A stretch of 64,000 bases of DNA, taken from IMG/VR virus record IMGVR_UViG_3300031227_000013; one strand, given 5' to 3'. Each line of letters opens with the position of its first letter. Positions within the stretch are counted from its first letter, which is position 1. The position numbers were made by a program, and so were the translations under genes. This DNA comes from a virus. Positions 1 through 64,000 of the stretch are shown here, piece by piece. The notes beneath the pieces are model-generated. The model was not told the DNA's origin, ran no database searches, and worked only from the letters and a program-made list of their open reading frames with translations.

Positions 1-59
1 GCATATACAAGTGCTACCACTATCAATATCATTATTACTGCACATCTTAATTGTCTCAT
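1..59 (-). CDS. 5' end of a gene running off the window; hydrophobic N-terminus (signal peptide or TM)
   Basis: Manual translation MRQLRCAVIMILIVVALVYA from ATG at 59. Confidence 0.4.
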   Translation of the reverse strand, partial: MRQLRCAVIMILIVVALVY

Positions 60-70
60 TTCTTCACTCA

Positions 71-1339
71 TTATTTATCCTCTTCATATCGCTGTATATT
101 TTTTCCCGACATTGCTTTATTTTCCTTTAACCACTCCCTTAGCCCGCATTCATTAGCGGAAAACTCTTCTTTATTCATCCACTTAGTATCAATAACAGCC
201 CCTCCATATCCGTCTTTATCGACTTGATAATACTGACTGAAATCATAACTCATTTGAGTTATACCATATTTGTATGGGTTTTCATATACATCTGTTCCCG
301 GATACGGAATGAAGTTGCTGACAAAATATTGATCTGGGTCTGCATCAATGATAAATTGCTTTGTTTCTTCAATCGTCTCTCGGGTCTCCCCGGGAAATCC
401 CAAAATAAAGAATCCTCTGGAATCCATACCATACTTCTTACACCATGAAATCACTTCTTTATTCTGCTCTACTGTAACCTCTTTATTCATTCTATCCAAT
501 ATCATCTGACTTCCGGACTCGATACCCCAGGCTACTCCCTGACATCCTGAATCAGCTAATACCTTATATGTTTCTTCTGTATCATTACCAGCCCGTCCCA
601 TACATCTGAACACCATGCCGAGTTCCTTGATGTATTCACAGATCTGTTTCATTCTATCGAGTTTAAGCGTAAATATATCATCCTGTATATTAAGGGCATT
701 TATTCCTGCGCTCTTAATAGCTCTGATTTCCATCTTAATGTTATCGATATCCAGAAATCTAACCTTATTACATATCTTGTGCATGCTATTCAACCCGCAG
801 AATGCACACTTATAAGGGCATCCCCGACTTGTTAATAGAGGTAACGACTTCCTACCCGCGATAACTCTCGAATAGCTGTTAACGTCCACCATAGACCAAT
901 CAAGCGGTGTTTGCAGATCTATTATCTTATCGCCTAGTATAATGTCATTAACTTTGTGCTTATTAGCAATTGCCGCTAAAGGCATTTCCCCGTATCCCTT
1001 GACGTAATGATCCACGTCGGGGATATCCATGTCCAGCCCTGTTACATGTGCACCACCTACGACAATCTTGGAATCTGGATTAATTTCCTTACACTCGTCG
1101 ATAATATATCTCGTAGTGTCCAGAGTAGCACAGTAGACCGTTATACCATAGATATTAGCATACTTAATATCTATCTCCTGATTGTCTCTTACTCCTGATA
1201 AGTCAGAGATATATACATCGGCCTTACTATATATCTTTAACGCCCGCGCAAGGTGTAACAACCCAAGTGGCGGATCGAGCCTATCATCTGTACAATCATA
1301 ATGCGGTGGATGGATTAAATTAATAGTCATTTTTGTCAA
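71..1339 (-). CDS. Cobalamin-binding radical SAM protein (class B methyltransferase-like)
   Basis: PPLGLLHLA and VVGGAHVT B12-domain motifs; TSRGCPYKCAFC CxxxCxxC; IESGSQMILDRMNK; FILGFPGET. Confidence 0.9.
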   Translation of the reverse strand: MTKMTINLIHPPHYDCTDDRLDPPLGLLHLARALKIYSKADVYISDLSGVRDNQEIDIKYANIYGITVYCATLDTTRYIIDECKEINPDSKIVVGGAHVTGLDMDIPDVDHYVKGYGEMPLAAIANKHKVNDIILGDKIIDLQTPLDWSMVDVNSYSRVIAGRKSLPLLTSRGCPYKCAFCGLNSMHKICNKVRFLDIDNIKMEIRAIKSAGINALNIQDDIFTLKLDRMKQICEYIKELGMVFRCMGRAGNDTEETYKVLADSGCQGVAWGIESGSQMILDRMNKEVTVEQNKEVISWCKKYGMDSRGFFILGFPGETRETIEETKQFIIDADPDQYFVSNFIPYPGTDVYENPYKYGITQMSYDFSQYYQVDKDGYGGAVIDTKWMNKEEFSANECGLREWLKENKAMSGKNIQRYEEDK

Positions 1340-1394
1340 TCCTTTACAGTCTAATCATAGACTTTACAATAACACTAAGTTTGGAATAATACAA

Positions 1395-2390
1395 CTACTT
1401 GATAGCTTCCGTAGCCTTGGCACAGTTCTCCCAATCACCTCTCTTACGCTTTTCTTCCAGCTTAAGATACATACCCTCCGTCTTTTCTTTATCGACATCA
1501 CCCAGTTCTCCGGACGCTGTCTTAATAGCATCTTCGAAAGAAACATGTGGAAATGTTTTACAGACATCGCTTTCTTTATTACAGCAGTATACTTCGAAGC
1601 CCCATTTATCGAACTCAGGTTTAAGTGCCGGAAAATATTCTGTAAGCATCCGCTTGTATGTACTGTTATTATTTTTAATAGCTCCCTTAGTACGACCTTC
1701 GTTAAATGAATATTTATGCTCTGTATCCATTTTAAGATCTACTCCCACCAGAAATACTCTGCGTATTCCCAGAATAAACATGATTCTCAGAGAGGACAGC
1801 ATTACTGAACGACACCCTCCGTACTTCTTATGACAGCCCCAGTTGATTGTATCTTCTGTCAGGAAGCGATGCGGTTGAAACTTTTCGTTACGCCGGAAAC
1901 CTACTACATTAGGACAATCCCCTACTTTAATAGAAGCTTCTTCCCACATTTGTTTTCCATCAACGAATGTAGATTTCCACAGAGGTTTAGTAAAAGCCGC
2001 CTGAGGTATGAACTTCATTATCTTAGGATCTATCCATGTTGAATAGATAAACCTGGAAGGGTCATCAACACTCGACCACATATTAGGTCTTATAAGTTTA
2101 GAACTGTTATTCATCCCGAACGTAAGTATTCCGGGATTATGTAATTTAAGATAATCCTCTTTAAGCAGGCTGGGTCCTCCACCTATAAGAAAGCAGGTCG
2201 ACCCTCTATACATCCCATCAAGGAACATAGTGTTACCTTCTCTAGTAAAGAAGTAAGGACAAACCTGTCCGAACATATACGTTCCATTAGCTGTTATATC
2301 ACCCACATCTGTACCCTCGTGTCTTTCGTACCCGTGTCGTAGTTGAGTATCATCGTTTTTGTCTTTTTGTAAACTAAGCATCCGTGCCAT
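1395..2390 (-). CDS. Maf/DUF115/GT29-GT42-like transferase (putative nonulosonate or sugar transferase)
   Basis: CFLIGGGPSL, TFGMNN..PNMWSSVD and LRIMFILGIRRVFLVGVD motifs typical of this fold. Confidence 0.65.
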   Translation of the reverse strand: MARMLSLQKDKNDDTQLRHGYERHEGTDVGDITANGTYMFGQVCPYFFTREGNTMFLDGMYRGSTCFLIGGGPSLLKEDYLKLHNPGILTFGMNNSSKLIRPNMWSSVDDPSRFIYSTWIDPKIMKFIPQAAFTKPLWKSTFVDGKQMWEEASIKVGDCPNVVGFRRNEKFQPHRFLTEDTINWGCHKKYGGCRSVMLSSLRIMFILGIRRVFLVGVDLKMDTEHKYSFNEGRTKGAIKNNNSTYKRMLTEYFPALKPEFDKWGFEVYCCNKESDVCKTFPHVSFEDAIKTASGELGDVDKEKTEGMYLKLEEKRKRGDWENCAKATEAIK

Positions 2391-2946
2391 CTTTCATTTC
2401 CTTTTGTTTAATAAAACCACTTATTTCAAAAGCTACCCCTGATAAAAGATTCATCAATCCATTATTATCAACTGTCAGATCGATCAAGTCTTCATCCAGC
2501 CCATCCTCACTAACATGTTTTCTACTTTCCATATAGTCTCCTGTATTACGAACTATCTTTATAATCATCCCTCCGTGTTTATGTATAAATTCAGCTTCGT
2601 TAGGGAAGCGTGTGTCCGGTATCAGAAGATGTTTATCAGAATGTTCTCTTAATTCTTTTTCCGCGAATTTAATCCATACATCCTGCCTGAAATTATCCCG
2701 AAATAATTCCGTCCCCACTTTCTGCAGAAACTCTCTAGGAGTAATTTCCCAGAAATCATCCACTCTCTGTTTATCTTCCAGAACATATAGTTGATTTTCT
2801 GTAAATCCGAATGTTCTCGCTATATCCTTAATAGGTTTGGCGAACGAATATTTATGAAACATCTCCGGAACCTGTTTAATTAAGAAATCAGCCAGTGTAT
2901 CTTTACCGGCCCCTAGTCCTCCTGTTATTCCTATCGGTATCTTCAT
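2374..2946 (-). CDS. Deoxynucleoside monophosphate kinase (T4 gp1-like)
   Basis: GITGGLGAGKDT P-loop, FAKPIKD, PREFLQKVGTE.FR, DVWI, DTRFPNEAEFI. Confidence 0.9.
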   Translation of the reverse strand: MKIPIGITGGLGAGKDTLADFLIKQVPEMFHKYSFAKPIKDIARTFGFTENQLYVLEDKQRVDDFWEITPREFLQKVGTELFRDNFRQDVWIKFAEKELREHSDKHLLIPDTRFPNEAEFIHKHGGMIIKIVRNTGDYMESRKHVSEDGLDEDLIDLTVDNNGLMNLLSGVAFEISGFIKQKEMKDGTDA

Positions 2947-2950
2947 TTAT

Positions 2951-3697
2951 TTACCTTTGTGTATATATCTGTTTTTTGTTTGTATTTGATCGAACGTGCT
3001 GTGCATGATATTGCAAGGGTAATGGAATTTTCTCCGATTTCAATCTGCGTCGAAAATGCATATCTGATTTTGTCTTATGATATTTAGAATAAGAGTAATC
3101 GATCTTCTTCCCCGGAACACAATACCAGGGATGTTTACTATTCTTTAATATTTCTACATTAGCAAGCTGACAGAACCCAGCCCCTATATTAGATTTCTTC
3201 TTCCCCGGTAATACCTTTATCTGCCCACACGTATCTGGAATAACGCAGGGGTATTTATATTTATTTACCAAGGCCTCTGTTTCATCGAGAGTTGTTGAGA
3301 ATCTCCGACTATGTAAGCAATGCGGGTTATCCTTATACTTATCCAGATTAAGCTGTTCGTACATTACTTTAAAGAAGTTAGGCGGATACACCATATCACA
3401 GTCAGCGAATAGAATCCAATCTGCATCACATTCATCCAGCTGTTTATTACGTGTCCAGCCCCTGTATTGAAATTCGTCTATATTCGGATAAGGTACTCCC
3501 CTTACATCCATTCCTTCTTTTCGGAATGTATCGATAACAGCCTCTGTTTCAGGATTCCCTGTTCCGGATACATAGGCTACCGACATAGATATATGCATAT
3601 CTTCCGGAAGATCCTGCTGCATCATCGACGAAAGCATCCAGCACAGACGCCTCTGGTAGAAATGGCATTGTACACAGACCATTATGTGTTTATTCAT
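2951..3697 (-). CDS. GT-A fold glycosyltransferase (GT2-like)
   Basis: GWTRNKQL, WILFADCDMVY DxD motif, GAGFCQL, KSDMHF. Confidence 0.7.
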   Translation of the reverse strand: MNKHIMVCVQCHFYQRRLCWMLSSMMQQDLPEDMHISMSVAYVSGTGNPETEAVIDTFRKEGMDVRGVPYPNIDEFQYRGWTRNKQLDECDADWILFADCDMVYPPNFFKVMYEQLNLDKYKDNPHCLHSRRFSTTLDETEALVNKYKYPCVIPDTCGQIKVLPGKKKSNIGAGFCQLANVEILKNSKHPWYCVPGKKIDYSYSKYHKTKSDMHFRRRLKSEKIPLPLQYHAQHVRSNTNKKQIYTQR

Positions 3698-3708
3698 CTC
3701 AAATTCCT

Positions 3709-4098
3709 TTAGCTTGCAGTGGTGGCGACGTATGTCGGGGCTACGTGCGCCGTTGTATAATTCGGATTAGTATATTGGGTGGTAGCCATAACAGAGGTGC
3801 TATAAGTAATAGTGGTATTATTAAAGTCATAGTTAAATGTCGGTGGAGTAACTATATTATTCCAACCAGATGTATCAATCCAATAGTTTTCTAAACGCCA
3901 GCCCGTTCCTTCTTTAAACATTATGTTATAACTTTCATTCTCCCCCTTAATGATTCCTGTATTTACTTTAAGACTCATAACTGAAAAAGGGTGTGATCTA
4001 TCTGTATTAGTAGTAAAAACAATATCCCCTTTATTTAACTGTCCTTTATACTTTATAGGTTGATTCATTCTATTATACAGTTGATATATCACATTCAT
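3709..4098 (-). CDS. Hypothetical protein with the PIKYKGQLxxGD domain shared with 44212-44679 and 44692-45015
   Basis: PIKYKGQLNKGDIV and IMFKEGTGW segments recur in the other two ORFs. Confidence 0.6.
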   Translation of the reverse strand: MNVIYQLYNRMNQPIKYKGQLNKGDIVFTTNTDRSHPFSVMSLKVNTGIIKGENESYNIMFKEGTGWRLENYWIDTSGWNNIVTPPTFNYDFNNTTITYSTSVMATTQYTNPNYTTAHVAPTYVATTAS

Positions 4099-4102
4099 TT
4101 TA

Positions 4103-4795
4103 TTACTCCTTTGTTATTTTCTCTGGCCATTCCCGTTTACCGTTGAAAGGTATTTTGTATTTAGGATGTCGGGGTCCTCCGCCCCACTTCTCTACAAAAT
4201 ACTTCCGTACTTTACCGTATTTCCTTAAAGACGGATCTTTAGAAGAGCTTCCCTTCCTGCGATATACAGCAGGGTCCAGCCCTTTCAGATTTTTTACAAT
4301 CTTAGATTTATCAATAAGCTTCATCCGCCATTCAAAATCCACATCTTCACAGTATGCCGGATAGAATGCTTCATCAAAGTACAGCCCCTCGTCGTACTCC
4401 ATATGCTCCAGACACTCCACGTTCACTGCAAACGAACAGTAGGAACATGTCCCTACCAGTAACCATTTATCAGCATACTTTTCTAACAGGGCTGGGAGGG
4501 CTACTACTGTTTCGTCGGATAACACAATATCGTCGTTCAGTAAAAGAACCCAGTCCGCTTCCCTCTTCATAACATTAAATCCCAGATTGAAGCTTCCGCC
4601 CGCTCCGAGATTTCTGGATGTTGTTGTGAGGAGTATACTATTAGTATGTATATTAGGCAGATCAGATATATCCTGTTTGCCGTTATCCACTATTAGAATG
4701 TGCTGGAATACTTCTCTGTTCCTGACCAGAGGTTCCAGACATTCCTTAAGAAGATCCACTCTATTTATTGTAGGTATGACTACTGATATGTTCAT
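4103..4795 (-). CDS. Glycosyltransferase family 2
   Basis: ISVVIPT, ILIVDNG, NLGAGGSFNLG, LLLNDD, FDEAFYPAYCEDVDF. Confidence 0.85.
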   Translation of the reverse strand: MNISVVIPTINRVDLLKECLEPLVRNREVFQHILIVDNGKQDISDLPNIHTNSILLTTTSRNLGAGGSFNLGFNVMKREADWVLLLNDDIVLSDETVVALPALLEKYADKWLLVGTCSYCSFAVNVECLEHMEYDEGLYFDEAFYPAYCEDVDFEWRMKLIDKSKIVKNLKGLDPAVYRRKGSSSKDPSLRKYGKVRKYFVEKWGGGPRHPKYKIPFNGKREWPEKITKE

Positions 4796-6006
4796 ACAGC
4801 CTCCTTACTACATCTGTACATGATCCGTTTTCCTCTATGTCCTTTGGTGACATTGATCTTTTTAACATTACCGAATCCACACTCTTTTAAATACCCTTCG
4901 ATATCCCGAGCGTTCTTAAGATGTTTAAGAATGAACATTCCCCCGGATTCTTTATGGGCTGTCTGAAAATACAGAACTCCCACTTTCTCCGACAACTCCC
5001 GCATCATCTCTTTAACCTTTTCTTCTCCGTGCTGTTTCCATATCCACATATGTACATTCAGCATGATAGCGACATCAACCTTGTGGTCCATATTATGGAC
5101 GTATTCCAATGAATCCCCGTTAAGGAAACTGACATCGGGAACCTCATAGTAATCTACAAGACTCTTTGCTACAGACCAGCTGGGCTCATCCTTTTCGATA
5201 CCTATAACTCCTGTTTTAAAATCCTCTGCGAATTTAAAACAGATGTATCCGATATTAGAACCTATATCCAGAACCCATGCTGGATCGACCTCTGTCTTTA
5301 TCAGATCGTCTTTGATAAGCTGATACTCAGAGATACACTGTTTTTTATGATAAGGAATCTCTCTATCCAGCGGAGCGAAAGGTATAGGTTGACAGGTGTA
5401 TCCGACTTTCGTAGAGTTTCCATCCTTATACTCCCCTACTCCTATCTTTTTAATCTTATTACGTATTTTATCCAGTTCCTTATCTTTAGGAAAGAAGTTT
5501 TCCAGAATCTTATTCAGAGAATATTCATCATCAAATTTACCCTTAGCTTTATATCCTCTGCCCAGATGTTTAGGAAAGTCCTCGATACTCTTGAATATAC
5601 AGCCCTTAAAATAAGCCCATGTAAAATCAAGTAGAGTAAGTTTCCCATTCAGTACCACTATATTTCTAGGAATTATATCTCTATGTATCATCTTTACTTT
5701 CTGTAAAGATTTGAAAATATTTTCCAATTGTTTCTTAGCATCGCTGTGTGATAGACAGCCCTTAGTGATAGGTTCTCCTGCATATGCTGTATATATTCTG
5801 GTAGAGTAGGGGAGCCAAAGCTGTTGCAGCCCTTTTAAGCCGTTTAAGCGCTGTAGGGCGTCGTATTCATTAGACTCCAGTATCTCGGGGGAGTATTTAC
5901 CAACTCCCTTGACAATCTCCTTACAGACCTCCAGATCGCTTATTCTCGTAATCATAGAATAGCGAGTCTGCATCTTGTTTCCTTGTTTTGATAGATTCTT
6001 ATCCAT
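4792..6006 (-). CDS. Kinase-like domain fused to a class I SAM methyltransferase (WbdD-like domain pair)
   Basis: N-half IHRDIIPRNIV..LLDFTWA; C-half VLDIGSNIGY, IGIEKD, AIMLNVHMWI. Confidence 0.75.
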   Translation of the reverse strand: MDKNLSKQGNKMQTRYSMITRISDLEVCKEIVKGVGKYSPEILESNEYDALQRLNGLKGLQQLWLPYSTRIYTAYAGEPITKGCLSHSDAKKQLENIFKSLQKVKMIHRDIIPRNIVVLNGKLTLLDFTWAYFKGCIFKSIEDFPKHLGRGYKAKGKFDDEYSLNKILENFFPKDKELDKIRNKIKKIGVGEYKDGNSTKVGYTCQPIPFAPLDREIPYHKKQCISEYQLIKDDLIKTEVDPAWVLDIGSNIGYICFKFAEDFKTGVIGIEKDEPSWSVAKSLVDYYEVPDVSFLNGDSLEYVHNMDHKVDVAIMLNVHMWIWKQHGEEKVKEMMRELSEKVGVLYFQTAHKESGGMFILKHLKNARDIEGYLKECGFGNVKKINVTKGHRGKRIMYRCSKEAV

Positions 6007-6016
6007 TACTTTTCCT

Positions 6017-7516
6017 TTATGGTTGAAAATGTTTTTTAAAGTTCATTCTGCCCCATGATTCGTCCGACATTCTTTCAGCCATATACCATAGGGTTGTATC
6101 ATGGCTGGGTACCGGGAGTCTGTCTCCGAATAAAGAAGCGCATTTACGGACAAACTCCGACTTATGAAGACATATATAAGAAGCAAGCCTCTTATGACCG
6201 TGTCTACTTTTATAAGGTATATCCAGTGGAAATATAGGTTCTTCTCCCATCTTATCTTTCCACCATTCATCGAGTATATTTAAGAAATGTTTTTTAACAT
6301 ATCCCTTCTTACTTTTAGTGTATCCGCATCTATGTCCGACAATAGATTTCGACCAGGCCTTTTCGGGAAGGATTAATTTATATCCGAATGCATATCCCGG
6401 AAGAGGTTTAGGGGTTGTATCACAATCCACTTTCAACCAATACTTCGAAGTGACATGTTCTGCTGTTCCGAATACAAAAGCACTCAACATAAGTTCTCTT
6501 GTATTAGCAGCCTCGGGCATATCCCATTGAATTATTTTTACGTTTCTATTAAGGAAGGAAAGGTCTTCTTCGGTTACTCCATTTACGAAAAGTATCATAG
6601 GATGTTCCATAATACCTTCTGTCTTCATCCACATAGGATAATTATGTTTGAGTTTAGGGAGATACTTCTGATTGACTGCAGATACGACAGTAACATCTTT
6701 TTTGTTGATAGCTTTAATATATCTGGTAAATCTCCTGTCCCCCAGCCCCTGTCCCAGAGGACCTGCATAGTCCGGATGGTTATTACGAAGACCCCAGTAA
6801 GCCTGTTTCCACAGAGCGCACAGCTCCCACTCTCCGGCATGTTTCCTGCCGTGGTAGTGAACTATCTTCATATCTTCGTAATGTTTCTCTGTAGACATCT
6901 TAACACTGACACCCCACTGTACAGGAGCAAGCCAATGTTTATATCGAGGAAGAAGCATCTGACAGCCTACCTCGTCGGGGATACGGTTATACTGAGCCCC
7001 CTCGCGGGTTATCCATTCCCACTCTTCCAGGATAGCGGCATCTCTTGTAAATCCGAATATTCCTGTGTTAGTGGCTTTACCGTATTCGAGAGCCGGTTTA
7101 ACATAATCCGGTACAAGCTTTCCGAAACTCCGGATACGCTTACTCATAGTACCGCCCTTAGTCTTCCAGCCCGCAAATTCCCCTGTGCAGAAAGTGTACT
7201 CTTTGATTTTATCGAAGTATTCGTCTATAGGAGCGACAACAAGTGTGTCGGCATCTAAAAATAAGGTAAGGTCGTAGGGAGTATTACGCCAGAGCTGAGC
7301 TTTACGGACCAGAGGTCTGGTTCCGTTGTTTTCAAGTTCCAGCATATCGCAGTTAAATTCTTTAAGAAGACCCGGTAACCACTCCGGTTGAGTCGCTACT
7401 GTGAGTACAGTTATCGGACCCTGATAATGCTGTCGGAGGGAGTAGATCGATACAAGCGCCCTTGTCACACACTTCGTTCCCTGACTTAGATATATCACAC
7501 CTTTTGTTTCTGACAT
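6017..7516 (-). CDS. Two-domain glycosyltransferase (GT8-like plus second DxD domain); start moved to MSETKG at 7516
   Basis: LFLDADTLV, NTGIFGF, DEVGCQML, KIVHYHG; second domain WLKVDCDT; GGGGA RBS before 7516. Confidence 0.75.
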   Translation of the reverse strand: MSETKGVIYLSQGTKCVTRALVSIYSLRQHYQGPITVLTVATQPEWLPGLLKEFNCDMLELENNGTRPLVRKAQLWRNTPYDLTLFLDADTLVVAPIDEYFDKIKEYTFCTGEFAGWKTKGGTMSKRIRSFGKLVPDYVKPALEYGKATNTGIFGFTRDAAILEEWEWITREGAQYNRIPDEVGCQMLLPRYKHWLAPVQWGVSVKMSTEKHYEDMKIVHYHGRKHAGEWELCALWKQAYWGLRNNHPDYAGPLGQGLGDRRFTRYIKAINKKDVTVVSAVNQKYLPKLKHNYPMWMKTEGIMEHPMILFVNGVTEEDLSFLNRNVKIIQWDMPEAANTRELMLSAFVFGTAEHVTSKYWLKVDCDTTPKPLPGYAFGYKLILPEKAWSKSIVGHRCGYTKSKKGYVKKHFLNILDEWWKDKMGEEPIFPLDIPYKSRHGHKRLASYICLHKSEFVRKCASLFGDRLPVPSHDTTLWYMAERMSDESWGRMNFKKHFQP

Positions 7517-8354
7517 TCTCAATTCCCCTGTAAAGTTTTTGTACCGTTTTATTACCGGCCTTGTTATATTCAGTGTAATATGTATGAAAACCCATGAAAT
7601 CATTCTCTAAAGCTTCCTGACATATATCACGCCACATTTTCAGCTTATTAAATGTACCACGTACACAGTGAATTGCAAGAGGTGAATTGAGATTTTTTGT
7701 ATTTATTCCATCTTTTATGAATTTAGAGTTAATAGGCATGCTCCAATGATAGGAGGCTGTCCCTGCATGCCCCTGTGCTTTAAGGATACACATCGCGAAC
7801 TCTTCGGGGTTTCTGTGCAGGTAGTTGTTCTTATAGGTCTTACTTATCATATCCGTCCACATATACGCCTGATCGGATTTCTTTACAGCCCCCGCGCACC
7901 CTCCGTTGATAGCGTGGAAGAAAGGCAGTTTCTCCCCTATACATTTCTCAGCCTCTCTTTTCTTTCTACTGCATTGTCCCGGAGTATTGTTAGCGGAAGT
8001 GCATACCAGCCCGTGCTTCTCTATAAGGTCAAATATAGAATAATCGAATTCAGACATCCAGATATGGTCGAGATCGTAATACAGGTTTACATCGAAAGGA
8101 TACTGGTCTATGTGGTGGTAAGCTTTCCTGCACCACAGGTCTATACGTTTAAGACCCAGCCCGTGCCTTAGCTCGTCCTCTATACAGAATGTATCGGGGA
8201 GCTCGTTTATCCGGGCTGTGATAATAGGTGAGAAGCCAGGGTCTGTTATAAAACAGATGGGGCCCTTGTAGTGCCTTCTTAAGGTTAGAAGGGCTGTTGG
8301 AATAAGATAGTTGATTCCAAATCCCGCTATATAAAAAACAATTCCTCTTTCCAT
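7362..8354 (-). CDS. GT8-like nucleotide-diphospho-sugar transferase
   Basis: GIVFYIAG, LYYDLDHIW, INGGCAG, PEEFAM, AIHC; same architecture as the neighbour's N-domain. Confidence 0.65.
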   Translation of the reverse strand: MERGIVFYIAGFGINYLIPTALLTLRRHYKGPICFITDPGFSPIITARINELPDTFCIEDELRHGLGLKRIDLWCRKAYHHIDQYPFDVNLYYDLDHIWMSEFDYSIFDLIEKHGLVCTSANNTPGQCSRKKREAEKCIGEKLPFFHAINGGCAGAVKKSDQAYMWTDMISKTYKNNYLHRNPEEFAMCILKAQGHAGTASYHWSMPINSKFIKDGINTKNLNSPLAIHCVRGTFNKLKMWRDICQEALENDFMGFHTYYTEYNKAGNKTVQKLYRGIENVRNKRCDISKSGNEVCDKGACIDLLPPTALSGSDNCTHSSDSTGVVTGSS

Positions 8355-8394
8355 TACAGTCTACGAGCCTCCTGAAGTTCTCCAATTAAGTTAG

Positions 8395-11300
8395 TTAAGT
8401 TATAGTGGAACTGGATATTGTGTCTGAAGTACTGCTTGTTATTTCTTCTGAAGAAGAGCTACTTATAGCATGGTCTATCCAGTATGCACCGGTTGCGGAA
8501 TTATAAAGTGCTTGAACTTCTGCTTGTGACATGCCGTGTCCTATCCATGCGCCTACTTCGTCCATTTGACCAGTCACATTATTACCACCGGGGTTGGCTC
8601 CAATATAAAGGTCTTTTGCAGTTGTAATATTATCAGAGTCGGAAATAGAATCGCTAGAATTATTTAAATATAAGTAAAGAGTTGACCCTATTCTGGTCAA
8701 TACAACATGGTTCCATGCACTTAGCGTTACTGATCCTGTACTTGTAACAGTGTGCCAAGGTGCTGATGCGGCGGCAGATGTGGCAACTTCAATTTTTAAA
8801 GCCACCATTGCTATATAAAACCCACCGTAAGAAGCTGAATCAGTTGCAAACATGATTACTGTAGCATTTACTGTTGGATATACCCAAAACGAGTAAGTGA
8901 AATCACCGGTTCCTGGTAATAAGCCGCTTGACGCAACATTCAAATATTGACTGCTGCCATTCAATGTAAATGCATTATTATGTTTTCCTGATGTGTATGT
9001 TGCAGACCCAACATTTGTAAGTGTATGGCTATTAATCGAATCCTCTATATCCTCAGCTTTCCAGTATGCTACCATGTCATCATTTAATCTACCTAGAATA
9101 TTTCCATTAGCTGTCCAATGTTGCGACTCTGGATTGTCGCTTGAGATGGAACTGCTTGTTATACCTTCCGAGGTACTTGAAGTACTGCTTGTTATACCTT
9201 CTGAACTGCTAGAAGTGCTACTTGTTATTTCTTCTGAGGAAGAGCTAGAACTGTAAGCAGGACCTTTATAGTAGGAACCTGTATTAGAATTATATAATGC
9301 TTGTACTTCTGTTAAGGACATTCCATGCCCCTTGTGAATAGAGAGCTGGTCTATTTGCCCATTTAACAATCTGCTTCTAGTGTTTGATACATACTGTGTT
9401 CCCAATTCAAAAGCTCTGCCACTATCCCCCAAATTACCTGAAAAACTTAGTGGACTACTGCCTGCTACCGCATTGACATAAATAGTAATTGTCCCTGAGA
9501 CCCTCGTCACTACAGTATGATACCACGTATCAACTAATATTTCAGTTGATGATGAAACACCGACAAATCCAGCATTATAATAAGAAAATGACATGACTGG
9601 CGTAGTATTACCATTGATAATTAATAAAGCATATCCATTTTCATTAGTTGCATCATTATACCATTTGTTATAAATTCCAGAGATATATGCGCTGTAAGGG
9701 TCTGCTGTAGGCAATTCATCCATATAGAACCATGTTGAAATGGTAAAATCCCCAGTTCCGAATCGTAGGTCTGCGGCATCTGCGGTGTATAGATATTGTG
9801 TTGAGCCGTTTAGTGTGAATGCATTATTATGTTTCCCTGCGGTAAATGTAGTTGAATTGACATTCGTAAGCGTATGACTATTAACAGAATCAGTTAAATC
9901 TTCAGCTTTCCAATACGCTACCATATCACTATCCAGCGGTCTAAGTATAGCATCGTTAGCCGTCCATGTATCATCAGCAGGAGAACTACTACTTGTTATA
10001 CCTTCCGAAGAACTACTACTACTTGTTATACCTTCCGAAGAACTACTACTACTTGTTATACCTTCCGAAGAAGAGCTAGAACTGTAAGCAGGACCTTTAT
10101 AGTAGGAACCTGTTCCTGAGTTATATAGGGCTGTATGTGAATTAGTATCAAGCGGGCTTCCTTTCCATATCGACACTTCGTCTATTTTACCTGTAAAATA
10201 TTCAGATGTAAAATCCCACTTACCTAAAGTTAAAGGAGCATCTGTGTCGTCAAATGCTCCACCAAAAACAAACGATATTTTTTCAACATCGTTAACCCTT
10301 ACTTTATAGGTTCCAGATTCTCTGTACAACATTAAGTGATTCCATACATTTTGAGTAACTGCACTTACTGCGCTTCCCTGGGCCCAAGTTCCATTACCAA
10401 GAAAGCATTTTAAAGTGGTATTTTCAACAAAACAAAGCAAACCAAGCTCATTGGTATTAGTTATTCCTAAAAAGAAATTACCATTTGCTGTTGATTCTGG
10501 GTGAATCCATATACTAATAGCAAAATCACCAGTTCCAAATTGAAAATCTGCATGATTAGCTACTGATAACCAATTTGCCCCGGAGGTTGTAGCACAATTA
10601 TCATGAATCCCAGCATTTGCAAAAGATACAGAACTATTATTTGTTAATGTATGAGAAGCAAAAGAATCCTCTACATCTTCAAGATTCCAATATGTCACTA
10701 AACTTGAATCAAATGGTTGAAGTGTTAGATTATTAGCAGTCCATGTATCATCAGCAGGAGAACTACTACTTGTTAAACCTTCCGAGGAAGTACTGCTTGT
10801 TATACCTTCCGAGGAAGTACTACTTGTTATACGTTCCGAGGAAGGAGTGCTTGAGCTACTTTCACTGGCTGAGAATCCTTCTGAACTGGTACTGGAACTT
10901 GAACTGCTTGTACTACTTGTGATTCTTTCAGAACTGGTGCTGGAGCTACTGGAACTTGAACTTGTTATTCCTAATGAACTGCTTGAACTTGTTATTCCTA
11001 ATGAACTGCTTGAACTTGTTATTCCTAATGAACTGCTTGAACTGCTTGAACTTGTTATTCCTAATGAACTGCTTGAACTGCTTGAACTTGTTATTCCTAA
11101 TGAACTGCTTGAACTACTTGAACTGCTTGAACTGCTTGAACTTGTTATTCCTAATGAACTGCTTGAACTGCTTGAACTACTTGAACTGCTTGAACTTGAA
11201 GAACTATTCGAGCTACTGGAGCTAGTACTTAAAGGATTGGAACTACTACTAGAACTGCTGGAGCTAGAGCTGCTGGAGCTAGAGCTGGAGCTGTTAGAGC

Positions 11301-11712
11301 TTGAACTTGAACTATTGGAACTGCTGGAGCTTGAACTGCTGGAACTTGAATTGCTGGAACTTGAAGAACTACTTGAAGAAGAGCTTGAGTTACTCGAACT
11401 TGTTGTTAATACTTCTGTACTGCTGGAACTACTCATCTCATAAAATTTATTAAGTTTAAGCTTTCTCCATGAATCAGTGTTTACACACTCGTAATAATAT
11501 CCAGTTGTTAAAGCCCATTGTCCCGGCAGACCTGTTGAATCGAAATAGGCAGGGGGGTCCACCTGAGTACATCTACGGTATTGTTCCGCATCCATATACC
11601 CGTCTAAACTGGAAGTAGCCCGTCTGCGAACTCTCTCCCAGTTGTTCTTAGAGAGATGTCCTCTTTCGGCTTTTAATCCGCCTTGTTTATGTAATTTAAA
11701 GTTTATAGCCAT
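8395..11712 (-). CDS. Poly-Ser virion fibre-like protein with three LamG/concanavalin A-like domains
   Basis: Repeated VAYWKAED, GDFTISTW, WNHVVLTR, GQ(M/I)D(E/Q)V motifs separated by Ser tracts. Confidence 0.85.
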   Translation of the reverse strand: MAINFKLHKQGGLKAERGHLSKNNWERVRRRATSSLDGYMDAEQYRRCTQVDPPAYFDSTGLPGQWALTTGYYYECVNTDSWRKLKLNKFYEMSSSSSTEVLTTSSSNSSSSSSSSSSSSNSSSSSSSSSSSNSSSSSSNSSSSSSSSSSSSSSSSSSNPLSTSSSSSNSSSSSSSSSSSSSSSSSLGITSSSSSSSSSSSSSSLGITSSSSSSSSLGITSSSSSSSSLGITSSSSSLGITSSSSSLGITSSSSSSSSTSSERITSSTSSSSSSTSSEGFSASESSSSTPSSERITSSTSSEGITSSTSSEGLTSSSSPADDTWTANNLTLQPFDSSLVTYWNLEDVEDSFASHTLTNNSSVSFANAGIHDNCATTSGANWLSVANHADFQFGTGDFAISIWIHPESTANGNFFLGITNTNELGLLCFVENTTLKCFLGNGTWAQGSAVSAVTQNVWNHLMLYRESGTYKVRVNDVEKISFVFGGAFDDTDAPLTLGKWDFTSEYFTGKIDEVSIWKGSPLDTNSHTALYNSGTGSYYKGPAYSSSSSSEGITSSSSSSEGITSSSSSSEGITSSSSPADDTWTANDAILRPLDSDMVAYWKAEDLTDSVNSHTLTNVNSTTFTAGKHNNAFTLNGSTQYLYTADAADLRFGTGDFTISTWFYMDELPTADPYSAYISGIYNKWYNDATNENGYALLIINGNTTPVMSFSYYNAGFVGVSSSTEILVDTWYHTVVTRVSGTITIYVNAVAGSSPLSFSGNLGDSGRAFELGTQYVSNTRSRLLNGQIDQLSIHKGHGMSLTEVQALYNSNTGSYYKGPAYSSSSSSEEITSSTSSSSEGITSSTSSTSEGITSSSISSDNPESQHWTANGNILGRLNDDMVAYWKAEDIEDSINSHTLTNVGSATYTSGKHNNAFTLNGSSQYLNVASSGLLPGTGDFTYSFWVYPTVNATVIMFATDSASYGGFYIAMVALKIEVATSAAASAPWHTVTSTGSVTLSAWNHVVLTRIGSTLYLYLNNSSDSISDSDNITTAKDLYIGANPGGNNVTGQMDEVGAWIGHGMSQAEVQALYNSATGAYWIDHAISSSSSEEITSSTSDTISSSTIT

Positions 11713-11717
11713 TTTAA

Positions 11718-11739
11718 TTTTCTACCATGGTAGACTTTT
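11718..11739. repeat. Palindromic motif TCTACCATGGTAGA, copy 1 of 3
   Basis: TTTTCTACCATGGTAGACTTTT identical at 53856-53877; inverted copy at 32630-32647. Confidence 0.85.
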
Positions 11740-11822
11740 ATGTTATTAACAGCCTTCTATTAATATTGGCTGTAAGTCCTCTTCTTTCAAGAATCGCATT
11801 AAATTGTTTCTGATTATGTTAT

Positions 11823-14800
11823 TTAAGTTATATCTTCTGAAGAAGTACTACTGCTTGTTATACGTTCTGAGGTGCTGCTTGTTATACGTTCTGAGGTGCT
11901 GCTTCTGACTCCGGTTCCCTGAATATAAATATCATCATAATATCCGTATGCAGTGTTATCAGATGAACCATTAGCTATATGCAATGAATTTATTCCACCA
12001 ACATTATGCTGGAAAGAAACAGTATTCTTATAAACCCCGTCAACTTTTACTTTAAAAGTATATGCCTCGAAATCAAAATCATAAAGTCTTATAGAATACC
12101 ATGTTATTACGGAAATAGTCATTACGTCATCAAAATTTGCAACCATTTTTTTAACACCATCAATATAATTTAAATGAATAACTGCAATTATTTCGGCATC
12201 TGGACCTAACAGATATGCTTGTGCACTATTCGGATCAGTATTACTCATATACATTTTAAAATCAATAATAACATTGGTATCCAATGTATCAAAAAATACA
12301 TTAGCCTCGTTATCATCAGGCATTAAACGAGCAACATAATCCCCATCCAAATTAACTATGATGGGGGTGTCACCAGCTCCGGTAATATCCCATTTATCAA
12401 ATGTACCATCCTGAAAATCATCATAAAAAGGTAAATCTTCTAGTGTGCTTGAGCTACTTGTTATACCTTCTGAAGTACTACTGCTTGTTATACGTTCTGA
12501 AGTACTGCTTGTTATACGTTCCGAGCTACTACTTGTTATACGTTCCGAGCTTGTACTGCTTGTTATACCTTCCGAAGAAGTACTACTGCTTGTTATACCT
12601 TCCGAAGAACTGGATATTGTGTCTGAGGTACTACTTGTTATACCTTCTGAGGTACTGCTACTTGTTATACCTTCCGAGGAAGTACTACTGCTTGTTATAC
12701 GTTCCGAAGTACTACTTGTTATACGTTCTGAGGAAGAGCTACTGGAAGAACTGCTATCTTGAATTCCCTGAACATAAATATCATTATAATATCCGTATGT
12801 GTCATTATTTATTGAGCTATCATATAACTGTATTGCATTTACTCCAATAACATTATTTTCAAAAGAATAGGTGTCTTTATAGTCTCCATTAACTTTTAAT
12901 TTAAAAGTATATGCGCTAAAATCAAAATCATAAAGTTTTATAGAATACCATGTTGTAACTGAAATATCCATTACCTCAGTAGCTAAAATAAACATTTTTT
13001 TCACACCTGCGACATAATTTAAATAAATACTTGCTATTATGTCGCTACCCGGACCGAGTATAATTGCTCTCGCACTACTAGGATCGTCATTACTCATATA
13101 CATCTTAAGATCAATAATAACACTAGAACTAACTGTCTCAAAAGTTGCTAAGATGTCTTTATCCTGTGATTGTAAATAGGCAACATAATCTCCACTTAAA
13201 TTAACTACAGACGGTTCTGTTCCACTACCGATGATATCCCATTTATCTAATGTTCCGTCCTGGAAGTCATCCCAGAAAGGTAGTTCCTCTAGTGTACTAC
13301 TGCTTGTTATACCCGCCGAGGTAGTACTGCTGGATATTGTGTCTGAGGTACTACTTGAGCTTGGGGAACTTGTACTACTTGAACTTAGGGAACTTGAACT
13401 ACTTAAAGAGCTAGAGCTTGTAGTTAACTCTTCTGAACTACTTAAAGAGCTAGAGCTTGTAGTTAACTCTTCTGAACTACTTGAAGAGCTAGAGCTTGTA
13501 GTTAAAGCTTCTGAACTACTTAAAGAGCTAGAGCTTGTAGTTAACTCTTCTGAACTGGAACTTGTTGTCATAACTTCTGTGCCGGAGCTTGAATGTTCAT
13601 TATCTATAACTGCATATCGTTTTCTAGGTTCTCCTCCTACTTCAGTAAAAGCACCTCCTAAATAAACATGTCCTTCATCTGATGCTATTGAAAAGACAAC
13701 ACTATTACAATTAGGATTCCAACTACTAAGAGTAGCATCTGTATTGTTAACCCTGGATACTCTGTTTCTAGTAGTACCTCCTACTGTTGTAAAACTACCT
13801 CCTAGATAAATATCACTTCCGTCTATTTCAATATCATAAACAACACTATTACAATCAGGATCCCACGTAGCATCAACTGCTCCGTCTGTATTATTAACTT
13901 TAGCCCCTCTATTTCTAGCAGTTACTCCTACTGTAGTAAAATCACCCCCTAGATAAATATCAGACCCATCTACTTCAATGTCACGCACCTCATCATTACA
14001 ATCAGGATCCCATGAACCATCTGCAGTACCATCCGTATTATTAACTTTAGCAACATTATTTCTAGCAGTTACTCCTACTGTAGTGAACTCACCCCCTATA
14101 TAAAAATCAGACCCATCGCGCACAATAGATTTAACAGTACCATTACATTCAGGGTCCCAACTACCCAGAGTCGCTGTAGAAATATTTAGTTCAGCTGCTC
14201 TTGCTCTGTAAGTGCCGTCAATATAGGTAAAACTACCTCCAATTTGCAAGTAACCATCATATGCTAAGGTATAGACAGTGCTATTAACACTGCCTGGATT
14301 CCATAAAGAAACTGACCCTGTTGTATTAACTTTACAAACCTTGGAGTGTGAAACCCCCCCAGCGCTGGAAAAAGCACCTCCTATATATATATTCCCACTA
14401 GCTATTATCATAGCATAAACAGTACTACCAATATTAGGATTCCAGGAGCCTATACTCCCATCAGGCTCGATATAACATGCTTTATTTCTTGTAATTCCCT
14501 CTACTGATGTAAATGCACCTCCAACATATTTTCCACCGTCTGCGTCAACAACAATAGTATATACAGACCCATTAAAATTATAATCCCCCATCCAGTGATC
14601 ACTTGAAGTACTACTTGTTATACGTTCTGAAGTACTACTTGTTATACGTTCTGAAGTACTACTTGTTATACGTTCTGAGGAGCTGGAGCTTGTTGTTAAT
14701 ACTTCTGTACTGGGGCTGGAGCTTGAGCTTGTCGGTAATGCCTCTGTACTGGAGCTGGAGCTGGAGCTTGTCGTTAATACTTCCGTACTGGAACTACTAC

Positions 14801-17456
14801 TTGAGCTTGTTGTAAGAGCTACTGAGCTGGAGCTACTACTTGTTGTTAAGACTTCTGTACTACTAGAGCTTGCATTATCCTTAGTAACAGCCACATAATA
14901 AGATTTATTCTCTCCCCCTACTGTAGTGAAGGCACCTCCCAAATAAACATATATACTATCCAGGGCTAGTGTATACACATAATTATTACAATTAGGATTC
15001 CATGAGCCCTCAGCAGTCCCATCCGTATTATTTACTTTAGCAATATAATTTCTAGTAGTACCTCCTACTGTAGTGAAATAACCTCCTAAGTATATGCTAT
15101 CTCCATCAACCCCTGCTGAAGAGACATAACTATTACAATCAGGATCCCACGTAGCATCAACTGCTCCGTCTGTATTATTAACTTTAGCCGCATAATTTCT
15201 AGTTGTTCCTCCTACTGAAGTGAACTGACCCCCTAGATAAAAATCTGATCCATCAATAGCTATTGCATAAACAGTACTACTACAATCAGGATCCCAGGAA
15301 GCATCAAGAGTAGCATCTGTAATGCTAACTTTAGCAATTCTATTTCTAGTGGTACTTTTTACTGTAGTGAAGACACCTCCCATGTATATATAACTTCCAT
15401 CAATAACCATATCCCAAACATTACCATTACATTCAGGAAGCCAACTATTATTGTGAGTAGCATTTGTATTATTTACACTAATTGCATACGGCTTAGAAAG
15501 TCCCCCTACTGTAGTGAAGGAACCCCCCATGTATATATAACTTCCATTTGTTATAATTGTTAAAACTGATGAGTTACAATTAGGGTTCCATGAGGCGTTG
15601 AGAGTACCATCCGTACTATTAACTTTAGCAACATTATTTCTAGTAGTACCTCCTACTGTTGTAAAATTACCTCCTAGATAAATATCGCCTCCGTCAATAG
15701 CTATTGCATAAACAGTGCCATTACAGTTAGGATCCCAGGTACTAATACTACCATCTACATTAATCTTACAAGCTCCATTTCTTGTAAGTCCATCTACTGT
15801 TGTAAATACCCCCCCAATATACTTATTTCCTGCATCATCAATAACAATAGTACGTACATAATCATTAAAATCATAGTCTACATCCCAAGAATGACTGACA
15901 GGGCTGCTGGAACTTGGAGAAGAAGTACTACTAGTTATACGTTCTGAACTGCTTGAGCTACTGGGAGAAGAAGAACTCGAGCTGTTTGAGCTTGAGCTGC
16001 TGGAGCTACTGGAACTTGAACTGTTTGAGCTACTAGAGTTTGAACTACTGGAGCTACTTGAGTTGCTGGAACTGGTAGTTAAAGCTTCTGTACTCGAACT
16101 GCTGGAACTTGAACTACTGGAACTTGTTGTCATTACTTCTGTGCTGGAACTGCTGGAGCTTGTTATAATTCCCCGTGAACTGGAACTGGATGTAGAAGTA
16201 AGGGATTGAGTGCTTGATGAACTGAATGAAGACTCACTGGTTGTACTGTTAACACTGCTTGTACTTCTATTCCCCTTACTACTCTCCGATTTACTACTTT
16301 CAGATAAGCTTGTTTCTGATGCTGTACTTATACTGCTACTACTATTTGAACTGTTTACACTACTCTCTGATTTACTGCTTTCAGACAGACTTGTTTCTGA
16401 TTCGCTTTGTCCTGATGTTGAACTTTGAGAGCTTGAACTTGTTATAATTCCCCGTGAACTGGAACTGGAAATAGATGTAAAAGATTGGGAACTGGATGTT
16501 GAACTTGTAAAAATATTTGAGGTACTGCTGGTAATACGTTCTGAGCTTAAACTCGAAGAACTGGAACTGGTAATAACACCTTCACTGCTTGTACTGCTAC
16601 TACTTGTAATAATTCCCTCTGAGCTGATACTGGAAGGTGAAGTCTGTGAATGACTGCTTGTACTTCTATTCCCCTTACTGCTTTCCGAAGCACTACTTTC
16701 CGAACGGCTGCTCTCGGAAGCTGTGCTTCTACTGCTAGTACTGGTAGTGCTGTTTACACTACTCTCTGATTTACTGCTTTCAGACAGACTTGTTTCTGAT
16801 TCGCTTTGTCCTGAAGACTGACTGGAAGAACTAGACGATGTGGTTAAGGCCAATGTACTGGATGATGATGTTATTCCCAAAGAAGACGAACTACTGGAGC
16901 TACTTGAACTTGAACTACTGGAGCTACTTGATGATTCACTCATAGTACTACTGGAATTAGACGAGCTTGAGCTTGATGAACTCGAACTAAATGAACTTGA
17001 ACTACTCGAGGAAGTAGTCATAACTAATGTACTACTACTTGAAGAGCTTAGGCTGCTGCTACTGGAGCTGGAACTGTTAGAACTGCTTGAATTACTGGAT
17101 GTAGACGAACTGGAATTAGATGAAGTAGAACTGCTGGAACTTGAGACAGAAGTGGTTGAAGAACTGGAAGGTCTGAATATATCTAATTCTGATCTACGCC
17201 AGCCCGCACCTGTGTAAAAATAAAGATAATCGTCGTTTATCGCACGTTGTCCGGATTCTCCTGTTGTAGACATAGATGCCGGAACATCTGTATATTCTAC
17301 AGCTTTTGCCAGAGTAGGCGACATAAGCCCGTTAAGCAACGCTGTGGTTCTTCGTGTAGAAACAGTAGTCTGGGCAAGGGTCTGGTGATATTTCTCGTAG
17401 GGGACGTTTATGCCCCCCTGATCGTGTTCCTTAGGATTTATAACGTAATCAGCCAT
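11823..17456 (-). CDS. 1877-aa poly-Ser virion protein with two beta-propeller repeat blocks and two C-terminal jelly-roll-like domains
   Basis: Repeats of DGSDIYLGGxFTTVGGTTRNxxAKVNxTDG..WDPxCN; duplicated LE(E/D)LPF(W/Y)DDFQDG domains; Ser linkers. Confidence 0.8.
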   Translation of the reverse strand: MADYVINPKEHDQGGINVPYEKYHQTLAQTTVSTRRTTALLNGLMSPTLAKAVEYTDVPASMSTTGESGQRAINDDYLYFYTGAGWRRSELDIFRPSSSSTTSVSSSSSSTSSNSSSSTSSNSSSSNSSSSSSSSLSSSSSSTLVMTTSSSSSSSFSSSSSSSSSSNSSSTMSESSSSSSSSSSSSSSSSSSLGITSSSSTLALTTSSSSSSQSSGQSESETSLSESSKSESSVNSTTSTSSRSTASESSRSESSASESSKGNRSTSSHSQTSPSSISSEGIITSSSSTSSEGVITSSSSSSLSSERITSSTSNIFTSSTSSSQSFTSISSSSSRGIITSSSSQSSTSGQSESETSLSESSKSESSVNSSNSSSSISTASETSLSESSKSESSKGNRSTSSVNSTTSESSFSSSSTQSLTSTSSSSSRGIITSSSSSSTEVMTTSSSSSSSSSSSTEALTTSSSNSSSSSSSNSSSSNSSSSSSSSSSSSNSSSSSSPSSSSSSERITSSTSSPSSSSPVSHSWDVDYDFNDYVRTIVIDDAGNKYIGGVFTTVDGLTRNGACKINVDGSISTWDPNCNGTVYAIAIDGGDIYLGGNFTTVGGTTRNNVAKVNSTDGTLNASWNPNCNSSVLTIITNGSYIYMGGSFTTVGGLSKPYAISVNNTNATHNNSWLPECNGNVWDMVIDGSYIYMGGVFTTVKSTTRNRIAKVSITDATLDASWDPDCSSTVYAIAIDGSDFYLGGQFTSVGGTTRNYAAKVNNTDGAVDATWDPDCNSYVSSAGVDGDSIYLGGYFTTVGGTTRNYIAKVNNTDGTAEGSWNPNCNNYVYTLALDSIYVYLGGAFTTVGGENKSYYVAVTKDNASSSSTEVLTTSSSSSSVALTTSSSSSSSTEVLTTSSSSSSSTEALPTSSSSSPSTEVLTTSSSSSERITSSTSERITSSTSERITSSTSSDHWMGDYNFNGSVYTIVVDADGGKYVGGAFTSVEGITRNKACYIEPDGSIGSWNPNIGSTVYAMIIASGNIYIGGAFSSAGGVSHSKVCKVNTTGSVSLWNPGSVNSTVYTLAYDGYLQIGGSFTYIDGTYRARAAELNISTATLGSWDPECNGTVKSIVRDGSDFYIGGEFTTVGVTARNNVAKVNNTDGTADGSWDPDCNDEVRDIEVDGSDIYLGGDFTTVGVTARNRGAKVNNTDGAVDATWDPDCNSVVYDIEIDGSDIYLGGSFTTVGGTTRNRVSRVNNTDATLSSWNPNCNSVVFSIASDEGHVYLGGAFTEVGGEPRKRYAVIDNEHSSSGTEVMTTSSSSEELTTSSSSLSSSEALTTSSSSSSSSEELTTSSSSLSSSEELTTSSSSLSSSSSLSSSSTSSPSSSSTSDTISSSTTSAGITSSSTLEELPFWDDFQDGTLDKWDIIGSGTEPSVVNLSGDYVAYLQSQDKDILATFETVSSSVIIDLKMYMSNDDPSSARAIILGPGSDIIASIYLNYVAGVKKMFILATEVMDISVTTWYSIKLYDFDFSAYTFKLKVNGDYKDTYSFENNVIGVNAIQLYDSSINNDTYGYYNDIYVQGIQDSSSSSSSSSERITSSTSERITSSSTSSEGITSSSTSEGITSSTSDTISSSSEGITSSSTSSEGITSSTSSERITSSSSERITSSTSERITSSSTSEGITSSSSTLEDLPFYDDFQDGTFDKWDITGAGDTPIIVNLDGDYVARLMPDDNEANVFFDTLDTNVIIDFKMYMSNTDPNSAQAYLLGPDAEIIAVIHLNYIDGVKKMVANFDDVMTISVITWYSIRLYDFDFEAYTFKVKVDGVYKNTVSFQHNVGGINSLHIANGSSDNTAYGYYDDIYIQGTGVRSSTSERITSSTSERITSSSTSSEDIT

Positions 17457-17468
17457 TGCCGGTATTCC

Positions 17469-17753
17469 TTAAAAAGTTTCCGCTTCGGCTCTACGCCACC
17501 CGTCGGTTGTATAAAAATATATATAATATTCGTCCTGCGCCCGTTGCCCTATGCTCCCGGGATCTGTCATATGTGTTGGAACACCCACAAGCTCCAGAGT
17601 TCCAAACAGCCCGTAAGGCATAAGCCCTTCTCTGGAAGCTGTAGCCAGTCGGGTAGCAACAGTATGTTCCGACGCCATTAAATGATATTTCTCGTAAGGA
17701 GTATCTACTCCCCCGAGATTATGTTCTATCGGATTAATTGTGTAATCAGGCAT
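17469..17753 (-). CDS. Stand-alone copy of the N-terminal domain of the two poly-Ser proteins
   Basis: MPDYTINP..GGVDTPYEKYH..GQRA.DEYYIYFYT.DGWRR aligns by eye with the 11823-17456 N-terminus. Confidence 0.75.
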   Translation of the reverse strand: MPDYTINPIEHNLGGVDTPYEKYHLMASEHTVATRLATASREGLMPYGLFGTLELVGVPTHMTDPGSIGQRAQDEYYIYFYTTDGWRRAEAETF

Positions 17754-17759
17754 ATTTAC

Positions 17760-18146
17760 CTATCTATTAGCGACCTGCCATGCGGACCAACCGTGTTCAT
17801 CACAGAAGTAGTAAAGGACATGCGCCGCTTTTCTAAGCATAAATCTTTTAATGAATCTATACCAAGGCAACGTTTCCCTGAGTATAGCCATATTGATTTT
17901 AGCTCTGTCGTTAGATTTGTTAAATGATTTTCTTGATCTGTCTATACAAAATTTAAAGTCAAAGTCATGTATAATGTATACGAGTCTGTAGAATTGTAGA
18001 GCATAGGTTATACGTTTTCGTATAGTATTAGACAGCCATGCGGGACCTATCCCATTCCAAGCTCCGATTATATCTATATCGGATGTTTCCCAGAATAGCG
18101 GGTCCACCTTAAGCATAGCTTCTTTTACCTGTTCCCTAATCTGCAT
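17760..18146 (-). CDS. Hypothetical phage protein, DUF1353/phospholipase A2-like motif
   Basis: NGIGPAW..IIHDFDF..KSND pattern. Confidence 0.45.
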   Translation of the reverse strand: MQIREQVKEAMLKVDPLFWETSDIDIIGAWNGIGPAWLSNTIRKRITYALQFYRLVYIIHDFDFKFCIDRSRKSFNKSNDRAKINMAILRETLPWYRFIKRFMLRKAAHVLYYFCDEHGWSAWQVANR

Positions 18147-18486
18147 CCTTGGTATCCTCTATACGAAAACATTGATAACCTTCACCCTCACCTTTTATGA
18201 GTGAAATATCACTGAATCCAAATTCAGAATCATATATCTGACCTTTACTGATCCTGGCAGATTCATATTTAATTACTCCAAACCTAATTGTCGGTATTTT
18301 CGTAGTAGGGTCAATACCAACATCAAGACCATATACCCTTATAGAGTAAAAAGTACTGTTATCATATTCTATAGTTTCTTTAATTAGATAAGACTTACCA
18401 TCTATGATTGTGTACTCTCTAATAATTTTACTGGGAGTAGCACAGCCCGCACAGACTAACAGTAATATAAGTATTAAATATTTCAT
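18136..18486 (-). CDS. Putative lipoprotein
   Basis: MKYLILILLLVCAGC lipobox signal. Confidence 0.65.
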   Translation of the reverse strand: MKYLILILLLVCAGCATPSKIIREYTIIDGKSYLIKETIEYDNSTFYSIRVYGLDVGIDPTTKIPTIRFGVIKYESARISKGQIYDSEFGFSDISLIKGEGEGYQCFRIEDTKDAD

Positions 18487-18764
18487 GCCTTACCTTCCTT
18501 TTCCAGAAACATTCTTCTGGCTTTAGCCCTGACCTTAGACTCTGTCCACTCCTGTTCCGGAAACACCTTAGCCAGCATTTCCGATACCACCCTTGTGGAT
18601 GTTATCGGATAATACTTAGTAAGTATCTTTTCCGCTTCCGGATCCCAGACGACTGTCGACTCGGTAGGGTTTTCCTTTGCTATCTGATCGAACTCTTTCC
18701 AGAGATCTTCACTCATTCTCAGCGTTGTTACTTTTTTATCCAACGTTCCTCCAGAGACATTCAT
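18483..18764 (-). CDS. Small putative DNA-binding protein (ribbon-helix-helix-like)
   Basis: VTTLRMSEDLWKEFDQIAKE resembles the RHH strand-helix. Confidence 0.45.
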   Translation of the reverse strand: MNVSGGTLDKKVTTLRMSEDLWKEFDQIAKENPTESTVVWDPEAEKILTKYYPITSTRVVSEMLAKVFPEQEWTESKVRAKARRMFLEKEGKA

Positions 18765-18805
18765 GTTTCGCTCCTGTATTTAATATAGTCTGATTATATG
18801 CTTTT

Positions 18806-19582
18806 TTAAACTGTTACGACTTCCGGGAAACAACTTTTAAGTCTTATAATCTCCGGATGCCATTCCAGAATCTTCCCATTATCCAGTGTCATTACAACAA
18901 TACCGAAGTCTACGGTTCCTGAGCATATCATTGCCCCAAAGCGCGTAGCGGGGGCCTGTAGGGCTGGGAGAGTCATTGACAACCAACCCGGGCCGCCTGC
19001 GTATTGATGGTAGTGACAATGTGATCTGACGAAGATATCCGACTTGGGCTGACCGTCCTGTTCCTGCCAAAGTAGATTCTGGACACGGTCTCTAGCTACT
19101 GCTGAATGTCTTCCCCATGGGATACTGGAACTTCCTATAAAATGTTTGATGTCCAGTAACAGCCCTTCCATCCTAACAAACGCATGATCGAATATCTGTG
19201 CTCCGAGTTTGTCTGCGATTATCTGTTCCACATCCTCGCCGGACCCTGTCGCTGTGTGGTACCGGGTTCCTGTAGTCATGACGATCTTTTCCGCGTCCCA
19301 CATCTCGAGGGCAGAGACAGCTATATCGGCCTGCTCGTGTAAATCTGATGTTATTAATTCGTTACCTCCACTTTTATTTCCTTTTCCGTCGCATGCGTCT
19401 CCATTACATATAAGGAGATCAGGCTTCTTATATTTCTTCACCCACCCTTTATAGTACTTCCACATCTCATTTTGCATCTGATTGACTTGAGGGAATCTTT
19501 CAGCCCGTACCATCCATCCCGGGGGAGTTAATCCCGCAAGATGTGCCGCGTGTAAATCACCGAGTAGTACAACTGTCTTCAT
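18806..19582 (-). CDS. Calcineurin-like metallophosphoesterase
   Basis: GDLH, NGDACDG, TGTRYH, KHFIG, RSHCH metal motifs. Confidence 0.8.
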   Translation of the reverse strand: MKTVVLLGDLHAAHLAGLTPPGWMVRAERFPQVNQMQNEMWKYYKGWVKKYKKPDLLICNGDACDGKGNKSGGNELITSDLHEQADIAVSALEMWDAEKIVMTTGTRYHTATGSGEDVEQIIADKLGAQIFDHAFVRMEGLLLDIKHFIGSSSIPWGRHSAVARDRVQNLLWQEQDGQPKSDIFVRSHCHYHQYAGGPGWLSMTLPALQAPATRFGAMICSGTVDFGIVVMTLDNGKILEWHPEIIRLKSCFPEVVTV

Positions 19583-19592
19583 TCTGCTTCTC

Positions 19593-20318
19593 CTATTTAT
19601 TAGAGTCTACTTCAGCCCTGTGTTCACAATTGCCGTTATCACAATCTTCACACTTGACTCCTTCGAATTCTATTTCACTGAGTTCACCGTTAAGCTGCAT
19701 CACTGTCTTTTCAGCGTCCATCAGTGCCATGTCTAATAATATAGCCATGAAATCAAGAATAGCAATCGTTCTTTCTGCATTTGATCGATAAACATCTACT
19801 GAACTACATATCTGTTCGACTACATTTTCTATAATTATAAGATTTTTCTGATGAATATCCCTGTATTTAAAAACAGCTATTTCAGGTATTCCCTGCTTTA
19901 CAGCCTCGTCTTCCCACTTAGCTGTGGTGTTGAATACAAAGTTTTTCCAGAAGTTAAGATACTTTTCTGAATCCAGCTTATCCACTTCCTGTACAACAGC
20001 CTTTTCCTGAGCCTCAGACCGCCATACCTCGAAACATATCCGAAGCATCTTCGTGAATATCTTTCTTCGTAGGGGGCAGTTAACTGAAAACCGGGGAATC
20101 TTGTAATACAGAAGCACACTCATCTTATCGAAGAATATCGCTTTCAAGGGATTCTTACGAGGTCTAAGTCCGGGCCAGTATCTCTCGATAAGCCGGATTA
20201 TTAAATATTTACTTACTTCGTATCCCATGAAGAGTATAAGAGATATACCTATCAGAATAACTACACCTGATAAGCCGAATTTCTGATACATTTCTGGTAA
20301 GGTATGGGCTGGATTCAT
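19593..20318 (-). CDS. Membrane-anchored hypothetical protein
   Basis: N-terminal TM FGLSGVVILIGISLILFMGY; helical soluble remainder. Confidence 0.55.
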   Translation of the reverse strand: MNPAHTLPEMYQKFGLSGVVILIGISLILFMGYEVSKYLIIRLIERYWPGLRPRKNPLKAIFFDKMSVLLYYKIPRFSVNCPLRRKIFTKMLRICFEVWRSEAQEKAVVQEVDKLDSEKYLNFWKNFVFNTTAKWEDEAVKQGIPEIAVFKYRDIHQKNLIIIENVVEQICSSVDVYRSNAERTIAILDFMAILLDMALMDAEKTVMQLNGELSEIEFEGVKCEDCDNGNCEHRAEVDSNK

Positions 20319-20339
20319 TGTATTCCCTTTCTCCGGGTA

Positions 20340-22517
20340 TTATGCGTAGGTTGATCCTGTTTGCCATTTTGAATAAGTAATCCATTCATTAGATATAGAT
20401 AAATCTCCGGCCAGATCATCCCCTGCTTCATTAGCTTCTCTATACACCATGCCCCATACTTCATCCCCCGCTTCTAGATCGGAGATATCCAACCTGTCTG
20501 TAGCAACTACTGTCTGTATTTCATTAGACGTATTTCCGTCGGGTATTGTAACAGTTATTAATTGGGTAGAATCAGGGTTAGTATTAACATATGCATCACC
20601 ATTTTTTATTTTAGCATATGTTAGATGTAGTTTCGCTGTCTGATCAGCTCCGGAAGGTGCTACATCTGTAAACACCTTCGCAGTCCAATCAAGACCGCAA
20701 CTTACATCCATGCCGTCTAATATTGCTGTACGGAAATATATTTTATCCAGATCACCATTTTTAAACAAACTCTTTTTTATCTTTACGAGTAATATATTAG
20801 TTGAGATATTAAGATTTTTAGTATCTGCAGCTGTACCTTCCACCTCAAAAAGTAATATTTGATTATCCTTAGAAGTACGGGCATCTCCGTGATGAGAGAT
20901 AGTTCCGTTATCTCTTATCTCTGTATAGTTACCTTTAAACCGAACAGTTGAAAAATTCATAGAAGTCGTAATAGCTGTAGCTACACGACATCTTACCCAA
21001 TAGCCTGAATCTCCATCTATAATATTTGGTACCCATCCTGTAGCCGAGGCATCACTTTCTGTAACACCTGCAGTTAAAGAACAATCCAATCTAAAAGTAT
21101 ATTTAGTACCATCTATACCTGTGAACTGGTCTACTCTATCACTATAATCACTTATAGTATGCATTATGTCAAATTCCAACCAATCGTTAGGACCCCCGTC
21201 ATAATACTCCCAGACAAGTGTCCCCCCCAGAAGATCCGTATTACCCATTATATATCCCAGCCCGTGAAACTGAAAGGAATCTATATCTCCGAAATAAATA
21301 GCTGCATTCTGAAGAGTACTCGGGAAGTTTATGTTGGCACTGTCTGTTTCATCAGCGTATACAGCCCCTGTAGGGTTATATGTAATAACCTTTGTATTAA
21401 AATTATAAGAACCACCTTCACCAAAGGCACTTTTGTTTCCAATGCCGTCCTGTCCTACTTTTAAATCCTGTAAAACACTAAGTGCATCCAGTGAATGATC
21501 GTGTCCAAATGTATGAACATCTGCACCACTAGCTATAGATGTTTTATCTCTAGTCACTTCAATAGAACACCCATCAAAAATAGCTGTAGCGGATTCAATC
21601 AGTAAATCGTACGTTCCGGAGTTAGCTGTTTTTGAATTATATATTGTAAGGTCTGTAGCTCCGGTACTTCCAATTCTTATTGAATTTGTAAAGCCACTGA
21701 TTGTCATACTTGAGCAACCGAATGTACATCCATTATCACAATACAGCCCGTTTGTACCTGTAGCTATTAAATATGCTCCGTCGATATTACCACTGGAATT
21801 AGCACCCTCTATCTTAAAAACTGTTGTTATTGACGGAGTGTTCACACCTTCCGTATTGAACAATGAAATAGTTCCTGCCTGAACATGCACTCCTGTTGTA
21901 ATAGAGCCAACTACCGGAGTAGTGAAAAATGTAAGATCGTGTGAAGTAATACCACCTGTTATACTATTTAATCCAACACCTGTCTGGCAATCCTGAATTG
22001 TACATCTATTTATATTAGCCGCTCCTACTGCTCCAGCCATATATAAAGCAGTTGCACCGGTACAACCGGAGAAGGTAATATCATCAACACTTGCTAATAC
22101 TGCCAGATTCAAAATATTACTATTAACATTCTGAGCAACAACTTTAACAGTATATGCCCCACCTATTCCACGTATATCGACATAACTTTTACATGTAATA
22201 GGATTGTCCTCGGTAAATACTCCGGGACCAACTAAAATAGTATATCTATGAGTTGTATCGTTATCCGTGATCTGGCTTAATGCATATTTAATACTCGCAT
22301 ATGATTTTTCCGAAGTGCCGTCTCCTGTAGAATCGCTACCCGCTGTAGTTACCCAGACAACATTCCCGAGTTGTGGGGAAACGTTAGCCCTGAGGTCGGT
22401 TGCTGACATTTTTGCATCCAGAAAGGTACCTCCCCCTTCGTCTGTGGAGACATATACCAGATCTGTATTTCCGAGGGTTGATTCGGAATCCATATCTTTT
22501 ACTAATGTATTACTCAT
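20340..22517 (-). CDS. Tailspike/fibre-like protein with pectin-lyase-like beta-helix
   Basis: VWVTTAGSDSTGDGT..YASIKYAL, TILVGPGVFTE, beta-helix-like Asn/Gly/Thr-rich repeats. Confidence 0.7.
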   Translation of the reverse strand: MSNTLVKDMDSESTLGNTDLVYVSTDEGGGTFLDAKMSATDLRANVSPQLGNVVWVTTAGSDSTGDGTSEKSYASIKYALSQITDNDTTHRYTILVGPGVFTEDNPITCKSYVDIRGIGGAYTVKVVAQNVNSNILNLAVLASVDDITFSGCTGATALYMAGAVGAANINRCTIQDCQTGVGLNSITGGITSHDLTFFTTPVVGSITTGVHVQAGTISLFNTEGVNTPSITTVFKIEGANSSGNIDGAYLIATGTNGLYCDNGCTFGCSSMTISGFTNSIRIGSTGATDLTIYNSKTANSGTYDLLIESATAIFDGCSIEVTRDKTSIASGADVHTFGHDHSLDALSVLQDLKVGQDGIGNKSAFGEGGSYNFNTKVITYNPTGAVYADETDSANINFPSTLQNAAIYFGDIDSFQFHGLGYIMGNTDLLGGTLVWEYYDGGPNDWLEFDIMHTISDYSDRVDQFTGIDGTKYTFRLDCSLTAGVTESDASATGWVPNIIDGDSGYWVRCRVATAITTSMNFSTVRFKGNYTEIRDNGTISHHGDARTSKDNQILLFEVEGTAADTKNLNISTNILLVKIKKSLFKNGDLDKIYFRTAILDGMDVSCGLDWTAKVFTDVAPSGADQTAKLHLTYAKIKNGDAYVNTNPDSTQLITVTIPDGNTSNEIQTVVATDRLDISDLEAGDEVWGMVYREANEAGDDLAGDLSISNEWITYSKWQTGSTYA

Positions 22518-22532
22518 TTCTATATCCTTTTA

Positions 22533-23255
22533 TTAAGATGTACTCGAACTGGTTATATCTTCCGAGGAAGTACTTAGTGTATCCTCGTTGTTGAGTTTAA
22601 GAAAACCTCCGGCATTAATCAGTAAAGATCCTCCGGCATTCAAACCTAAAACAGCATCGAATTCGCTGGAGCTGCTTGAGTCGCTGGAACTGGTAGTCCT
22701 TGCTTCTGTACTGCTTGAAGAACTCTGACTGCTTGAAGAACTGCTTGACGAGTTAGAACTACTGCTTGAACTCGAACTGGTGGTTAATACTTCTGTACTG
22801 CTGGAACTACTGGAATTACTTGAAGAACTTGTAGTTAATACTTCCGTACTGCTTGAACTGTTTGAACTTGAACTGGTGGTTAACTCTTCCGTACTGCTTG
22901 AAGAGCTTGAACTTGATGACTTGTTTACTGTACTGCTTGAAGAACTTGTCGTCATTACTTCTGTACTGCTGGAGCTGCTGGAGCTTGTCGTCATGGCTTC
23001 TGTACTGCTGGAGCTGCTGGAACTGCTGGAACTGGAGCTGCTGGAGCTTGAATTGCTGGAACTGCTTGTGTTTGAGCTGCTGGAATTACTTGAGCTTGAG
23101 CTACTGGAGTTACTGGAAGAAGTCGTCAGAACTTCCGTACTGCTGGAAGAACTTGAAGACTGAGTCGCAGGGGGTGGGATAAACTCTACAAAATTGTAGA
23201 TTCCCCAGCCCCGTCCTCCCTGATAAATATCCACATTCGGATTGAGAATAGGCAT
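22533..23255 (-). CDS. Mostly poly-Ser protein
   Basis: Ser tracts punctuated by TE(V/A/E)(L/M)TT units, same units as 11823-17456. Confidence 0.75.
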   Translation of the reverse strand: MPILNPNVDIYQGGRGWGIYNFVEFIPPPATQSSSSSSSTEVLTTSSSNSSSSSSSNSSSSNTSSSSNSSSSSSSSSSSSSSSSTEAMTTSSSSSSSTEVMTTSSSSSTVNKSSSSSSSSSTEELTTSSSSNSSSSTEVLTTSSSSNSSSSSSTEVLTTSSSSSSSSNSSSSSSSSQSSSSSTEARTTSSSDSSSSSEFDAVLGLNAGGSLLINAGGFLKLNNEDTLSTSSEDITSSSTS

Positions 23256-23274
23256 TTAGTAACTCCGTAGAAGA

Positions 23275-23571
23275 TTAACGGCCTTCCTGTATACAGGCGT
23301 TAGCATTACCCGCTCCGCCGTGAATAGCATATATAGGCCCTGTAAAGAGATTCGTATAGTTTATCTCGTAAGAGCCTCCGCCCGCGTTCAGACGTATCCC
23401 GCTGTTAAGAACAGCCGGAGCATTCAGAGCAATATACATTGTAACAGCACTGTCGTTCTGAATAAGGCAATAACCCCTGTTGAGATTATTAGCAACTATC
23501 TCCGTACTGACAATAGTGACAGCCGCGTGTGAAGGAGTCCCGCCTGTATGTCTTTCTAAAGTTAAAGCCAT
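23275..23571 (-). CDS. Small beta-rich putative virion protein
   Basis: NRGYCLIQND..MYIAL..GIRLNAGGGSYE..TGPIYAI pattern; GGAA RBS region. Confidence 0.55.
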   Translation of the reverse strand: MALTLERHTGGTPSHAAVTIVSTEIVANNLNRGYCLIQNDSAVTMYIALNAPAVLNSGIRLNAGGGSYEINYTNLFTGPIYAIHGGAGNANACIQEGR

Positions 23572-23602
23572 TTTCTATATTCCTTATAATACTGGTTATA
23601 TT

Positions 23603-24409
23603 TTATTCGGCACACGGAGAAGATTCTTCTTCGGTACTTGAGGATGTACTTTCGTCGACAACATCTTCGTCGTCTCCGCCCCATAAAAAGTCGCTGACAC
23701 TCTCCGCTTTAGGAAGATCGTTCTTTAAAACTTCCCCTGTAAAAGGATCGAGAGCTTGTGACTTGTTGTCTTCGATACTTCCGTCTACCAGCCCTTTTCC
23801 GAGGATATTGATTTCCTCGTCCCGGTCGATAAAGTCAGGTTCTTTGTATACTTCTACTTCGATGGGTATGTCTTTCGGAATATCGTCGCTTTGGATATTA
23901 GCAATGTCGAATACTTCGTCGACAATACTTCTATCAGATTTTTTTTCTTTCGGCATAGGAGTCGGAGCGATAGATAGATCCGCATCTCTAATAGGCTCTG
24001 CAGGTATACGAGGAAGTTCTTCGTTCTGAATCTCTGAGAAAGTACCCTTAGGTGCCGTAACTCTGGTAGGCTCTTCGTCGGGAGGAAGCTCTTCGTCTTC
24101 TTTGATATTCCTCGACATAGGTACAGGGGGTTTCGGGGCTGGTTTAGGTTTCACTACTTTTGGGGCTGGTTTGACAGCCTCCTCGATGCTCTCGACCTGG
24201 AGGTCTGTGAGCATAATAATCTCGACCCTCTTCGTCCTGATATCTTCGTCGATACATTTCCTATCCTTAACAACACTGGCTGATAAGGTGTAAATATCTC
24301 CGTCGATAATGACTTCGTCTTTAGCCGCGATATACAGCCCGTACTTAGGAACCCAGCTGTAATGCTGTTTACTATCCGTTGGATTAATAATTTTCGTCTG
24401 CACAATCAT
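23603..24409 (-). CDS. Acidic, Pro-rich hypothetical protein
   Basis: Long ORF with RBS (CAGGAAAAAAC) and upstream sigma70-like TTGTAA-N17-TATATT. Confidence 0.6.
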   Translation of the reverse strand: MIVQTKIINPTDSKQHYSWVPKYGLYIAAKDEVIIDGDIYTLSASVVKDRKCIDEDIRTKRVEIIMLTDLQVESIEEAVKPAPKVVKPKPAPKPPVPMSRNIKEDEELPPDEEPTRVTAPKGTFSEIQNEELPRIPAEPIRDADLSIAPTPMPKEKKSDRSIVDEVFDIANIQSDDIPKDIPIEVEVYKEPDFIDRDEEINILGKGLVDGSIEDNKSQALDPFTGEVLKNDLPKAESVSDFLWGGDDEDVVDESTSSSTEEESSPCAE

Positions 24410-24484
24410 GTTTTTCCTGCTCCTGATTTAAATTTGGTTTATCTAATTAATATAGCTATTTTATCAAGTGTTTACAACTATTGT

Positions 24485-24886
24485 CTAAGAAGAAGTTGCA
24501 GTCTTCTTGAGGGCTCTATCTTTGAGTATGATCTTATACAGTCTGCGTATAACACGATGTATCTCGGACTCCAGCATAGATTCATTAAAAGTACGATCTC
24601 TGGCAAGTACATCTATAGGGCCTAGTAAAGCATGTGCTATCTCCTCAAAAGCCGCGTTCTTAAGCATAGCATCTGTGACCTTAGAGTTCCCCCAGTTTTT
24701 ATTAAGAGTAACATTAGCCACAGCATCTAAATATCCATAAACACATGTAGCCATATCATCAGCCTCTTCACCGGACATCACTTCGTGAAAATAAAAAAAT
24801 TCTATGTCCGATAGACTAAAATAATTCACCCAGTGTTCACAATAACCGATAAACTTCTTAAAAGATTCCTCTGTTGTAACGTTCAT
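24485..24886 (-). CDS. Hypothetical protein with EEIAH (HExxH-like) motif; start corrected to MNVTTEE
   Basis: GGAGG RBS before 24886; the longer track ORF reads through the tRNA. Confidence 0.6.
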   Translation of the reverse strand: MNVTTEESFKKFIGYCEHWVNYFSLSDIEFFYFHEVMSGEEADDMATCVYGYLDAVANVTLNKNWGNSKVTDAMLKNAAFEEIAHALLGPIDVLARDRTFNESMLESEIHRVIRRLYKIILKDRALKKTATSS

Positions 24887-24920
24887 ATAAACCTCCTGTA
24901 ATATATTGCGAATTAAAAAT

Positions 24921-24997
24921 TGGAAGCGCAGACGGGACTTGAACCCGCAAACTCCAGGATGAAAACCTGGTGACTCTACCAATTCGTCTACTGCGCC
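24921..24997 (-). tRNA. trnE: tRNA-Glu (anticodon TTC) with encoded CCA
   Basis: Cloverleaf GGCGCAG/CTGCGCT, D-arm GAC..TGGTA..GTC, CCAGG-TTTTCAT-CCTGG, GCGGG-TTCAAGT-CCCGT, CCA. Confidence 0.95.
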
Positions 24998-25260
24998 ATA
25001 TTAAATTCTTTACCCAGAGCATCTATCACTACTCCTACTTCGCCTTTACCATCCGTAAAGGTTCCATCCCAGCAGCAGTAATCTCCACACCAGACATTAG
25101 CATATAGAACTTCTTTTAATATCTCGTGTGTTATTTCCGGATAATCTTTCTTCACTATTCCCAGGAGTTCGTCTTTTACCTCCTGAATAGGTCGTCCGTT
25201 ATATTCATCCTTATGTCTTAAAGAATGATAATAACCGAGTAATGCGTTAGATAAGTACAT
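24988..25260 (-). CDS. Hypothetical protein
   Basis: 90-aa ORF preceded by TTGAAT-N16-TATATT; its stop overlaps the tRNA 5' end. Confidence 0.5.
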   Translation of the reverse strand: MYLSNALLGYYHSLRHKDEYNGRPIQEVKDELLGIVKKDYPEITHEILKEVLYANVWCGDYCCWDGTFTDGKGEVGVVIDALGKEFNMAQ

Positions 25261-25334
25261 ATATTTAATATAGTATGGAAGGTTTATTATTCAAGTTGTT
25301 ATTCTATATATTTACATCTGAATTGTGTTATAGC

Positions 25335-25359
25335 TAAAAAAGTGGGATTAATCCCACTT
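25335..25359 (-). terminator. Intrinsic terminator
   Basis: Perfect hairpin AAGTGGGATTAATCCCACTT followed by T-run on minus strand. Confidence 0.75.
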
Positions 25360-25647
25360 CTTCCAATCCTCTCCGGAAAGATGTTCTTTACCCGGAAAAC
25401 GTTGTAATATTCTTCCTTCCTGGAAAAGACGGTTAAATACTTCTTCCGCCTTCTCTGGAAAGTCTTTCCAGTACACCTTCTTGTACTGGTCGATAACTTT
25501 CTGCCAGTTCTCACGTACCTGTGGATCTACCACAGAGGTGTTTCCCTCTATGTGATTCACTTCGTTAATGAGAACTTCTTCTTTACAGATATCTCCGATA
25601 CAAAAGCTTATCGAATGACCGACCTTCATTGGAATTTGAACTCCCAT
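25348..25647 (-). CDS. Hypothetical protein
   Basis: ORF with GGAGAGGAAG RBS. Confidence 0.6.
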   Translation of the reverse strand: MGVQIPMKVGHSISFCIGDICKEEVLINEVNHIEGNTSVVDPQVRENWQKVIDQYKKVYWKDFPEKAEEVFNRLFQEGRILQRFPGKEHLSGEDWKKWD

Positions 25648-25661
25648 GCTTCCTCTCCTTT

Positions 25662-26087
25662 TTATTTTAATCTGTATGGTTGATATGAATTAAGAAAGAT
25701 TCCATCGGTTTGTGCATTATGTGGTCTCCACCATTGTTCAGGACCACCCCAATACATTTCTACATTCGTAAAATCCTTCTTAAATTCTTTCTTTATTTCT
25801 TTGCGTTCCTTGTCTGACATAAGCCCTAAAGGAATAATAGCATTAGACTTAACTTTGTCAGATACTAATTTAAGTTTGTGAGACCAGTATGCCTGATAAT
25901 CCAGGAAATAGTACTCAGACCAATGATATACCGGTACACTCTCCTTATCCCTCCAGGACTCATTTATTAATATCATCCATCCTATATCATCGTCCTCATA
26001 TCTCTGAACGTGTCCTGCTTTTATTATCTCTTTATGCTCTTCACTGGACATCTTTCCCCAGACTACTCCTTTGCTATGTCTGTCCAT
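25662..26087 (-). CDS. Hypothetical protein
   Basis: ORF with GGAGAGAGG RBS. Confidence 0.6.
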   Translation of the reverse strand: MDRHSKGVVWGKMSSEEHKEIIKAGHVQRYEDDDIGWMILINESWRDKESVPVYHWSEYYFLDYQAYWSHKLKLVSDKVKSNAIIPLGLMSDKERKEIKKEFKKDFTNVEMYWGGPEQWWRPHNAQTDGIFLNSYQPYRLK

Positions 26088-26400
26088 ACTTCCTCTCTCC
26101 CTTTTTAAGGGTTTTCAACTCCCTTTTGACAGTGGTTAGTTCCCTAGACATCTTCTCCACTATTAATTTGGTATGCTGAATCTCTCTATTTTTTTCTATG
26201 ATTTTCACAAGACTTTCACAGCCCTGTTCATCTAATGGGGTACCATATTCCACTGAGATGGGGACTATGCTTATGAGCTCGTCTGTACTAGCTAATCTAT
26301 TATCTACCTCATCGCTCTGTTCATCTCTGTAGACATAGACCTTGTGTATTCGGTTTAGAATAATATCTTCGAACTTAAACATGTAACCTTTTCTAATCAT
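26074..26400 (-). CDS. Hypothetical protein with C-terminal coiled coil; start corrected to MIRKGY
   Basis: GGAG RBS before 26400. Confidence 0.55.
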   Translation of the reverse strand: MIRKGYMFKFEDIILNRIHKVYVYRDEQSDEVDNRLASTDELISIVPISVEYGTPLDEQGCESLVKIIEKNREIQHTKLIVEKMSRELTTVKRELKTLKKGERKYGQT

Positions 26401-26416
26401 ACTTCTTCTCCTTTTT

Positions 26417-27127
26417 TTAAATACATCCGCCACAACATGTATAATCACAGTTATGACATCCTCCATTTGTGTACTCATCCATATCACCACCGTCGTCTAC
26501 TGCTTTACCCATCTGACCCCCACAATTTGGACAGCACTGGGTGTCACAAGCAGGACAACTAGATGGGCACGGGCCTGAATATCTAGACAGCGGTACAACA
26601 GTTTTACTACCCCACTTATGGCCACAGTACCAGCACTCTAAAGTACTCATATTATATTTTTTTATAGGTTTGGACCTTGAAAAAGCTCCATATTTCTTTA
26701 CCAGAAATATATTGCTGCCGTCCTGTACTACAGAATCCAAATCTACTTCAGCCCCGTTAAGCTTTAAAATAAACGCCCCCGAAGTATATAAATGATGTAC
26801 CTCGGCTATTATCAAGATATCAAGCATAGATGTTCCTTTTTTAACATTTATATATGATAACTCTCCGGGAACCTGGCCTATTGCAATATTCATCATAGCC
26901 AGTCTATTAGCTACTGAATAATTAGCTTTAGTTTTGCTTACGCTGCTTGAATCGATGGTGCTTGGCTTAGGTTTACTTGTCTGTGTTAATGGACTTGATT
27001 TGCCTGTGCGGGCTGTGCTCTTTTTTGTAGCTACAGACTTAGAGAAACCTTTTAAGTTTGTAGTATCATAATATTCATTAGGGTCAATAGATGACCCGAA
27101 TAACCAACTCATTATTGTCTTTATCAT
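26417..27127 (-). CDS. Protein with central ubiquitin-like (MoaD/ThiS-like beta-grasp) domain and Cys-rich C-terminus
   Basis: IGQVPG..KGTSMLDIL..LKLNGAEVDLDSVVQDGSNIFLVKKYGA; then CWYC, CPSSCPAC, CCPNC, CHNC. Confidence 0.55.
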   Translation of the reverse strand: MIKTIMSWLFGSSIDPNEYYDTTNLKGFSKSVATKKSTARTGKSSPLTQTSKPKPSTIDSSSVSKTKANYSVANRLAMMNIAIGQVPGELSYINVKKGTSMLDILIIAEVHHLYTSGAFILKLNGAEVDLDSVVQDGSNIFLVKKYGAFSRSKPIKKYNMSTLECWYCGHKWGSKTVVPLSRYSGPCPSSCPACDTQCCPNCGGQMGKAVDDGGDMDEYTNGGCHNCDYTCCGGCI

Positions 27128-27147
27128 AATTCCCCACTTATTTAATG

Positions 27148-27175
27148 GTTATATATTTCTAGTATATAATGCCAA
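27148..27175 (-). promoter_or_regulatory. Conserved promoter-like motif, copy 1 (TTGGCATTATATACTAGAAATATATAAC)
   Basis: Near-identical to 45036-45063 and 61019-61046; each lies just upstream of an accessory gene block. Confidence 0.7.
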
Positions 27176-27198
27176 GAAAGGGAGCTTTATTAAGTAGC

Positions 27199-27222
27199 TA
27201 AAAGAAGGGGATTAATCCTTCT
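27199..27222 (-). terminator. Intrinsic terminator closing the putative ncRNA
   Basis: AGAAGG-ATTAATCC-CCTTCT hairpin plus TTTT on minus strand. Confidence 0.65.
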
Positions 27223-27540
27223 AAGTGGGAGCCACTCTCTACCACAGAGCACCTATCTCCCCGCTCATCCATACTGCACTCCCTTAGTGGGATACAGTGC
27301 ATCCTGGATTGGTAAATTCCAGGAGGTCCCATTTTAAGGTGGGCATCTCAGTGTCAGGAAAGATTCTTTCCCTTTTTATACCTCACTAAAGGCAACCCGA
27401 TAGAACCCACCAGGCAAGAGTTCCCCTATGCTTTTCAAGACAATTCAGCATAGGAACGGCGACAGATTACTTATTGTCCCCTGTGATATCTGTCTAATGT
27501 TTTCACTAGGAAAACTTACTACTTTCACAGGTGAGGTATA
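27223..27540 (-). ncRNA. Putative large structured noncoding RNA (about 320 nt), family unassigned
   Basis: ORF-free; 10-bp closing helix 27377-27386/27531-27540; at least 7 hairpins; GAAA tetraloop; complementary loops; flanked by promoter-like motif and terminator. Confidence 0.65.
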
Positions 27541-27545
27541 ATCCT

Positions 27546-27562
27546 CTAGTATATACTGACAA
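27546..27562 (-). promoter_or_regulatory. Variant copy of the conserved promoter motif (TTGTCAGTATATACTAG) upstream of the putative ncRNA
   Basis: Matches TTGGCATTATATACTAG at 15 of 17 positions. Confidence 0.5.
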
Positions 27563-27606
27563 AAAAACGCGATAAATTAAGCATATTCAGGCATGCTGAA
27601 AAGGCG

Positions 27607-28626
27607 TTATTCTATGTGATTACAATCGAACTGATACTCCTCAGGGATACTGTCGATGTACTCCAGTATCTGATCAGCCTTCTCTTTCTTTCTGGGTAGA
27701 TAGATAGTAGCATCCTTGTATAGGTATTCTATGGTGCGCTTTAGGTTTATGCGATTGAAGATATTAAGCCTATATATTTTGTTACATGGTTTTATACTTG
27801 AAAGTATTTTATTGTCTTCCAGTATATTCTGTACTGAAGCACAGAAGGGCTGGGTTGATATTAACTCTATGCGCGTATTATAAGTACCATGATTATCCTT
27901 CCTTTTTGAAAAAAGGAAACACCCGTCCCCATCTATGTATCCCCGTATAAAATGATGTTGAAGGGCTGGGGGTATCCAGTCTGGAAAGGTAAGCTTAAAT
28001 GTTTTTCTCTCTACAACACCTAGTTCCTGAGCCTTCTTATATAGTTTTTGATTATGTATAACTAATCTATAGTAAGGGCTGCTGGTAAATCCTTCTTTAC
28101 CAATATAAGGAGCTATATATGTAAGGGGTTTTTTACCTTCGTGAAGTTTGTTGTTATAGAAATCTAAAATATGTTTATCCTTTTCTATAAGTCCTAATAC
28201 TATCTCTCCTCCCGTACAACACCCATCTGCGTATAGAAGACCTAAAAAATATAACTTCTCTTCATTTAATACATCACCAAAATACTCTTCATCCACAGCA
28301 TACTGTCTATGAGCTTCAGAATGGCTTCTTATTTTTTCCCATTCTTTTAAACGTCTATTTAAAGTAGACTTCGATAGATTATATTTCTTTACCAATTCTG
28401 GCTCGGATAGAGTATTTTCTAAATAGTCTTTTATTATATTCTGTTTTACCTCCTCAGGTATTCTAAACTTCGTGGCGGTTTTTTTAGACCTAATTGTGAT
28501 ACCCTCTTTTAACAAACGATTACGGACTATGAAATTCGTAAGCCCCAATATTTTGGCTATCTTAGGGCAGCCAATTCCTTCGTGCACGTACATGTTAATG
28601 ATTGATTCAATCATATCTTGTTTCAT
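27607..28626 (-). CDS. Free-standing double-motif LAGLIDADG homing endonuclease with N-terminal HTH repeats
   Basis: YFLGLLYADGC and HFIRGYIDGDGCF motifs; YLYKDATIYLPRKKEK end; HTH-like GCPKIAKILG and SEPELVKKYNLSKSTL. Confidence 0.9.
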   Translation of the reverse strand: MKQDMIESIINMYVHEGIGCPKIAKILGLTNFIVRNRLLKEGITIRSKKTATKFRIPEEVKQNIIKDYLENTLSEPELVKKYNLSKSTLNRRLKEWEKIRSHSEAHRQYAVDEEYFGDVLNEEKLYFLGLLYADGCCTGGEIVLGLIEKDKHILDFYNNKLHEGKKPLTYIAPYIGKEGFTSSPYYRLVIHNQKLYKKAQELGVVERKTFKLTFPDWIPPALQHHFIRGYIDGDGCFLFSKRKDNHGTYNTRIELISTQPFCASVQNILEDNKILSSIKPCNKIYRLNIFNRINLKRTIEYLYKDATIYLPRKKEKADQILEYIDSIPEEYQFDCNHIE

Positions 28627-28647
28627 TTTAAAATCCTCCTTTTACTT

Positions 28648-28676
28648 AATATACCCTATATAATTGACTTTATCAA
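28648..28676 (-). promoter_or_regulatory. Sigma70-like promoter of the endonuclease gene
   Basis: TTGATA-N17-TATATT followed by AGGAGG RBS. Confidence 0.6.
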
Positions 28677-28697
28677 GTATAACTTTAAAAAATAGCT

Positions 28698-28737
28698 AAA
28701 AAAATCCTCCTTCTGAATTTACTCAAAAGGAGGATTT
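28698..28737 (-). terminator. Intrinsic terminator after the major capsid gene
   Basis: AAATCCTCCTT..AAGGAGGATTT stem followed by T-run. Confidence 0.85.
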
Positions 28738-28775
28738 GAATATCTACATACTTGGTTTATACTGAAGTAGTTATA

Positions 28776-29780
28776 TTAAATAACCGCCCCATTTTCCCAG
28801 CTATGATTTGCCGTTCCGGAAAAATCAGCCCGACATACTGCTGCAGCATTACCCACAGCCGCGCCAATACATTCATAGGCAAAAAATTCCAACATGAAGT
28901 CTTCTTTCTTTGTGGACAGTGTAACATCGTCCAGAACGAAGAAACGACCAAGATACTTAGGCTCAGCAAACTGATAGATTACACCAGTCGGAACCAGATC
29001 AGTCTTGATAGTGACGATCCAATTTAAGCCCATGATTTTTTGCTGTGAGAATCCGTTAACAAACATCTCTTCAGCCAAATCTCCACCAATGTTATCGCGA
29101 CTGAGTTGGACAACATCCCAAATAGTGATGTTATTAACCAGCGCCATGGCAGGATTAAGATGACGATTAGTCGTAGGCAGACCTTTACGCATTTCGGCAA
29201 GATTAGCTCTTGTGATTCCGTTGTACGTAATATTTTGACAGGCGTTAATCTCGGTGTTCAGAGAGTTAGCATCCTGACCAGCAGCCACATCTACATTAGC
29301 AGGTGATCCCTGCGTGACAATGTAGTCGACAACATATAAATACTTCCGGTCTTCTTCGGACATTATTTGTTTGAGGATAATATCTTCCAGGATCTGTTTG
29401 ATATCCATGTCGTAGGTGAGCAGGGTGTTTACGTCTGCACGGAATCTACGGGACATGATTCTATCGAACATTACGCGGAAGCGCGGTCCCTTGATATAAT
29501 GACCAACAGGCAGAGTACCGAAAGGTACGCTATACGCTGCAGGAGCATTAGGTTCTTTATCAAGGATGATTACTGGTTTCTCAGTGTCTACCTGACGGTC
29601 GAGGTCAGCCGGTTCGACTTTCGTCGGAGGCTGAATTCTACGGGCGAAGCCATCTTCATAAAGACGGATGCGCAGATAATCTTCTACGCCTTCCTGTGCT
29701 TCCTTACGAATGACGGTATCGTCAGACAAGAAACCGTTAATGATTTGTTCATTAACCATTCTTGTTGTTGGATCTTGCAT
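28776..29780 (-). CDS. Major capsid protein (HK97-like fold)
   Basis: 334 aa; follows protease, scaffold and decoration genes; strong terminator; FARRIQPP, RQVDTEKPVIILDKEP, IMSEEDRKYL, C-terminal FFAYECIGAAVGN. Confidence 0.85.
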   Translation of the reverse strand: MQDPTTRMVNEQIINGFLSDDTVIRKEAQEGVEDYLRIRLYEDGFARRIQPPTKVEPADLDRQVDTEKPVIILDKEPNAPAAYSVPFGTLPVGHYIKGPRFRVMFDRIMSRRFRADVNTLLTYDMDIKQILEDIILKQIMSEEDRKYLYVVDYIVTQGSPANVDVAAGQDANSLNTEINACQNITYNGITRANLAEMRKGLPTTNRHLNPAMALVNNITIWDVVQLSRDNIGGDLAEEMFVNGFSQQKIMGLNWIVTIKTDLVPTGVIYQFAEPKYLGRFFVLDDVTLSTKKEDFMLEFFAYECIGAAVGNAAAVCRADFSGTANHSWENGAVI

Positions 29781-29801
29781 TATTAATCTCCTTTAACTAT
29801 T

Positions 29802-30524
29802 TTAAGAAGTACTTGTACTTTTATTAACTGTTGAACTAGATTCAGTTGAACTAGATTGAGAACTTGTACTCTTACCAATCGTTGAACTAGAATCACTGGA
29901 TTGAGAACTTGTACTCTTACCAATCGTCGAGCTAGAGCTAGAACTATTACTTGAAGTAGAGCTAGAACTATTATCAAGAGGGCTTTTAGAACTATTCACT
30001 GCTGGACAAAATACAGTCCAGAAAGATATTACACTCTTGTTATCAACATTAGTTTCTGTACCTTTACTTACTACACCGACGATATGACAGTCAGTATAAT
30101 TATCCTTAGCGAGTGTGACATCACCGCGGTCTGCACCGGTAGCGAATGTCATCAGATCGTTAGGATTGTAAGTACCTGCGACGAACTCAGTTGTTTGAAT
30201 TTCATATCCGCCGGAAGCTACAATACCTGACTGTGCTCCACCGGACATGTTCCCGACATCTGAATTAGCATCGAACTCGTTCGTCCCCTGGATCATAAAG
30301 AGTGCCAGAGGTGCTTTATGCTGGAAAACCTGCGTGTTAGCCACACCTGAGCCCATACCTGCAACGAATTCACCGTTCGAATTCAGGGTCATTACACTGC
30401 CTTCATAGACCAATTCCCCAGATGCCGGAGCAGCTGAGTAGTCTAGAGCGTGCATCGTAGAACGACCGCTAAGCTCGATTAAAGAATGATCAAACATCTG
30501 ACCAGGAGTTAGGTTTCCAGCCAT
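29802..30524 (-). CDS. Capsid decoration/cement-like protein, paralog B, with Ser-rich tail
   Basis: Directly upstream of MCP; highly similar to 30540-31154. Confidence 0.65.
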   Translation of the reverse strand: MAGNLTPGQMFDHSLIELSGRSTMHALDYSAAPASGELVYEGSVMTLNSNGEFVAGMGSGVANTQVFQHKAPLALFMIQGTNEFDANSDVGNMSGGAQSGIVASGGYEIQTTEFVAGTYNPNDLMTFATGADRGDVTLAKDNYTDCHIVGVVSKGTETNVDNKSVISFWTVFCPAVNSSKSPLDNSSSSTSSNSSSSSSTIGKSTSSQSSDSSSTIGKSTSSQSSSTESSSTVNKSTSTS

Positions 30525-30539
30525 TTTTCAATCTCCTTA

Positions 30540-31154
30540 TTATGAAGTACTAGAACTAGATTTAGTACTTTGACTTGAACTTGAGTTAGAACTAGAACTG
30601 TAATCAAGAGGAGTTTGAGAACTATTTATTGCCGGACAGAAAACAGTCCAGAAAGATAGTACGCTCTTGTTATCAGCATTAGTTTCTGTGCCCTTACTTA
30701 CTACACCGACTACATGACAGTCGCTATAATTATCCGAAGAAATAGTAACATCGCCACGGTCATCGCCAGTAGCAAAAGTTAACAAATCATTAGGGTTATA
30801 AGTACCAGCAACAAATTCAGTTGATTGGATTTCGTATCCACCGGAAGCTACAATACCTGATTGTACTCCGCCTGACATATTACCTACGTCTGAGTTTGCG
30901 TCGAATTCGTTTGTTCCCTGGATCATAAAGATTGCCATAGGAGCGTTATGTTGGTACAATTGGGTATTAGCTACACCCGTGCCCATACCAGCAACAAACT
31001 CGCCGTTCGAATTCAGAGTCATCACGCTACCTTCGTAGGTTAGTTCTCCTGAGGCCGGAGCCGCAGAAAAATCCAACGCATGCATCGTAGAACGACCGCT
31101 GAGTTCAGCTAAAGAATGATCAAACATCTGACCTGGAGTGATTGTTCCAGCCAT
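30540..31154 (-). CDS. Capsid decoration/cement-like protein, paralog A, with Ser-rich tail
   Basis: MAGxxTPGQMFDHSL.ELSGRSTMHALD shared with paralog B. Confidence 0.65.
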   Translation of the reverse strand: MAGTITPGQMFDHSLAELSGRSTMHALDFSAAPASGELTYEGSVMTLNSNGEFVAGMGTGVANTQLYQHNAPMAIFMIQGTNEFDANSDVGNMSGGVQSGIVASGGYEIQSTEFVAGTYNPNDLLTFATGDDRGDVTISSDNYSDCHVVGVVSKGTETNADNKSVLSFWTVFCPAINSSQTPLDYSSSSNSSSSQSTKSSSSTS

Positions 31155-31172
31155 TTTTCAATCTCCTTATTA

Positions 31173-31481
31173 TTAATATGGAATACTAAAGCGGTCGCAG
31201 AGTACTTGTTCAGATTTCCGCATTCCGTCTGTAGTAATTTCCTTTTTCTTGCCTTCTCCCAAAGAGGAGATGGCGGGACCTTGCTCGTCCTCAGAAGCTT
31301 TCACTTCTTTGGACTGAGCAACCTGTTTTTCGTTTTCAGAAATAACTTTTTCGTACTCTTCCAGCTTCCGGTTTTTCTCGGAAGCTTCTTTCTGAAGAGT
31401 TTCGATTGTTTGTTTCTGAACTTCGATTATGTTATTAGAAGCTTCGATATACTCTACAACTTCTTTATTTACATTACTCAT
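31173..31481 (-). CDS. Small coiled-coil head-assembly protein
   Basis: Heptad pattern; located between scaffold and decoration genes. Confidence 0.55.
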   Translation of the reverse strand: MSNVNKEVVEYIEASNNIIEVQKQTIETLQKEASEKNRKLEEYEKVISENEKQVAQSKEVKASEDEQGPAISSLGEGKKKEITTDGMRKSEQVLCDRFSIPY

Positions 31482-31490
31482 TGTATTCCC

Positions 31491-32555
31491 CTACTTTAAG
31501 GAGCGTACAGCATCCTTAATAGCTGAATGCCTTTCATCCGCCTGTACTTCCATAGCTGCGGCTTCTAGCTCTTCAGGAGTTACTCCTGCTTCTACTAGGG
31601 CTGCAAGAATAGCTTCTTCATCTGCTACGCCTTCTTCGCCGGGCATTCCTTCTTCGCCAGGAAGTCCTTCTTCGCCAGGTATTCCTTCTTCGCCGGGTAT
31701 TCCAGCTGGAATTTCCTCTGCAGGAATCATTTCTTCCATTGGAGCTTCTCCCATTGCTTCTTCTACAGGAGCTTCGTCCATCGGGGCTTCTGCCATTGCT
31801 TCTTCGGCTGGAGCTTCCGCTGGCATTACAGATTCTGGATTTTCAGCAGCTACTTCATCAAGCATTCCTGATGCTTGTTCTGGAGAAACTCCCAGAGCGG
31901 CTTGAATATCCTGTTCATCCTGAGCTCTTTTCAAAAGACCTGCTTCGTAACTTGTCACGAAATCATGATAAGCCTGATCTGCAGCTGTTTTGATCAATGT
32001 GTCCATTTCTTTTTCTTCGGCTGTCTTTTCAACTGCCGGAGCTGCTACTGGAGCTGCTACTGGAGCTGCTTCCTGTTTACTCTCAGCGTATTTGGACAAA
32101 ATGAGATTGCCAAGATCCTGAGCTTTCTTTAATTCGTTAGTCATGTCTTTTTCCTCAGCTACTTTCATTTTCTCGGCTTCAACAGCACTCGGTGTATCGA
32201 TCTTGGCACTTTCAACAGGGCCTTGATTAATATCCCCAGCGGCTCGTTCGTTATCCACCTTTTCGTTATTCTCTGCTTTCGGCTCTTCTACATCAGTAGC
32301 TGCGATAGCTCCCGCTAAATCCCCTGATTTTTCTTTTCCGAATGCACCTTCACTTGCCTTTTCCTCTTCCTTAGTCTTGTCAGGATCGTTAACTACACTA
32401 CCCTCGACAGATGCTGGAACGGTTCCGGCAGCTTCACCTCCGGTATCAGAAGTCGTGACAGTTATCGGAGATTCTTCCGCTGTCTTTTCTTCTTTTACTT
32501 CGGTGAGGAAACTGTCGATAAAGGACAAAGTCTGTTCATCACTAATTTTTTGCAT
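31491..32555 (-). CDS. Putative capsid scaffolding protein
   Basis: Very acidic, Ala/Glu/Pro-rich, several K-x-A motifs (EEKTA, EEKAS, EKTAE, IKTAA); follows protease. Confidence 0.7.
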   Translation of the reverse strand: MQKISDEQTLSFIDSFLTEVKEEKTAEESPITVTTSDTGGEAAGTVPASVEGSVVNDPDKTKEEEKASEGAFGKEKSGDLAGAIAATDVEEPKAENNEKVDNERAAGDINQGPVESAKIDTPSAVEAEKMKVAEEKDMTNELKKAQDLGNLILSKYAESKQEAAPVAAPVAAPAVEKTAEEKEMDTLIKTAADQAYHDFVTSYEAGLLKRAQDEQDIQAALGVSPEQASGMLDEVAAENPESVMPAEAPAEEAMAEAPMDEAPVEEAMGEAPMEEMIPAEEIPAGIPGEEGIPGEEGLPGEEGMPGEEGVADEEAILAALVEAGVTPEELEAAAMEVQADERHSAIKDAVRSLK

Positions 32556-32629
32556 GGCAAAAAACTCCTGTTAATTAATTTAACCTTTTCTTTACAATAA
32601 GCTAAAAAAAGCCTAATTGCAACTAAATT

Positions 32630-32647
32630 GTCTACCATGGTAGAAAA
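32630..32647. repeat. Palindromic motif TCTACCATGGTAGA, copy 2 (flanks inverted)
   Basis: GTCTACCATGGTAGAAAA. Confidence 0.85.
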
Positions 32648-32657
32648 TTGATACTTT

Positions 32658-34112
32658 TTATACAACTTTCTGCACAACAGCCAATTTCTGAACATCTTCT
32701 TCCTTATCCCTACAAAAGGACAGCAAGTACTTACCGTACTCTCTAGCGAGGAAATTGGCGGGACCACTAACAGCTTCCGAAGAAGCTTTCTTAATAGTCT
32801 CAACCGACGGTCCCGACCCGGGCTCCTTACGAATCATCGATACTGTGATGCGTTTCCTAAGGGGCTCGTCTGCCAGAGAATGGGACTCGGTCAAACCGCC
32901 AACTTCGTCTTTTATGTTTCGGAGAAGACATGGTGCTCCGTCATACGTACCGTCCCCCAGGAACTCGTCCAGCCCGTCGTTTGATTCTATATCCCTAAAA
33001 AGACTCGGCATCTTAGACTTCGCCTCTTTAATATGAGGTTCAATCTCGTCTGCTTTGTTTCCGAGAGCGAGCTTAAAAAATAACTCTAAAGGTAAAACTA
33101 CCTTCGCTCTACCCATCTCGGACAAGGACTGATCTGTGTCAGCCCCTAATTTAGATAATACATTAGGCGATATTTCATCAAATCCGGAGCCACCGCAAAA
33201 AGCGTACTTAGCTATTCCTAGAGGGCTGTCATCGGACACCCCGTCAATTACTTCTTCCATAGCGGCAAGTTTCTTAAGAACCTGCCTTCTGTCATATTTT
33301 TTACCGGTAAGGTAGATGTCCGTGAATTCGACAGGAATCGAATAGCGAGACATTTCGGCGAGTTCCGCGGAAGATACAACTCCGTTAGCTACTTTACGCA
33401 GTCCGAAGGCAATCTTATCCGCAGGCCGGAACACTCCACTAATATCGTGGAATCCGGGTTTATCATTATAGACAAATACCTGATTGGCATTCTTGTCCAT
33501 TTGAAGCATTTCATTTTTCATGTGATGACAGTACTGGTCTCTTGTAGTTGATACGTTGTTACATATCGAACAGATATCGTATGGAACCCCAGCCCCAATA
33601 CTGAAATAAATCGATTCATCGTTAGCGAGTTTATTAAGTTCACTTTCCCACTTATTATTATCCAGTTCAACAATAAGTTCTCCCCGTTCCATCTTAGGGT
33701 TATATGTTTCAAATTTAATTGAACCGCTGGATTTATTCTTATCCTTATTATCCTTGTGATGTTTGTATACAGCCCCGGTCTTCATAAAGGTCTTATGATA
33801 CTCTTTAAGACCTCCTGCCAGCATCCTTTTAGAAGAGGCTCCTTTTTTAGGATGCGGGAAAGTAACTTCTCTAGCTTCTTTATTAAAAAAGTCAGAGTTA
33901 TTATTACTTCCATATGTTTCCCCAGCCCCAGTAGTAATTAGATGGATACAGGTCTTACCCTTTTCAGGTTTTATCTGATCTTTGATATCGTCAAACATAG
34001 CAGCCCTTTTAGACATCCAGTTACTGTCTATACCTTTAGAATGGATCTCTATAAGCTTCGCTGTGGGTTCGTCCATATTGAAACTGTGTGGCTGTATAAG
34101 TTTAGTTATCAT
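32658..34112 (-). CDS. Prohead maturation protease
   Basis: GSNNNSDFF, VYKHH, FSIGAGVPYDICSICNN..YCHH, FHDISGVFRPADKIA; position upstream of scaffold and MCP. Confidence 0.75.
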   Translation of the reverse strand: MITKLIQPHSFNMDEPTAKLIEIHSKGIDSNWMSKRAAMFDDIKDQIKPEKGKTCIHLITTGAGETYGSNNNSDFFNKEAREVTFPHPKKGASSKRMLAGGLKEYHKTFMKTGAVYKHHKDNKDKNKSSGSIKFETYNPKMERGELIVELDNNKWESELNKLANDESIYFSIGAGVPYDICSICNNVSTTRDQYCHHMKNEMLQMDKNANQVFVYNDKPGFHDISGVFRPADKIAFGLRKVANGVVSSAELAEMSRYSIPVEFTDIYLTGKKYDRRQVLKKLAAMEEVIDGVSDDSPLGIAKYAFCGGSGFDEISPNVLSKLGADTDQSLSEMGRAKVVLPLELFFKLALGNKADEIEPHIKEAKSKMPSLFRDIESNDGLDEFLGDGTYDGAPCLLRNIKDEVGGLTESHSLADEPLRKRITVSMIRKEPGSGPSVETIKKASSEAVSGPANFLAREYGKYLLSFCRDKEEDVQKLAVVQKVV

Positions 34113-35391
34113 TTTTGCCCGCTAGTTGACTGACTGGTATACTCACATTAGTTGTTTTATTCTCTTCTGTGCGAGGTTCCGCAGGTTTAGACTTCTTATC
34201 CCCATATATAGAAGACATCATATCGACATGCTGCTTCTGGGAGCCTGTGCGGGCTGTTTCTGCCTGCATCATATCTTTAAGCTCGAACGGGTCTGCTGCT
34301 TTACCCTGTGTAAGCATTCTGCGCATAGAAGCACGCATCCATGCTTTGTTGTTAGCCAGAGAAGGCGTGGTATCTGCTACCTCGTTGTACATATCGATAA
34401 CATCCTCGAAAGGATACGATTTTATAATCGGATCGAATCTGTACAGTGTATATAAAGTTTTCTTAGCTTGTAGGTCTTTAAGGTAGTTATCCCATACAGG
34501 ACTCATACCTGTCTGCGGATCTACAAAGCCTTCCTGTTCGGGGGCTTTAGTTTTAGCTTTTCCCTGCGGAACACCTGCACCTATAAGACTTAGGAGGTCA
34601 GCGTCAGCCTGCTTATCGAAGCTATCGATATCTCTGGAAGTCTTTACAAGATTCTTTCCGTGTTCGAAAGCGTTAGCTACAGATATAAAAGGTTCGCACG
34701 CGGGGAAGACAGCAGCGTGTGCTGTTTTTTCCACGACGGGTAAACACTCTTTAAACATCCGCTTGTTAACATCGTTTATAAATTTAACCCCTTGCTCTCC
34801 GTGTGCATTGACGATGAGTCGGGCTGTTTTCTTAAGGTCTTTTTCCGGAGCTACCTGACAGTATTCGGCTACTTTACGTATAGCCGTCTCCAGGTTGTCC
34901 CTCTCCGAAGCGTATTTATTAAACATATCGGACTGAATCTGTCTGCTTAGATACGTAAATTCTGTAGCTTCTTTAAAGACACTTCCGGGATCTCTTTCAC
35001 AGGAGCTTACTCTCGGAACAGTTTTCTTTTCTTCCGTAGCTGTCTTCTCCAGTACTGTATACGAGCGTGTCGTCGAATAGTTTCTCATCGAGAAAGATCC
35101 GTCGGATGCCTGTTTCTCTACAGTTCCGTAAATACCCTGAATAATAGTTTTTGAATCTGCCAGAGGAAAATCCCCAGCCCTATTTTCAGACGAAGCTTTT
35201 TTCAGGAATGCGACAGACTTGGCCTTATTATATGTCTCGGACACTCTGCATATTTCCTGAGGAGTGAGCTGAAATTCTTTAGCTACCTTTGTTAATACAA
35301 GATTCGGATCCATACCGGCTCTTGAAAGGTTAGCCGCTTTGTCTAAGGATTTCAGTAATCTTTTTTCATTGCTTTTAGACATTTTTTCCAT
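34102..35391 (-). CDS. Putative virion (inner head) protein with many K-x-A motifs
   Basis: LKKAS, EKQAS, EKTAT, NKYAS, RKVAE, EKTAH, DKQAD. Confidence 0.6.
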   Translation of the reverse strand: MEKMSKSNEKRLLKSLDKAANLSRAGMDPNLVLTKVAKEFQLTPQEICRVSETYNKAKSVAFLKKASSENRAGDFPLADSKTIIQGIYGTVEKQASDGSFSMRNYSTTRSYTVLEKTATEEKKTVPRVSSCERDPGSVFKEATEFTYLSRQIQSDMFNKYASERDNLETAIRKVAEYCQVAPEKDLKKTARLIVNAHGEQGVKFINDVNKRMFKECLPVVEKTAHAAVFPACEPFISVANAFEHGKNLVKTSRDIDSFDKQADADLLSLIGAGVPQGKAKTKAPEQEGFVDPQTGMSPVWDNYLKDLQAKKTLYTLYRFDPIIKSYPFEDVIDMYNEVADTTPSLANNKAWMRASMRRMLTQGKAADPFELKDMMQAETARTGSQKQHVDMMSSIYGDKKSKPAEPRTEENKTTNVSIPVSQLAGKNDN

Positions 35392-35398
35392 TTTGAGC

Positions 35399-36223
35399 CT
35401 ACCGCTTCTTTTTAGTTAATCTTGCTTCTTTCTCTGTACTTTTAATTTTATCCGGATCAGCCAGTACGACTAACCCTTCCACCTCTTTAACAGCCTTTAT
35501 GATAGCTGCATCATCTTCCGAAGGACCTCCGTCTACCTGTCCTGCTGACGGTGATGCTGTTGAACCAAGATCCAGATTCTGTTTTTCAAGCAGAACTTTC
35601 AAATCATTATCAGGAGTCTCGTCTATCAATGTATATCTTTTAAACGTCGTCCACCAAGCTGTCTGTGCCTGCATATTGACTCGATCTGTATCATAATCCT
35701 GTTTATCCGAACGGGTCATCTTAGACCTGTTAAACACAGTTGAATCAAAAAATTCAAATCCCATGATACCTGCTATATACTTCCAGCCCATATCATATCG
35801 CTCTACATTCTTAATGGATTCACATAATCCGGATATATTTCTAATATATACCTTTTTTGTGTCTTTGTCACGTACATCGAAAAATAATTTACAGAATGTG
35901 TTTACTATTTCCGGTTTTTCTATGTACGCGTAATCCGCTATCTCCTTATCAGATAAGTCTGTCAGGGCCAGTGCTTCTATAACCCATCTGGGGCTGAACT
36001 GGTCTTCCCTGTAAAATATCATTCTTGCGTCATGTATAAACGGGTATTTCTTACGGGCTCCCGTTTTATGAGCAGCATCGTAAAATAAGTATTCGGTATA
36101 TTTTACGATAAACTTATCTTCGTTCTCTTCGAACTCGACCTTATCGAAATCGAAAGCCCCTGATTGCTTCCTGTAATCACCCGCCAAATTATGACGCCAC
36201 TCTGGACGTCTATTTGGGTTCAT
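35399..36223 (-). CDS. Hypothetical protein of the head module
   Basis: 274-aa ORF with RBS. Confidence 0.6.
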   Translation of the reverse strand: MNPNRRPEWRHNLAGDYRKQSGAFDFDKVEFEENEDKFIVKYTEYLFYDAAHKTGARKKYPFIHDARMIFYREDQFSPRWVIEALALTDLSDKEIADYAYIEKPEIVNTFCKLFFDVRDKDTKKVYIRNISGLCESIKNVERYDMGWKYIAGIMGFEFFDSTVFNRSKMTRSDKQDYDTDRVNMQAQTAWWTTFKRYTLIDETPDNDLKVLLEKQNLDLGSTASPSAGQVDGGPSEDDAAIIKAVKEVEGLVVLADPDKIKSTEKEARLTKKKR

Positions 36224-36238
36224 GTTAAATACCCTCTG

Positions 36239-38527
36239 TTATTCTACGTTTCCTAAATCTTCTGACAGATCTCCTCGTTCTCCACTGAATAGAGATTCGA
36301 AATCTACTGATTTTTCTTTAAGGAAAAGAACTAAGTCGCCTGTGGATTCAAAAACTTCTCTCAATGATTCTTCCAACTCAACCAGTTCCTGATTTCCGTA
36401 TTGGTCTCTGAACTCTTCTTCATGCCAGTAGAACATAAATAACATTCTACCGAGTCTGTCCATCGCTTTAATAAGATCGGTCACATATGTCCCCATCAAC
36501 TCCAGAGAATGCGAAGTACCTGCAAGAGAAGCCAGAATAGATGTATCCATAACTTCCTTTACTCCCTTGTTGGAAGCGCCTACAGCTGTTTCCAGAGCTT
36601 GTGCTGGCATGTCGTCGTATTCTATTTCCCTCGGAGCTTCGCTTGATGCAGAAGGATTATCCCGTGGGTCTCCGGCATTGAGGTCGTTTAGATCTGCCTG
36701 TTTTACAAAGTATCGTTTAGAGACAGGAATACCGCCTCTGTCTGTAGCCTCTTTAATCATCTTCTTAGCGAGAGATGCCTGAATACCCTGATTGGATATC
36801 AGATTAAGCAGAGCAGCATTCTTATTAAGATTATAAGTCTGCTCTTTAGTAGAGGTAATAGAGTATCCGTTACGGTCTGAATAGATCTTAAGATCCATAA
36901 GGTTAGCACTCTTACGCATGTGATACATGAATGTATTGACGTCCCCTAATGTATAAGGACAGGTATCTCCTTCGAAGAAAGCTGCGCCTTCCGGAACATA
37001 CACCATATTCTTATCGACAATCAAACGTCCGTCTTTACCTGTAAATCGGATATGTGCATCGCTATCTCCGATCTTTAAAGTATCTCCGGTGTGTTTGGTA
37101 GTGGTGCTGTATGGATAGTCGATGATAATAGCGTTGTGCTTCTTATCGATGACTAAGCATGTACTGAATTTAGCATCAATATATTTCTGACGTGTGAACT
37201 TCTGCAGATTCTTCATCTTGTTGTACAGATCGTCCGGAAGTCTAGCTGAAGGTTTACACAGTACATCTCTTGTTTTAGCACTGTAGTATTTATCGGGGTG
37301 AGCAAGATCGACCAGACATATCTTAGAATCCAGCCCGGTGGAACTTCTCCGACAGTAACTAGGACTTTTGTCGTCCGAGTAAGTTCTACTTTTAACCTGT
37401 TTGTTCGGGAATATGATAAGCATTGGAATGCCTGTCCCGTCAGCCAGAAGAACTTCGAAAAGTCCTGTTGAAGTAGGATTACTGTATGTGCCTGTGTTTA
37501 CTTCCGTATTAAATACAGTTGAAGTATCAGAACGTTTATCCTTTACAAAGATACCGTCCCGCATTAAAATTTCTTTTTCCTTATCCGTCAATGTTGACGC
37601 CTCGGCACTTGAAGGGCTGGTGATAACGGTAAGCTCGTCTGTCTTCATAGACTTTTTAGAACCGTCTACCTTAGCATCTTCGGGGACATCCGTAGTCTTT
37701 TCTTTAACTCCTTTAATAGCTTCGTTGTCGGAAGGTATTTCTTCGTCCGGAGTAGGAAGAACTATCGTTGTCTCTGTCTTGGTGTCTGTAGTCTCCATAG
37801 ACTCTATAATAGCTTTAGCCAGGAGATTCTCTGCATCGTCAGCCTTGTCTGTAAGTTCTGTTTCGGGCTGTTCAGGATCTATTTTCTTATCTTCCTTCTT
37901 ATCGATGCTCTTAGCATTCAGATCGATCTGTTCGGCCATCTTACGAAGATCAGCAGGAGTATAAAAATTAAATACGGCATTAGCGAACTCGCCGTTATTT
38001 TCCATGGATTTAACAAAGGATACAAAGGCTGTCTTACCCAGCTTAGGCAGTTCAGTCTTAAGGTCGCTCTGTAATTCAGCGAACTTTGTGAACATCTTTT
38101 TAACTGTATCGTTGTCTATAAGAGAGTTCTGTTCGTTGGATATCTTCTCGTGCGGAGACATTACCAAGTCTATCATGTCAGGTCTCTGCAGTTTAAGGTC
38201 TTTCTTGTCCACTCCATTACCCAGCAGTTTCATTTCCCCCTTCTGTATGAAGGAAATCCAGCTGTCCTTTAGAGGGACGAACATATCTTTATTTTTGACA
38301 TACAGCATCTCCAGCCCTTTTAGAGCTCCTTTAATGAAAAAGGCGGGAGCATATAACCACTGCCCGTCAACGATGAATGCCATTACCCCTACACCTTTAT
38401 CCTGTGTGTCATTGACATCGATCAATTGAAAACCGACTCTGTTTGGATACAGGGAGGGGACCTTCTCCTGTAGACGTGTGTCCACAAGCTGCGCGAACTT
38501 CAGTTCGAAATTAGAGTCGAAAGCCAT
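36239..38527 (-). CDS. Large putative inner-head virion protein with K-x-A motifs
   Basis: 762 aa; TKFAE, RKMAE, RKSAN, VKQAD; inside the head module. Confidence 0.6.
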   Translation of the reverse strand: MAFDSNFELKFAQLVDTRLQEKVPSLYPNRVGFQLIDVNDTQDKGVGVMAFIVDGQWLYAPAFFIKGALKGLEMLYVKNKDMFVPLKDSWISFIQKGEMKLLGNGVDKKDLKLQRPDMIDLVMSPHEKISNEQNSLIDNDTVKKMFTKFAELQSDLKTELPKLGKTAFVSFVKSMENNGEFANAVFNFYTPADLRKMAEQIDLNAKSIDKKEDKKIDPEQPETELTDKADDAENLLAKAIIESMETTDTKTETTIVLPTPDEEIPSDNEAIKGVKEKTTDVPEDAKVDGSKKSMKTDELTVITSPSSAEASTLTDKEKEILMRDGIFVKDKRSDTSTVFNTEVNTGTYSNPTSTGLFEVLLADGTGIPMLIIFPNKQVKSRTYSDDKSPSYCRRSSTGLDSKICLVDLAHPDKYYSAKTRDVLCKPSARLPDDLYNKMKNLQKFTRQKYIDAKFSTCLVIDKKHNAIIIDYPYSTTTKHTGDTLKIGDSDAHIRFTGKDGRLIVDKNMVYVPEGAAFFEGDTCPYTLGDVNTFMYHMRKSANLMDLKIYSDRNGYSITSTKEQTYNLNKNAALLNLISNQGIQASLAKKMIKEATDRGGIPVSKRYFVKQADLNDLNAGDPRDNPSASSEAPREIEYDDMPAQALETAVGASNKGVKEVMDTSILASLAGTSHSLELMGTYVTDLIKAMDRLGRMLFMFYWHEEEFRDQYGNQELVELEESLREVFESTGDLVLFLKEKSVDFESLFSGERGDLSEDLGNVE

Positions 38528-38556
38528 CTTTTAAATCCTTGTTTGTTGTGTTAGAT

Positions 38557-38919
38557 TTATTTATTTATTGAATTAAGTAAATTAAGACCTTTAATATTCA
38601 TAAGCTTCTGAGCTTTTGCCGGTGCTGCTTTTAATTCATGACGAACACCTTTAGCCATACCTGTTAAATCCTTTACTATACCGGGTGAAGCTGTGTGTTT
38701 AAGCTCTGGAGTTAGAGCTTTTAAAAAACCCGACTTCCGATTAAGTATTTTTGCTTCAAGATTTGTTAATGCTCTTGTAGCCATATTTCCAGGTAATAAA
38801 TTAGGGGACCTTCCACTTTTGGCTCCACGTTCCGCTAATCTTTTAAGCCATCTAATAAGGGGTTCTCCACGAGCTGCTTCCTTCTCCATATACCCTTTAT
38901 AGTATGCTAGTTTGTTCAT
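38557..38919 (-). CDS. Leader-tagged small basic protein (MNKLAYYKGYMEKEA)
   Basis: Leader coding DNA shared with 38952-39605. Confidence 0.75.
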   Translation of the reverse strand: MNKLAYYKGYMEKEAARGEPLIRWLKRLAERGAKSGRSPNLLPGNMATRALTNLEAKILNRKSGFLKALTPELKHTASPGIVKDLTGMAKGVRHELKAAPAKAQKLMNIKGLNLLNSINK

Positions 38920-39607
38920 TTCTTCTTGTCCTTCTTAATATTTTTATATAATTATGTTAAATTTACCTTGTACTTCATCTTCAATTGAGGATTAGACCTA
39001 CTTAATTCAAGTAGTTTTTTCAGTCTATAAGATCTCATTTTCTGCTCAGAAGTTGCCTTCTCATTTCTTATGCCGAATGGTCCTGACATGATATTATTAA
39101 AATACTTCTTCATTTCCCTATTCTTCTTCTGCCATTCAGGATTGGCTGCTAAATCTGGATGTACTCCAGCTGAACCATACCTAGTTTCTTGTCCTGATTT
39201 TGCACCTTGCTTAGCTCCCCCAATAGGATCTTTAGCTGTTTGAGCTCCTATTGTTGCTCCGACAGTTATTGGATTAAATGCCTCTTTCTCCATAACAGGT
39301 CGAGGTGTATGTTTTCCAAATACTAATGGAATACTCCTTTTCAATGAATTACTCCATCCTAAGTTTCCTTTAGAAATATTACCTATATCCACTTTAAAAT
39401 CATGTATGCTTTTATCTACATTTTCTGGAACTTCCTTTGCTATACCTCCTGCTACTCCTCCAGTTACAAAATCTCGTAACCATGATGCAGACCTCTGCTT
39501 CAGTTCCCTATTACGCATATGCCTATCAAGTTCTTCCTGTCGTGTAGGCATAATCCCTAAAGCTTCCTTCTCCATATACCCTTTATAGTATGCTAGTTTG
39601 TTCATTT
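38876..39607. repeat. 46-bp exact direct repeat (38876-38921 and 39562-39607) covering two gene starts
   Basis: gcttccttctccatataccctttatagtatgctagtttgttcattt present twice. Confidence 0.95.
38952..39605 (-). CDS. Leader-tagged protein (MNKLAYYKGYMEKEA; internal MEKEA)
   Basis: Direct reading of sequence. Confidence 0.75.
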   Translation of the reverse strand: MNKLAYYKGYMEKEALGIMPTRQEELDRHMRNRELKQRSASWLRDFVTGGVAGGIAKEVPENVDKSIHDFKVDIGNISKGNLGWSNSLKRSIPLVFGKHTPRPVMEKEAFNPITVGATIGAQTAKDPIGGAKQGAKSGQETRYGSAGVHPDLAANPEWQKKNREMKKYFNNIMSGPFGIRNEKATSEQKMRSYRLKKLLELSRSNPQLKMKYKVNLT

Positions 39608-41890
39608 TCTTTTGTCCTTAATATTTTTATATAGTTCTTGTCCACTGACAACACTCGGGATATATGATGTGCCTCCCCCTTCTGATGTGGCTCCTTTTTG
39701 AGCTGCATCTAAAAAAGACTTCTTAAGATCGAATCCTCCGAGGCGTGTTACCCAGTCCGGATCTGTTGATACAATGTCCCGGACACGGGATACAAACGGT
39801 TCAAATGGAGGGACATCCCTGTGTACTACTATATTACCTGTTTTAGCAGAAGACAACTTTTTTGCGACATTAGCTGTGATTTTAGTGCCTATAGAATAAT
39901 GCAGTACCGGTTTCTCCAGATACATTCCTACCGACTGTTTAGGATTCTGTAACGTCGAAGTAGGTCTGGGTCTATAATCTCTGACAACATCGTCGTAGGG
40001 TATAACATCGTTAATAAAATGTCCTTCGTATCCGTTAGGATCCGTTACCCGAACTCTGTTTATAAATCCACGGGAGATAGCTTCTATATTACGTCTATGG
40101 TTACCAGCCCCGTTATCCTTTAAAATCTTATTGTACCTCTCTGTGAAGTAGCGTCTGCCCTCTCCGATGCCTTTGTATTTGACAACCTCTCCTGGATTAG
40201 GAACTCCGGAAGATAAAGCATCTCCCGCTTCCATACGCTGTCCTGTCTTTACTTCTAACTTTCTATCTCCGGGTACATAATGTTCCTCGGAGTTGATATG
40301 TACATACCAGCCCCCTTGTGGAGCATCTTCTATCTTTCCTATGGAACCGTCTGTAGAAGCTAATGTAGCGGAGCCTATAAAATTCTTAGGAACCTGTACG
40401 AACTGGTCTATCTCTTTAAACCCTGTTACCTTCTTATCGTCTTCTCCGACAACCCCACCACTATGTTTACTGCTGTTGGATACTATCATTCCGTTAGCCA
40501 ATACAAAGAGATGATCTCTGCTATCTACTTCGAGATCGTATGTCTGTACTTCTCTGAGTCCTTCGCAATAACTCATCCAGCCCAGTACATTCTCTCCGGA
40601 CCTTTTAAATATAGCTGTGCCCAGAGACAGCAGAGGAATTATTTTATGTTTATTAAGTTCGCAGTCCCCCATAGGGAAGCCTAGTACTTTATGTTCCTTG
40701 GTAGCTATTAGATATTCACTGAATTTAACATCCAGACTTGCGAATATAGTATGGTAGCATTCTTTGATACCGTTGTTAAAAACGTTAAGAACTTTTACAG
40801 GGGATGTATTACATTGTACATCAGACCCCATAACAGATTCTCCAACCTGTATATCCTTGATCTTCCTGACAGATCCGTCTGCCATTCTTACAAGAGTGTT
40901 TTCTTCTAAACATAGTCCTGCCTGTGTAGTAGGTTCCGCGATAGCTCTGGCAGCTGTAACTCCTACAGCATCCCCTATATCAGGGAATTCTCCCCCTTCT
41001 CTGCGTCCGGAACATTTAGAACATATTCCTGTAGCGGCCTGACAGGTAGCTGCGGAACGCACATAAACAGGTTGGTCTTCCAGTAAAGGAAGATGTTCCT
41101 TATTTATTTCTGTTCCTGCAGGTAATCCGTTAACAGGTTTAGCGAGAATAGATCCGACATTGTCCGAATCATCCCCGTCTACTTCCAGCCCGACCTCTTG
41201 TGCTCCGCAATCATTCTCTGTAACTACTACTCTATGTGCGGCTTGTGTTAACTGCTTACCAAAATACCCACTGTCTGCTGTAGCGAACTGTACATCGCTA
41301 TACCCTTTTCTAGAGCCATACGAAGCGGCCCAGTATTCAATCGGAGACACACCCTCTCCATACCCGTGGAGTCCCGGAATAGGGACAGGTTTATTTTTAT
41401 GGTCGAGAACGAGCATGTCTCCGAACATTAGCTGCATGAGCTGGGCTGTGTTACCTCTAGCCCCTACACGAACCTGCTCTGTGAAACTGTTTTTGCCTCC
41501 GCCCGATCTTAGAAGGAGATTCTGAACTTTCTTCATTTCGGGAACAAGCAGTTTAACTATTTTTTCGCCCTTCTGATCGGAAGTTAGAGTCGGGCTGTTA
41601 GCTATCCTGGCAACATCGTCTCTGTATTTATTTCTGAGCTGTTTAATGGCAGGGGGCAGTTTAAGATCGTTAAGAGATAAACTTGCGGTCCTGCCATAGT
41701 CATTGACAGCCATTCGGGATACATCGCTTACCTTCTGTAAGGTATCTATATATCCATCGGGGTCGTCTTCAGCTACACTTGATAACAGAGCAGACAGAGA
41801 CTTCTTATCGAGTTCTCTGCCTTCATCTCTGTATTTCTCAGGAAGCGCTCTGTTAAAAAGCACTTTACCTATTGTTGTAGTATCGGGCAT
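39602..41890 (-). CDS. rpoC: RNA polymerase beta' C-terminal part (funnel, bridge helix, trigger loop) with one intein
   Basis: GARGNTAQL, EGVSPIEYW..SYGSRKG..D..FATADSGYF..QL, NDCG/RSAATC/GICSKC Zn site, ARAIAEPTTQ, IEAISR. Confidence 0.9.
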   Translation of the reverse strand: MPDTTTIGKVLFNRALPEKYRDEGRELDKKSLSALLSSVAEDDPDGYIDTLQKVSDVSRMAVNDYGRTASLSLNDLKLPPAIKQLRNKYRDDVARIANSPTLTSDQKGEKIVKLLVPEMKKVQNLLLRSGGGKNSFTEQVRVGARGNTAQLMQLMFGDMLVLDHKNKPVPIPGLHGYGEGVSPIEYWAASYGSRKGYSDVQFATADSGYFGKQLTQAAHRVVVTENDCGAQEVGLEVDGDDSDNVGSILAKPVNGLPAGTEINKEHLPLLEDQPVYVRSAATCQAATGICSKCSGRREGGEFPDIGDAVGVTAARAIAEPTTQAGLCLEENTLVRMADGSVRKIKDIQVGESVMGSDVQCNTSPVKVLNVFNNGIKECYHTIFASLDVKFSEYLIATKEHKVLGFPMGDCELNKHKIIPLLSLGTAIFKRSGENVLGWMSYCEGLREVQTYDLEVDSRDHLFVLANGMIVSNSSKHSGGVVGEDDKKVTGFKEIDQFVQVPKNFIGSATLASTDGSIGKIEDAPQGGWYVHINSEEHYVPGDRKLEVKTGQRMEAGDALSSGVPNPGEVVKYKGIGEGRRYFTERYNKILKDNGAGNHRRNIEAISRGFINRVRVTDPNGYEGHFINDVIPYDDVVRDYRPRPTSTLQNPKQSVGMYLEKPVLHYSIGTKITANVAKKLSSAKTGNIVVHRDVPPFEPFVSRVRDIVSTDPDWVTRLGGFDLKKSFLDAAQKGATSEGGGTSYIPSVVSGQELYKNIKDKRK
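40475..40912 (-). mobile_element. Mini-intein (146 aa) in the beta' trigger loop
   Basis: CLEENTLVRMADG..KIKDI.VG..V at start; TYDLEV..HLFVLANGMIVSN/S at end; splits EPTTQAGL/SSKHSGG. Confidence 0.9.
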
Positions 41891-42588
41891 TATACTCCAA
41901 GTAGTTTTTTTAAACTTTTCTCTGTCATTACTTCTTCGGGTAGCTTCTTAGAAACTATCCCTCCCATTTTTAGCGCAGCCTTATTAGAGACTCTAGTTTT
42001 TCCATATTTAAATCCGGGAAGAACCTTTTCCAACATTGGACGACTGCTATCTATATTCCTCATATGAGTAAAAAAATCTTTAACAGCTTTATATTTTTTA
42101 GGTAAAGAAGCTATCATATTACTTTCCTGAATAACTACTTCAGGCCCTCTATGCCCATGCCATAATTGAAAGGGTTTAGATAAGACCTGTTTACGTTCTA
42201 ATCCCTCATGCATAACTGAAAGGCGATTAATCATTTCTCTATTTATAGGTATTTTTGCATCGGGGTTAAAAAAATTCACCGCTGGGATATTTAAGATATC
42301 TCCTCTGGATATTATCTTACCTGGAGGAACATTAGGCATTTTAGGCATTTTCTTTCTTAAAACAGATGGAATATTTTGAGATGTTATAGCCCCTATACTA
42401 ATCAATGGCTCTTTATTACTAGACAATATTTTTTTAGTAAATCCTGTGAGGTTGGTATTCTCATTTATAAAAGGAGCTCGTCTAATCCAATCCCCTGACC
42501 GTCTAAGGAGTTTAGAGGCTTTACGGACTCCTTTTATATCTATAGCTTTCTTTTCAAGATATCCTATATGAAATGCTAATTTATTCAT
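41890..42588 (-). CDS. Leader-tagged basic protein (MNKLAFHIGYLEKKA); HEGLE HExxE/H-like motif
   Basis: Direct reading; TAATG-coupled to rpoC-C. Confidence 0.7.
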   Translation of the reverse strand: MNKLAFHIGYLEKKAIDIKGVRKASKLLRRSGDWIRRAPFINENTNLTGFTKKILSSNKEPLISIGAITSQNIPSVLRKKMPKMPNVPPGKIISRGDILNIPAVNFFNPDAKIPINREMINRLSVMHEGLERKQVLSKPFQLWHGHRGPEVVIQESNMIASLPKKYKAVKDFFTHMRNIDSSRPMLEKVLPGFKYGKTRVSNKAALKMGGIVSKKLPEEVMTEKSLKKLLGV

Positions 42589-42598
42589 TCGACATTAT

Positions 42599-42988
42599 TT
42601 ACCTATTAGAAGCGTATTGATTTTGCTGTGGATACGGATTAGGTGGAATGGGCTGTATCTTATTTGACGGTTTACCTCCGGCATAATTAAACTGTTGGAA
42701 CATGGAGGGTCCCTTTCTTTTAGGTATCGGAATACTGGTAGACATTTTGCTTTTTGTAGGAGAAAGCGTATTTTTAGCTACCGTTAAAGGAGATGTAGCT
42801 TCCACCTTCTGTTTCTGAGTGTCAGCAATCTGCCGGGGTATATTTTCTGTAGAGGAAGGAGATCCTATAGCTCCTCCGTAATTAACAGCCCCTGTCTGAC
42901 CTTCTGTAGGATTGCCACTGATTGCACTTTTTAATGCATCCGTAGCATTCTTATCTATATATCCCTGATAAAATGCTAGTTTATTCAT
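42599..42988 (-). CDS. Leader-tagged low-complexity protein (MNKLAFYQGYIDKNA)
   Basis: Direct reading. Confidence 0.7.
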   Translation of the reverse strand: MNKLAFYQGYIDKNATDALKSAISGNPTEGQTGAVNYGGAIGSPSSTENIPRQIADTQKQKVEATSPLTVAKNTLSPTKSKMSTSIPIPKRKGPSMFQQFNYAGGKPSNKIQPIPPNPYPQQNQYASNR

Positions 42989-42989
42989 T

Positions 42990-43832
42990 TTAGCTCCTGA
43001 GGTTTTTAATAAGATCCTGTATCTTCATAACAGATGATTTACGCTGTCTACTCGAAGCCATTACAGGCATTCCAGGCATTCCTTGAGGAGGCATTCCAGG
43101 AGGAGGCATTCCAGGCATAGGGGGCTGTGCTCCGCCCATACCCATCGCTGCTGGATCTTCTTCCGGAGGTTCAGCTGCTGCTTCTAATGCTTCAGGAGTC
43201 ATTCCATCTTGAATTTCTTCGGGAACTTCTGTGGTTTCTTCTCCGAGAGGGGGAGATGTTGTATCTTCTTCTACAACTCCGAGATCTTCCGGAGCGACAG
43301 GAGGAGCCATTCCAACAGCCCCCATAACTTCCATTACCTGATTTTCAACTTCATCCACTCGGGCTTCTAAGTCTGCTTTAGTAGGCTCTCCGGATTTTTC
43401 CTTATCCATTTCTTCGATAGCTTTAGGAAGGATTTCCAAAAAACGTTCTTCGGTAAGAGGTGTTCCTACAGGTTCTTCAACAGGAGGTGCGCCCATCATC
43501 GCAGGATCCATAGGAGGCATTCCACCCATCATCGCTGGGTCCATCGGAGGAGGGGGCATTCCACCCATCATAGCAGGATCCATAGGAGGTGCTCCGCCCA
43601 TCATAGCAGGATCCATAGGAGGAGGCATTCCGCCCATCATAGCTGGGTCCATCGGCATTGGAGGTGCTCCGCCCATTGGGGGTGGCATTCCACCCATCAT
43701 AGAGGGGTCCATTGGTGCTCCGCCCATCATTGCCGGGTCCATCGGAGGAGCTACAGGTGCCGGACCCATAGGGACAGCAGCTTCTTTGTTCATCAAATCT
43801 TTTACTTGTCTAAGTAATTTTAAATCAATCAT
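42990..43832 (-). CDS. Met/Pro/Gly-rich disordered protein with MDPAMMGG(M/A)PP repeats
   Basis: About six imperfect repeats; MNKEA near N-terminus; RBS AGGAG. Confidence 0.75.
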   Translation of the reverse strand: MIDLKLLRQVKDLMNKEAAVPMGPAPVAPPMDPAMMGGAPMDPSMMGGMPPPMGGAPPMPMDPAMMGGMPPPMDPAMMGGAPPMDPAMMGGMPPPPMDPAMMGGMPPMDPAMMGAPPVEEPVGTPLTEERFLEILPKAIEEMDKEKSGEPTKADLEARVDEVENQVMEVMGAVGMAPPVAPEDLGVVEEDTTSPPLGEETTEVPEEIQDGMTPEALEAAAEPPEEDPAAMGMGGAQPPMPGMPPPGMPPQGMPGMPVMASSRQRKSSVMKIQDLIKNLRS

Positions 43833-43901
43833 TTCCAGATCTCCTTTTATCTTTTAATATATAATATAAAACTATTTTTTACCACTATTTATCATATAGT
43901 T

Positions 43902-43927
43902 AAAAAAAGGGAGGTTAATCCCTTTTT
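43902..43927 (-). terminator. Intrinsic terminator ending the accessory island
   Basis: AAAAGGGA-TTAACC-TCCCTTTT plus T-run. Confidence 0.7.
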
Positions 43928-43978
43928 AGTTCTTATAGTAATCTAATTCTCATATTATCCCCCTGTGTTTTTTAAACG

Positions 43979-44215
43979 TTACTGCTCTGTGGTATCCTTG
44001 CCTAAGTAAATTGTGGGTTCCTCGTATTCCAACACCTCTGTTGGAATCTTCACCCATACCGCATCTCCACCGCGCGTAGATAAAAACTTTTGAGCCAGAA
44101 TGCTTGTATCTAACTCAGAGCAACCATTGTACCCGTACTTCTCAACAAAGATTTTTATTATCTCTGTTGGTCTGTAGAATGCTGGTGCTTCTTTCAATAA
44201 TTCTTTTCTTTTCAT
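43979..44215 (-). CDS. Hypothetical protein
   Basis: 78-aa ORF, ATGA-coupled. Confidence 0.55.
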   Translation of the reverse strand: MKRKELLKEAPAFYRPTEIIKIFVEKYGYNGCSELDTSILAQKFLSTRGGDAVWVKIPTEVLEYEEPTIYLGKDTTEQ

Positions 44216-44679
44216 ACCGATACCCAGCCCCTCTTTTTATTAAACCATATCTTCTTCTTAACTCCCTCAAAAGATACTTCTTTTAAAGACTTATCGACAG
44301 TGTATCTAATACAGCTCTTTTTAGATAAATACACTATATCCCCTTTACTGAGCTGTCCTTTATATATAATAGGTTTATTTAAAGGACAACATAATATCTT
44401 AATTCTTAGTTTTTCTGTTAGATCATTACAGTCATTACAGTCCTTACAGCGTGTGCAATTCACACAATCTAAACAATTCATGCAGTCTCTGCAATTCACA
44501 CAATCGATGCAATTCGTACACTGCTGACAATCCGTACAATTTGTACATCTACTGCAGTGGGCACAATTATGGCAATTAATTAAAGTCTTGCTATAAGCTA
44601 TTGCGTTCTCTTTCGTATATTTAATTGCGATCCATCTATTGTTATTACTATCTACCCAATACTCCCCTACTAATCTCAT
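44212..44679 (-). CDS. CxxC-repeat protein with C-terminal YKGQL domain
   Basis: About 17 Cys at 3-residue spacing; PIIYKGQLSKGDIVY. Confidence 0.7.
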   Translation of the reverse strand: MRLVGEYWVDSNNNRWIAIKYTKENAIAYSKTLINCHNCAHCSRCTNCTDCQQCTNCIDCVNCRDCMNCLDCVNCTRCKDCNDCNDLTEKLRIKILCCPLNKPIIYKGQLSKGDIVYLSKKSCIRYTVDKSLKEVSFEGVKKKIWFNKKRGWVSV

Positions 44680-44691
44680 AATCCTCCCTCT

Positions 44692-45015
44692 TTAAATACC
44701 TTTTACTCTAACTGGTTTTGTACCTTTTAACCACTTAAAACCACCTACTATAAAATCTTCATTCCTATAACACCACCCTATTCCTTCTTTGAAATAGAGT
44801 ATCATACAATCATTTAAGACAAGTCCTCGGGAATGCGGTTGTTCCTCTAGTAAACCCCTATCCCCTTTAAAACTGCGTATCTTAAATACACGGTGTCTAT
44901 CATATCCCTCAGTCCCCGCATAAGCTACATCATTATTATTAAGTTGACCCTTATATTTAATAGGGGCTTTATTTGCACCGAATAAAATATGGTGTCCTTC
45001 AACTTGAGTGCTCAT
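44692..45015 (-). CDS. YKGQL-domain hypothetical protein
   Basis: PIKYKGQLNNNDVAY..LYFKEGIGW. Confidence 0.65.
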   Translation of the reverse strand: MSTQVEGHHILFGANKAPIKYKGQLNNNDVAYAGTEGYDRHRVFKIRSFKGDRGLLEEQPHSRGLVLNDCMILYFKEGIGWCYRNEDFIVGGFKWLKGTKPVRVKGI

Positions 45016-45035
45016 CTACCTCCTTTAAATTAGTA

Positions 45036-45063
45036 GTTATATACTTACAGTATATAATGCCAA
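45036..45063 (-). promoter_or_regulatory. Conserved promoter-like motif, copy 2, a perfect 9-bp hairpin with 3-nt loop
   Basis: TTGGCA-TTATATACT-GTA-AGTATATAA-C. Confidence 0.7.
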
Positions 45064-45089
45064 TAAAAGGAGATTAATTAAGGAGTTAC

Positions 45090-45695
45090 TTATTCACCTC
45101 TTCTAACAGCCCGTGCTTTGTTAGCGTTGACAACAGCTTGTCTGCTTATAGGGGCTTTGTGGGCTGTATTCTCGCGTCTGGTAAGATTAGCATTTATAAC
45201 TTCCTGCTTGCTAATGGGGGCTCCTGTATTCATTACTCTTCCTGTCTTATTCTGATAATCCAGATAATTCTTTGTTATATCCTGTAGAGCACTATATGTT
45301 CGAGCCCCTGTGACTCCTGCAGCTACTATTGGTTTAGCATTGTCTGAATAACCTTCCCACATTCTTCTGGGAGTACTCTGTTTAAGAGATTCCTTCATAG
45401 TTTTATCTGCGTTGCGTTTTATATTCTTTAATATATCTTTATTCCAGCCCTTTGTAGGATCTTTAAAAACTTGCTTTCCAAAATCGTATGCTGTGAAGGC
45501 TGCATTAGTAGTAGGTTTACTTACTCCGTAATCAACCCCTCTATTAGCAGTACCTAACCTAACAGCTTCCTCTACGCCCCCTTCAACTAACTTAGACTTA
45601 TCATATAGCTTTTTAAAAGTAGTTCCCATACTATATGGAGCCGAGTTAAAAGCTTCCTTCTCTATATATCCCTGATAGTACGCTAGTTTATTCAT
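45090..45695 (-). CDS. Leader-tagged basic protein (MNKLAYYQGYIEKEA)
   Basis: Direct reading; TAATG-coupled to the RNAP gene. Confidence 0.75.
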   Translation of the reverse strand: MNKLAYYQGYIEKEAFNSAPYSMGTTFKKLYDKSKLVEGGVEEAVRLGTANRGVDYGVSKPTTNAAFTAYDFGKQVFKDPTKGWNKDILKNIKRNADKTMKESLKQSTPRRMWEGYSDNAKPIVAAGVTGARTYSALQDITKNYLDYQNKTGRVMNTGAPISKQEVINANLTRRENTAHKAPISRQAVVNANKARAVRRGE

Positions 45696-48600
45696 TATAC
45701 TCCTCGTTTCCTGATCTTAACAGGTGTATCTATATCTATTTTACCTGTCTTGTATGCTTTGACAGCATCGGCTTCTGTTTCGAAAACAACCGGAGTTCCT
45801 TTGAGAGGAGTCTTTGTGGCAAGATGTGCTCCCTGTACATATTCCTGATCGGGTTTATACATCAGATTAAAATCTCTTGCTCCGAACAGAATCTTTTCCG
45901 GCATCATTTTATCTCTAGCTTCCGCAACTGCTTTAGCAGAGGAAGGCACATGTATCGTCATTGTATCTCCGTCGAAGTCCAGGTTAAACCCTTTAACTAT
46001 ATGCGGAGGTACTTGTAGAGTATCTCCCTTTGTAAGAATAGGATTAGCCGCAAGTATACTCCACTTGTGCATTGTCGGAGCTCTATTCATTAGAATAGGA
46101 CGTTCCTCCATAACAGCCCGCAGAGCGACCAAAGCGTCACCTTTTCTTTCAGATACAGATTTAGCGGCTTCTGTCGCTTTGTATCCCCCGCGCACCATAT
46201 GTCTTATAACGAAAGGCTCGTACAGTTCCCATGCTCTGTTCTCGGGCAATCCAACCTGATTTAATTTGAGAGAAGGATTAGGAGTTACTACAGCTCTCGA
46301 GGAAAGGTCAACAGCCCCTCCTACCATACGACGCTGCATCATCCCGTGCTTCGGACTTCCTTTTCCAAAGATAGTCTTTAAAAGCCCTCCAACACGCTTC
46401 TCCTGTAGTTCGACGCTATCGGGGTCTCCCAACCCTGAGATAGCTTTAAAGCTGTTATACAGCCGTTCCCGTACTTCAGGAAGATATTCGTCGGGTAGAG
46501 TAGTCTTGGCATCTCTTAGATCGTTTCTGCTGTGCAGGAGTTCTCTATATAGAATATTGAAGTCCGAAGACATATTCATATCGTCTGTTACAACAATAGG
46601 TCTGAACTTAGGAGGCAGTACAGGAACACGGGTCAGCATAAATTCGGTCGGGCTGACTTTATGTTCTTTCATAGACTGCAGAGCTCTGAGTCTTTTAACA
46701 GCGTTGTCTCTTCTGGAGGCTGATGCTGTCTTGACGTCGTTTAATGCGCTGCGTGTTTCCTGATCGACATCTATTTCGGAAAGCATCTTATACATAGCTT
46801 TCCCGCCTTTAACTCCTTTATACTCTTTACGTCCTGCTAGAAGATCTGTATACTCCTTCTGTTTGAGATTGAGTATTCTCCTCAGGAAGTCTTCCATCAC
46901 TGGATTTGGAACAGGCTCGTCTAGTTTGATGTACGAGAATCTGTTTCCTTCCGCTCCTCCTGTTAAGGTTTCGTCGAACAGTCCGCCTTTAACCGGCTTG
47001 AACTGTTTGGGATCGAATGTATCTGCGGTCTGTATCTGTCTGGTTCCTGTAAGTTCTTTGGCGTTCTCATTCGTCATCGCAAATATATTAAGTTTGTTCT
47101 TATCCTTATGTATATTAACTCCGGCAGCCTGTATCATCGCAAGGAACTTCTTGTATATAAAGCTTTCGTCGGGAACCGTAGGAGTACGACCCATTTTAAG
47201 ATCGCGCCAGTAGTCGTCGTTTTTAGACCCTCTTATCAGTTTGGCGTCTTTCATTATCTCTTTAGCGCCGTGGCTTACAAGGGCTGCAATTTCCATGCTA
47301 TTACTAACAAGAACTCCTCCCGCAGTATATGAATGTGTTTTATCAACAGTAAAATCATAAACATTAATTTCGTCTATTCCCGGTTTATCATGTTTATAAG
47401 GTCTAATATCTTTAATAGATACCGGAACTTTACCCATTCTATTAACAATATCCAATTTACGGGGAGGATTTACCAGTTGTCTCTCAGCTACCAGCTTTTT
47501 TAATTTCTTTTTTGTTTTAGGAATAATAGAGGCAGGAACATTTCTGGCTAACATATCTATCAGTATCCAACAAGATTCTGCTGTTAAATAAATAAACCAC
47601 TCTTCTTCCCGTCCTGAAGCTTTGTATATTTTTAGAGAAGATATATTTAATTTATTACCCAGCCATCTATGTAAAAGAACAACTTCTTCGTAAGTAAATC
47701 CATGGGTAGCTATTGCACCTTGTAAAGCAACCCCTCCCTTGACTTTAGAACGATTGGAAATAGATCCATCATCCAATACCCACATACAGATACCTAATTC
47801 ATCCACATGGCTCAGCCATTCTTCAGTTACATGTTTTTTACCGTCTTTTAAACAAACTGCTTTCATCTGATCAACTACATAAGCAGTAGGCATTGTTACT
47901 AATCCACGTCCATAACTTTTACCTGTTCTTTTTAAAAAACTAGGCTTACAATCACTTCTATAAGCCATCAGCCCCGCCAGAACCTTCTGCTTAAAATCCA
48001 TGTATTCTATTTGCTTTGTAGAATGCATAATCTGGATAACACTATTAAAATAGGAATCCCCCAACATACCTCCATACAATACATCCAGCTGATCTTTTGT
48101 TACCAGAGGCCCCCATGAAATAAGTTTATCATCAACTGTTAAATCACCGGCAAGTAATTCACATCCGTCAAATGTATATACCTTATGATTTTTAGTAGGA
48201 TATAAACAGGAGGTATACTTTATCTTTCTGTCTCCTGTCTCACAGGGAATACCTGATACTTCAACACACAATATATCTTCTATTTTAGCTCGATAAGTAA
48301 ACCAGTCCGTAATGGGTTTAAATGTCCACTCCTCCTTATCTTCATCAAATGTCCAGACCTGCTCGGCAAAACGTTTTTCAACTAATCTACCTATTTGTAT
48401 TTCTCCATGAATAGTTTTTATTTTTTGACCTGCTGGAAAGCAACCTATTCTCTTACTCTTCCCACCGCCTGTAGAGGGCTGTTCGTCCATTGTATATCCT
48501 GAGAACGACTTACCTCCGGACTTGGCTTCCGCGGTATGCTGTAACTTAAAAAAGTGTGAAACTCCGTTAAATACTTTAGGTATCTTACGTCCTGTTGTAG

Positions 48601-51600
48601 GGTCGTATATATCGTCTGTATCGCTAAGCCCATGCTTCTTGAGTTCCGTCTGTGCTAGATCTATAAAGGATTCGTCCGGGTCGTCTGTAAAACTTGGTAA
48701 TATATAAGGTTTACCTGTCTTGGTAGCTACCTTACCCAGTGACGATTCTATGAGCTGTGATGAATTCGTTCTGGATATTACACCTACAGGGTTAAGAATA
48801 ATTTCGTAAGGCTTACCGTCCTTATCGTGAATCATTTTGTTATCGGGAATTATATCTCCGACAACGCCCTTACCTCCGTAGAAATTTGCCAGTTTGTCGC
48901 CCCGCTTAGTTGTAGCGTTGGCTCGGACATAGACTTTCCAGCCCTCTTTATTCTTAACAACATCTGTGACAACGCCCGGGTCTTCATGCTCCCACTTCAC
49001 AGAAGAGTCTCTTGTTAGCCTACGACCCATTGTTCCGGGTCCGGGCTGTCTTGTCTTTGTAGATAGAATAAGCGGATCTCCCTGTCTGACGAGAGTTCCC
49101 GGTTTGACTGTACCTTCTTTACCGATAGTCTTGAACTGTTCCGCGGTAAACGTTCCCGGAAACATTGCTGTATACTTATCTTTAAGAACTTCCACTCCGC
49201 TTTCTTCACGAAGCTTATTAGCATACATATGTTCTGAGTTTAGTTTCTTCGCGGCACTTTCTGATATGACTATAGCATCTTCATGCACAGCCCCTTTATA
49301 AGGCATGTAAGCTACCCGGAGATTAAGTCCCAGAGCTGCTGTACCCTTATCGTCTGTAAAGTTAGATCCTGCGATAGCCTGTCCTTTTTTAACACGTTGT
49401 GCTCCCTTTACAAAAGGAATTGTACGCACGGATGTTTTTCTGCTGAAAGGAAAGTTATCGTAGGTATCGTACGAGGATGTTGTTCCGTCGTCGTTCTGTG
49501 TAGTTATCTTATCTTTGCTTATGGATTTAACGATACCATCTTTTTCAGAAGTTATTCTACCCATATGCGGGCTGATGTAATCGTATATATCCTTAGTACC
49601 GATTCTTGTACGGACAAGAGGAGCTTCTCTGTTTGTAAGAGGAAGCGCCTGATTGTGCATTTTCGACCCCATTAGCAAACGCATAGCTTTTATCCCGGAA
49701 GCCATAGGCACCAAGTTAGCTCCTGTACTGAAGAGATCGGAACCGCTGTTTATCATGTAATCCACAGATGTTCGGGGAACATACTTTATACCCTCTCCCT
49801 TTACCATCGCAGGAATAAACTTACCTTTGTATTTAAAACTTTCCGGAAAGGCTACAATAGATCTGGATGCTGTTACAGAATCCACATACTCCTGCTTACC
49901 TGTTTTTGTATTCAGGAACTTCTGATATACTTTACCGTCTTTCCCGTACTGAGTTCCCTGAGCCATCTTCATATCGACACCGACCCTTAGAGAGTTACCG
50001 CACCAGAAAGCTTTGCCTTTACGTCTTACATATACAAGACCTCCCTGAACAGTAGCACAATACACTACACCTTTATATTCTTTTTCGAAAGTATCGTTCT
50101 TTAGAATATAAATAATACCTCCGTCGATTTCCATATTAAAACCTTTACCCAGAATATCTTCGGCAAGCGTCATAACATATCCTATACCATTAGTCTTAAC
50201 ACGCATTCTATGATTAGGAGTAACAAGGAAGTTAACCTGTTTTTTACAACCTATCATCAGCCCGTCGTAATCGTAAGACTGAAGTCCTTCCGGAGTCTTA
50301 TAATAGACACAGTCATGAATACGGCAGGCCAGTTCGTCCTGCATTGTGATATCTTTAAATAGTTTCCAGCCCGTACTTGTTTTGATTTCTGTCTTGTCGT
50401 CGTAACATTCAGGACTTCTCACCATATCTACATACCCACGATATGTGGGCTGTACAGCTCTTGCTTCGTCAGGTACTGCATCCAGAGAGCTTATTCCACC
50501 CTCTCCCATTCTGGTAACCCTGTACGATTGATCTAAAGCGTCTAGAGGATTTATCTCCTCGAGCATCTGACTCAGCCCAGATGTATTGAACAGGCTGTCC
50601 ACATGTTTATTAAGCATTCCGGATTGTAAAGAGGATAAGTTACCCTGATTGGTAATCTTCCATAGTTTATTCCTGAGTACATTACCCGGATCTTTGAGTA
50701 TACGTTCGGCGAAATAGTTATGGGGCCCGTACATTCTCTGGAACTCCATAGAATCCCTATCGTCTGATTTGGCTGTTCCTCTGGATATGTTCAAAAGCTT
50801 TTTAGTAACATCTAGGAAAAGACCTGAACCGACATTGGAATGCGGAGCACCTAATGTTGTCTGTGTAGCGTCCGGGTCCAGCTCCATAGCATTAAAAGAT
50901 TGTTTAAGTGTTTCTATATCTCCCGCTTCCGGACCCATCATCTTTACTTCGGCTGTCTTATTCATACGCATGTGCTTAGGGATAAGGGTCTGTATAGCAC
51001 TGTGTACAGCTTGAGTTGTAGTACCGGCTCTGTTCCTCTTAAGGATTTCCGGCCCCCATGCATCTTCCAGTAAACTGTCCTGAACGCCTAGCGCCTGCAG
51101 TACCGGATAGAGTTTGATCTTTCTACCTCCGGATCTGATGTAGAACTCGGCTGTCTTAGGATTCATGGATACTTTAAAACTGTTTCCTGTTCCCTGTCTG
51201 ACATTGACGTGGGATTCGTATGTACCGTCTCCGGCTACTTTACTGTATACATTAGGAATAAGTCTAAACTGATTGATAAGGGATTGTTCGACTCCGTTAC
51301 GGACGAAGGTCCCTCTTTCTGTAAGATAAGGTACATTGAGTACAGTACGTTTACTTGTACGGTCTATGACTTTACCTGTCTCGTTGTCTCTGAGAGTCCA
51401 GTTACCCTGCAGTTTCTTTGTAAGAGACCTGTTGTTAAGGATAGCTTCCTTCTGCTCTTTGTATGAAAAACGTTTCGTATCTTTGTAGGAAGGATTATCC
51501 AACTCCAGGGTATATCTCTGATTGGATAAAGGAAAGCGTTGTTTAACAGCGTCTATAGAATAATCAAAAATCTGCTGTCTACGGTTATCGTAGTCGTCGA

Positions 51601-51691
51601 AAGACGTAAGGACACCTTTATCTTTCGATAGGGTGTCCGAGATAAATTTCATCCCCGTTGAAGCAGGGGGAGTCGAAGGATTGATAGGCAT
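45695..51691 (-). CDS. rpoB-rpoC: Fused RNA polymerase beta plus beta' N-terminal part (catalytic NLDFDGD) with two inteins
   Basis: beta: TERGTFVRNG, YRVTRMGEGG, LMGSKMHNQALPL, AYMPYKG..EDAIVISE, GDKLANFYGGKGVV, LNPVGVISRTN, KLQH; beta': GGLFD, YIKLDEPV, PVLPPKFRP, VDLSSRAVV, LMNRAPTMHK, FNLDFDGDTM. Confidence 0.92.
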   Translation of the reverse strand: MPINPSTPPASTGMKFISDTLSKDKGVLTSFDDYDNRRQQIFDYSIDAVKQRFPLSNQRYTLELDNPSYKDTKRFSYKEQKEAILNNRSLTKKLQGNWTLRDNETGKVIDRTSKRTVLNVPYLTERGTFVRNGVEQSLINQFRLIPNVYSKVAGDGTYESHVNVRQGTGNSFKVSMNPKTAEFYIRSGGRKIKLYPVLQALGVQDSLLEDAWGPEILKRNRAGTTTQAVHSAIQTLIPKHMRMNKTAEVKMMGPEAGDIETLKQSFNAMELDPDATQTTLGAPHSNVGSGLFLDVTKKLLNISRGTAKSDDRDSMEFQRMYGPHNYFAERILKDPGNVLRNKLWKITNQGNLSSLQSGMLNKHVDSLFNTSGLSQMLEEINPLDALDQSYRVTRMGEGGISSLDAVPDEARAVQPTYRGYVDMVRSPECYDDKTEIKTSTGWKLFKDITMQDELACRIHDCVYYKTPEGLQSYDYDGLMIGCKKQVNFLVTPNHRMRVKTNGIGYVMTLAEDILGKGFNMEIDGGIIYILKNDTFEKEYKGVVYCATVQGGLVYVRRKGKAFWCGNSLRVGVDMKMAQGTQYGKDGKVYQKFLNTKTGKQEYVDSVTASRSIVAFPESFKYKGKFIPAMVKGEGIKYVPRTSVDYMINSGSDLFSTGANLVPMASGIKAMRLLMGSKMHNQALPLTNREAPLVRTRIGTKDIYDYISPHMGRITSEKDGIVKSISKDKITTQNDDGTTSSYDTYDNFPFSRKTSVRTIPFVKGAQRVKKGQAIAGSNFTDDKGTAALGLNLRVAYMPYKGAVHEDAIVISESAAKKLNSEHMYANKLREESGVEVLKDKYTAMFPGTFTAEQFKTIGKEGTVKPGTLVRQGDPLILSTKTRQPGPGTMGRRLTRDSSVKWEHEDPGVVTDVVKNKEGWKVYVRANATTKRGDKLANFYGGKGVVGDIIPDNKMIHDKDGKPYEIILNPVGVISRTNSSQLIESSLGKVATKTGKPYILPSFTDDPDESFIDLAQTELKKHGLSDTDDIYDPTTGRKIPKVFNGVSHFFKLQHTAEAKSGGKSFSGYTMDEQPSTGGGKSKRIGCFPAGQKIKTIHGEIQIGRLVEKRFAEQVWTFDEDKEEWTFKPITDWFTYRAKIEDILCVEVSGIPCETGDRKIKYTSCLYPTKNHKVYTFDGCELLAGDLTVDDKLISWGPLVTKDQLDVLYGGMLGDSYFNSVIQIMHSTKQIEYMDFKQKVLAGLMAYRSDCKPSFLKRTGKSYGRGLVTMPTAYVVDQMKAVCLKDGKKHVTEEWLSHVDELGICMWVLDDGSISNRSKVKGGVALQGAIATHGFTYEEVVLLHRWLGNKLNISSLKIYKASGREEEWFIYLTAESCWILIDMLARNVPASIIPKTKKKLKKLVAERQLVNPPRKLDIVNRMGKVPVSIKDIRPYKHDKPGIDEINVYDFTVDKTHSYTAGGVLVSNSMEIAALVSHGAKEIMKDAKLIRGSKNDDYWRDLKMGRTPTVPDESFIYKKFLAMIQAAGVNIHKDKNKLNIFAMTNENAKELTGTRQIQTADTFDPKQFKPVKGGLFDETLTGGAEGNRFSYIKLDEPVPNPVMEDFLRRILNLKQKEYTDLLAGRKEYKGVKGGKAMYKMLSEIDVDQETRSALNDVKTASASRRDNAVKRLRALQSMKEHKVSPTEFMLTRVPVLPPKFRPIVVTDDMNMSSDFNILYRELLHSRNDLRDAKTTLPDEYLPEVRERLYNSFKAISGLGDPDSVELQEKRVGGLLKTIFGKGSPKHGMMQRRMVGGAVDLSSRAVVTPNPSLKLNQVGLPENRAWELYEPFVIRHMVRGGYKATEAAKSVSERKGDALVALRAVMEERPILMNRAPTMHKWSILAANPILTKGDTLQVPPHIVKGFNLDFDGDTMTIHVPSSAKAVAEARDKMMPEKILFGARDFNLMYKPDQEYVQGAHLATKTPLKGTPVVFETEADAVKAYKTGKIDIDTPVKIRKRGV
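47300..48442 (-). mobile_element. Intein with LAGLIDADG endonuclease (381 aa) in the beta C-terminal GQRFGEME-equivalent motif
   Basis: CFPAGQKIKT start; YGGMLGDS and CMWVLDDGS motifs; VYDFTVDKTHSYTAGGVLVSN/S end; splits KRIG/SME. Confidence 0.9.
49994..50407 (-). mobile_element. Mini-intein (138 aa) in the beta ETPEG-equivalent motif
   Basis: CYDDKTEIKT.TGWK start; LVTPNHRM block B; VYCATV.GG.VYVRR.GK.FWCGN/S end; splits VRSPE/SLRVG. Confidence 0.9.
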
Positions 51692-52776
51692 TAAACACTC
51701 CCGAGTAATTCCTGAAGTTCTGGATCATCTACGGCAGCAGAAACTGTAGGAGCTTCCGTTCCGCCCTTTGTGTTCTTTATAATGTCCGCCTCTTTTGTTT
51801 TCTTAGATTTCTTAACAGGAGAGGTTGTACGCAGTTTCTGCATAGCCACCATTTCTTCTGGACTGAAAGACGTCTCTGATATATTGACAGGGGCATTATG
51901 CATACGAGATACTCTTTCCAGTGTAGCTCTGTATTTCTTAAGGTCCTGAATATTTTTTGAAGCTTCGTCTCCCTGCTCTTTACCTGCCGCATACATAGGT
52001 ACACTGGCACTGGCTCCGAGAATAGCTAGAGAGGTGGGTACTGGGTTATCCAGAACAGTTTTACCGGCTGTTGCCAGCATGCTCTTGAGTCCGGATGTCT
52101 TTAAAATATCCGCTTCCTCTTTTAAAGCAGTCGGCTCTATATTAAATTCACCGAGCATTGACTGTCTGAATTTCTGATTGTATTTAGACCTTAAAGTCTT
52201 GATCTGCTCCATAAGTTCTTTTTTCTTTTCCAGGTCTCTGACTTCTTTTAAATCCTGAAAAGCTTTGTGCCCTATAATACCTGAACCCGCAGCTAGACTA
52301 GCTCCTATAATAGCAGCATTACCTTTGAGACCTGCCTGTTTACCGAAAACATCTTTGTCGGATGAAATATCTGACTGCAGTTCTTTGAGGGACAGATTTG
52401 TTTCAATCTTTTTCTTTTCGTTAAGAGCTTCTTTATTGCCTTTTATCTTATCCTCGAGAGCACTGTAAGCAGCCCCTCCACCTACTCCAACAGCAGTAGC
52501 TCCGGCACTTAACCCACCTATTGTTTTAAGGGATGACACATCTTTCTTATGCCCTGAAAGAATCTGAGCCAGAATAGCTTTCTGTTTCAGATAGTCCGTG
52601 ACGGTCGCACTTCCGGGAACACCTAACTTTTGTGCAGCCTTATACTTCTTATAAGCTTCTTTAAGAGGAACTTTAGCCTCTGAGACTCTCTGTTTAATAT
52701 TACGGATACGTTGTATATAATCAGCTATATCATCGAAAGAAGAAACTATATCGCCTAGGCTTGCTGTCTTATTCAT
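51691..52776 (-). CDS. MNKTA-starting protein with Gly/Ala-rich hydrophobic segments (possible ejected membrane-interacting protein)
   Basis: MNKTAS, internal GKQAG; three hydrophobic Gly/Ala stretches. Confidence 0.7.
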   Translation of the reverse strand: MNKTASLGDIVSSFDDIADYIQRIRNIKQRVSEAKVPLKEAYKKYKAAQKLGVPGSATVTDYLKQKAILAQILSGHKKDVSSLKTIGGLSAGATAVGVGGGAAYSALEDKIKGNKEALNEKKKIETNLSLKELQSDISSDKDVFGKQAGLKGNAAIIGASLAAGSGIIGHKAFQDLKEVRDLEKKKELMEQIKTLRSKYNQKFRQSMLGEFNIEPTALKEEADILKTSGLKSMLATAGKTVLDNPVPTSLAILGASASVPMYAAGKEQGDEASKNIQDLKKYRATLERVSRMHNAPVNISETSFSPEEMVAMQKLRTTSPVKKSKKTKEADIIKNTKGGTEAPTVSAAVDDPELQELLGSV

Positions 52777-53101
52777 CTTGGATACCTTCCGGGTTTGTAA
52801 ATGACAGGTCCATCCATCTCAGGAGTATCCGCCATGACTTTATATCTTTATCGTATATTTTTTCCTCGAACGAAATTATCGCCACCTCGTCCGCAACCTT
52901 CTGCATAATCTCTTCCCATTCAACCATATCATCGGGAACACTTAAATTAAACTGCCTGACATGCACAGTCTGTACCATAACGGGCTGCTTCTCTTCGGGA
53001 TCTGATTCTTTCCTATCGTATATGACCCCTTCGTAAGGAAGCCCTTCAAATGTATTCGGACCGTATTTCTCTTTAAATCCTGAGGGTTGCGTTGTTTCCA
53101 C
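52769..53101 (-). CDS. Hypothetical protein
   Basis: 110-aa ORF with AGGAG RBS. Confidence 0.6.
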   Translation of the reverse strand: METTQPSGFKEKYGPNTFEGLPYEGVIYDRKESDPEEKQPVMVQTVHVRQFNLSVPDDMVEWEEIMQKVADEVAIISFEEKIYDKDIKSWRILLRWMDLSFTNPEGIQDE

Positions 53102-53381
53102 CTTGACGCTCCTTCATCTGTTCCATCTTTTTACGTTTGTCCAGATCGGATATAGCCTGCTCCAGTTTCTTCCTGACATACTGGGCCTGAATTAATTTAG
53201 TTTCCTGAGAGGATGGTTCCTGTACTTTAGAATGCATTCTACCTGCCAGATAACTGACACCTGCCGGAGCTGCTACAAGTGCTCCTGTATTCGTTAAAGT
53301 TTTCTTTATAAGATCCGTAGCTGATCCCGCTACTTTAGGGATGCCTTCCATATATCCTGTATAAAATGCCATCTTGTCCAT
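53073..53381 (-). CDS. Leader-tagged small protein (MDKMAFYTGYME..PKVA)
   Basis: Direct reading. Confidence 0.7.
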   Translation of the reverse strand: MDKMAFYTGYMEGIPKVAGSATDLIKKTLTNTGALVAAPAGVSYLAGRMHSKVQEPSSQETKLIQAQYVRKKLEQAISDLDKRKKMEQMKERQGGNNATLRI

Positions 53382-53398
53382 TGTATATAATCCTTATA

Positions 53399-54334
53399 TT
53401 ATTGTAAAAACCCTTTAAACTTATTTAATATAGGCCCTGTCAGCCCTGAATTCAATATAGCCCCACCGATCATCCCGTAATTACCCATCTTTGATTTCAT
53501 CGCAGGAGGTTGTGAGAAGATAGTTCCCATTATGTTACCCAGCCCCAATCCGGCTACTGCGCCTACTCCTACCCTTGCCAATCCTTTAGCGATATCCATA
53601 CCGCTTATCATTCCTGAATCTTCGGGGCTGGCATTATCTATTCCTGCCACCAGTCGGGCTGTGAGGTCCGGTCCTAATATAGGAGCCTGTGTCTGTAGAA
53701 GATCCATAGAACTCATTTTAGGAATAGTAGGGTCTCCTATAAATTCTATAGCCCGTACTTTAGGTAATACAAAATCTTTACCAAGAGCAAAATCATTAGG
53801 GTTTCCATACGGAGAGTGTGAAGGTAATCCATAATCAGCAAGCTTCTGTAAAAGATTTTCTACCATGGTAGACTTTTCAATCGTGGTAGACTTTTCAGAA
53901 CTTATCTTAGGAAATCTATCTAAAGGTAGTTTATTGTTGAACAGAGGGGCTGAAAGATCTGATAAACTCCCTGTGTCCTCAAACTTCTTGTATGATCTCT
54001 GAAAAGGTTTGATTGTCTGTGTTAATGGAAGGGCTGCTCCTACCGCTCCGCCTATTCCTGCTAACCAAGGTTCCATCTTATCTCTCCTCTTAATATAATC
54101 CTGCCACGCCTGATTCTGCATCCCCGGATTATCTTTATGTGCTTTACGGATATGCATTCCGGCGAATTTATCCGACAGATATCTGTATCCGTACTTAGTT
54201 CCGAAATATCCAACTGTACCCATAAGCAGAGATCGTACAGCCGGATTGACTGTAGCTTTATTAAAAGCGCCCTGGATATCGGGGAGAGTAAGATCCCCTA
54301 TTCCAGCTTCTTTATTTATAGGTGCATTCTGCAT
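53399..54334 (-). CDS. Putative membrane-interacting virion protein; start corrected to MQNAPINKEA
   Basis: TAATG coupling at 54334; INKEA and LQKLA motifs; Gly-zipper-like segments. Confidence 0.65.
   Translation of the reverse strand: MQNAPINKEAGIGDLTLPDIQGAFNKATVNPAVRSLLMGTVGYFGTKYGYRYLSDKFAGMHIRKAHKDNPGMQNQAWQDYIKRRDKMEPWLAGIGGAVGAALPLTQTIKPFQRSYKKFEDTGSLSDLSAPLFNNKLPLDRFPKISSEKSTTIEKSTMVENLLQKLADYGLPSHSPYGNPNDFALGKDFVLPKVRAIEFIGDPTIPKMSSMDLLQTQAPILGPDLTARLVAGIDNASPEDSGMISGMDIAKGLARVGVGAVAGLGLGNIMGTIFSQPPAMKSKMGNYGMIGGAILNSGLTGPILNKFKGFLQ
53856..53877. repeat. Palindromic motif TCTACCATGGTAGA, copy 3 (inside a CDS)
   Basis: TTTTCTACCATGGTAGACTTTT. Confidence 0.85.
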
Positions 54335-54963
54335 TATCGTATATTCATTTCCTGAGGTGTTCCCTGTTGTAATCCTATCCCTAGTTGATCTCGAGGTATA
54401 TATCCTTTTGTAGGTCCGGCGTAATACATTCCTCCGCCTCCGGGCATATTCTGTCCTTGTGCCTGTCCTTTTCCTCCGCCTCCGAACAACATGGAACCTA
54501 AACCTAATGCTCCTATACCTCCAAGTACCCAAGGCATCGTCTTCAGTATAGTTTCTTTACTGGGAGTCATAGACTTAATTCCGGATTTTATATCACTCTT
54601 AGCTGTATCGAAAGGATGCTGTATATAATTTAAAGTCTTATGAGCCGCCTCTGGACTCATAACAGAAGTCATTCCTTTTCCTAAAACAGTACCTGCGGCA
54701 TTTATAGTATTACGCGGTAGATTGGCAACGTTATCTGCATATCCCTGCGCTGTATTATTCGCAAAACCGGCGACACTGCCTGGTTTTGTATATGCCCCTC
54801 CGGAGTAATCTGTAACCTTACCACTGGGACGCATAGAAAATTGTGCTCCTGACTCCGCCTGCTTCTGCAGACCTGCAGTATATGCTTTAATAAAAGCAGA
54901 CTTCCGCATAGCGGGATAATCCGACTTAACTCCGTATCCTAATAGAAAAGCTTCTTTATTCAT
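54334..54963 (-). CDS. Protein with doubled leader (MNKEAFLLGY..RKSAFIKAY..QKQA) and a TM segment
   Basis: Direct reading; WVLGGIGALGLGSMLFG. Confidence 0.7.
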   Translation of the reverse strand: MNKEAFLLGYGVKSDYPAMRKSAFIKAYTAGLQKQAESGAQFSMRPSGKVTDYSGGAYTKPGSVAGFANNTAQGYADNVANLPRNTINAAGTVLGKGMTSVMSPEAAHKTLNYIQHPFDTAKSDIKSGIKSMTPSKETILKTMPWVLGGIGALGLGSMLFGGGGKGQAQGQNMPGGGGMYYAGPTKGYIPRDQLGIGLQQGTPQEMNIR

Positions 54964-54967
54964 TATA

Positions 54968-56860
54968 TTATACTCCGCCTGGAGGGATTTGTCCCTGCCT
55001 GGTTAGATTGACTCCGGTCTGAGCAGCCTGTTGTTCAAGCTCCTTAAGTTTAGATGTCACCATAGCATGGAGAGCATCGTCCGAATGTTTAAGATTAACC
55101 AACTCACTTCTTCGTGTAGTCGGATCCATTGTTAATATTTGCTGAGCGATCTGTTCTGCCTGTATCGCCATTTCATCTAGAGACTGAGGTCCACCCATAG
55201 GGGTAGGTCCTGCTCCCATAGGCATAGCTCCACCCATCTGGGATTCACCTGGCATCGGCATAGACATCCCACCCGGAGCCGGTCCACCCATAGAAGCCAT
55301 ATCCATCGGCATTCCCGGAGGAGGCATTCCACCCATTCCACCCGGTGCAGGTGCGGGCTGATCCATCATAGCCTGCCCCTCTTGATCTTTACCTGTACTT
55401 CTGGCAAGATCTGCAGCCTTCTCGTCGAACATCTGCTGTTCCAGAAGAATCTTATCGACTTCGTATTCGTAATCGATATTGAAAGCACTGAGGGCTGTCT
55501 GATTGGATACTTTGTTAGCACCCAGTAAATTTAGTTTGGTCTGTCTGACAAGATCATCTTCCAATACTGATGTTCTGGTAAGTTCTGCTCCAAGATCCTC
55601 CCACATCAGATGTTTACTGCATTGTCCCATCATCCAGTCCAGCCAGTTATTCATCTGCGAGATAAAATGTATCCAAGTTCTTTCGAACATTCTGAGACCT
55701 ATTGGAGGTCCTCCCTGTACAAGGTTACCTGAATAGAATTCCTGAGGTATCCCCATTGAATTAAGAAGTTCGTCCAGAGCAAGCTGAAGAAGTTCTGTAG
55801 GTGCCAGATTCTTAGCCTCTCCACCCAGAGCCTGATATTCCACAGGGTATGGGATCGAGTGTATAGCTGTAGGATCCTTGCGATGCTGTTTTATCATCCC
55901 TTCGACAGAACGCATGAAGCGTCCGCTGTCGATAGTCAATAAAGGGTCGTTACCCGGGCCACTGCCTTTACGGGTACCCGGAGAAATAAATCTAAAAGGA
56001 ACGATCATATCCATGGCGATGGCTTCGTTGTACTTAGTAAGCATCTGCAGATGGATGACCTGTTCGAAATTGGAAAGGAACGGAGGAAGTCCCCAGCCGT
56101 TCATCTTTGTAGTAAGAGAAGCTGCGGCCTCGCATTTGATATGATAGATCTCGCCCTTCTTGAACATAAACTTTTCGTCTTTAGCGATAGCATCCAGTAT
56201 CTCCCATGGAGTATGTTCCAGATACATCTTATTACCGCTTGTAATGTATCCTCTGACCTTACTCTGCGGTTCGTAGTAATATCTGGTCTCTCCGCTGATA
56301 TCGTGGTACTCCAACTCTATTGATCGTGGGTTCCAGCGGGTTATTCTGAGGTCGTCCTGTTCGTTAGGTATATCCTTGACAAGGAACTTACCCTTCTTAT
56401 TACACTTAGGGCAGGGGCCTTCGAAGCCGAAATCAGCCCACTCGTACTTTACCTGCTCTATAGGATGCATTGTCTTACAGTTTTTACATATAAGATTACG
56501 ATTGAAAGGTCTGTATACAGAAGTGAATGAATTACCGTATGCCATGAGATCGTCCCCCATAAGGGACATGACATCCAGAATGTGTAGATTGTCTGTAAGG
56601 AACTCCGCATACTTCTTCTTGATATTAAAATCGGAAGTACCTGTTATCTCTACTTTTGTAATGAAGTAGCGAACAGCCCGCTGGATGGCTTTGGAATATA
56701 CTCCCTGATGGAGCCATAGATATTCCGCCCAGTTGAATACTTCTTTTAGATTCCTCGGGTAATGAGCTCTGGCATATGTAGCGAAAGGACTGCCGAAGTC
56801 TTTCTGTCCGATAATATCCTGTGTAAGACTGAAAGGATTGGATTGTGAATAGTTAGCCAT
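54968..56860 (-). CDS. Portal protein with a CxxC..CxxC insertion and Met/Pro/Gly-rich C-terminal tail
   Basis: 630 aa; WNPRSIEL, IYHIK, GWGLPPF, IVPFRFIS, LLNSMGIPQE pattern; CKNC/CPKC; upstream of head genes. Confidence 0.75.
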   Translation of the reverse strand: MANYSQSNPFSLTQDIIGQKDFGSPFATYARAHYPRNLKEVFNWAEYLWLHQGVYSKAIQRAVRYFITKVEITGTSDFNIKKKYAEFLTDNLHILDVMSLMGDDLMAYGNSFTSVYRPFNRNLICKNCKTMHPIEQVKYEWADFGFEGPCPKCNKKGKFLVKDIPNEQDDLRITRWNPRSIELEYHDISGETRYYYEPQSKVRGYITSGNKMYLEHTPWEILDAIAKDEKFMFKKGEIYHIKCEAAASLTTKMNGWGLPPFLSNFEQVIHLQMLTKYNEAIAMDMIVPFRFISPGTRKGSGPGNDPLLTIDSGRFMRSVEGMIKQHRKDPTAIHSIPYPVEYQALGGEAKNLAPTELLQLALDELLNSMGIPQEFYSGNLVQGGPPIGLRMFERTWIHFISQMNNWLDWMMGQCSKHLMWEDLGAELTRTSVLEDDLVRQTKLNLLGANKVSNQTALSAFNIDYEYEVDKILLEQQMFDEKAADLARSTGKDQEGQAMMDQPAPAPGGMGGMPPPGMPMDMASMGGPAPGGMSMPMPGESQMGGAMPMGAGPTPMGGPQSLDEMAIQAEQIAQQILTMDPTTRRSELVNLKHSDDALHAMVTSKLKELEQQAAQTGVNLTRQGQIPPGGV

Positions 56861-57081
56861 TATAGTCCCTCTTTGATGATAGATGCGGCTGTGTCTATAC
56901 AGGATCTTAAAGTATCCGGCAGTTCAACAGCTTCGGAGGCAGTCTTCATCTCTCTCTTGTTATAAGATAAAAGTTCCTTACAGAGGGAACAGTAGTCTGT
57001 CCCGTCTGCGACGGTATTACTACAATGCAGACATACTCTGCGTTCATCGTTCTCTTTAGCTATCATTTTTTCCATCCACAA
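56860..57081 (-). CDS. Small zinc-finger protein with MKTAS motif
   Basis: CLHC..CSLC; TAATG-coupled to portal. Confidence 0.6.
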   Translation of the reverse strand: MWMEKMIAKENDERRVCLHCSNTVADGTDYCSLCKELLSYNKREMKTASEAVELPDTLRSCIDTAASIIKEGL

Positions 57082-57718
57082 GTAAAACTGTTACTTTCTT
57101 AGTTGTATCCGGGAACATAAAAGATATTCCAACCGAATACGCTCTTACTGTATTATTGTCGAACTCGACATCAAAACCTACATCGTTCCGCGGCGGGCTG
57201 TATAGCATAACCGATCCATCTGTTTCCGCTATCAGAACAAGTGTTATTCCGGAAAAGAATACTTTCTCGTACGGCACTGTCGTTTCTCCGAAATCTCCCG
57301 AGAATGTCACCATCGTTACAGGAACATACTTCTCTACCGGTATATCTTTCTTCTTAGACGTTCTCTTTCTCTTCTTAGTGACAGGCTCTTCTACAACAGC
57401 CTCTGTTGGAGAAAGAATCTCCTCCGCCTCGTGGACACCTCTATCAGGAGCAGTAGAGCTATCCGGCGGAGGAGATAAAAAATTAACCTCTGGAACAGTG
57501 TCTTCTCCTGTCTTCTCGACTCCGTCCTTATCCATATTAAATTTCTGTACTGTTACTTCGGGATACTTCATATATTCTCCCGGGCCTCCAAATCCTCCGA
57601 GGCCTGATGTTTCCGGAAGTACTGTACGTCCCATATCCCCTGATTCATATTTTCCAGGGGTACTGGACTGCTCTTTGAACACACCGCTCCTGTTAGTCTG
57701 TACAAAATCTCCTGACAT
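57056..57718 (-). CDS. Hypothetical protein
   Basis: 220-aa ORF with CAGGAG RBS. Confidence 0.6.
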   Translation of the reverse strand: MSGDFVQTNRSGVFKEQSSTPGKYESGDMGRTVLPETSGLGGFGGPGEYMKYPEVTVQKFNMDKDGVEKTGEDTVPEVNFLSPPPDSSTAPDRGVHEAEEILSPTEAVVEEPVTKKRKRTSKKKDIPVEKYVPVTMVTFSGDFGETTVPYEKVFFSGITLVLIAETDGSVMLYSPPRNDVGFDVEFDNNTVRAYSVGISFMFPDTTKKVTVLLVDGKNDS

Positions 57719-57736
57719 ATTAATCTCCTGTTATTT

Positions 57737-58258
57737 TTAGTACTTCTTCAATTCCCATGGATTAGGTTTAAAGTTAGCCTCTCCTATATCAAAATCTATA
57801 GGCCCATCTGTACTTGCTCTGAATCTATTTTGATATGAAGGTTCATCTTTATATTGTCTGTTAGGTAGCATATCCAGAGGTCTCTGACGGGGATTAAAAG
57901 CTCCATACTGCTGATTAGCGTCTGGGGCTTTAGTCTTACCTGCTATAAGTTTATTGATCCATTTGTACATCTCAGGGCTGTAGAATCCACCGAGACCGCC
58001 TAAACCTGCTCCAGCCAAGGCTCCCTTCATTCCGCCCATAGCGTAACCACCGAGACCACCTGCTACTGCGCCTCCAGCTCCTAGAAGCATCTTCTTGTAT
58101 TTAGGATCGGCCCATATCTTCTCTAGAAACTTCATATCCAGAGCCAGCTTTTCTGTAGCTTCTTTATCGAGTGCCCCGGGTTCCCCATAGTGCTCTCTGT
58201 ATATAACTAGAGCTTCTTTAGGGTTGTGGTATGCGAAGTAAAACGCTGTCTTATTCAT
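57737..58258 (-). CDS. Leader-tagged glycine-zipper protein (MNKTAFYFAY..DKEA.EKLA)
   Basis: GAGGAVAGGLGGYAMGGMKGALAGAGLGGLGG. Confidence 0.7.
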   Translation of the reverse strand: MNKTAFYFAYHNPKEALVIYREHYGEPGALDKEATEKLALDMKFLEKIWADPKYKKMLLGAGGAVAGGLGGYAMGGMKGALAGAGLGGLGGFYSPEMYKWINKLIAGKTKAPDANQQYGAFNPRQRPLDMLPNRQYKDEPSYQNRFRASTDGPIDFDIGEANFKPNPWELKKY

Positions 58259-58415
58259 CTTTTATATCCTTTATAGTAGTATCATTGTAATAAGGCATTG
58301 TCGGTAAAGTGCCTTCTTCGAACTGTCTTAGTATCTCCAGAGCTTCCTCTGGTAATTCGAACAGACTATACGGGTCTTTCGGTATAGTCTGTTTAGCTAT
58401 CTTTTCTTCAGACAT
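58251..58415 (-). CDS. 54-aa ORF missing from the track (MSEEKIAKQTIPKDP..)
   Basis: Manual translation; coupled to both neighbours. Confidence 0.55.
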   Translation of the reverse strand: MSEEKIAKQTIPKDPYSLFELPEEALEILRQFEEGTLPTMPYYNDTTIKDIKDE

Positions 58416-58915
58416 TATTTCTTTTCAGCATCTATGCTTTTCTTAACAGCGTATCCGACACCTGCAGCTGGAGCTGCTACTGCTGTACCACCTACCAGTT
58501 GTCTAATTAACTTGTCTTTATTAAATTTCTTAGGTTCGGCAGATACAGCTTTAGTTTTATTTAATTTATCAAGTACAATCTTTAAATCATTTTTAACTGC
58601 ATTAGCGGCTCCCCTTCCAACAGCTATAGGAGCATCTATCAATGCTTTCTTAGTTCCTTGGACTGCTGCATTGACTCCCTTACCTACCTGTTTTCCACTA
58701 TTCAAAGCTAACTTCCCACTTTTGAGAGCTCCTTTACCCGCTAATTTCCCACTTTTTAAGCCTAGTTTCCCGCCTCCTATAATAGCGCCCCCCAGCCCTT
58801 CCAATGCCAGACCTCCAGCCTTAAAAGGAATTTTAGCGACATCTGTAATGAGTCCAGATTCTTTGGTAAGGTTATCAAGCTCCATATATCCCGTATAAAA
58901 TGCTATCTTATCCAT
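58415..58915 (-). CDS. Leader-tagged Gly/Lys-rich protein (MDKIAFYTGYME..TKES)
   Basis: Direct reading; GKLALKS-like repeats; C-terminal hydrophobic segment. Confidence 0.7.
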   Translation of the reverse strand: MDKIAFYTGYMELDNLTKESGLITDVAKIPFKAGGLALEGLGGAIIGGGKLGLKSGKLAGKGALKSGKLALNSGKQVGKGVNAAVQGTKKALIDAPIAVGRGAANAVKNDLKIVLDKLNKTKAVSAEPKKFNKDKLIRQLVGGTAVAAPAAGVGYAVKKSIDAEKK

Positions 58916-59229
58916 TATTTATCCTTATCTTTCTTCTTCCCTTTAGTTGCCTGAGCAATACCTGCACCAGCTGCTACTACTCCTGCACCAGTACCATATC
59001 TAACTAACTTCTGCATGTCTTCTGCATTAGCTACATCTGCACCTGCTTGTGTTAAAACAGGCGGGGGCACATATCTTCCTGTAACGGCCTTAATCTTTTC
59101 TAGAGCTTCTCTCAATTTATTAACGTTAGCATTGCCCATATGTTTTGCATAGCTTTTAGCCATCTGTATAGGCCCGGCTTCTTTTTCGATGACATCCATA
59201 TATCCTGTGTAAAATGCTATCTTATTCAT
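58915..59229 (-). CDS. Leader-tagged small protein (MNKIAFYTGYMDVIEKEA)
   Basis: Direct reading; C-terminal hydrophobic segment. Confidence 0.7.
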   Translation of the reverse strand: MNKIAFYTGYMDVIEKEAGPIQMAKSYAKHMGNANVNKLREALEKIKAVTGRYVPPPVLTQAGADVANAEDMQKLVRYGTGAGVVAAGAGIAQATKGKKKDKDK

Positions 59230-59313
59230 TTCTTATCCTTTAAATTTAATAATTGCTGTTGATATAATATACCTGTTAATTTATTCGTATACAATATTTA
59301 TTGTGTTACAGTT

Positions 59314-59339
59314 AAAAGAAAGTCGTTAAACTTTCTTTT
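59314..59339. terminator. Probable bidirectional terminator hairpin
   Basis: AAAAGAAAGT-CGTTAA-ACTTTCTTTT. Confidence 0.55.
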
Positions 59340-59499
59340 TATAGATTCTTCTGTACTTATCAAGTATCTCTTTTACTTTCGGATCGTAAGGGCAGGGCTG
59401 TCCCGTCAGTTGTCTACGTCCTTTATCGCTTACAGATTTAACAGCAGATCCTTTGTAAGGGCCTGTTCCGTCTCTAACTCCTCGTATTGCATTACTCAT
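59326..59499 (-). CDS. 57-aa ORF missing from the track (MSNAIRGVRDGTGPYKG..)
   Basis: Manual translation; AGGT RBS-like sequence. Confidence 0.5.
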   Translation of the reverse strand: MSNAIRGVRDGTGPYKGSAVKSVSDKGRRQLTGQPCPYDPKVKEILDKYRRIYKKKV

Positions 59500-59515
59500 T
59501 TTCTTACCTTTAGTT

Positions 59516-59539
59516 AAAAGAAGGGGTTATACCCCTTCT
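59516..59539 (-). terminator. Intrinsic terminator ending the accessory island
   Basis: AGAAGGGG-TATAA-CCCCTTCT plus TTTT. Confidence 0.8.
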
Positions 59540-59541
59540 GT

Positions 59542-60471
59542 TTATTTATCTCTGGACATATACTTCGATGCTTCTTTCAAATTATCGAAGTATACAGCCC
59601 CATTATTCTTCACCATAGTAGCTACAGCCCCAAGAGACTTCAACTGACCCTCTGTGAACTTCCGGTCACCATCCTCTGTTAATATTACCAGAACTGTTCT
59701 GTCGGGACGTTTGTTGCTGTCATCAACTACTTCAGCAACAGCATAAGAACCTGTCATCTTAGGAGTTATTGTATACAAGCAGTAGTCACATATTTCTCTC
59801 TGCTTCAATTCCTCCCGCATACATTCAAGTGTCCCGTCGTCTTCGACCACCGGATTATAATAATCCAGCCCGTCCTCACTAAGATGTATCATCATTCTAT
59901 TCCGCCAGGTACTTTCGTTACAAGTACCTCCTAGAAATACATGCTTCTTAACATGTACTACAGCCCCGGCACCTATTATAACTCCGGCACCTACTTCAGC
60001 CCCTTCCTGTATTATAGCTCCTATACCTATTTCAGCCTTCTTACCTATTATAGCTTTGGAATGTACTACAGCCCTAGCTATTATAACTCCCTCGTGTACG
60101 ACAGCTCCGTCACCTACTATAGTCTCCGCAAGTATTTCAGACCCCGCACCTATTTTAGCCTCTGCGTATATTTTAGACTTAGCATTTATTATAGCTCCGT
60201 CACCTACTATAGCTCCGGTACCTACTATAGCTCCGGTATATATTATAGCCCCGTTACATATTTTAGCCTCAGAAGCTATTTCAGCCCCCGCATACACTAT
60301 AGCCCCTTTACATATTTTAGCTTTAGAATGTATTATAGCTTTAGAATGTATTATAGTATGAGCGCCTATCTCAACCCCTTCATGTATTTCAGCTCCTTCT
60401 TCTATCAGGGCTGTTTTATGTATTATAGCTCCTTTGTATATTCTTCTAGCTTCCTCTATTGGTAGAATCAT
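59542..60471 (-). CDS. Hexapeptide-repeat left-handed beta-helix fused to a nucleoside 2-deoxyribosyltransferase-like domain
   Basis: AIIxxGAxI repeats; VFLGGTCNESTWR, YYNPVV, LYTITPKMTGSYAVAEV; GGAG RBS before 60471. Confidence 0.75.
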   Translation of the reverse strand: MILPIEEARRIYKGAIIHKTALIEEGAEIHEGVEIGAHTIIHSKAIIHSKAKICKGAIVYAGAEIASEAKICNGAIIYTGAIVGTGAIVGDGAIINAKSKIYAEAKIGAGSEILAETIVGDGAVVHEGVIIARAVVHSKAIIGKKAEIGIGAIIQEGAEVGAGVIIGAGAVVHVKKHVFLGGTCNESTWRNRMMIHLSEDGLDYYNPVVEDDGTLECMREELKQREICDYCLYTITPKMTGSYAVAEVVDDSNKRPDRTVLVILTEDGDRKFTEGQLKSLGAVATMVKNNGAVYFDNLKEASKYMSRDK

Positions 60472-60494
60472 ATTTTCTCCTTTCATATTCTCAA

Positions 60495-60761
60495 TTAACA
60501 AACAGATGCGTTAACAACACATTGTACCGGAGTTTCTTCGAGCTCGATAAGCTCTATATGTCCATTACACATATACACGGTACCGCATCCCATGCACTTT
60601 ACGTTATAAGCAAAATCGGCGTCTATATGACAAGAAGCGCCGCATTTACAATGGATATCCATACAGACATCTGTACCTTTCCATTGTATCCAACCGTGTG
60701 GCTTATCTTTGTACATCTCCTGCATATCCCATGCTTCTTTAGCATTCTTTGCTTTCTTCAT
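60495..60761 (-). CDS. Small Cys-rich (zinc-binding) protein
   Basis: WIQWKGTDVCMDIHCKCG..KCMGCG. Confidence 0.65.
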   Translation of the reverse strand: MKKAKNAKEAWDMQEMYKDKPHGWIQWKGTDVCMDIHCKCGASCHIDADFAYNVKCMGCGTVYMCNGHIELIELEETPVQCVVNASVC

Positions 60762-60999
60762 AATCCCTCTCCTTTATAAGTTTTTTGTTGCATTCTACAC
60801 TATAATCGAAACTTTTAATGTTAATTGAAAAACTACAATCTTTAAAAGTATATATGCGTCCCTCAGTTTCTATTTTAATAGTATTGAGTATTCCGCTAAA
60901 TTCGGCAAATGTAAGAGATTCACAAGAACTTCCCGGTTCAAATGATATCATTTTCCCAGCTACTTCTGTATCATTTCCTATCTTTAATTTATCTTTCAT
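60739..60999 (-). CDS. Hypothetical protein
   Basis: First gene after promoter copy 3; GGAGGAG RBS. Confidence 0.55.
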   Translation of the reverse strand: MKDKLKIGNDTEVAGKMISFEPGSSCESLTFAEFSGILNTIKIETEGRIYTFKDCSFSINIKSFDYSVECNKKLIKERDYEESKEC

Positions 61000-61018
61000 A
61001 CTCCTCCTTTAAATTAGA

Positions 61019-61046
61019 GTTATATATTTCTAGTATATAATGCCAA
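61019..61046 (-). promoter_or_regulatory. Conserved promoter-like motif, copy 3
   Basis: Identical to 27148-27175; about 60 nt of flank near-identical to 45019-45082. Confidence 0.7.
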
Positions 61047-61056
61047 TAAAAGGAGA

Positions 61057-61536
61057 TTAATTAAGCTTCTCCTGTGTTATCTTGCTCTGCTTGTTCTTAG
61101 GAAGTTTCTTCTCGATACGGAAGCTTAGAAGCTTTCGACCGTTGACTGTGGGCTGTCCCAGTTCGTCTGTCCCTATATCTTTAACTTCCATCCGTTTGTT
61201 CTTGAACCTTCCGCCTAAAAGAATATCTCCTTTATTTATATCCAGGTCCAAAGCAGTCTTACCTATATATCCCATGTAGTATGCTGTCTTGTGCATAGAT
61301 CCTATCTTTCTGAGTTTGGATAAAGCGTCTGTATCGAATCCTACTGTAGTCTCCGCAAGATACTTGAGTCCTTCTCTGGTCTTGAAGAAGTCGTAGGGTA
61401 TAACAGCCCTAAGAGCCTCTTTAGCTTTACGAGCCTTAGCACTCCTACTCTGCAGCTGGGACATAGTAAGTCCCGTAGCTCTGGCATAGTCGTGTATGTT
61501 TCCTGCGAAGTTACGGAAGGAGGCTGTCTTGTTCAT
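61057..61536 (-). CDS. MNKTA-starting protein with a second internal leader (MHKTAYYMGYIGKTA) before a C-terminal beta domain
   Basis: Direct reading; C-terminal INKGDILLGGRFKNKRMEVKDIGTDELGQPTVNG. Confidence 0.7.
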   Translation of the reverse strand: MNKTASFRNFAGNIHDYARATGLTMSQLQSRSAKARKAKEALRAVIPYDFFKTREGLKYLAETTVGFDTDALSKLRKIGSMHKTAYYMGYIGKTALDLDINKGDILLGGRFKNKRMEVKDIGTDELGQPTVNGRKLLSFRIEKKLPKNKQSKITQEKLN

Positions 61537-63859
61537 TTCTTTTCTCCTTCTTATCTCTGAGTATATCTATAAGTTTGTGTACAGAATATCCTATAGGAAG
61601 ACTCGCCAGCCCCAACAGGCCTGCTCCCCTCAATGTCTTCATACGTTTAGCATTCCTGATAAGTCTAGGTAAATGTGTCTTCCTTAACTTACCTGCTCCT
61701 TTAGACATATTCCTGAGTAACTGCCTGCTCCTTATAACCAGATCCTTTTCAGATACCTTGTCATCAAAAATAACTTTAATCCATTCCTCGGGAGTCTGGG
61801 CCATAGATACTCCCTTATACTTACTCGCCAGTATTTTATTACCTTTATTCCACCAATCAAGATCCACATGCGTCATACGTTCTAAAGCTTTTTTCGAATC
61901 TCCCGGAAAATCTTTCCACAACATGTTGGGTATAGTACCTGGCTTGGATATTAATTTAAATTCTAAATCCCTTAAAGCATTCTGGGCTGGGTGTAATATA
62001 AGTTTAGAAGGTAAGCCCAGAGATTCGAATAAAGAAGATGTACCGCTACTTCCTATAATGGTATCACTGATACGCTGGGTGGCAATATATGCATCTCTGG
62101 GGAGTCTGTCGAAACCTATAATATCCGGCAGTTTATGCACTAAGCCTCCCAGAGGACTTGTCCCTCCCGCCATTACAGCCACTATCTGTACATCATCCAG
62201 TCTGCCTATCTTCTTAAGGGCTGTTCTTAATTTCAAAGCTCTGTATGCCACCTGGTCTCCCCGGCCTGACCCTACTATTGTAACAATACGTTTATTACCT
62301 ATGTTTTTAAACAACATGCTATTCTTGGGGCTGATAGCTACATCGGGGTTATTAAGGATTATCTTGTTAAGAGCATCTACTTTACTTATAGTGGAGATTT
62401 TCTTAGTCACACCTATATCCAATAAAGAAGGGCCCTTATCCGATGTCATCAACTGCTTCATATCTTTAGCTGTATCTCCAGTATCTCCCCAGGTTATCAT
62501 TTTATCTTTAATCAGTGGCTTTTTATGATTTCTTATAACCTTCTGTTCTTTATAAGGAGTGGTTTCTGCCATTTCACCTGCGTCTGTTAAGTATCCCACA
62601 TATCCTCCAGGAGCTATTTTACGACTCACATTACTTACTTGATGTCCTCCTATAAGTCTTCGAAATGGGTTCTCAATAGCTCCTGAATCTACGGCAGCTC
62701 CCATCCCTGTGGAGAAATACAGATCGAAAGGAGTATTGGATAGATTGGCAGGGACCAGCCCTGCTTTACCTCTTATGTCTTTAATAAGTTTAACTCTTTT
62801 ATCATTAGCTGTTAGACCCTCTAGCATATTTTCCAGGACTTTCCCCGGAGTCTTATGTCCCGCACCCCACTGAGCTTGTTCCCCCCAAGACAGCCCTACA
62901 TTAAGAGGACGCCTGATAGTTCCTACTCCGTGAGCTGCAAGTCCTGTACCACCTACTAATCCGGCGGCAGGTATGATTGTATTATCTGCTATACCTTCGG
63001 AAGCTTTCTTAAGAACAGATTTCTCTCCCTGTTTCCTGCGTAACAAAGCAGCCAGTCCCAAGATAGTCATAGCTCCTCCGGCAATAACAGCTCCCAGCCC
63101 TGCCTTTTTAAGTTTAGGGAATATTTTGTTTATAGTCGGATTGATAGTCTGTGAATATACGGAAGACCACCCACGTAAACTATCTTTAGCACTCCCCCCT
63201 ATCTGCAAAAAAGCATGTCTTAATTTATCCACTACCTTTTTGTAAGTTTCCGGACTCATCTTATTAAGTTTGGATAATCTTGCAGATAGGGGAACATCCA
63301 TATCACTTAAAAATTTGTAATGTTCCGGTATATCTTCTCCGAAAGCATCCCAGATATGCTTATTGAACATATACTTCTTAGTAGCTTTTTGATTGGACTT
63401 ATAGAACATATTGTAATGGTGTAGAAGACTATTTTTTTCATCTGTAATATGCTTAGTATTGTAAGCGGCGTCCCAGATTTCCTGAGGGATATTAGATCTT
63501 GTCAACCGCATCGCTTTAAGTGTGAGCTTATCTCTTAAAATAGCCGCATTAGCTCCAGCAGATACTTTACCCTTTATAGCCCAGAGGGGGACAGGCATGC
63601 CCAGTATCTTACTGCGCAGAGTCTCCCGACCTCCTTTAACATACTTCTTAAGAGCTTTGTTATAGGAAGCCAGACTGGGAACTTCAGTATCTCCCAATAG
63701 ACCTGTACCTCTTTCCCAGTCTGTCAGGTGCATCCCGATATCCTGTATATCTCGGGATGCTTTCCCTGCGGCCAGGCCTGCTCCTGTTAGGCCAGTACCT
63801 CCAAGAATGTAGGATAATTCCTTTTTAGTAACAGCCGGATCTTTTTCAATAGTATTCAT
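61511..63859 (-). CDS. Membrane-associated protein containing a GT-B (GT28/MurG/UgtP-like) glycosyltransferase region
   Basis: WGAGHKTPGKVL, IVTIVGSG, IVAVMAGG, ISDTIIGSSGTSSLFESL..P..LI; TM segments; LKKAS. Confidence 0.55.
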   Translation of the reverse strand: MNTIEKDPAVTKKELSYILGGTGLTGAGLAAGKASRDIQDIGMHLTDWERGTGLLGDTEVPSLASYNKALKKYVKGGRETLRSKILGMPVPLWAIKGKVSAGANAAILRDKLTLKAMRLTRSNIPQEIWDAAYNTKHITDEKNSLLHHYNMFYKSNQKATKKYMFNKHIWDAFGEDIPEHYKFLSDMDVPLSARLSKLNKMSPETYKKVVDKLRHAFLQIGGSAKDSLRGWSSVYSQTINPTINKIFPKLKKAGLGAVIAGGAMTILGLAALLRRKQGEKSVLKKASEGIADNTIIPAAGLVGGTGLAAHGVGTIRRPLNVGLSWGEQAQWGAGHKTPGKVLENMLEGLTANDKRVKLIKDIRGKAGLVPANLSNTPFDLYFSTGMGAAVDSGAIENPFRRLIGGHQVSNVSRKIAPGGYVGYLTDAGEMAETTPYKEQKVIRNHKKPLIKDKMITWGDTGDTAKDMKQLMTSDKGPSLLDIGVTKKISTISKVDALNKIILNNPDVAISPKNSMLFKNIGNKRIVTIVGSGRGDQVAYRALKLRTALKKIGRLDDVQIVAVMAGGTSPLGGLVHKLPDIIGFDRLPRDAYIATQRISDTIIGSSGTSSLFESLGLPSKLILHPAQNALRDLEFKLISKPGTIPNMLWKDFPGDSKKALERMTHVDLDWWNKGNKILASKYKGVSMAQTPEEWIKVIFDDKVSEKDLVIRSRQLLRNMSKGAGKLRKTHLPRLIRNAKRMKTLRGAGLLGLASLPIGYSVHKLIDILRDKKEKRNEQDSLLP

Positions 63860-63860
63860 A

Positions 63861-64000
63861 TTATACCTTAGGAGGGTTTTTATCTCCTGTAAGGATTTGA
63901 TATCCTTCAGGATCTTTTCTTTTAGCTTTGTTATTGAAGTTAATAGCCTTATGTTTGAGAGGCCCTACATTCTCTTTACGATATGTTGTCCACAGCATCT
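63861..64000 (-). CDS. 3' end of a gene entering from outside the window
   Basis: Open frame ..TTYRKENVGPLKHKAINF..KNPPKV-stop. Confidence 0.4.
   Translation of the reverse strand, partial: MLWTTYRKENVGPLKHKAINFNNKAKRKDPEGYQILTGDKNPPKV

Follow-up and report, generated by a model that had tools for sequence, protein, structure and literature searches.

Does the longest ORF-free interval in this phage sequence encode an RNA? The window, which is the whole stretch of 64,000 nucleotides that was analysed, contains a gap of 479 nt (27128-27606) between the end of a LAGLIDADG endonuclease gene (27607) and the start of an orphan gene of 236 aa (27127), read on the minus strand. No ORF of at least 70 aa is present in any frame of this gap and, by the same definition, the runner-up in the window is 312 nt long. 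The initial annotation had proposed a structured non-coding RNA of about 320 nt at this position, with kissing loops and with a promoter and terminator of its own. An RNA gene is also the reading that we prefer, at a little less than even confidence: the minus strand of 27199-27546 would be a self-contained cassette of a phage of ~185 kb and would produce an orphan non-coding RNA of ~340 nt, referred to as RNA1, that belongs to no known family. The features that define the unit and its surroundings are the following:

24410-28775, minus strand: lineage-specific insert of 4.4 kb between the major head gene and the next conserved gene.

27607-28626, minus strand: gene for a free-standing HTH-LAGLIDADG homing endonuclease of 339 aa (Pfam LAGLIDADG_3, PHROG 4645).

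27535-27581, minus strand: promoter-like block upstream of RNA1, CTTAA-N15-TGTCA-GTATATACTAGA, one of eight distinct copies.

27199-27546, minus strand: putative non-coding RNA body, RNA1, ~330-348 nt, 44.8% GC, with no ORF of at least 70 aa.

27195-27222, minus strand: intrinsic-terminator-like hairpin, AGAAGG-AUUAAUCC-CCUUCU, followed by UUUUAGCUA; pair probability 0.85-0.97.

27148-27194, minus strand: next copy of the promoter-like block, which serves the 236-aa orphan gene (26417-27127); direct repeat D1, at a spacing of 387 nt.

To judge from its sequence, RNA1 is well supported as a separate transcription unit without a credible ORF. No ORF with a well-spaced Shine-Dalgarno (SD) sequence was found in it, and no fragment of the gap in any of the six frames matched Pfam or PHROG, leaving no sign of a protein remnant in these databases. 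As had been proposed, the unit is non-coding and lies on the minus strand between a promoter-like block that recurs in the genome and a terminator of a recurring type. The 3' half of the gap (27225-27374) has a GC content of 51%, compared to a window mean of 41%, and ranks among the highest 3% of 150-nt windows.

The promoter-like block upstream of RNA1 has its core, CTTAA-N15-TG(G/T)CA-(G/T)TATATA(C/T)T, at 27557-27581, and the RNA1 copy can be written as CTTAA-N15-TGTCA-GTATATACT. Eight copies of CTTAA-N15-TGKCA-KTATATAYT were found in ~96 kb of the genome. Four are in the window (27557-27581, 27170-27194, 45058-45082 and 61041-61065), where 0.36 matches would be expected by chance, and four (at 699, 887, 1687 and 1959) are in L074, a further stretch of the same phage genome; position X of the window corresponds to position 169506 - X of the record. 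All eight are intergenic, lie on the coding strand and precede a unit, and five are followed within ~25 nt by the SD and start codon of an ATG gene. The block is often fused to the tail of the preceding terminator, TTTTAGCTA. Conservation over all copies stops at TATATAYT, suggesting that transcription of RNA1 more likely starts just past the block, probably within ~27547-27540. With this start, the 5' arm of the 11-bp helix described below would stay in the RNA. A sigma-70 reading of the block (TTGKCA-16-TATAAC) was rejected, as three copies, those of RNA2, unit3 (both described below) and the array promoter, do not conserve the TATAAC position. The loci fetched from related phages did not contain the block, except for two single matches that look like chance (L009 and L025). 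By this comparison, the punctuation of block and terminator is specific to this phage lineage.

The terminator at the other end of RNA1 also recurs. A hairpin and tail of the same type end the head gene and a 99-aa gene, and a near-identical hairpin with the tail TTTTAACTA is located at 59510. The tail itself, TTTTAGCTA, is common to RNA1 and bona fide gene ends, and also ends RNA2 and unit3 in L074. The earlier claim that RNA1 has its own promoter and terminator is, thus, backed by the recurrence of both elements in the genome and not by consensus scans. On this pattern, it is reasonable to regard RNA1 as a stand-alone RNA gene. The support for this gene comes from context, namely its boundaries, its lack of coding capacity and its GC content.

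If so, transcription of RNA1 would start just past the phage-specific block and stop at the hairpin and UUUUAGCUA. The phage codes for its own RNA polymerase, as seen from Pfam Rpb2_6/Rpb1 domains on a product of 1998 aa, and we infer that this multisubunit enzyme may read the promoter-like blocks; it is probably what reads the one at RNA1. The product would most likely act in trans as a folded, stable RNA, such as a scaffold or decoy that binds proteins; a leader, an intron or an mRNA is improbable.

A second ORF-free cassette, RNA2 (L074:1721-1958), has a GC content of 49% and lies ~17.8 kb past the end of the window. Its promoter is the same variant as that of RNA1 (TTTTTTTGKCAGTATATA; TTTTTTTGGCAGTATATA) and its junction of terminator and promoter is of the RNA1 type (CTTCTTTTAGCTACTTAATAAA...TTGGCA). 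Since RNA2 shares both the promoter variant and the junction, this punctuation seems to serve more than one non-coding unit of the phage. The local alignment of RNA1 with RNA2 was not significant, with 24 of 300 shuffles scoring as well, and RNA2 folded no better than its shuffles (z -1.5). A third unit, unit3 (L074:733-886), has flanks like those of RNA1 and RNA2 and probably codes for a 34-aa peptide (MSWKKALCIEMV...), as it has a well-spaced GAGGA SD. Because a unit with the same flanks is likely protein-coding, the punctuation alone is no mark of an RNA gene. It would mark transcription units in general, at least two of which appear to be non-coding.

This arrangement resembles the promoter-stem-loop (PeSL) units, which are mobile cassettes of T4-type phages. 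PeSL cassettes are short accessory units with repeated promoter and terminator sequences on either side, which can allow modular exchange, and here the junction TTTTAGCTACTTAAT...TTGGCA flanks RNA1, RNA2 and unit3. However, the signal sequences are different, and the genes in the PeSL cassettes described are small and code for proteins, not RNAs.

A broader proposal is that the phage has at least two unrelated GC-rich, ORF-free RNA genes, RNA1 and RNA2, which are served by a promoter for its own polymerase, form exchangeable cassettes beside tRNAs and selfish endonucleases, and found new families of structured RNA, for example decoys or scaffolds that act against host defence or in RNA repair. 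Taken as a whole, this proposal is speculative and we consider it unlikely. If RNA1 is real, it would mean that orphan genes for structured RNAs are carried as mobile accessory cassettes by large phages that have an RNA polymerase of their own, and annotation centred on proteins would be blind to cargo of this class. Two cassettes with shared expression signals would also make the punctuation motif a simple handle for finding more of them.

The initial annotation had left RNA1 unassigned, and our searches agree with this. At the Rfam gathering thresholds RNA1 did not match any family, ROOL, GOLLD and the group I intron included; tmRNA, RNase P, 6S RNA and riboswitches were also among the families tested. 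Across the whole window, tRNA-Glu was the sole match to Rfam 15 at the gathering threshold, and there was no Rfam match in L072 or L074. Searches at E ≤10 with 1.9 kb and with 493 nt returned only chance-level matches to unrelated eukaryotic families. No homologue of RNA1 was found by blastn against 50,697 phage records (INPHARED), by BLAST against five related phage records, or by nhmmer with the gap against 66 loci, which included loci from JGI metagenomes that surround 54 related head genes. IMG/VR was also scanned for exact patterns with three RNA1 segments, and GTDB genomes with two; these scans, which are blind to homologues below ~90% identity, found none either. Within 96 kb of the same genome, an nhmmer search gave no paralogue of RNA1. 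The search for antisense targets of RNA1 in the window gave only 11-12-mers, a length expected by chance.

Two groups of phage RNAs are similar to RNA1 in their setting. The small stable RNAs of T4 (species 1 and 2, rnaC/rnaD) are located in a tRNA gene cluster with the free-standing endonuclease segB. As proposed for RNA1, they are stand-alone non-coding RNAs encoded by a phage and have no known function, with tRNA genes and a free-standing homing endonuclease as their neighbours in an accessory region. In contrast to RNA1, which would be ~340 nt with its own promoter and terminator, the T4 RNAs have a length of ~120-140 nt and arise by processing of tRNA precursor transcripts; this is a comparison of descriptions. 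ROOL and GOLLD are large structured non-coding RNAs of phages and prophages that are often found near tRNA genes and have no known function. They differ from RNA1 in their much greater length (over 500 nt), their defined conserved cores and their many homologues, and neither covariance model matched RNA1 even at an E value of 10. The structures of ROOL and GOLLD are part of what bioRxiv 10.1101/2024.12.08.627333 reports.

Next, the fold of RNA1 was considered. The following predicted elements are the most relevant:

27376-27541, minus strand: 5' domain within an 11-bp helix, UUAUACCUCAC / GUGAGGUAUAA; ensemble probability 0.06-0.14.

27421-27456, minus strand: hairpin UUCCUAUGCU...AGCAUAGGGGAA, the most robust helix, with a core probability of 0.93; a perfect 8-bp inverted repeat.

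27338-27411, minus strand: pairing of GGUGGG (27411-27406) with CCCACC (27343-27338); probability 0.6-0.8, duplex energy -10.1 kcal/mol.

27275-27324, minus strand: two adjacent hairpins of the 3' domain, UCCUGGA/UCCAGGA and UGCACU..CCC/GGG..AGUGCA; probabilities 0.6 and 0.3-0.9.

Every helix listed in the initial annotation was found in its place, but most of those drawn were not favoured thermodynamically, and the specific architecture built from them was not upheld. The enclosing helix is present, with a length of 11 bp (27541-27531 with 27386-27376) instead of the 10 bp given, and its ensemble probability is low, as listed above. Among dinucleotide shuffles of the unit, 2% contained a perfect stem of at least 11 bp. 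The unit has five perfect stems of at least 7 bp, which is ordinary since 26% of shuffles had as many. In the Boltzmann ensemble, the UAUGCU/AGCAUA core, GGAAAG/CUUUCC, UCCUGGA/UCCAGGA and the terminator were robust, and CUGU/GUAG and GACAGAU/AUCUGUC had probabilities near 0. The same was true of both stems of the possible 3' pseudoknot (GAGCG/UGCUC and GGGAG/CUCCC), which is at chance level. The proposed kissing loops did not hold up either, as a 6-nt match between two loops is what chance would give over all loop pairs by our own estimate.

The GGUGGG/CCCACC pairing was absent from the earlier list of helices. Both the 3' arm of the 11-bp helix and the GGAAAG/CUUUCC hairpin (27356-27372) lie within its span, and it would be either an alternative fold or a pseudoknot; unless it is pseudoknotted, it excludes the 11-bp helix. 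The calculated energies differ by only ~5 kcal/mol, with -109.8 kcal/mol for the minimum free energy (MFE) structure, ~-106.6 for the 11-bp helix with the pseudoknot and ~-105.5 for the model in the initial annotation. The minus strand had been thought to be favoured by its structure, but the MFE z-scores were -2.9 for the minus strand and -3.2 for the plus strand, and energy, thus, picks no strand. Compared to 85 minus-strand windows of equal size from the genome, with a mean of -0.8 and a standard deviation of 1.4, the unit ranked tenth with a z-score of -2.5. By itself this predicted structure signal is modest. As modelled, thermodynamics points to no single fold for RNA1, and the ornate fold is not supported. 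A MITE-like reading of the 11-bp inverted repeat was also tried and rejected, as no other copies were found.

Among the alternatives to an RNA gene, the one that survives best is that the interval is a non-functional spacer. Recombination at the repeated punctuation of terminator and promoter would have left behind a cassette that is decayed or empty, perhaps transcribed, with a product that has no role. We regard this as possible, though on the doubtful side. The interval is an orphan sequence in a lineage-specific insert, and the neighbouring 236-aa gene also lacks a homologue, both in 5.8 billion proteins and in IMG/VR. Against the genome background the structure z-score does not stand out, the RNA1 block is the most diverged copy of the set (TGTCA), and its terminator hairpin is an imperfect version of the hairpin at 59510. 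Furthermore, RNA1 has GAGGAT where unit3 has its SD, with no start codon at a usable distance, as might be seen in a decayed small gene. However, the six-frame fragments hold no protein remnant, and the interval is GC-rich and is not drifting to the AT-rich background. It is rare for a phage genome to retain 350 nt of dead sequence, which also counts against a spacer. The cassette was identical in every contig of the phage that was read, from at least five samples and 57 index blocks, which likewise speaks against decay; since these copies are 100% identical across the region, they give no signal of selection. Data sets that contain the phage are JGI 3300023435 and 3300025669, ENA ERZ27315523, SRR7528379, SRR5458846 and SRR7528805, and its full genome of 185 kb is k141_1001112 of ENA ERZ27315523.

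One Logan contig of SRR7528805 (L014, 1.2 kb) corresponds to 28728-27526 of the window and covers only the endonuclease gene. It stops at 27526, within the 5' end of the RNA1 unit, and chance or a break in coverage or between variants could explain this.

Another explanation is that the interval acts in cis, as a long structured 5' leader or regulator of the 236-aa gene. Transcripts would read through a weak terminator, the stem of which is only 6 bp, and two UCCCACU(U/A)AG motifs would mask the unusual ribosome-binding site of the gene, UAAGUGGGG. One motif contains CCCACUUA (27229-27222), a perfect 8-bp complement of UAAGUGGG (27140-27133) in the ribosome-binding site (inverted repeat I3), and the second motif copy is at 27292-27283 (direct repeat D2). 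We find a leader improbable. Perfect 8-bp inverted repeats are expected ~1.75 times by chance in 479 nt, according to our own calculation, and four were observed. Also, the 236-aa gene has a full promoter copy of its own between the terminator and the ribosome-binding site, and no known riboswitch or leader family in Rfam matched.

In the relatives L001, L018, L019 and L020, whose head proteins are 82-90% identical to that of this phage, no more than ~100-200 nt lie between the head gene and the homologue of 23603-24409 that comes after it. Because the two are so close in the relatives, 24410-28775 is a lineage-specific insert. It contains the endonuclease gene, RNA1, five small genes of unknown function, a tRNA-Glu(UUC) gene (24921-24997) and a gene of 133 aa. 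The 141-aa and 133-aa genes are without a close relative in IMG/VR. The 133-aa gene (24485-24886, minus strand) adjoins tRNA-Glu and belongs to a widespread family of small proteins that has no Pfam or PHROG annotation; 764 cluster representatives (50% identity) matched its product at E ≤0.001, all of them at most 40% identical.

Elsewhere in the insert, a stretch of 680 nt (25161-25840, minus strand) contains a string of perfect 8-12-bp hairpins and is far more stable in its predicted fold than shuffles (z -7.9). It shares sequence with a 99-aa ORF (25348-25647), which has a strong SD and no assigned function. The stretch is either an unusually palindrome-rich gene or has a role at the RNA level as well.

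A partnership between RNA1 and the LAGLIDADG gene had been suggested as one reason for their proximity. The comparison with L015, which has a head protein 84% identical to that of this phage, argues against this, since L015 keeps a homologous endonuclease at the same site after the head gene and has no RNA there. This endonuclease (P0002, in L015 and L016, 41% identical) overlaps the next conserved gene by 4 nt. As it occurs without the RNA, the endonuclease gene is a free-standing homing gene at this site and a neighbour of RNA1, not its partner. In the window, a terminator-like T-run and the promoter-like block divide RNA1 from the endonuclease gene, an arrangement from which RNA1 reads as a cassette separate from the endonuclease.

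The same observations bear on the idea that RNA1 is a ribozyme of group I origin or an intron relic and moved together with the LAGLIDADG endonuclease; we consider this very improbable. An adjoining LAGLIDADG gene, directly upstream, is what such an intron would have, and a helix order can be drawn with the 11-bp helix as P3, the crossing GGUGGG/CCCACC as P7, GGAAAG/CUUUCC as P8 and three P9-like hairpins at the 3' end. However, RNA1 interrupts no gene and matches no model: RF00028 gave no match at E ≤10 with permissive filters in the 493-nt search. There are no exons to join, as the head gene (334 aa, full length compared to relatives) and the 236-aa gene are both complete, and the relatives have a short intergenic spacer at the site and no host gene. 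The promoter-like block separates the endonuclease gene from RNA1, and the homologous endonuclease of L015 is free-standing without the RNA. The junctions of 19 nt ('P7' to 'P3'') and 12 nt ('J8/7') also appear atypical of group I cores.

Lastly, a small protein encoded by a 27-aa GTG ORF (27528-27445) or a 44-aa ATG ORF (27332-27198) is scarcely to be expected: both ORFs exist, GAGGA lies upstream of the GTG, and the similar cassette unit3 probably codes for a 34-aa peptide with a good SD, but the SD is 13 nt from the GTG, the 44-aa ORF lacks an SD and extends across the terminator, and either ORF would leave most of the 348-nt unit untranslated.

Beyond the insert, the major head gene is immediately preceded by two paralogous genes in tandem (29802-30524 and 30540-31154, minus strand). 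Relatives have one gene at this position, which both of them match (69-72% identity to L001 4419-4979), and the pair (29802-31154) looks like a lineage-specific duplication.

Follow-up and report, generated by a model that had tools for sequence, protein, structure and literature searches.

What kind of RNA polymerase (RNAP) is made by a phage whose beta and beta' sequences are distributed between a fused gene and a separate remainder, both placed among head genes, and at what point of the infection would such an enzyme act? We address this question in an uncultured phage of 185 kb, of which a stretch of 64,000 nucleotides, termed here the window, was analyzed. The initial annotation described one 1998-aa ORF that runs from beta into beta' motifs up to NLDFDGD, the loss of the cysteine zinc-binding segment, and the rest of beta' about 3.8 kb downstream; all of this is borne out below. 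The explanation that best accounts for the evidence as a whole, and that we hold to be reasonably probable, is that of a two-chain RNAP owned by the phage, which has its own sigma factor, is loaded in the head and is delivered with the DNA.

The first chain is a precursor of 1998 aa (1479 aa once spliced), in which Pfam finds, all above the curated cut-offs, Rpb2_6 (aa 716-1067, 1.7e-45, 156 bits), Rpb1_1 (aa 1635-1731, 44.0 bits) and Rpb1_2 (aa 1856-1929, 88.6 bits). Aligned with Salmonella RpoB and RpoC by MAFFT, it runs collinearly from the beta N-terminus to the C-terminus of RpoB and on to the N-terminus of RpoC, through a seamless junction that is about 18 residues shorter than the two free ends. 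The chain stops at about RpoC 551, and its beta' part (residues 1-550, approximately) comprises the clamp, the clamp helices and the active-site barrel. The zinc ribbon (CxC..CxxC) is missing from it: a gap of 32 residues falls exactly on RpoC C70/C72/C85/C88, flanked by GGLFDETLTGGAEG and NRFSYIKLDEP. The alignment also shows that the catalytic residues are kept, namely the GDK..GGKG lysines of beta (GDKLANFYGGKGV) and the DxDGD triad of beta', present as NLDFDGD. The predicted structure of aa 1465-1998 (mean pLDDT of 80.7), in which the clamp helices are model residues 246-288, most resembles the RpoC1 of cyanobacteria and plastids and the beta' of bacteria, RpoC1 being the closest (9dvs_D, 8ras_D; TM about 0.53 on target).

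The second chain is encoded 3804 bases away from the first, as a precursor of 762 aa (616 aa spliced). Its start, MPDTTTIGKVLFN, aligns to TTVGRAILW at RpoC 572; its Pfam match to Rpb1_5 reaches 63.5 bits, above the curated cut-off, and bacterial beta' chains are its matches in the PDB (Table 1), while an IMG/VR scan using this protein returned no relative. It contains the bridge helix, the trigger loop, the second Zn site (C228, C283, C290, C293) and region H; these four cysteines are all conserved, as are the bridge-helix motif YGSRKGYSD.. and the trigger-loop His of ..SSKHSGG. Judged by these sequences, the two ORFs make up the whole catalytic core, beta and beta', of a multisubunit RNAP of bacterial type.

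Table 1. Features of the RNAP locus and of its surroundings, with coordinates in the 64,000-nucleotide window.
Feature	Coordinates	Strand	Evidence
Portal gene, start of the head module holding the RNAP genes	54968..56860	-	PHROG portal 1.6e-5; Arash gp204 3.5e-65; D69 7.5e-76
Chain 1 gene, complete beta and beta' N-terminal half in frame	45695..51691	-	Pfam; RpoB and RpoC alignment; homologues Arash gp206, D69 0261, P0003
Intein 1, putative mini-intein in beta, aa 429-566 (138 aa)	49994..50407	-	Intein motifs; missing in Arash, D69, P0003
Intein 2, putative, with LAGLIDADG homing endonuclease, in beta, aa 1084-1464 (381 aa)	47300..48442	-	Pfam; missing in relatives
Beta C-terminus/beta' N-terminus junction and 32-residue zinc-ribbon deletion, GGLFDETLTGGAEG/NRFSYIKL	46900..47110	-	Alignment; model
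Catalytic Mg-binding motif NLDFDGD, aa 1903-1909	45965..45985	-	Sequence; alignment
Promoter-like bipartite motif CTTAAT-N17-CATTAT between the RNAP genes	45054..45082	-	Identical copy at 61037-61065
Chain 2 gene, beta' C-terminal half	39602..41890	-	Pfam Rpb1_5; PDB beta' 8.8e-38; alignment
Intein 3, putative mini-intein in the trigger loop, aa 327-472 (146 aa)	40475..40912	-	Pfam Hint/Hom_end_hint; missing in Arash, D69, L008
Major capsid protein gene, far end of the head module	28776..29780	-	PHROG major head protein 4.3e-6; Arash gp226 3.9e-27

Both chains are interrupted by inteins, whose boundaries were set by intein-free homologues. Intein 1, which has C1, a TPNH block B, a terminal N and a +1 Ser, sits at ..RSPE/SLRVG, equivalent to E. 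coli beta E565/G566 in Rif cluster II. Intein 2 contains a LAGLIDADG_2 domain (Pfam, aa 1203-1373, 1.4e-14) and sits at ..KRIG/SMEIAAL, equivalent to E. coli QRFG/EMEVWAL, and intein 3 sits at ..TTQAGL/SSKHSGG, equivalent to E. coli M932/R933. By their Cys1, block B TxxH, terminal Asn and +1 Ser, and by their precise absence from the orthologues, all three are assigned to class 1. It is hardly credible that these genes are decaying or inactive remnants whose essential motifs have been broken up by three inteins: the penultimate His is indeed missing in all three (endings GN, SN and SN), but the inteins retain the other residues just listed, both reading frames run uninterrupted, for 1998 and 762 codons, with intact catalytic motifs, the identical protein is found on at least 24 contigs from many samples, and inteins are common at these sites throughout the family. 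The three inteins of the window also show where the intein hot-spots of the beta-fused phage RNAP family lie: in the Rif-pocket loop, at the QRFGEME motif and in the trigger loop. Homologues of 583-585 aa were considered as a third split form and rejected; since they start inside an intein at the intein 2 site, they are intein-interrupted gene calls and not a split beta.

The two-chain organization was initially proposed to differ from those of Helicobacter, of the cyanobacteria and of phiKZ/AR9, and the alignments confirm it. In the natural rpoBC fusions of Helicobacter and Wolbachia, the C-terminus of beta is joined to the N-terminus of beta' in the rpoB-rpoC order, as it is here. In these fusions, as in the artificial tethered enzyme of E. 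coli, a single chain includes all of beta', the zinc ribbon is retained, and the holoenzyme is a cellular one that also comprises alpha2 and omega. Unlike in the Helicobacter type, chain 1 of the window stops within beta', the rest of which is a separate gene. In cyanobacteria and plastids, beta' is cut into RpoC1 (gamma) and RpoC2 after the active-site barrel, as here, but beta is a chain of its own. Relative to chain 1, the cyanobacterial gamma continues for about 65 more residues, and RpoC2 begins near residue 14 of chain 2; on the PDB alignment ranges alone, the two cuts are thus near but not identical, that of the window lying a few tens of residues upstream.

The enzymes of phiKZ and AR9 are phage relatives of beta and beta' in which beta' is in two pieces and alpha and omega are absent, and a virion-carried form of RNAP starts the infection (PMC7598289, PMC4666361, PMC13282480). 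They differ from the window enzyme in several respects: their beta is split too, leading to 4-5 chains, whereas it is continuous and fused here; they come in two paralogous sets, whereas Arash and D69 have one set each; they have no sigma, whereas Arash, D69 and the window phage do; they include a phage-specific fifth subunit; and phiKZ gp55 keeps the zinc ribbon that the window enzyme has lost. Other phage relatives of beta and beta' are found in YerA41, Carin-5, RP13, IME392, RHph_TM30 and Va2, and in several of them the cut in beta' falls within the region seen here, but their beta is never fused and the zinc ribbon is kept.

The same layout exists in cultured phages, namely Salmonella phage Arash (OQ632216; gp206/gp216) and Vibrio phages D69, D148 and D181, in which the RNAP genes lie behind the portal gene. 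The junction, the split point of beta' (RpoC 551-571, approximately) and the loss of the zinc ribbon are all as here; for Arash and D69, collinearity with the window extends across the head module to the capsid gene, and the sigma factor is orthologous. Identity to the window enzyme is only 28-34%, and other features differ: the RNAP genes of the cultured phages have no inteins, against three here; in Arash, the N-terminal part of beta' includes about 40 inserted residues, the beta flap tip (a sigma region 4 contact) is longer, and a helicase gene, absent in the window phage, overlaps the end of beta'C; and in D69, the two RNAP genes are only 640 bases apart. The layout and the gene order are also present in two uncultured relatives, a portal homologue being found in Arash, D69 and L008, while the L009 flank is without one. 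Finally, at least 120 metagenome protein clusters from contigs of 180-220 kb have the layout: among 660 clusters (E<=1e-10), the best 120 all have Rpb2_6 and Rpb1_2, and most of them Rpb1_1 as well, in one chain. An intein-free homologue of 1475 aa (74% identity over the region searched, aa 1466-1998) has the same junction; since more than 100 others have it too, the fusion is not an artefact of assembly or frame.

The layout has therefore been deposited in databases, where the RNAP chains of Arash and of the three Vibrio phages are annotated plainly as 'beta' and 'beta''. The paper on Arash uses these same names and makes no mention of a fusion (PMC10585845). In the literature searched, outside of which most subscription journals fall, we found no description of a phage RNAP with beta fused to the N-terminal half of beta'. 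Whether the organization was already described thus has a divided answer: the layout is deposited and the proteins have been seen in virions, but the fusion is in no paper that we found.

A beta' phylogeny, which the initial annotation had called for, places these enzymes more precisely. In this unrooted tree, which includes 16 cellular sequences, the beta-fused phage enzymes form one clade (29 rows, 100/100), the cellular beta' form its neighbor clade, and the pair is separated from six other phage RNAPs with a support of 98/94; YerA41, Carin-5, RP13, IME392, RHph_TM30 and Va2 are outside it. The window enzyme groups with P0003 (99/92). phiKZ gp55 was excluded from the final tree, as its row was 35% filled and its branch measured 4.5-4.9 in the first one; against the beta'N profile it scores 27 bits, whereas all the other sequences tested exceed 250 bits, and phiKZ-like phages are not among the BLAST matches listed. 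The zinc ribbon is absent in 10/10 members of the fused clade in which the position of the motif could be located, and kept in 7/7 other phage beta' examined (phiKZ gp55 included) and in Salmonella RpoC. On these alignments, its loss is a mark of the beta-fused clade. The clade (100/100) also includes single-chain beta-beta' RNAPs of metagenome phages (P0281, P0282, P0284, P0286, P0290 and P0299; 2058-2156 aa), in which, unlike in the window enzyme, the whole of beta' is in the chain; their branching relative to the Arash group and to the window group has a support of only 83/36. The two-chain layout may be ancestral to a large clade that comprises Arash, D69/D148/D181 and hundreds of uncultured phages of 150-220 kb.

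The initial annotation recognized no alpha, omega or sigma gene. This is correct for the window, in which none of the 53 ORFs matches a Pfam family of sigma, alpha or omega at E<=0.01, but not for the phage, which has its own sigma gene (P0312), a 252-aa ORF located about 15 kb beyond the window start and reached by walking contigs that are 99.9-100% identical to the window. The profile of the P0312 family has 62 matches in the PDB; every one of the 60 listed is a sigma factor, the best at 2.7e-10, and the alignment to SigF spans profile positions 63-234. As a single sequence, P0312 matches only Sigma70_r3 in Pfam, below the cut-off (E 0.0019), and it can be aligned with Arash Gp10 from end to end. 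The profile and this alignment identify it as a sigma70-family factor, ortholog of Arash Gp10, in a family of 843 representative clusters; Sigma70_r2 matches are present in Arash and D69 as well. Such a sigma could equally act with the host core, and the shorter flap tip of the window enzyme speaks against its use by the phage core.

As for alpha, the complete records of Arash and D69, which were searched for this subunit, contain no match to RNA_pol_A_bac. For both alpha and omega, absence here means that no Pfam model matched, and a small divergent subunit would escape such models. One could thus imagine a hybrid polymerase, in which the phage catalytic chains would assemble with the alpha, omega and sigma of the host. 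The family is the nearest neighbor of cellular beta' on the tree, shares about 30% identity with bacterial RpoB and RpoC, and offers no alpha or omega gene of its own to Pfam (window ORFs for both, Arash and D69 for alpha); furthermore, the artificial E. coli beta-beta' fusion is said to still require alpha. We nevertheless regard such a hybrid as improbable: one conserved enzyme and its own sigma family are found across Salmonella, Vibrio and uncultured marine and peat hosts, carriage in the virion would demand that the host subunits be packaged too, and phiKZ-type enzymes function without alpha or omega (PMC4666361). 

We now return to the two-chain, phage-owned enzyme and to its place in the genome. 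The RNAP genes had been placed between the portal and the protease genes; the portal is well supported (Table 1), while the protease is weakly so, by a match of 32658-34112 to a head-maturation-protease PHROG at E 0.006. Translational coupling to leader-tagged genes had also been proposed. All four RNAP gene junctions are indeed overlapping stop/start codons (TAATG three times, ATGA once), and the leader MNKLA[YF]..GY.EK begins three of the four neighboring genes, but the fourth, located upstream of the fused gene (51691-52776), shares only MNKTA with it. Pfam and PHROGs returned almost nothing on ten neighboring ORFs. A conserved 280-aa gene between the RNAP genes (42990-43832) was considered as an extra subunit and rejected, being a low-complexity protein with PMDPAMMGG repeats. 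The promoter-like bipartite motif has 9 matches against 2.6 expected, 4 of them exact, on the coding strand and intergenic; a scan for sigma70-type promoters and terminators over 38000-57500 gave no excess over the shuffled expectation.

Is the enzyme then a virion component? The gene order (portal, fused gene, beta'C, head genes) is conserved, and mass spectrometry of Arash virions ranks gp206 and gp216 as the 1st and 5th most detected proteins, the sigma Gp10 being detected too (PMC10585845). Computed per residue from these data, the spectra amount to 2.3 for Gp206, 2.0 for Gp216, 2.0 for Gp10 and 2.4 for the helicase Gp217, against 1.5 for the portal (PMC10585845). Together, the synteny and the Arash data make packaging plausible in the window phage. 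The same list comprises 116 of about 270 proteins, ribonucleotide reductases among them, so that carry-over from the lysate is possible, as the authors themselves point out (PMC10585845). Accordingly, the enzyme could be produced in the infected cell to transcribe middle or late genes, and co-expression and contamination of the phage preparation would account for its place among the head genes and for its spectra in Arash. This would agree with the many non-structural enzymes of the list, with the absence from both RNAP chains of the N-terminal leader of the neighboring head proteins, and with YerA41, Carin-5 and RHph_TM30, whose RNAP genes, where the gene context is informative, are among replication genes (in Carin-5, a sigma gene adjoins them). 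It would not readily explain why the position directly behind the portal is conserved across lineages that are only about 30% identical, why Gp206 is the most detected protein of Arash and both chains, the sigma and the helicase exceed the portal per residue, or which polymerase would serve at time zero a phage whose single RNAP has a late-type gene placement. We thus see a purely intracellular enzyme as unlikely, though less so than the hybrid.

The virion-delivered, two-chain enzyme would work as follows. The three class 1 inteins would splice out first, and the covalent beta-beta' tether would replace the role that the alpha dimer has in the assembly of the cellular enzyme. The enzyme, using the P0312 sigma to read the phage promoters, would be loaded into the head alongside the internal leader-tagged proteins and enter the next host with the DNA, so that transcription could begin without the host polymerase and without sensitivity to rifampicin. 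This insensitivity is predicted from established resistance genetics and from the Rif-pocket residues that are changed in the alignment (equivalents of D516, H526, S531, I572 and R687), and it probably holds for this enzyme. The initial annotation spoke of an early RNAP, which may be too narrow: there is only one RNAP set in the cultured relatives (Arash and D69, with a single Rpb1_2 locus apiece), so that the enzyme may serve beyond the early phase and would probably be active later in the infection too. More tentatively, and with more doubt than confidence on our part, the head could hold a self-sufficient minimal holoenzyme of bacterial type, made of the two chains and sigma and lacking alpha, omega and the zinc ribbon, which would be the sole RNAP of the phage and run its whole transcription program without recourse to the host polymerase.

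Reviews present the phage multisubunit RNAPs as enzymes of phiKZ-like jumbo phages that consist of 4-5 fragments and lack a sigma (PMC7598289, PMC13282480). To these, the present family would add a two-chain core, a beta-beta' tether replacing alpha and omega, a sigma family of its own and an apparent delivery by the virion. If the self-sufficient holoenzyme is true, phage multisubunit RNAPs would gain a third class, one that depends on sigma and is closer to the cellular enzyme than any other known relative. The family, barely described, occurs widely among uncultured phages of 150-220 kb, and it is directly testable since Arash and the Vibrio phages are available as cultures. As a minimal and probably rifampicin-insensitive RNAP of bacterial type, the enzyme would lend itself to structural studies and to use as an orthogonal transcription tool, and its position in the tree, beside the cellular enzyme, bears on how RNAP subunits have been fused and split in evolution.

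Nearly all of the long ORFs of the window are carried by its minus strand, where the genes of the chain 1 precursor (P0001) and of the chain 2 precursor (P0002) are separated by 3804 bases. P0001 matches the Pfam families RNA_pol_Rpb2_6 (aa 716-1067, 1.7e-45), Rpb1_1 (1635-1731) and Rpb1_2 (1856-1929), and a LAGLIDADG_2 endonuclease domain is found between the first of these matches and the two others. The Pfam matches and the alignment to RpoB and RpoC bear out the two-chain architecture read in the initial annotation, namely beta fused to beta'N with beta'C apart. At the four junctions of the RNAP genes with their neighbours, the stop and start codons always overlap (TAATG at three, ATGA at one). 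Neither RNAP chain has the MNKLAYY.GYMEKEA-type leader common to many small neighbouring proteins.

Features of the window, with insertion sites of the inteins in E. coli numbering or sequence
Feature	Position	Strand	Evidence or site
P0001, 1998 aa, beta fused to beta'N	45695-51691	-	Pfam matches
P0002, 762 aa, beta'C	39602-41890	-	Pfam Rpb1_5 and Hint-type matches
Intein 1	P0001 aa 429-566		beta E565/G566, Rif cluster II loop
Intein 2, with LAGLIDADG domain	P0001 aa 1084-1464		beta QRFG/EMEVWAL
Intein 3	P0002 aa 327-472		beta' M932/R933, inside the trigger loop
At least 10 small ORFs with shared leader MNK[LIT]A[YF]..GY[MI][ED]K.A	38557-61536	-
280-aa protein, largely PMDPAMMGG-type repeats	42990-43832	-	No family match
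Free-standing ORF, N-terminal helix-turn-helix	27607-28626	-

The closest relative (L008:1172-19248) also bears the shared leader on many of the module's genes; a more distant one (L009) barely has it. The 280-aa repeat protein, encoded between the two RNAP genes, keeps its position in the closest relative (49% identity) and partly in the more distant one; this is possibly an internal protein of the head or an ejection protein.

Alignment of both precursors with their homologues from Salmonella phage Arash and Vibrio phage D69 revealed three insertions in the window's chains that these homologues lack. All three are inteins with Cys as the first residue, a TxxH block and Asn as the last residue, followed by Ser. 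Their removal predicts spliced chains of 1479 and 616 aa, in line with the 1475 and 613 aa of the intein-free closest relative. Two homologous gene calls of 583-585 aa (P0161 and P0162, on contigs of 219 kb and 86 kb) open with an intein C-terminus of about 42 residues (..VVSN/SKRI..) at the exact insertion site of intein 2, and continue with the beta tail and beta'N; they are candidates for a split (trans-splicing) intein or for an intein whose endonuclease lies in another frame. The free-standing ORF just upstream of the capsid gene region is probably the source of the window's LAGLIDADG-type Pfam matches and likely a homing endonuclease.

When the two exteins are placed end to end and aligned with Salmonella RpoB followed by RpoC, they are collinear from the beta N-terminus through the beta' C-terminal region H. 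The C-terminus of RpoB (..GINIELED) runs straight into the N-terminus of RpoC across a joint shorter by about 18 residues; chain 1 ends at the equivalent of RpoC residue ~551 and chain 2 starts at that of 572. The enterobacterial lineage-specific inserts of beta and beta' are missing, and a 32-residue gap exactly deletes the beta' zinc ribbon (C70, C72, C85, C88). The catalytic elements are conserved (beta GDK..GGKG, NLDFDGD, the bridge helix and the trigger-loop His), as are all four cysteines of the second zinc site. The Rif pocket is substituted at the equivalents of D516, H526, S531, I572 and R687, so that, in the light of established rpoB resistance genetics, the enzyme is predicted to be insensitive to rifampicin. 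An AlphaFold model of P0001 aa 1465-1998 (mean pLDDT 80.7) displays two long clamp helices, and in structure it comes closest to cyanobacterial and plastid RpoC1, then to bacterial beta'.

The layout was at first taken as unusual. A phage RNAP review, a jumbo-phage comparative paper, a 2026 jumbo-phage review, the Arash paper and full-text searches yielded no account of phages that fuse beta to beta'N; its uniqueness, however, had to be corrected, as a large clade with this layout exists in databases. A tblastn search of deposited phage genomes found both genes, at 28-34% identity, in Arash and in the Vibrio phages D69, D148 and D181. The Arash homologues are gp206 (1525 aa) and gp216 (606 aa). 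In both Arash and D69, the portal gene is followed by the fused gene, and the modules are collinear with the window as far as the capsid gene. The two RNAP genes of D69 are just 640 bases apart, and the genes that lie between their counterparts in the window are thus variable cargo. A search of a 5.8-billion-protein collection with the beta'N part gave 660 matches at E<=1e-10. Each of the best 120 joins Rpb2_6 and Rpb1_2 in one protein, most of them with Rpb1_1 too; the intein-free members among these 120 typically measure 1410-1500 aa, and many lie on contigs of 180-220 kb. The order of fused gene, two small genes and beta'C is kept in both relatives inspected. A variant clade has a separate beta N-terminal part and a ~1020-aa protein joining the remaining beta to beta'N, and a single-chain variant holds the whole of beta and beta' in 2058-2156 aa. 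The RNAP chains of some relatives (P0081, P0111, P0110, P0120, P0099, P0006, P0256, P0265, P0261) carry extra Pfam domains: GNAT acetyltransferase, SET or 2H/LigT-type phosphoesterase in chain 1, NUDIX in beta'C, one beta'C being fused to an SNF2-type helicase.

We placed these proteins in an unrooted maximum likelihood tree built from the active-site region of beta' (51 rows, LG+C20, ultrafast bootstrap and SH-aLRT), in which cells are thinly sampled and from which phiKZ gp55 was excluded as too divergent. All beta-fused phage proteins form a single clade (100/100), as do the 16 cellular-type beta' (100/99), and both clades group together, apart from YerA41, Carin-5, RP13, IME392, Va2 and RHph_TM30 (98/94). 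Within the fused clade, three distinct groups stand out: that of the window (100/99), Arash paired with D69, and the single-chain forms (100/95); the tree gives no order among them. The zinc ribbon is absent from 10 of the 10 fused-clade members where the motif could be located, and all other phage beta' examined have it, phiKZ gp55 included; its loss thus marks the clade. The clade is large, and its architecture is present in databases but, as far as we found, not in the literature; the window adds to it a new member laden with inteins. The replication module of Cobetia phage Carin-5 (L012:2799-9624), from an unrelated lineage, holds a further bacterial-type phage RNAP that is little described: an unsplit beta' gene and a beta gene, with a sigma gene immediately upstream.

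None of the 53 window ORFs matches the sigma, alpha or omega families, so the initial reading of no sigma gene holds for the window, but not for the phage. In other samples, contigs that match the window at 99.9% as far down as base 71 part from it there (window 1-70), which makes the window start the contig end of a permuted assembly. Walking along contigs 99.9-100% identical to the window, we reached a 252-aa ORF (P0312) ~15 kb beyond the window start. As a single sequence, it gives a weak match to Sigma70_r3 only; its family profile gives 62 matches in the PDB, and all 60 of those listed are sigma factors (best E-value 2.7e-10). Its family comprises 843 representative clusters at E<=1e-10, and Arash Gp10 aligns with it across the full length. 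The whole records of Arash and D69 each hold one Rpb1_2 locus and no match to alpha, with two Sigma70_r2 matches in Arash and one in D69.

In Arash (L001:11839-15077), the beta'C gene overlaps the downstream helicase gene gp217, an arrangement resembled in phiKZ by gp74 and then helicase gp75 (L017:31626-35256); in the virion list, this Arash helicase reaches the abundance of the RNAP, and no helicase families were found in the window. In the Arash virion preparation, Gp206 is the most detected protein with 3516 spectra, against 1210 for Gp216, 467 for the sigma factor Gp10 and 1148 for Gp217 (PMC10585845). Our own division by length gives 2.3, 2.0, 2.0 and 2.4 spectra per residue, respectively, and 1.5 for the portal, which would fit a roughly equimolar set with a copy number at least portal-like. 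The list counts 116 proteins, ribonucleotide reductases included, and its authors allow for lysate carry-over (PMC10585845). By analogy with Arash, it is plausible that the window's RNAP is carried in the virion.
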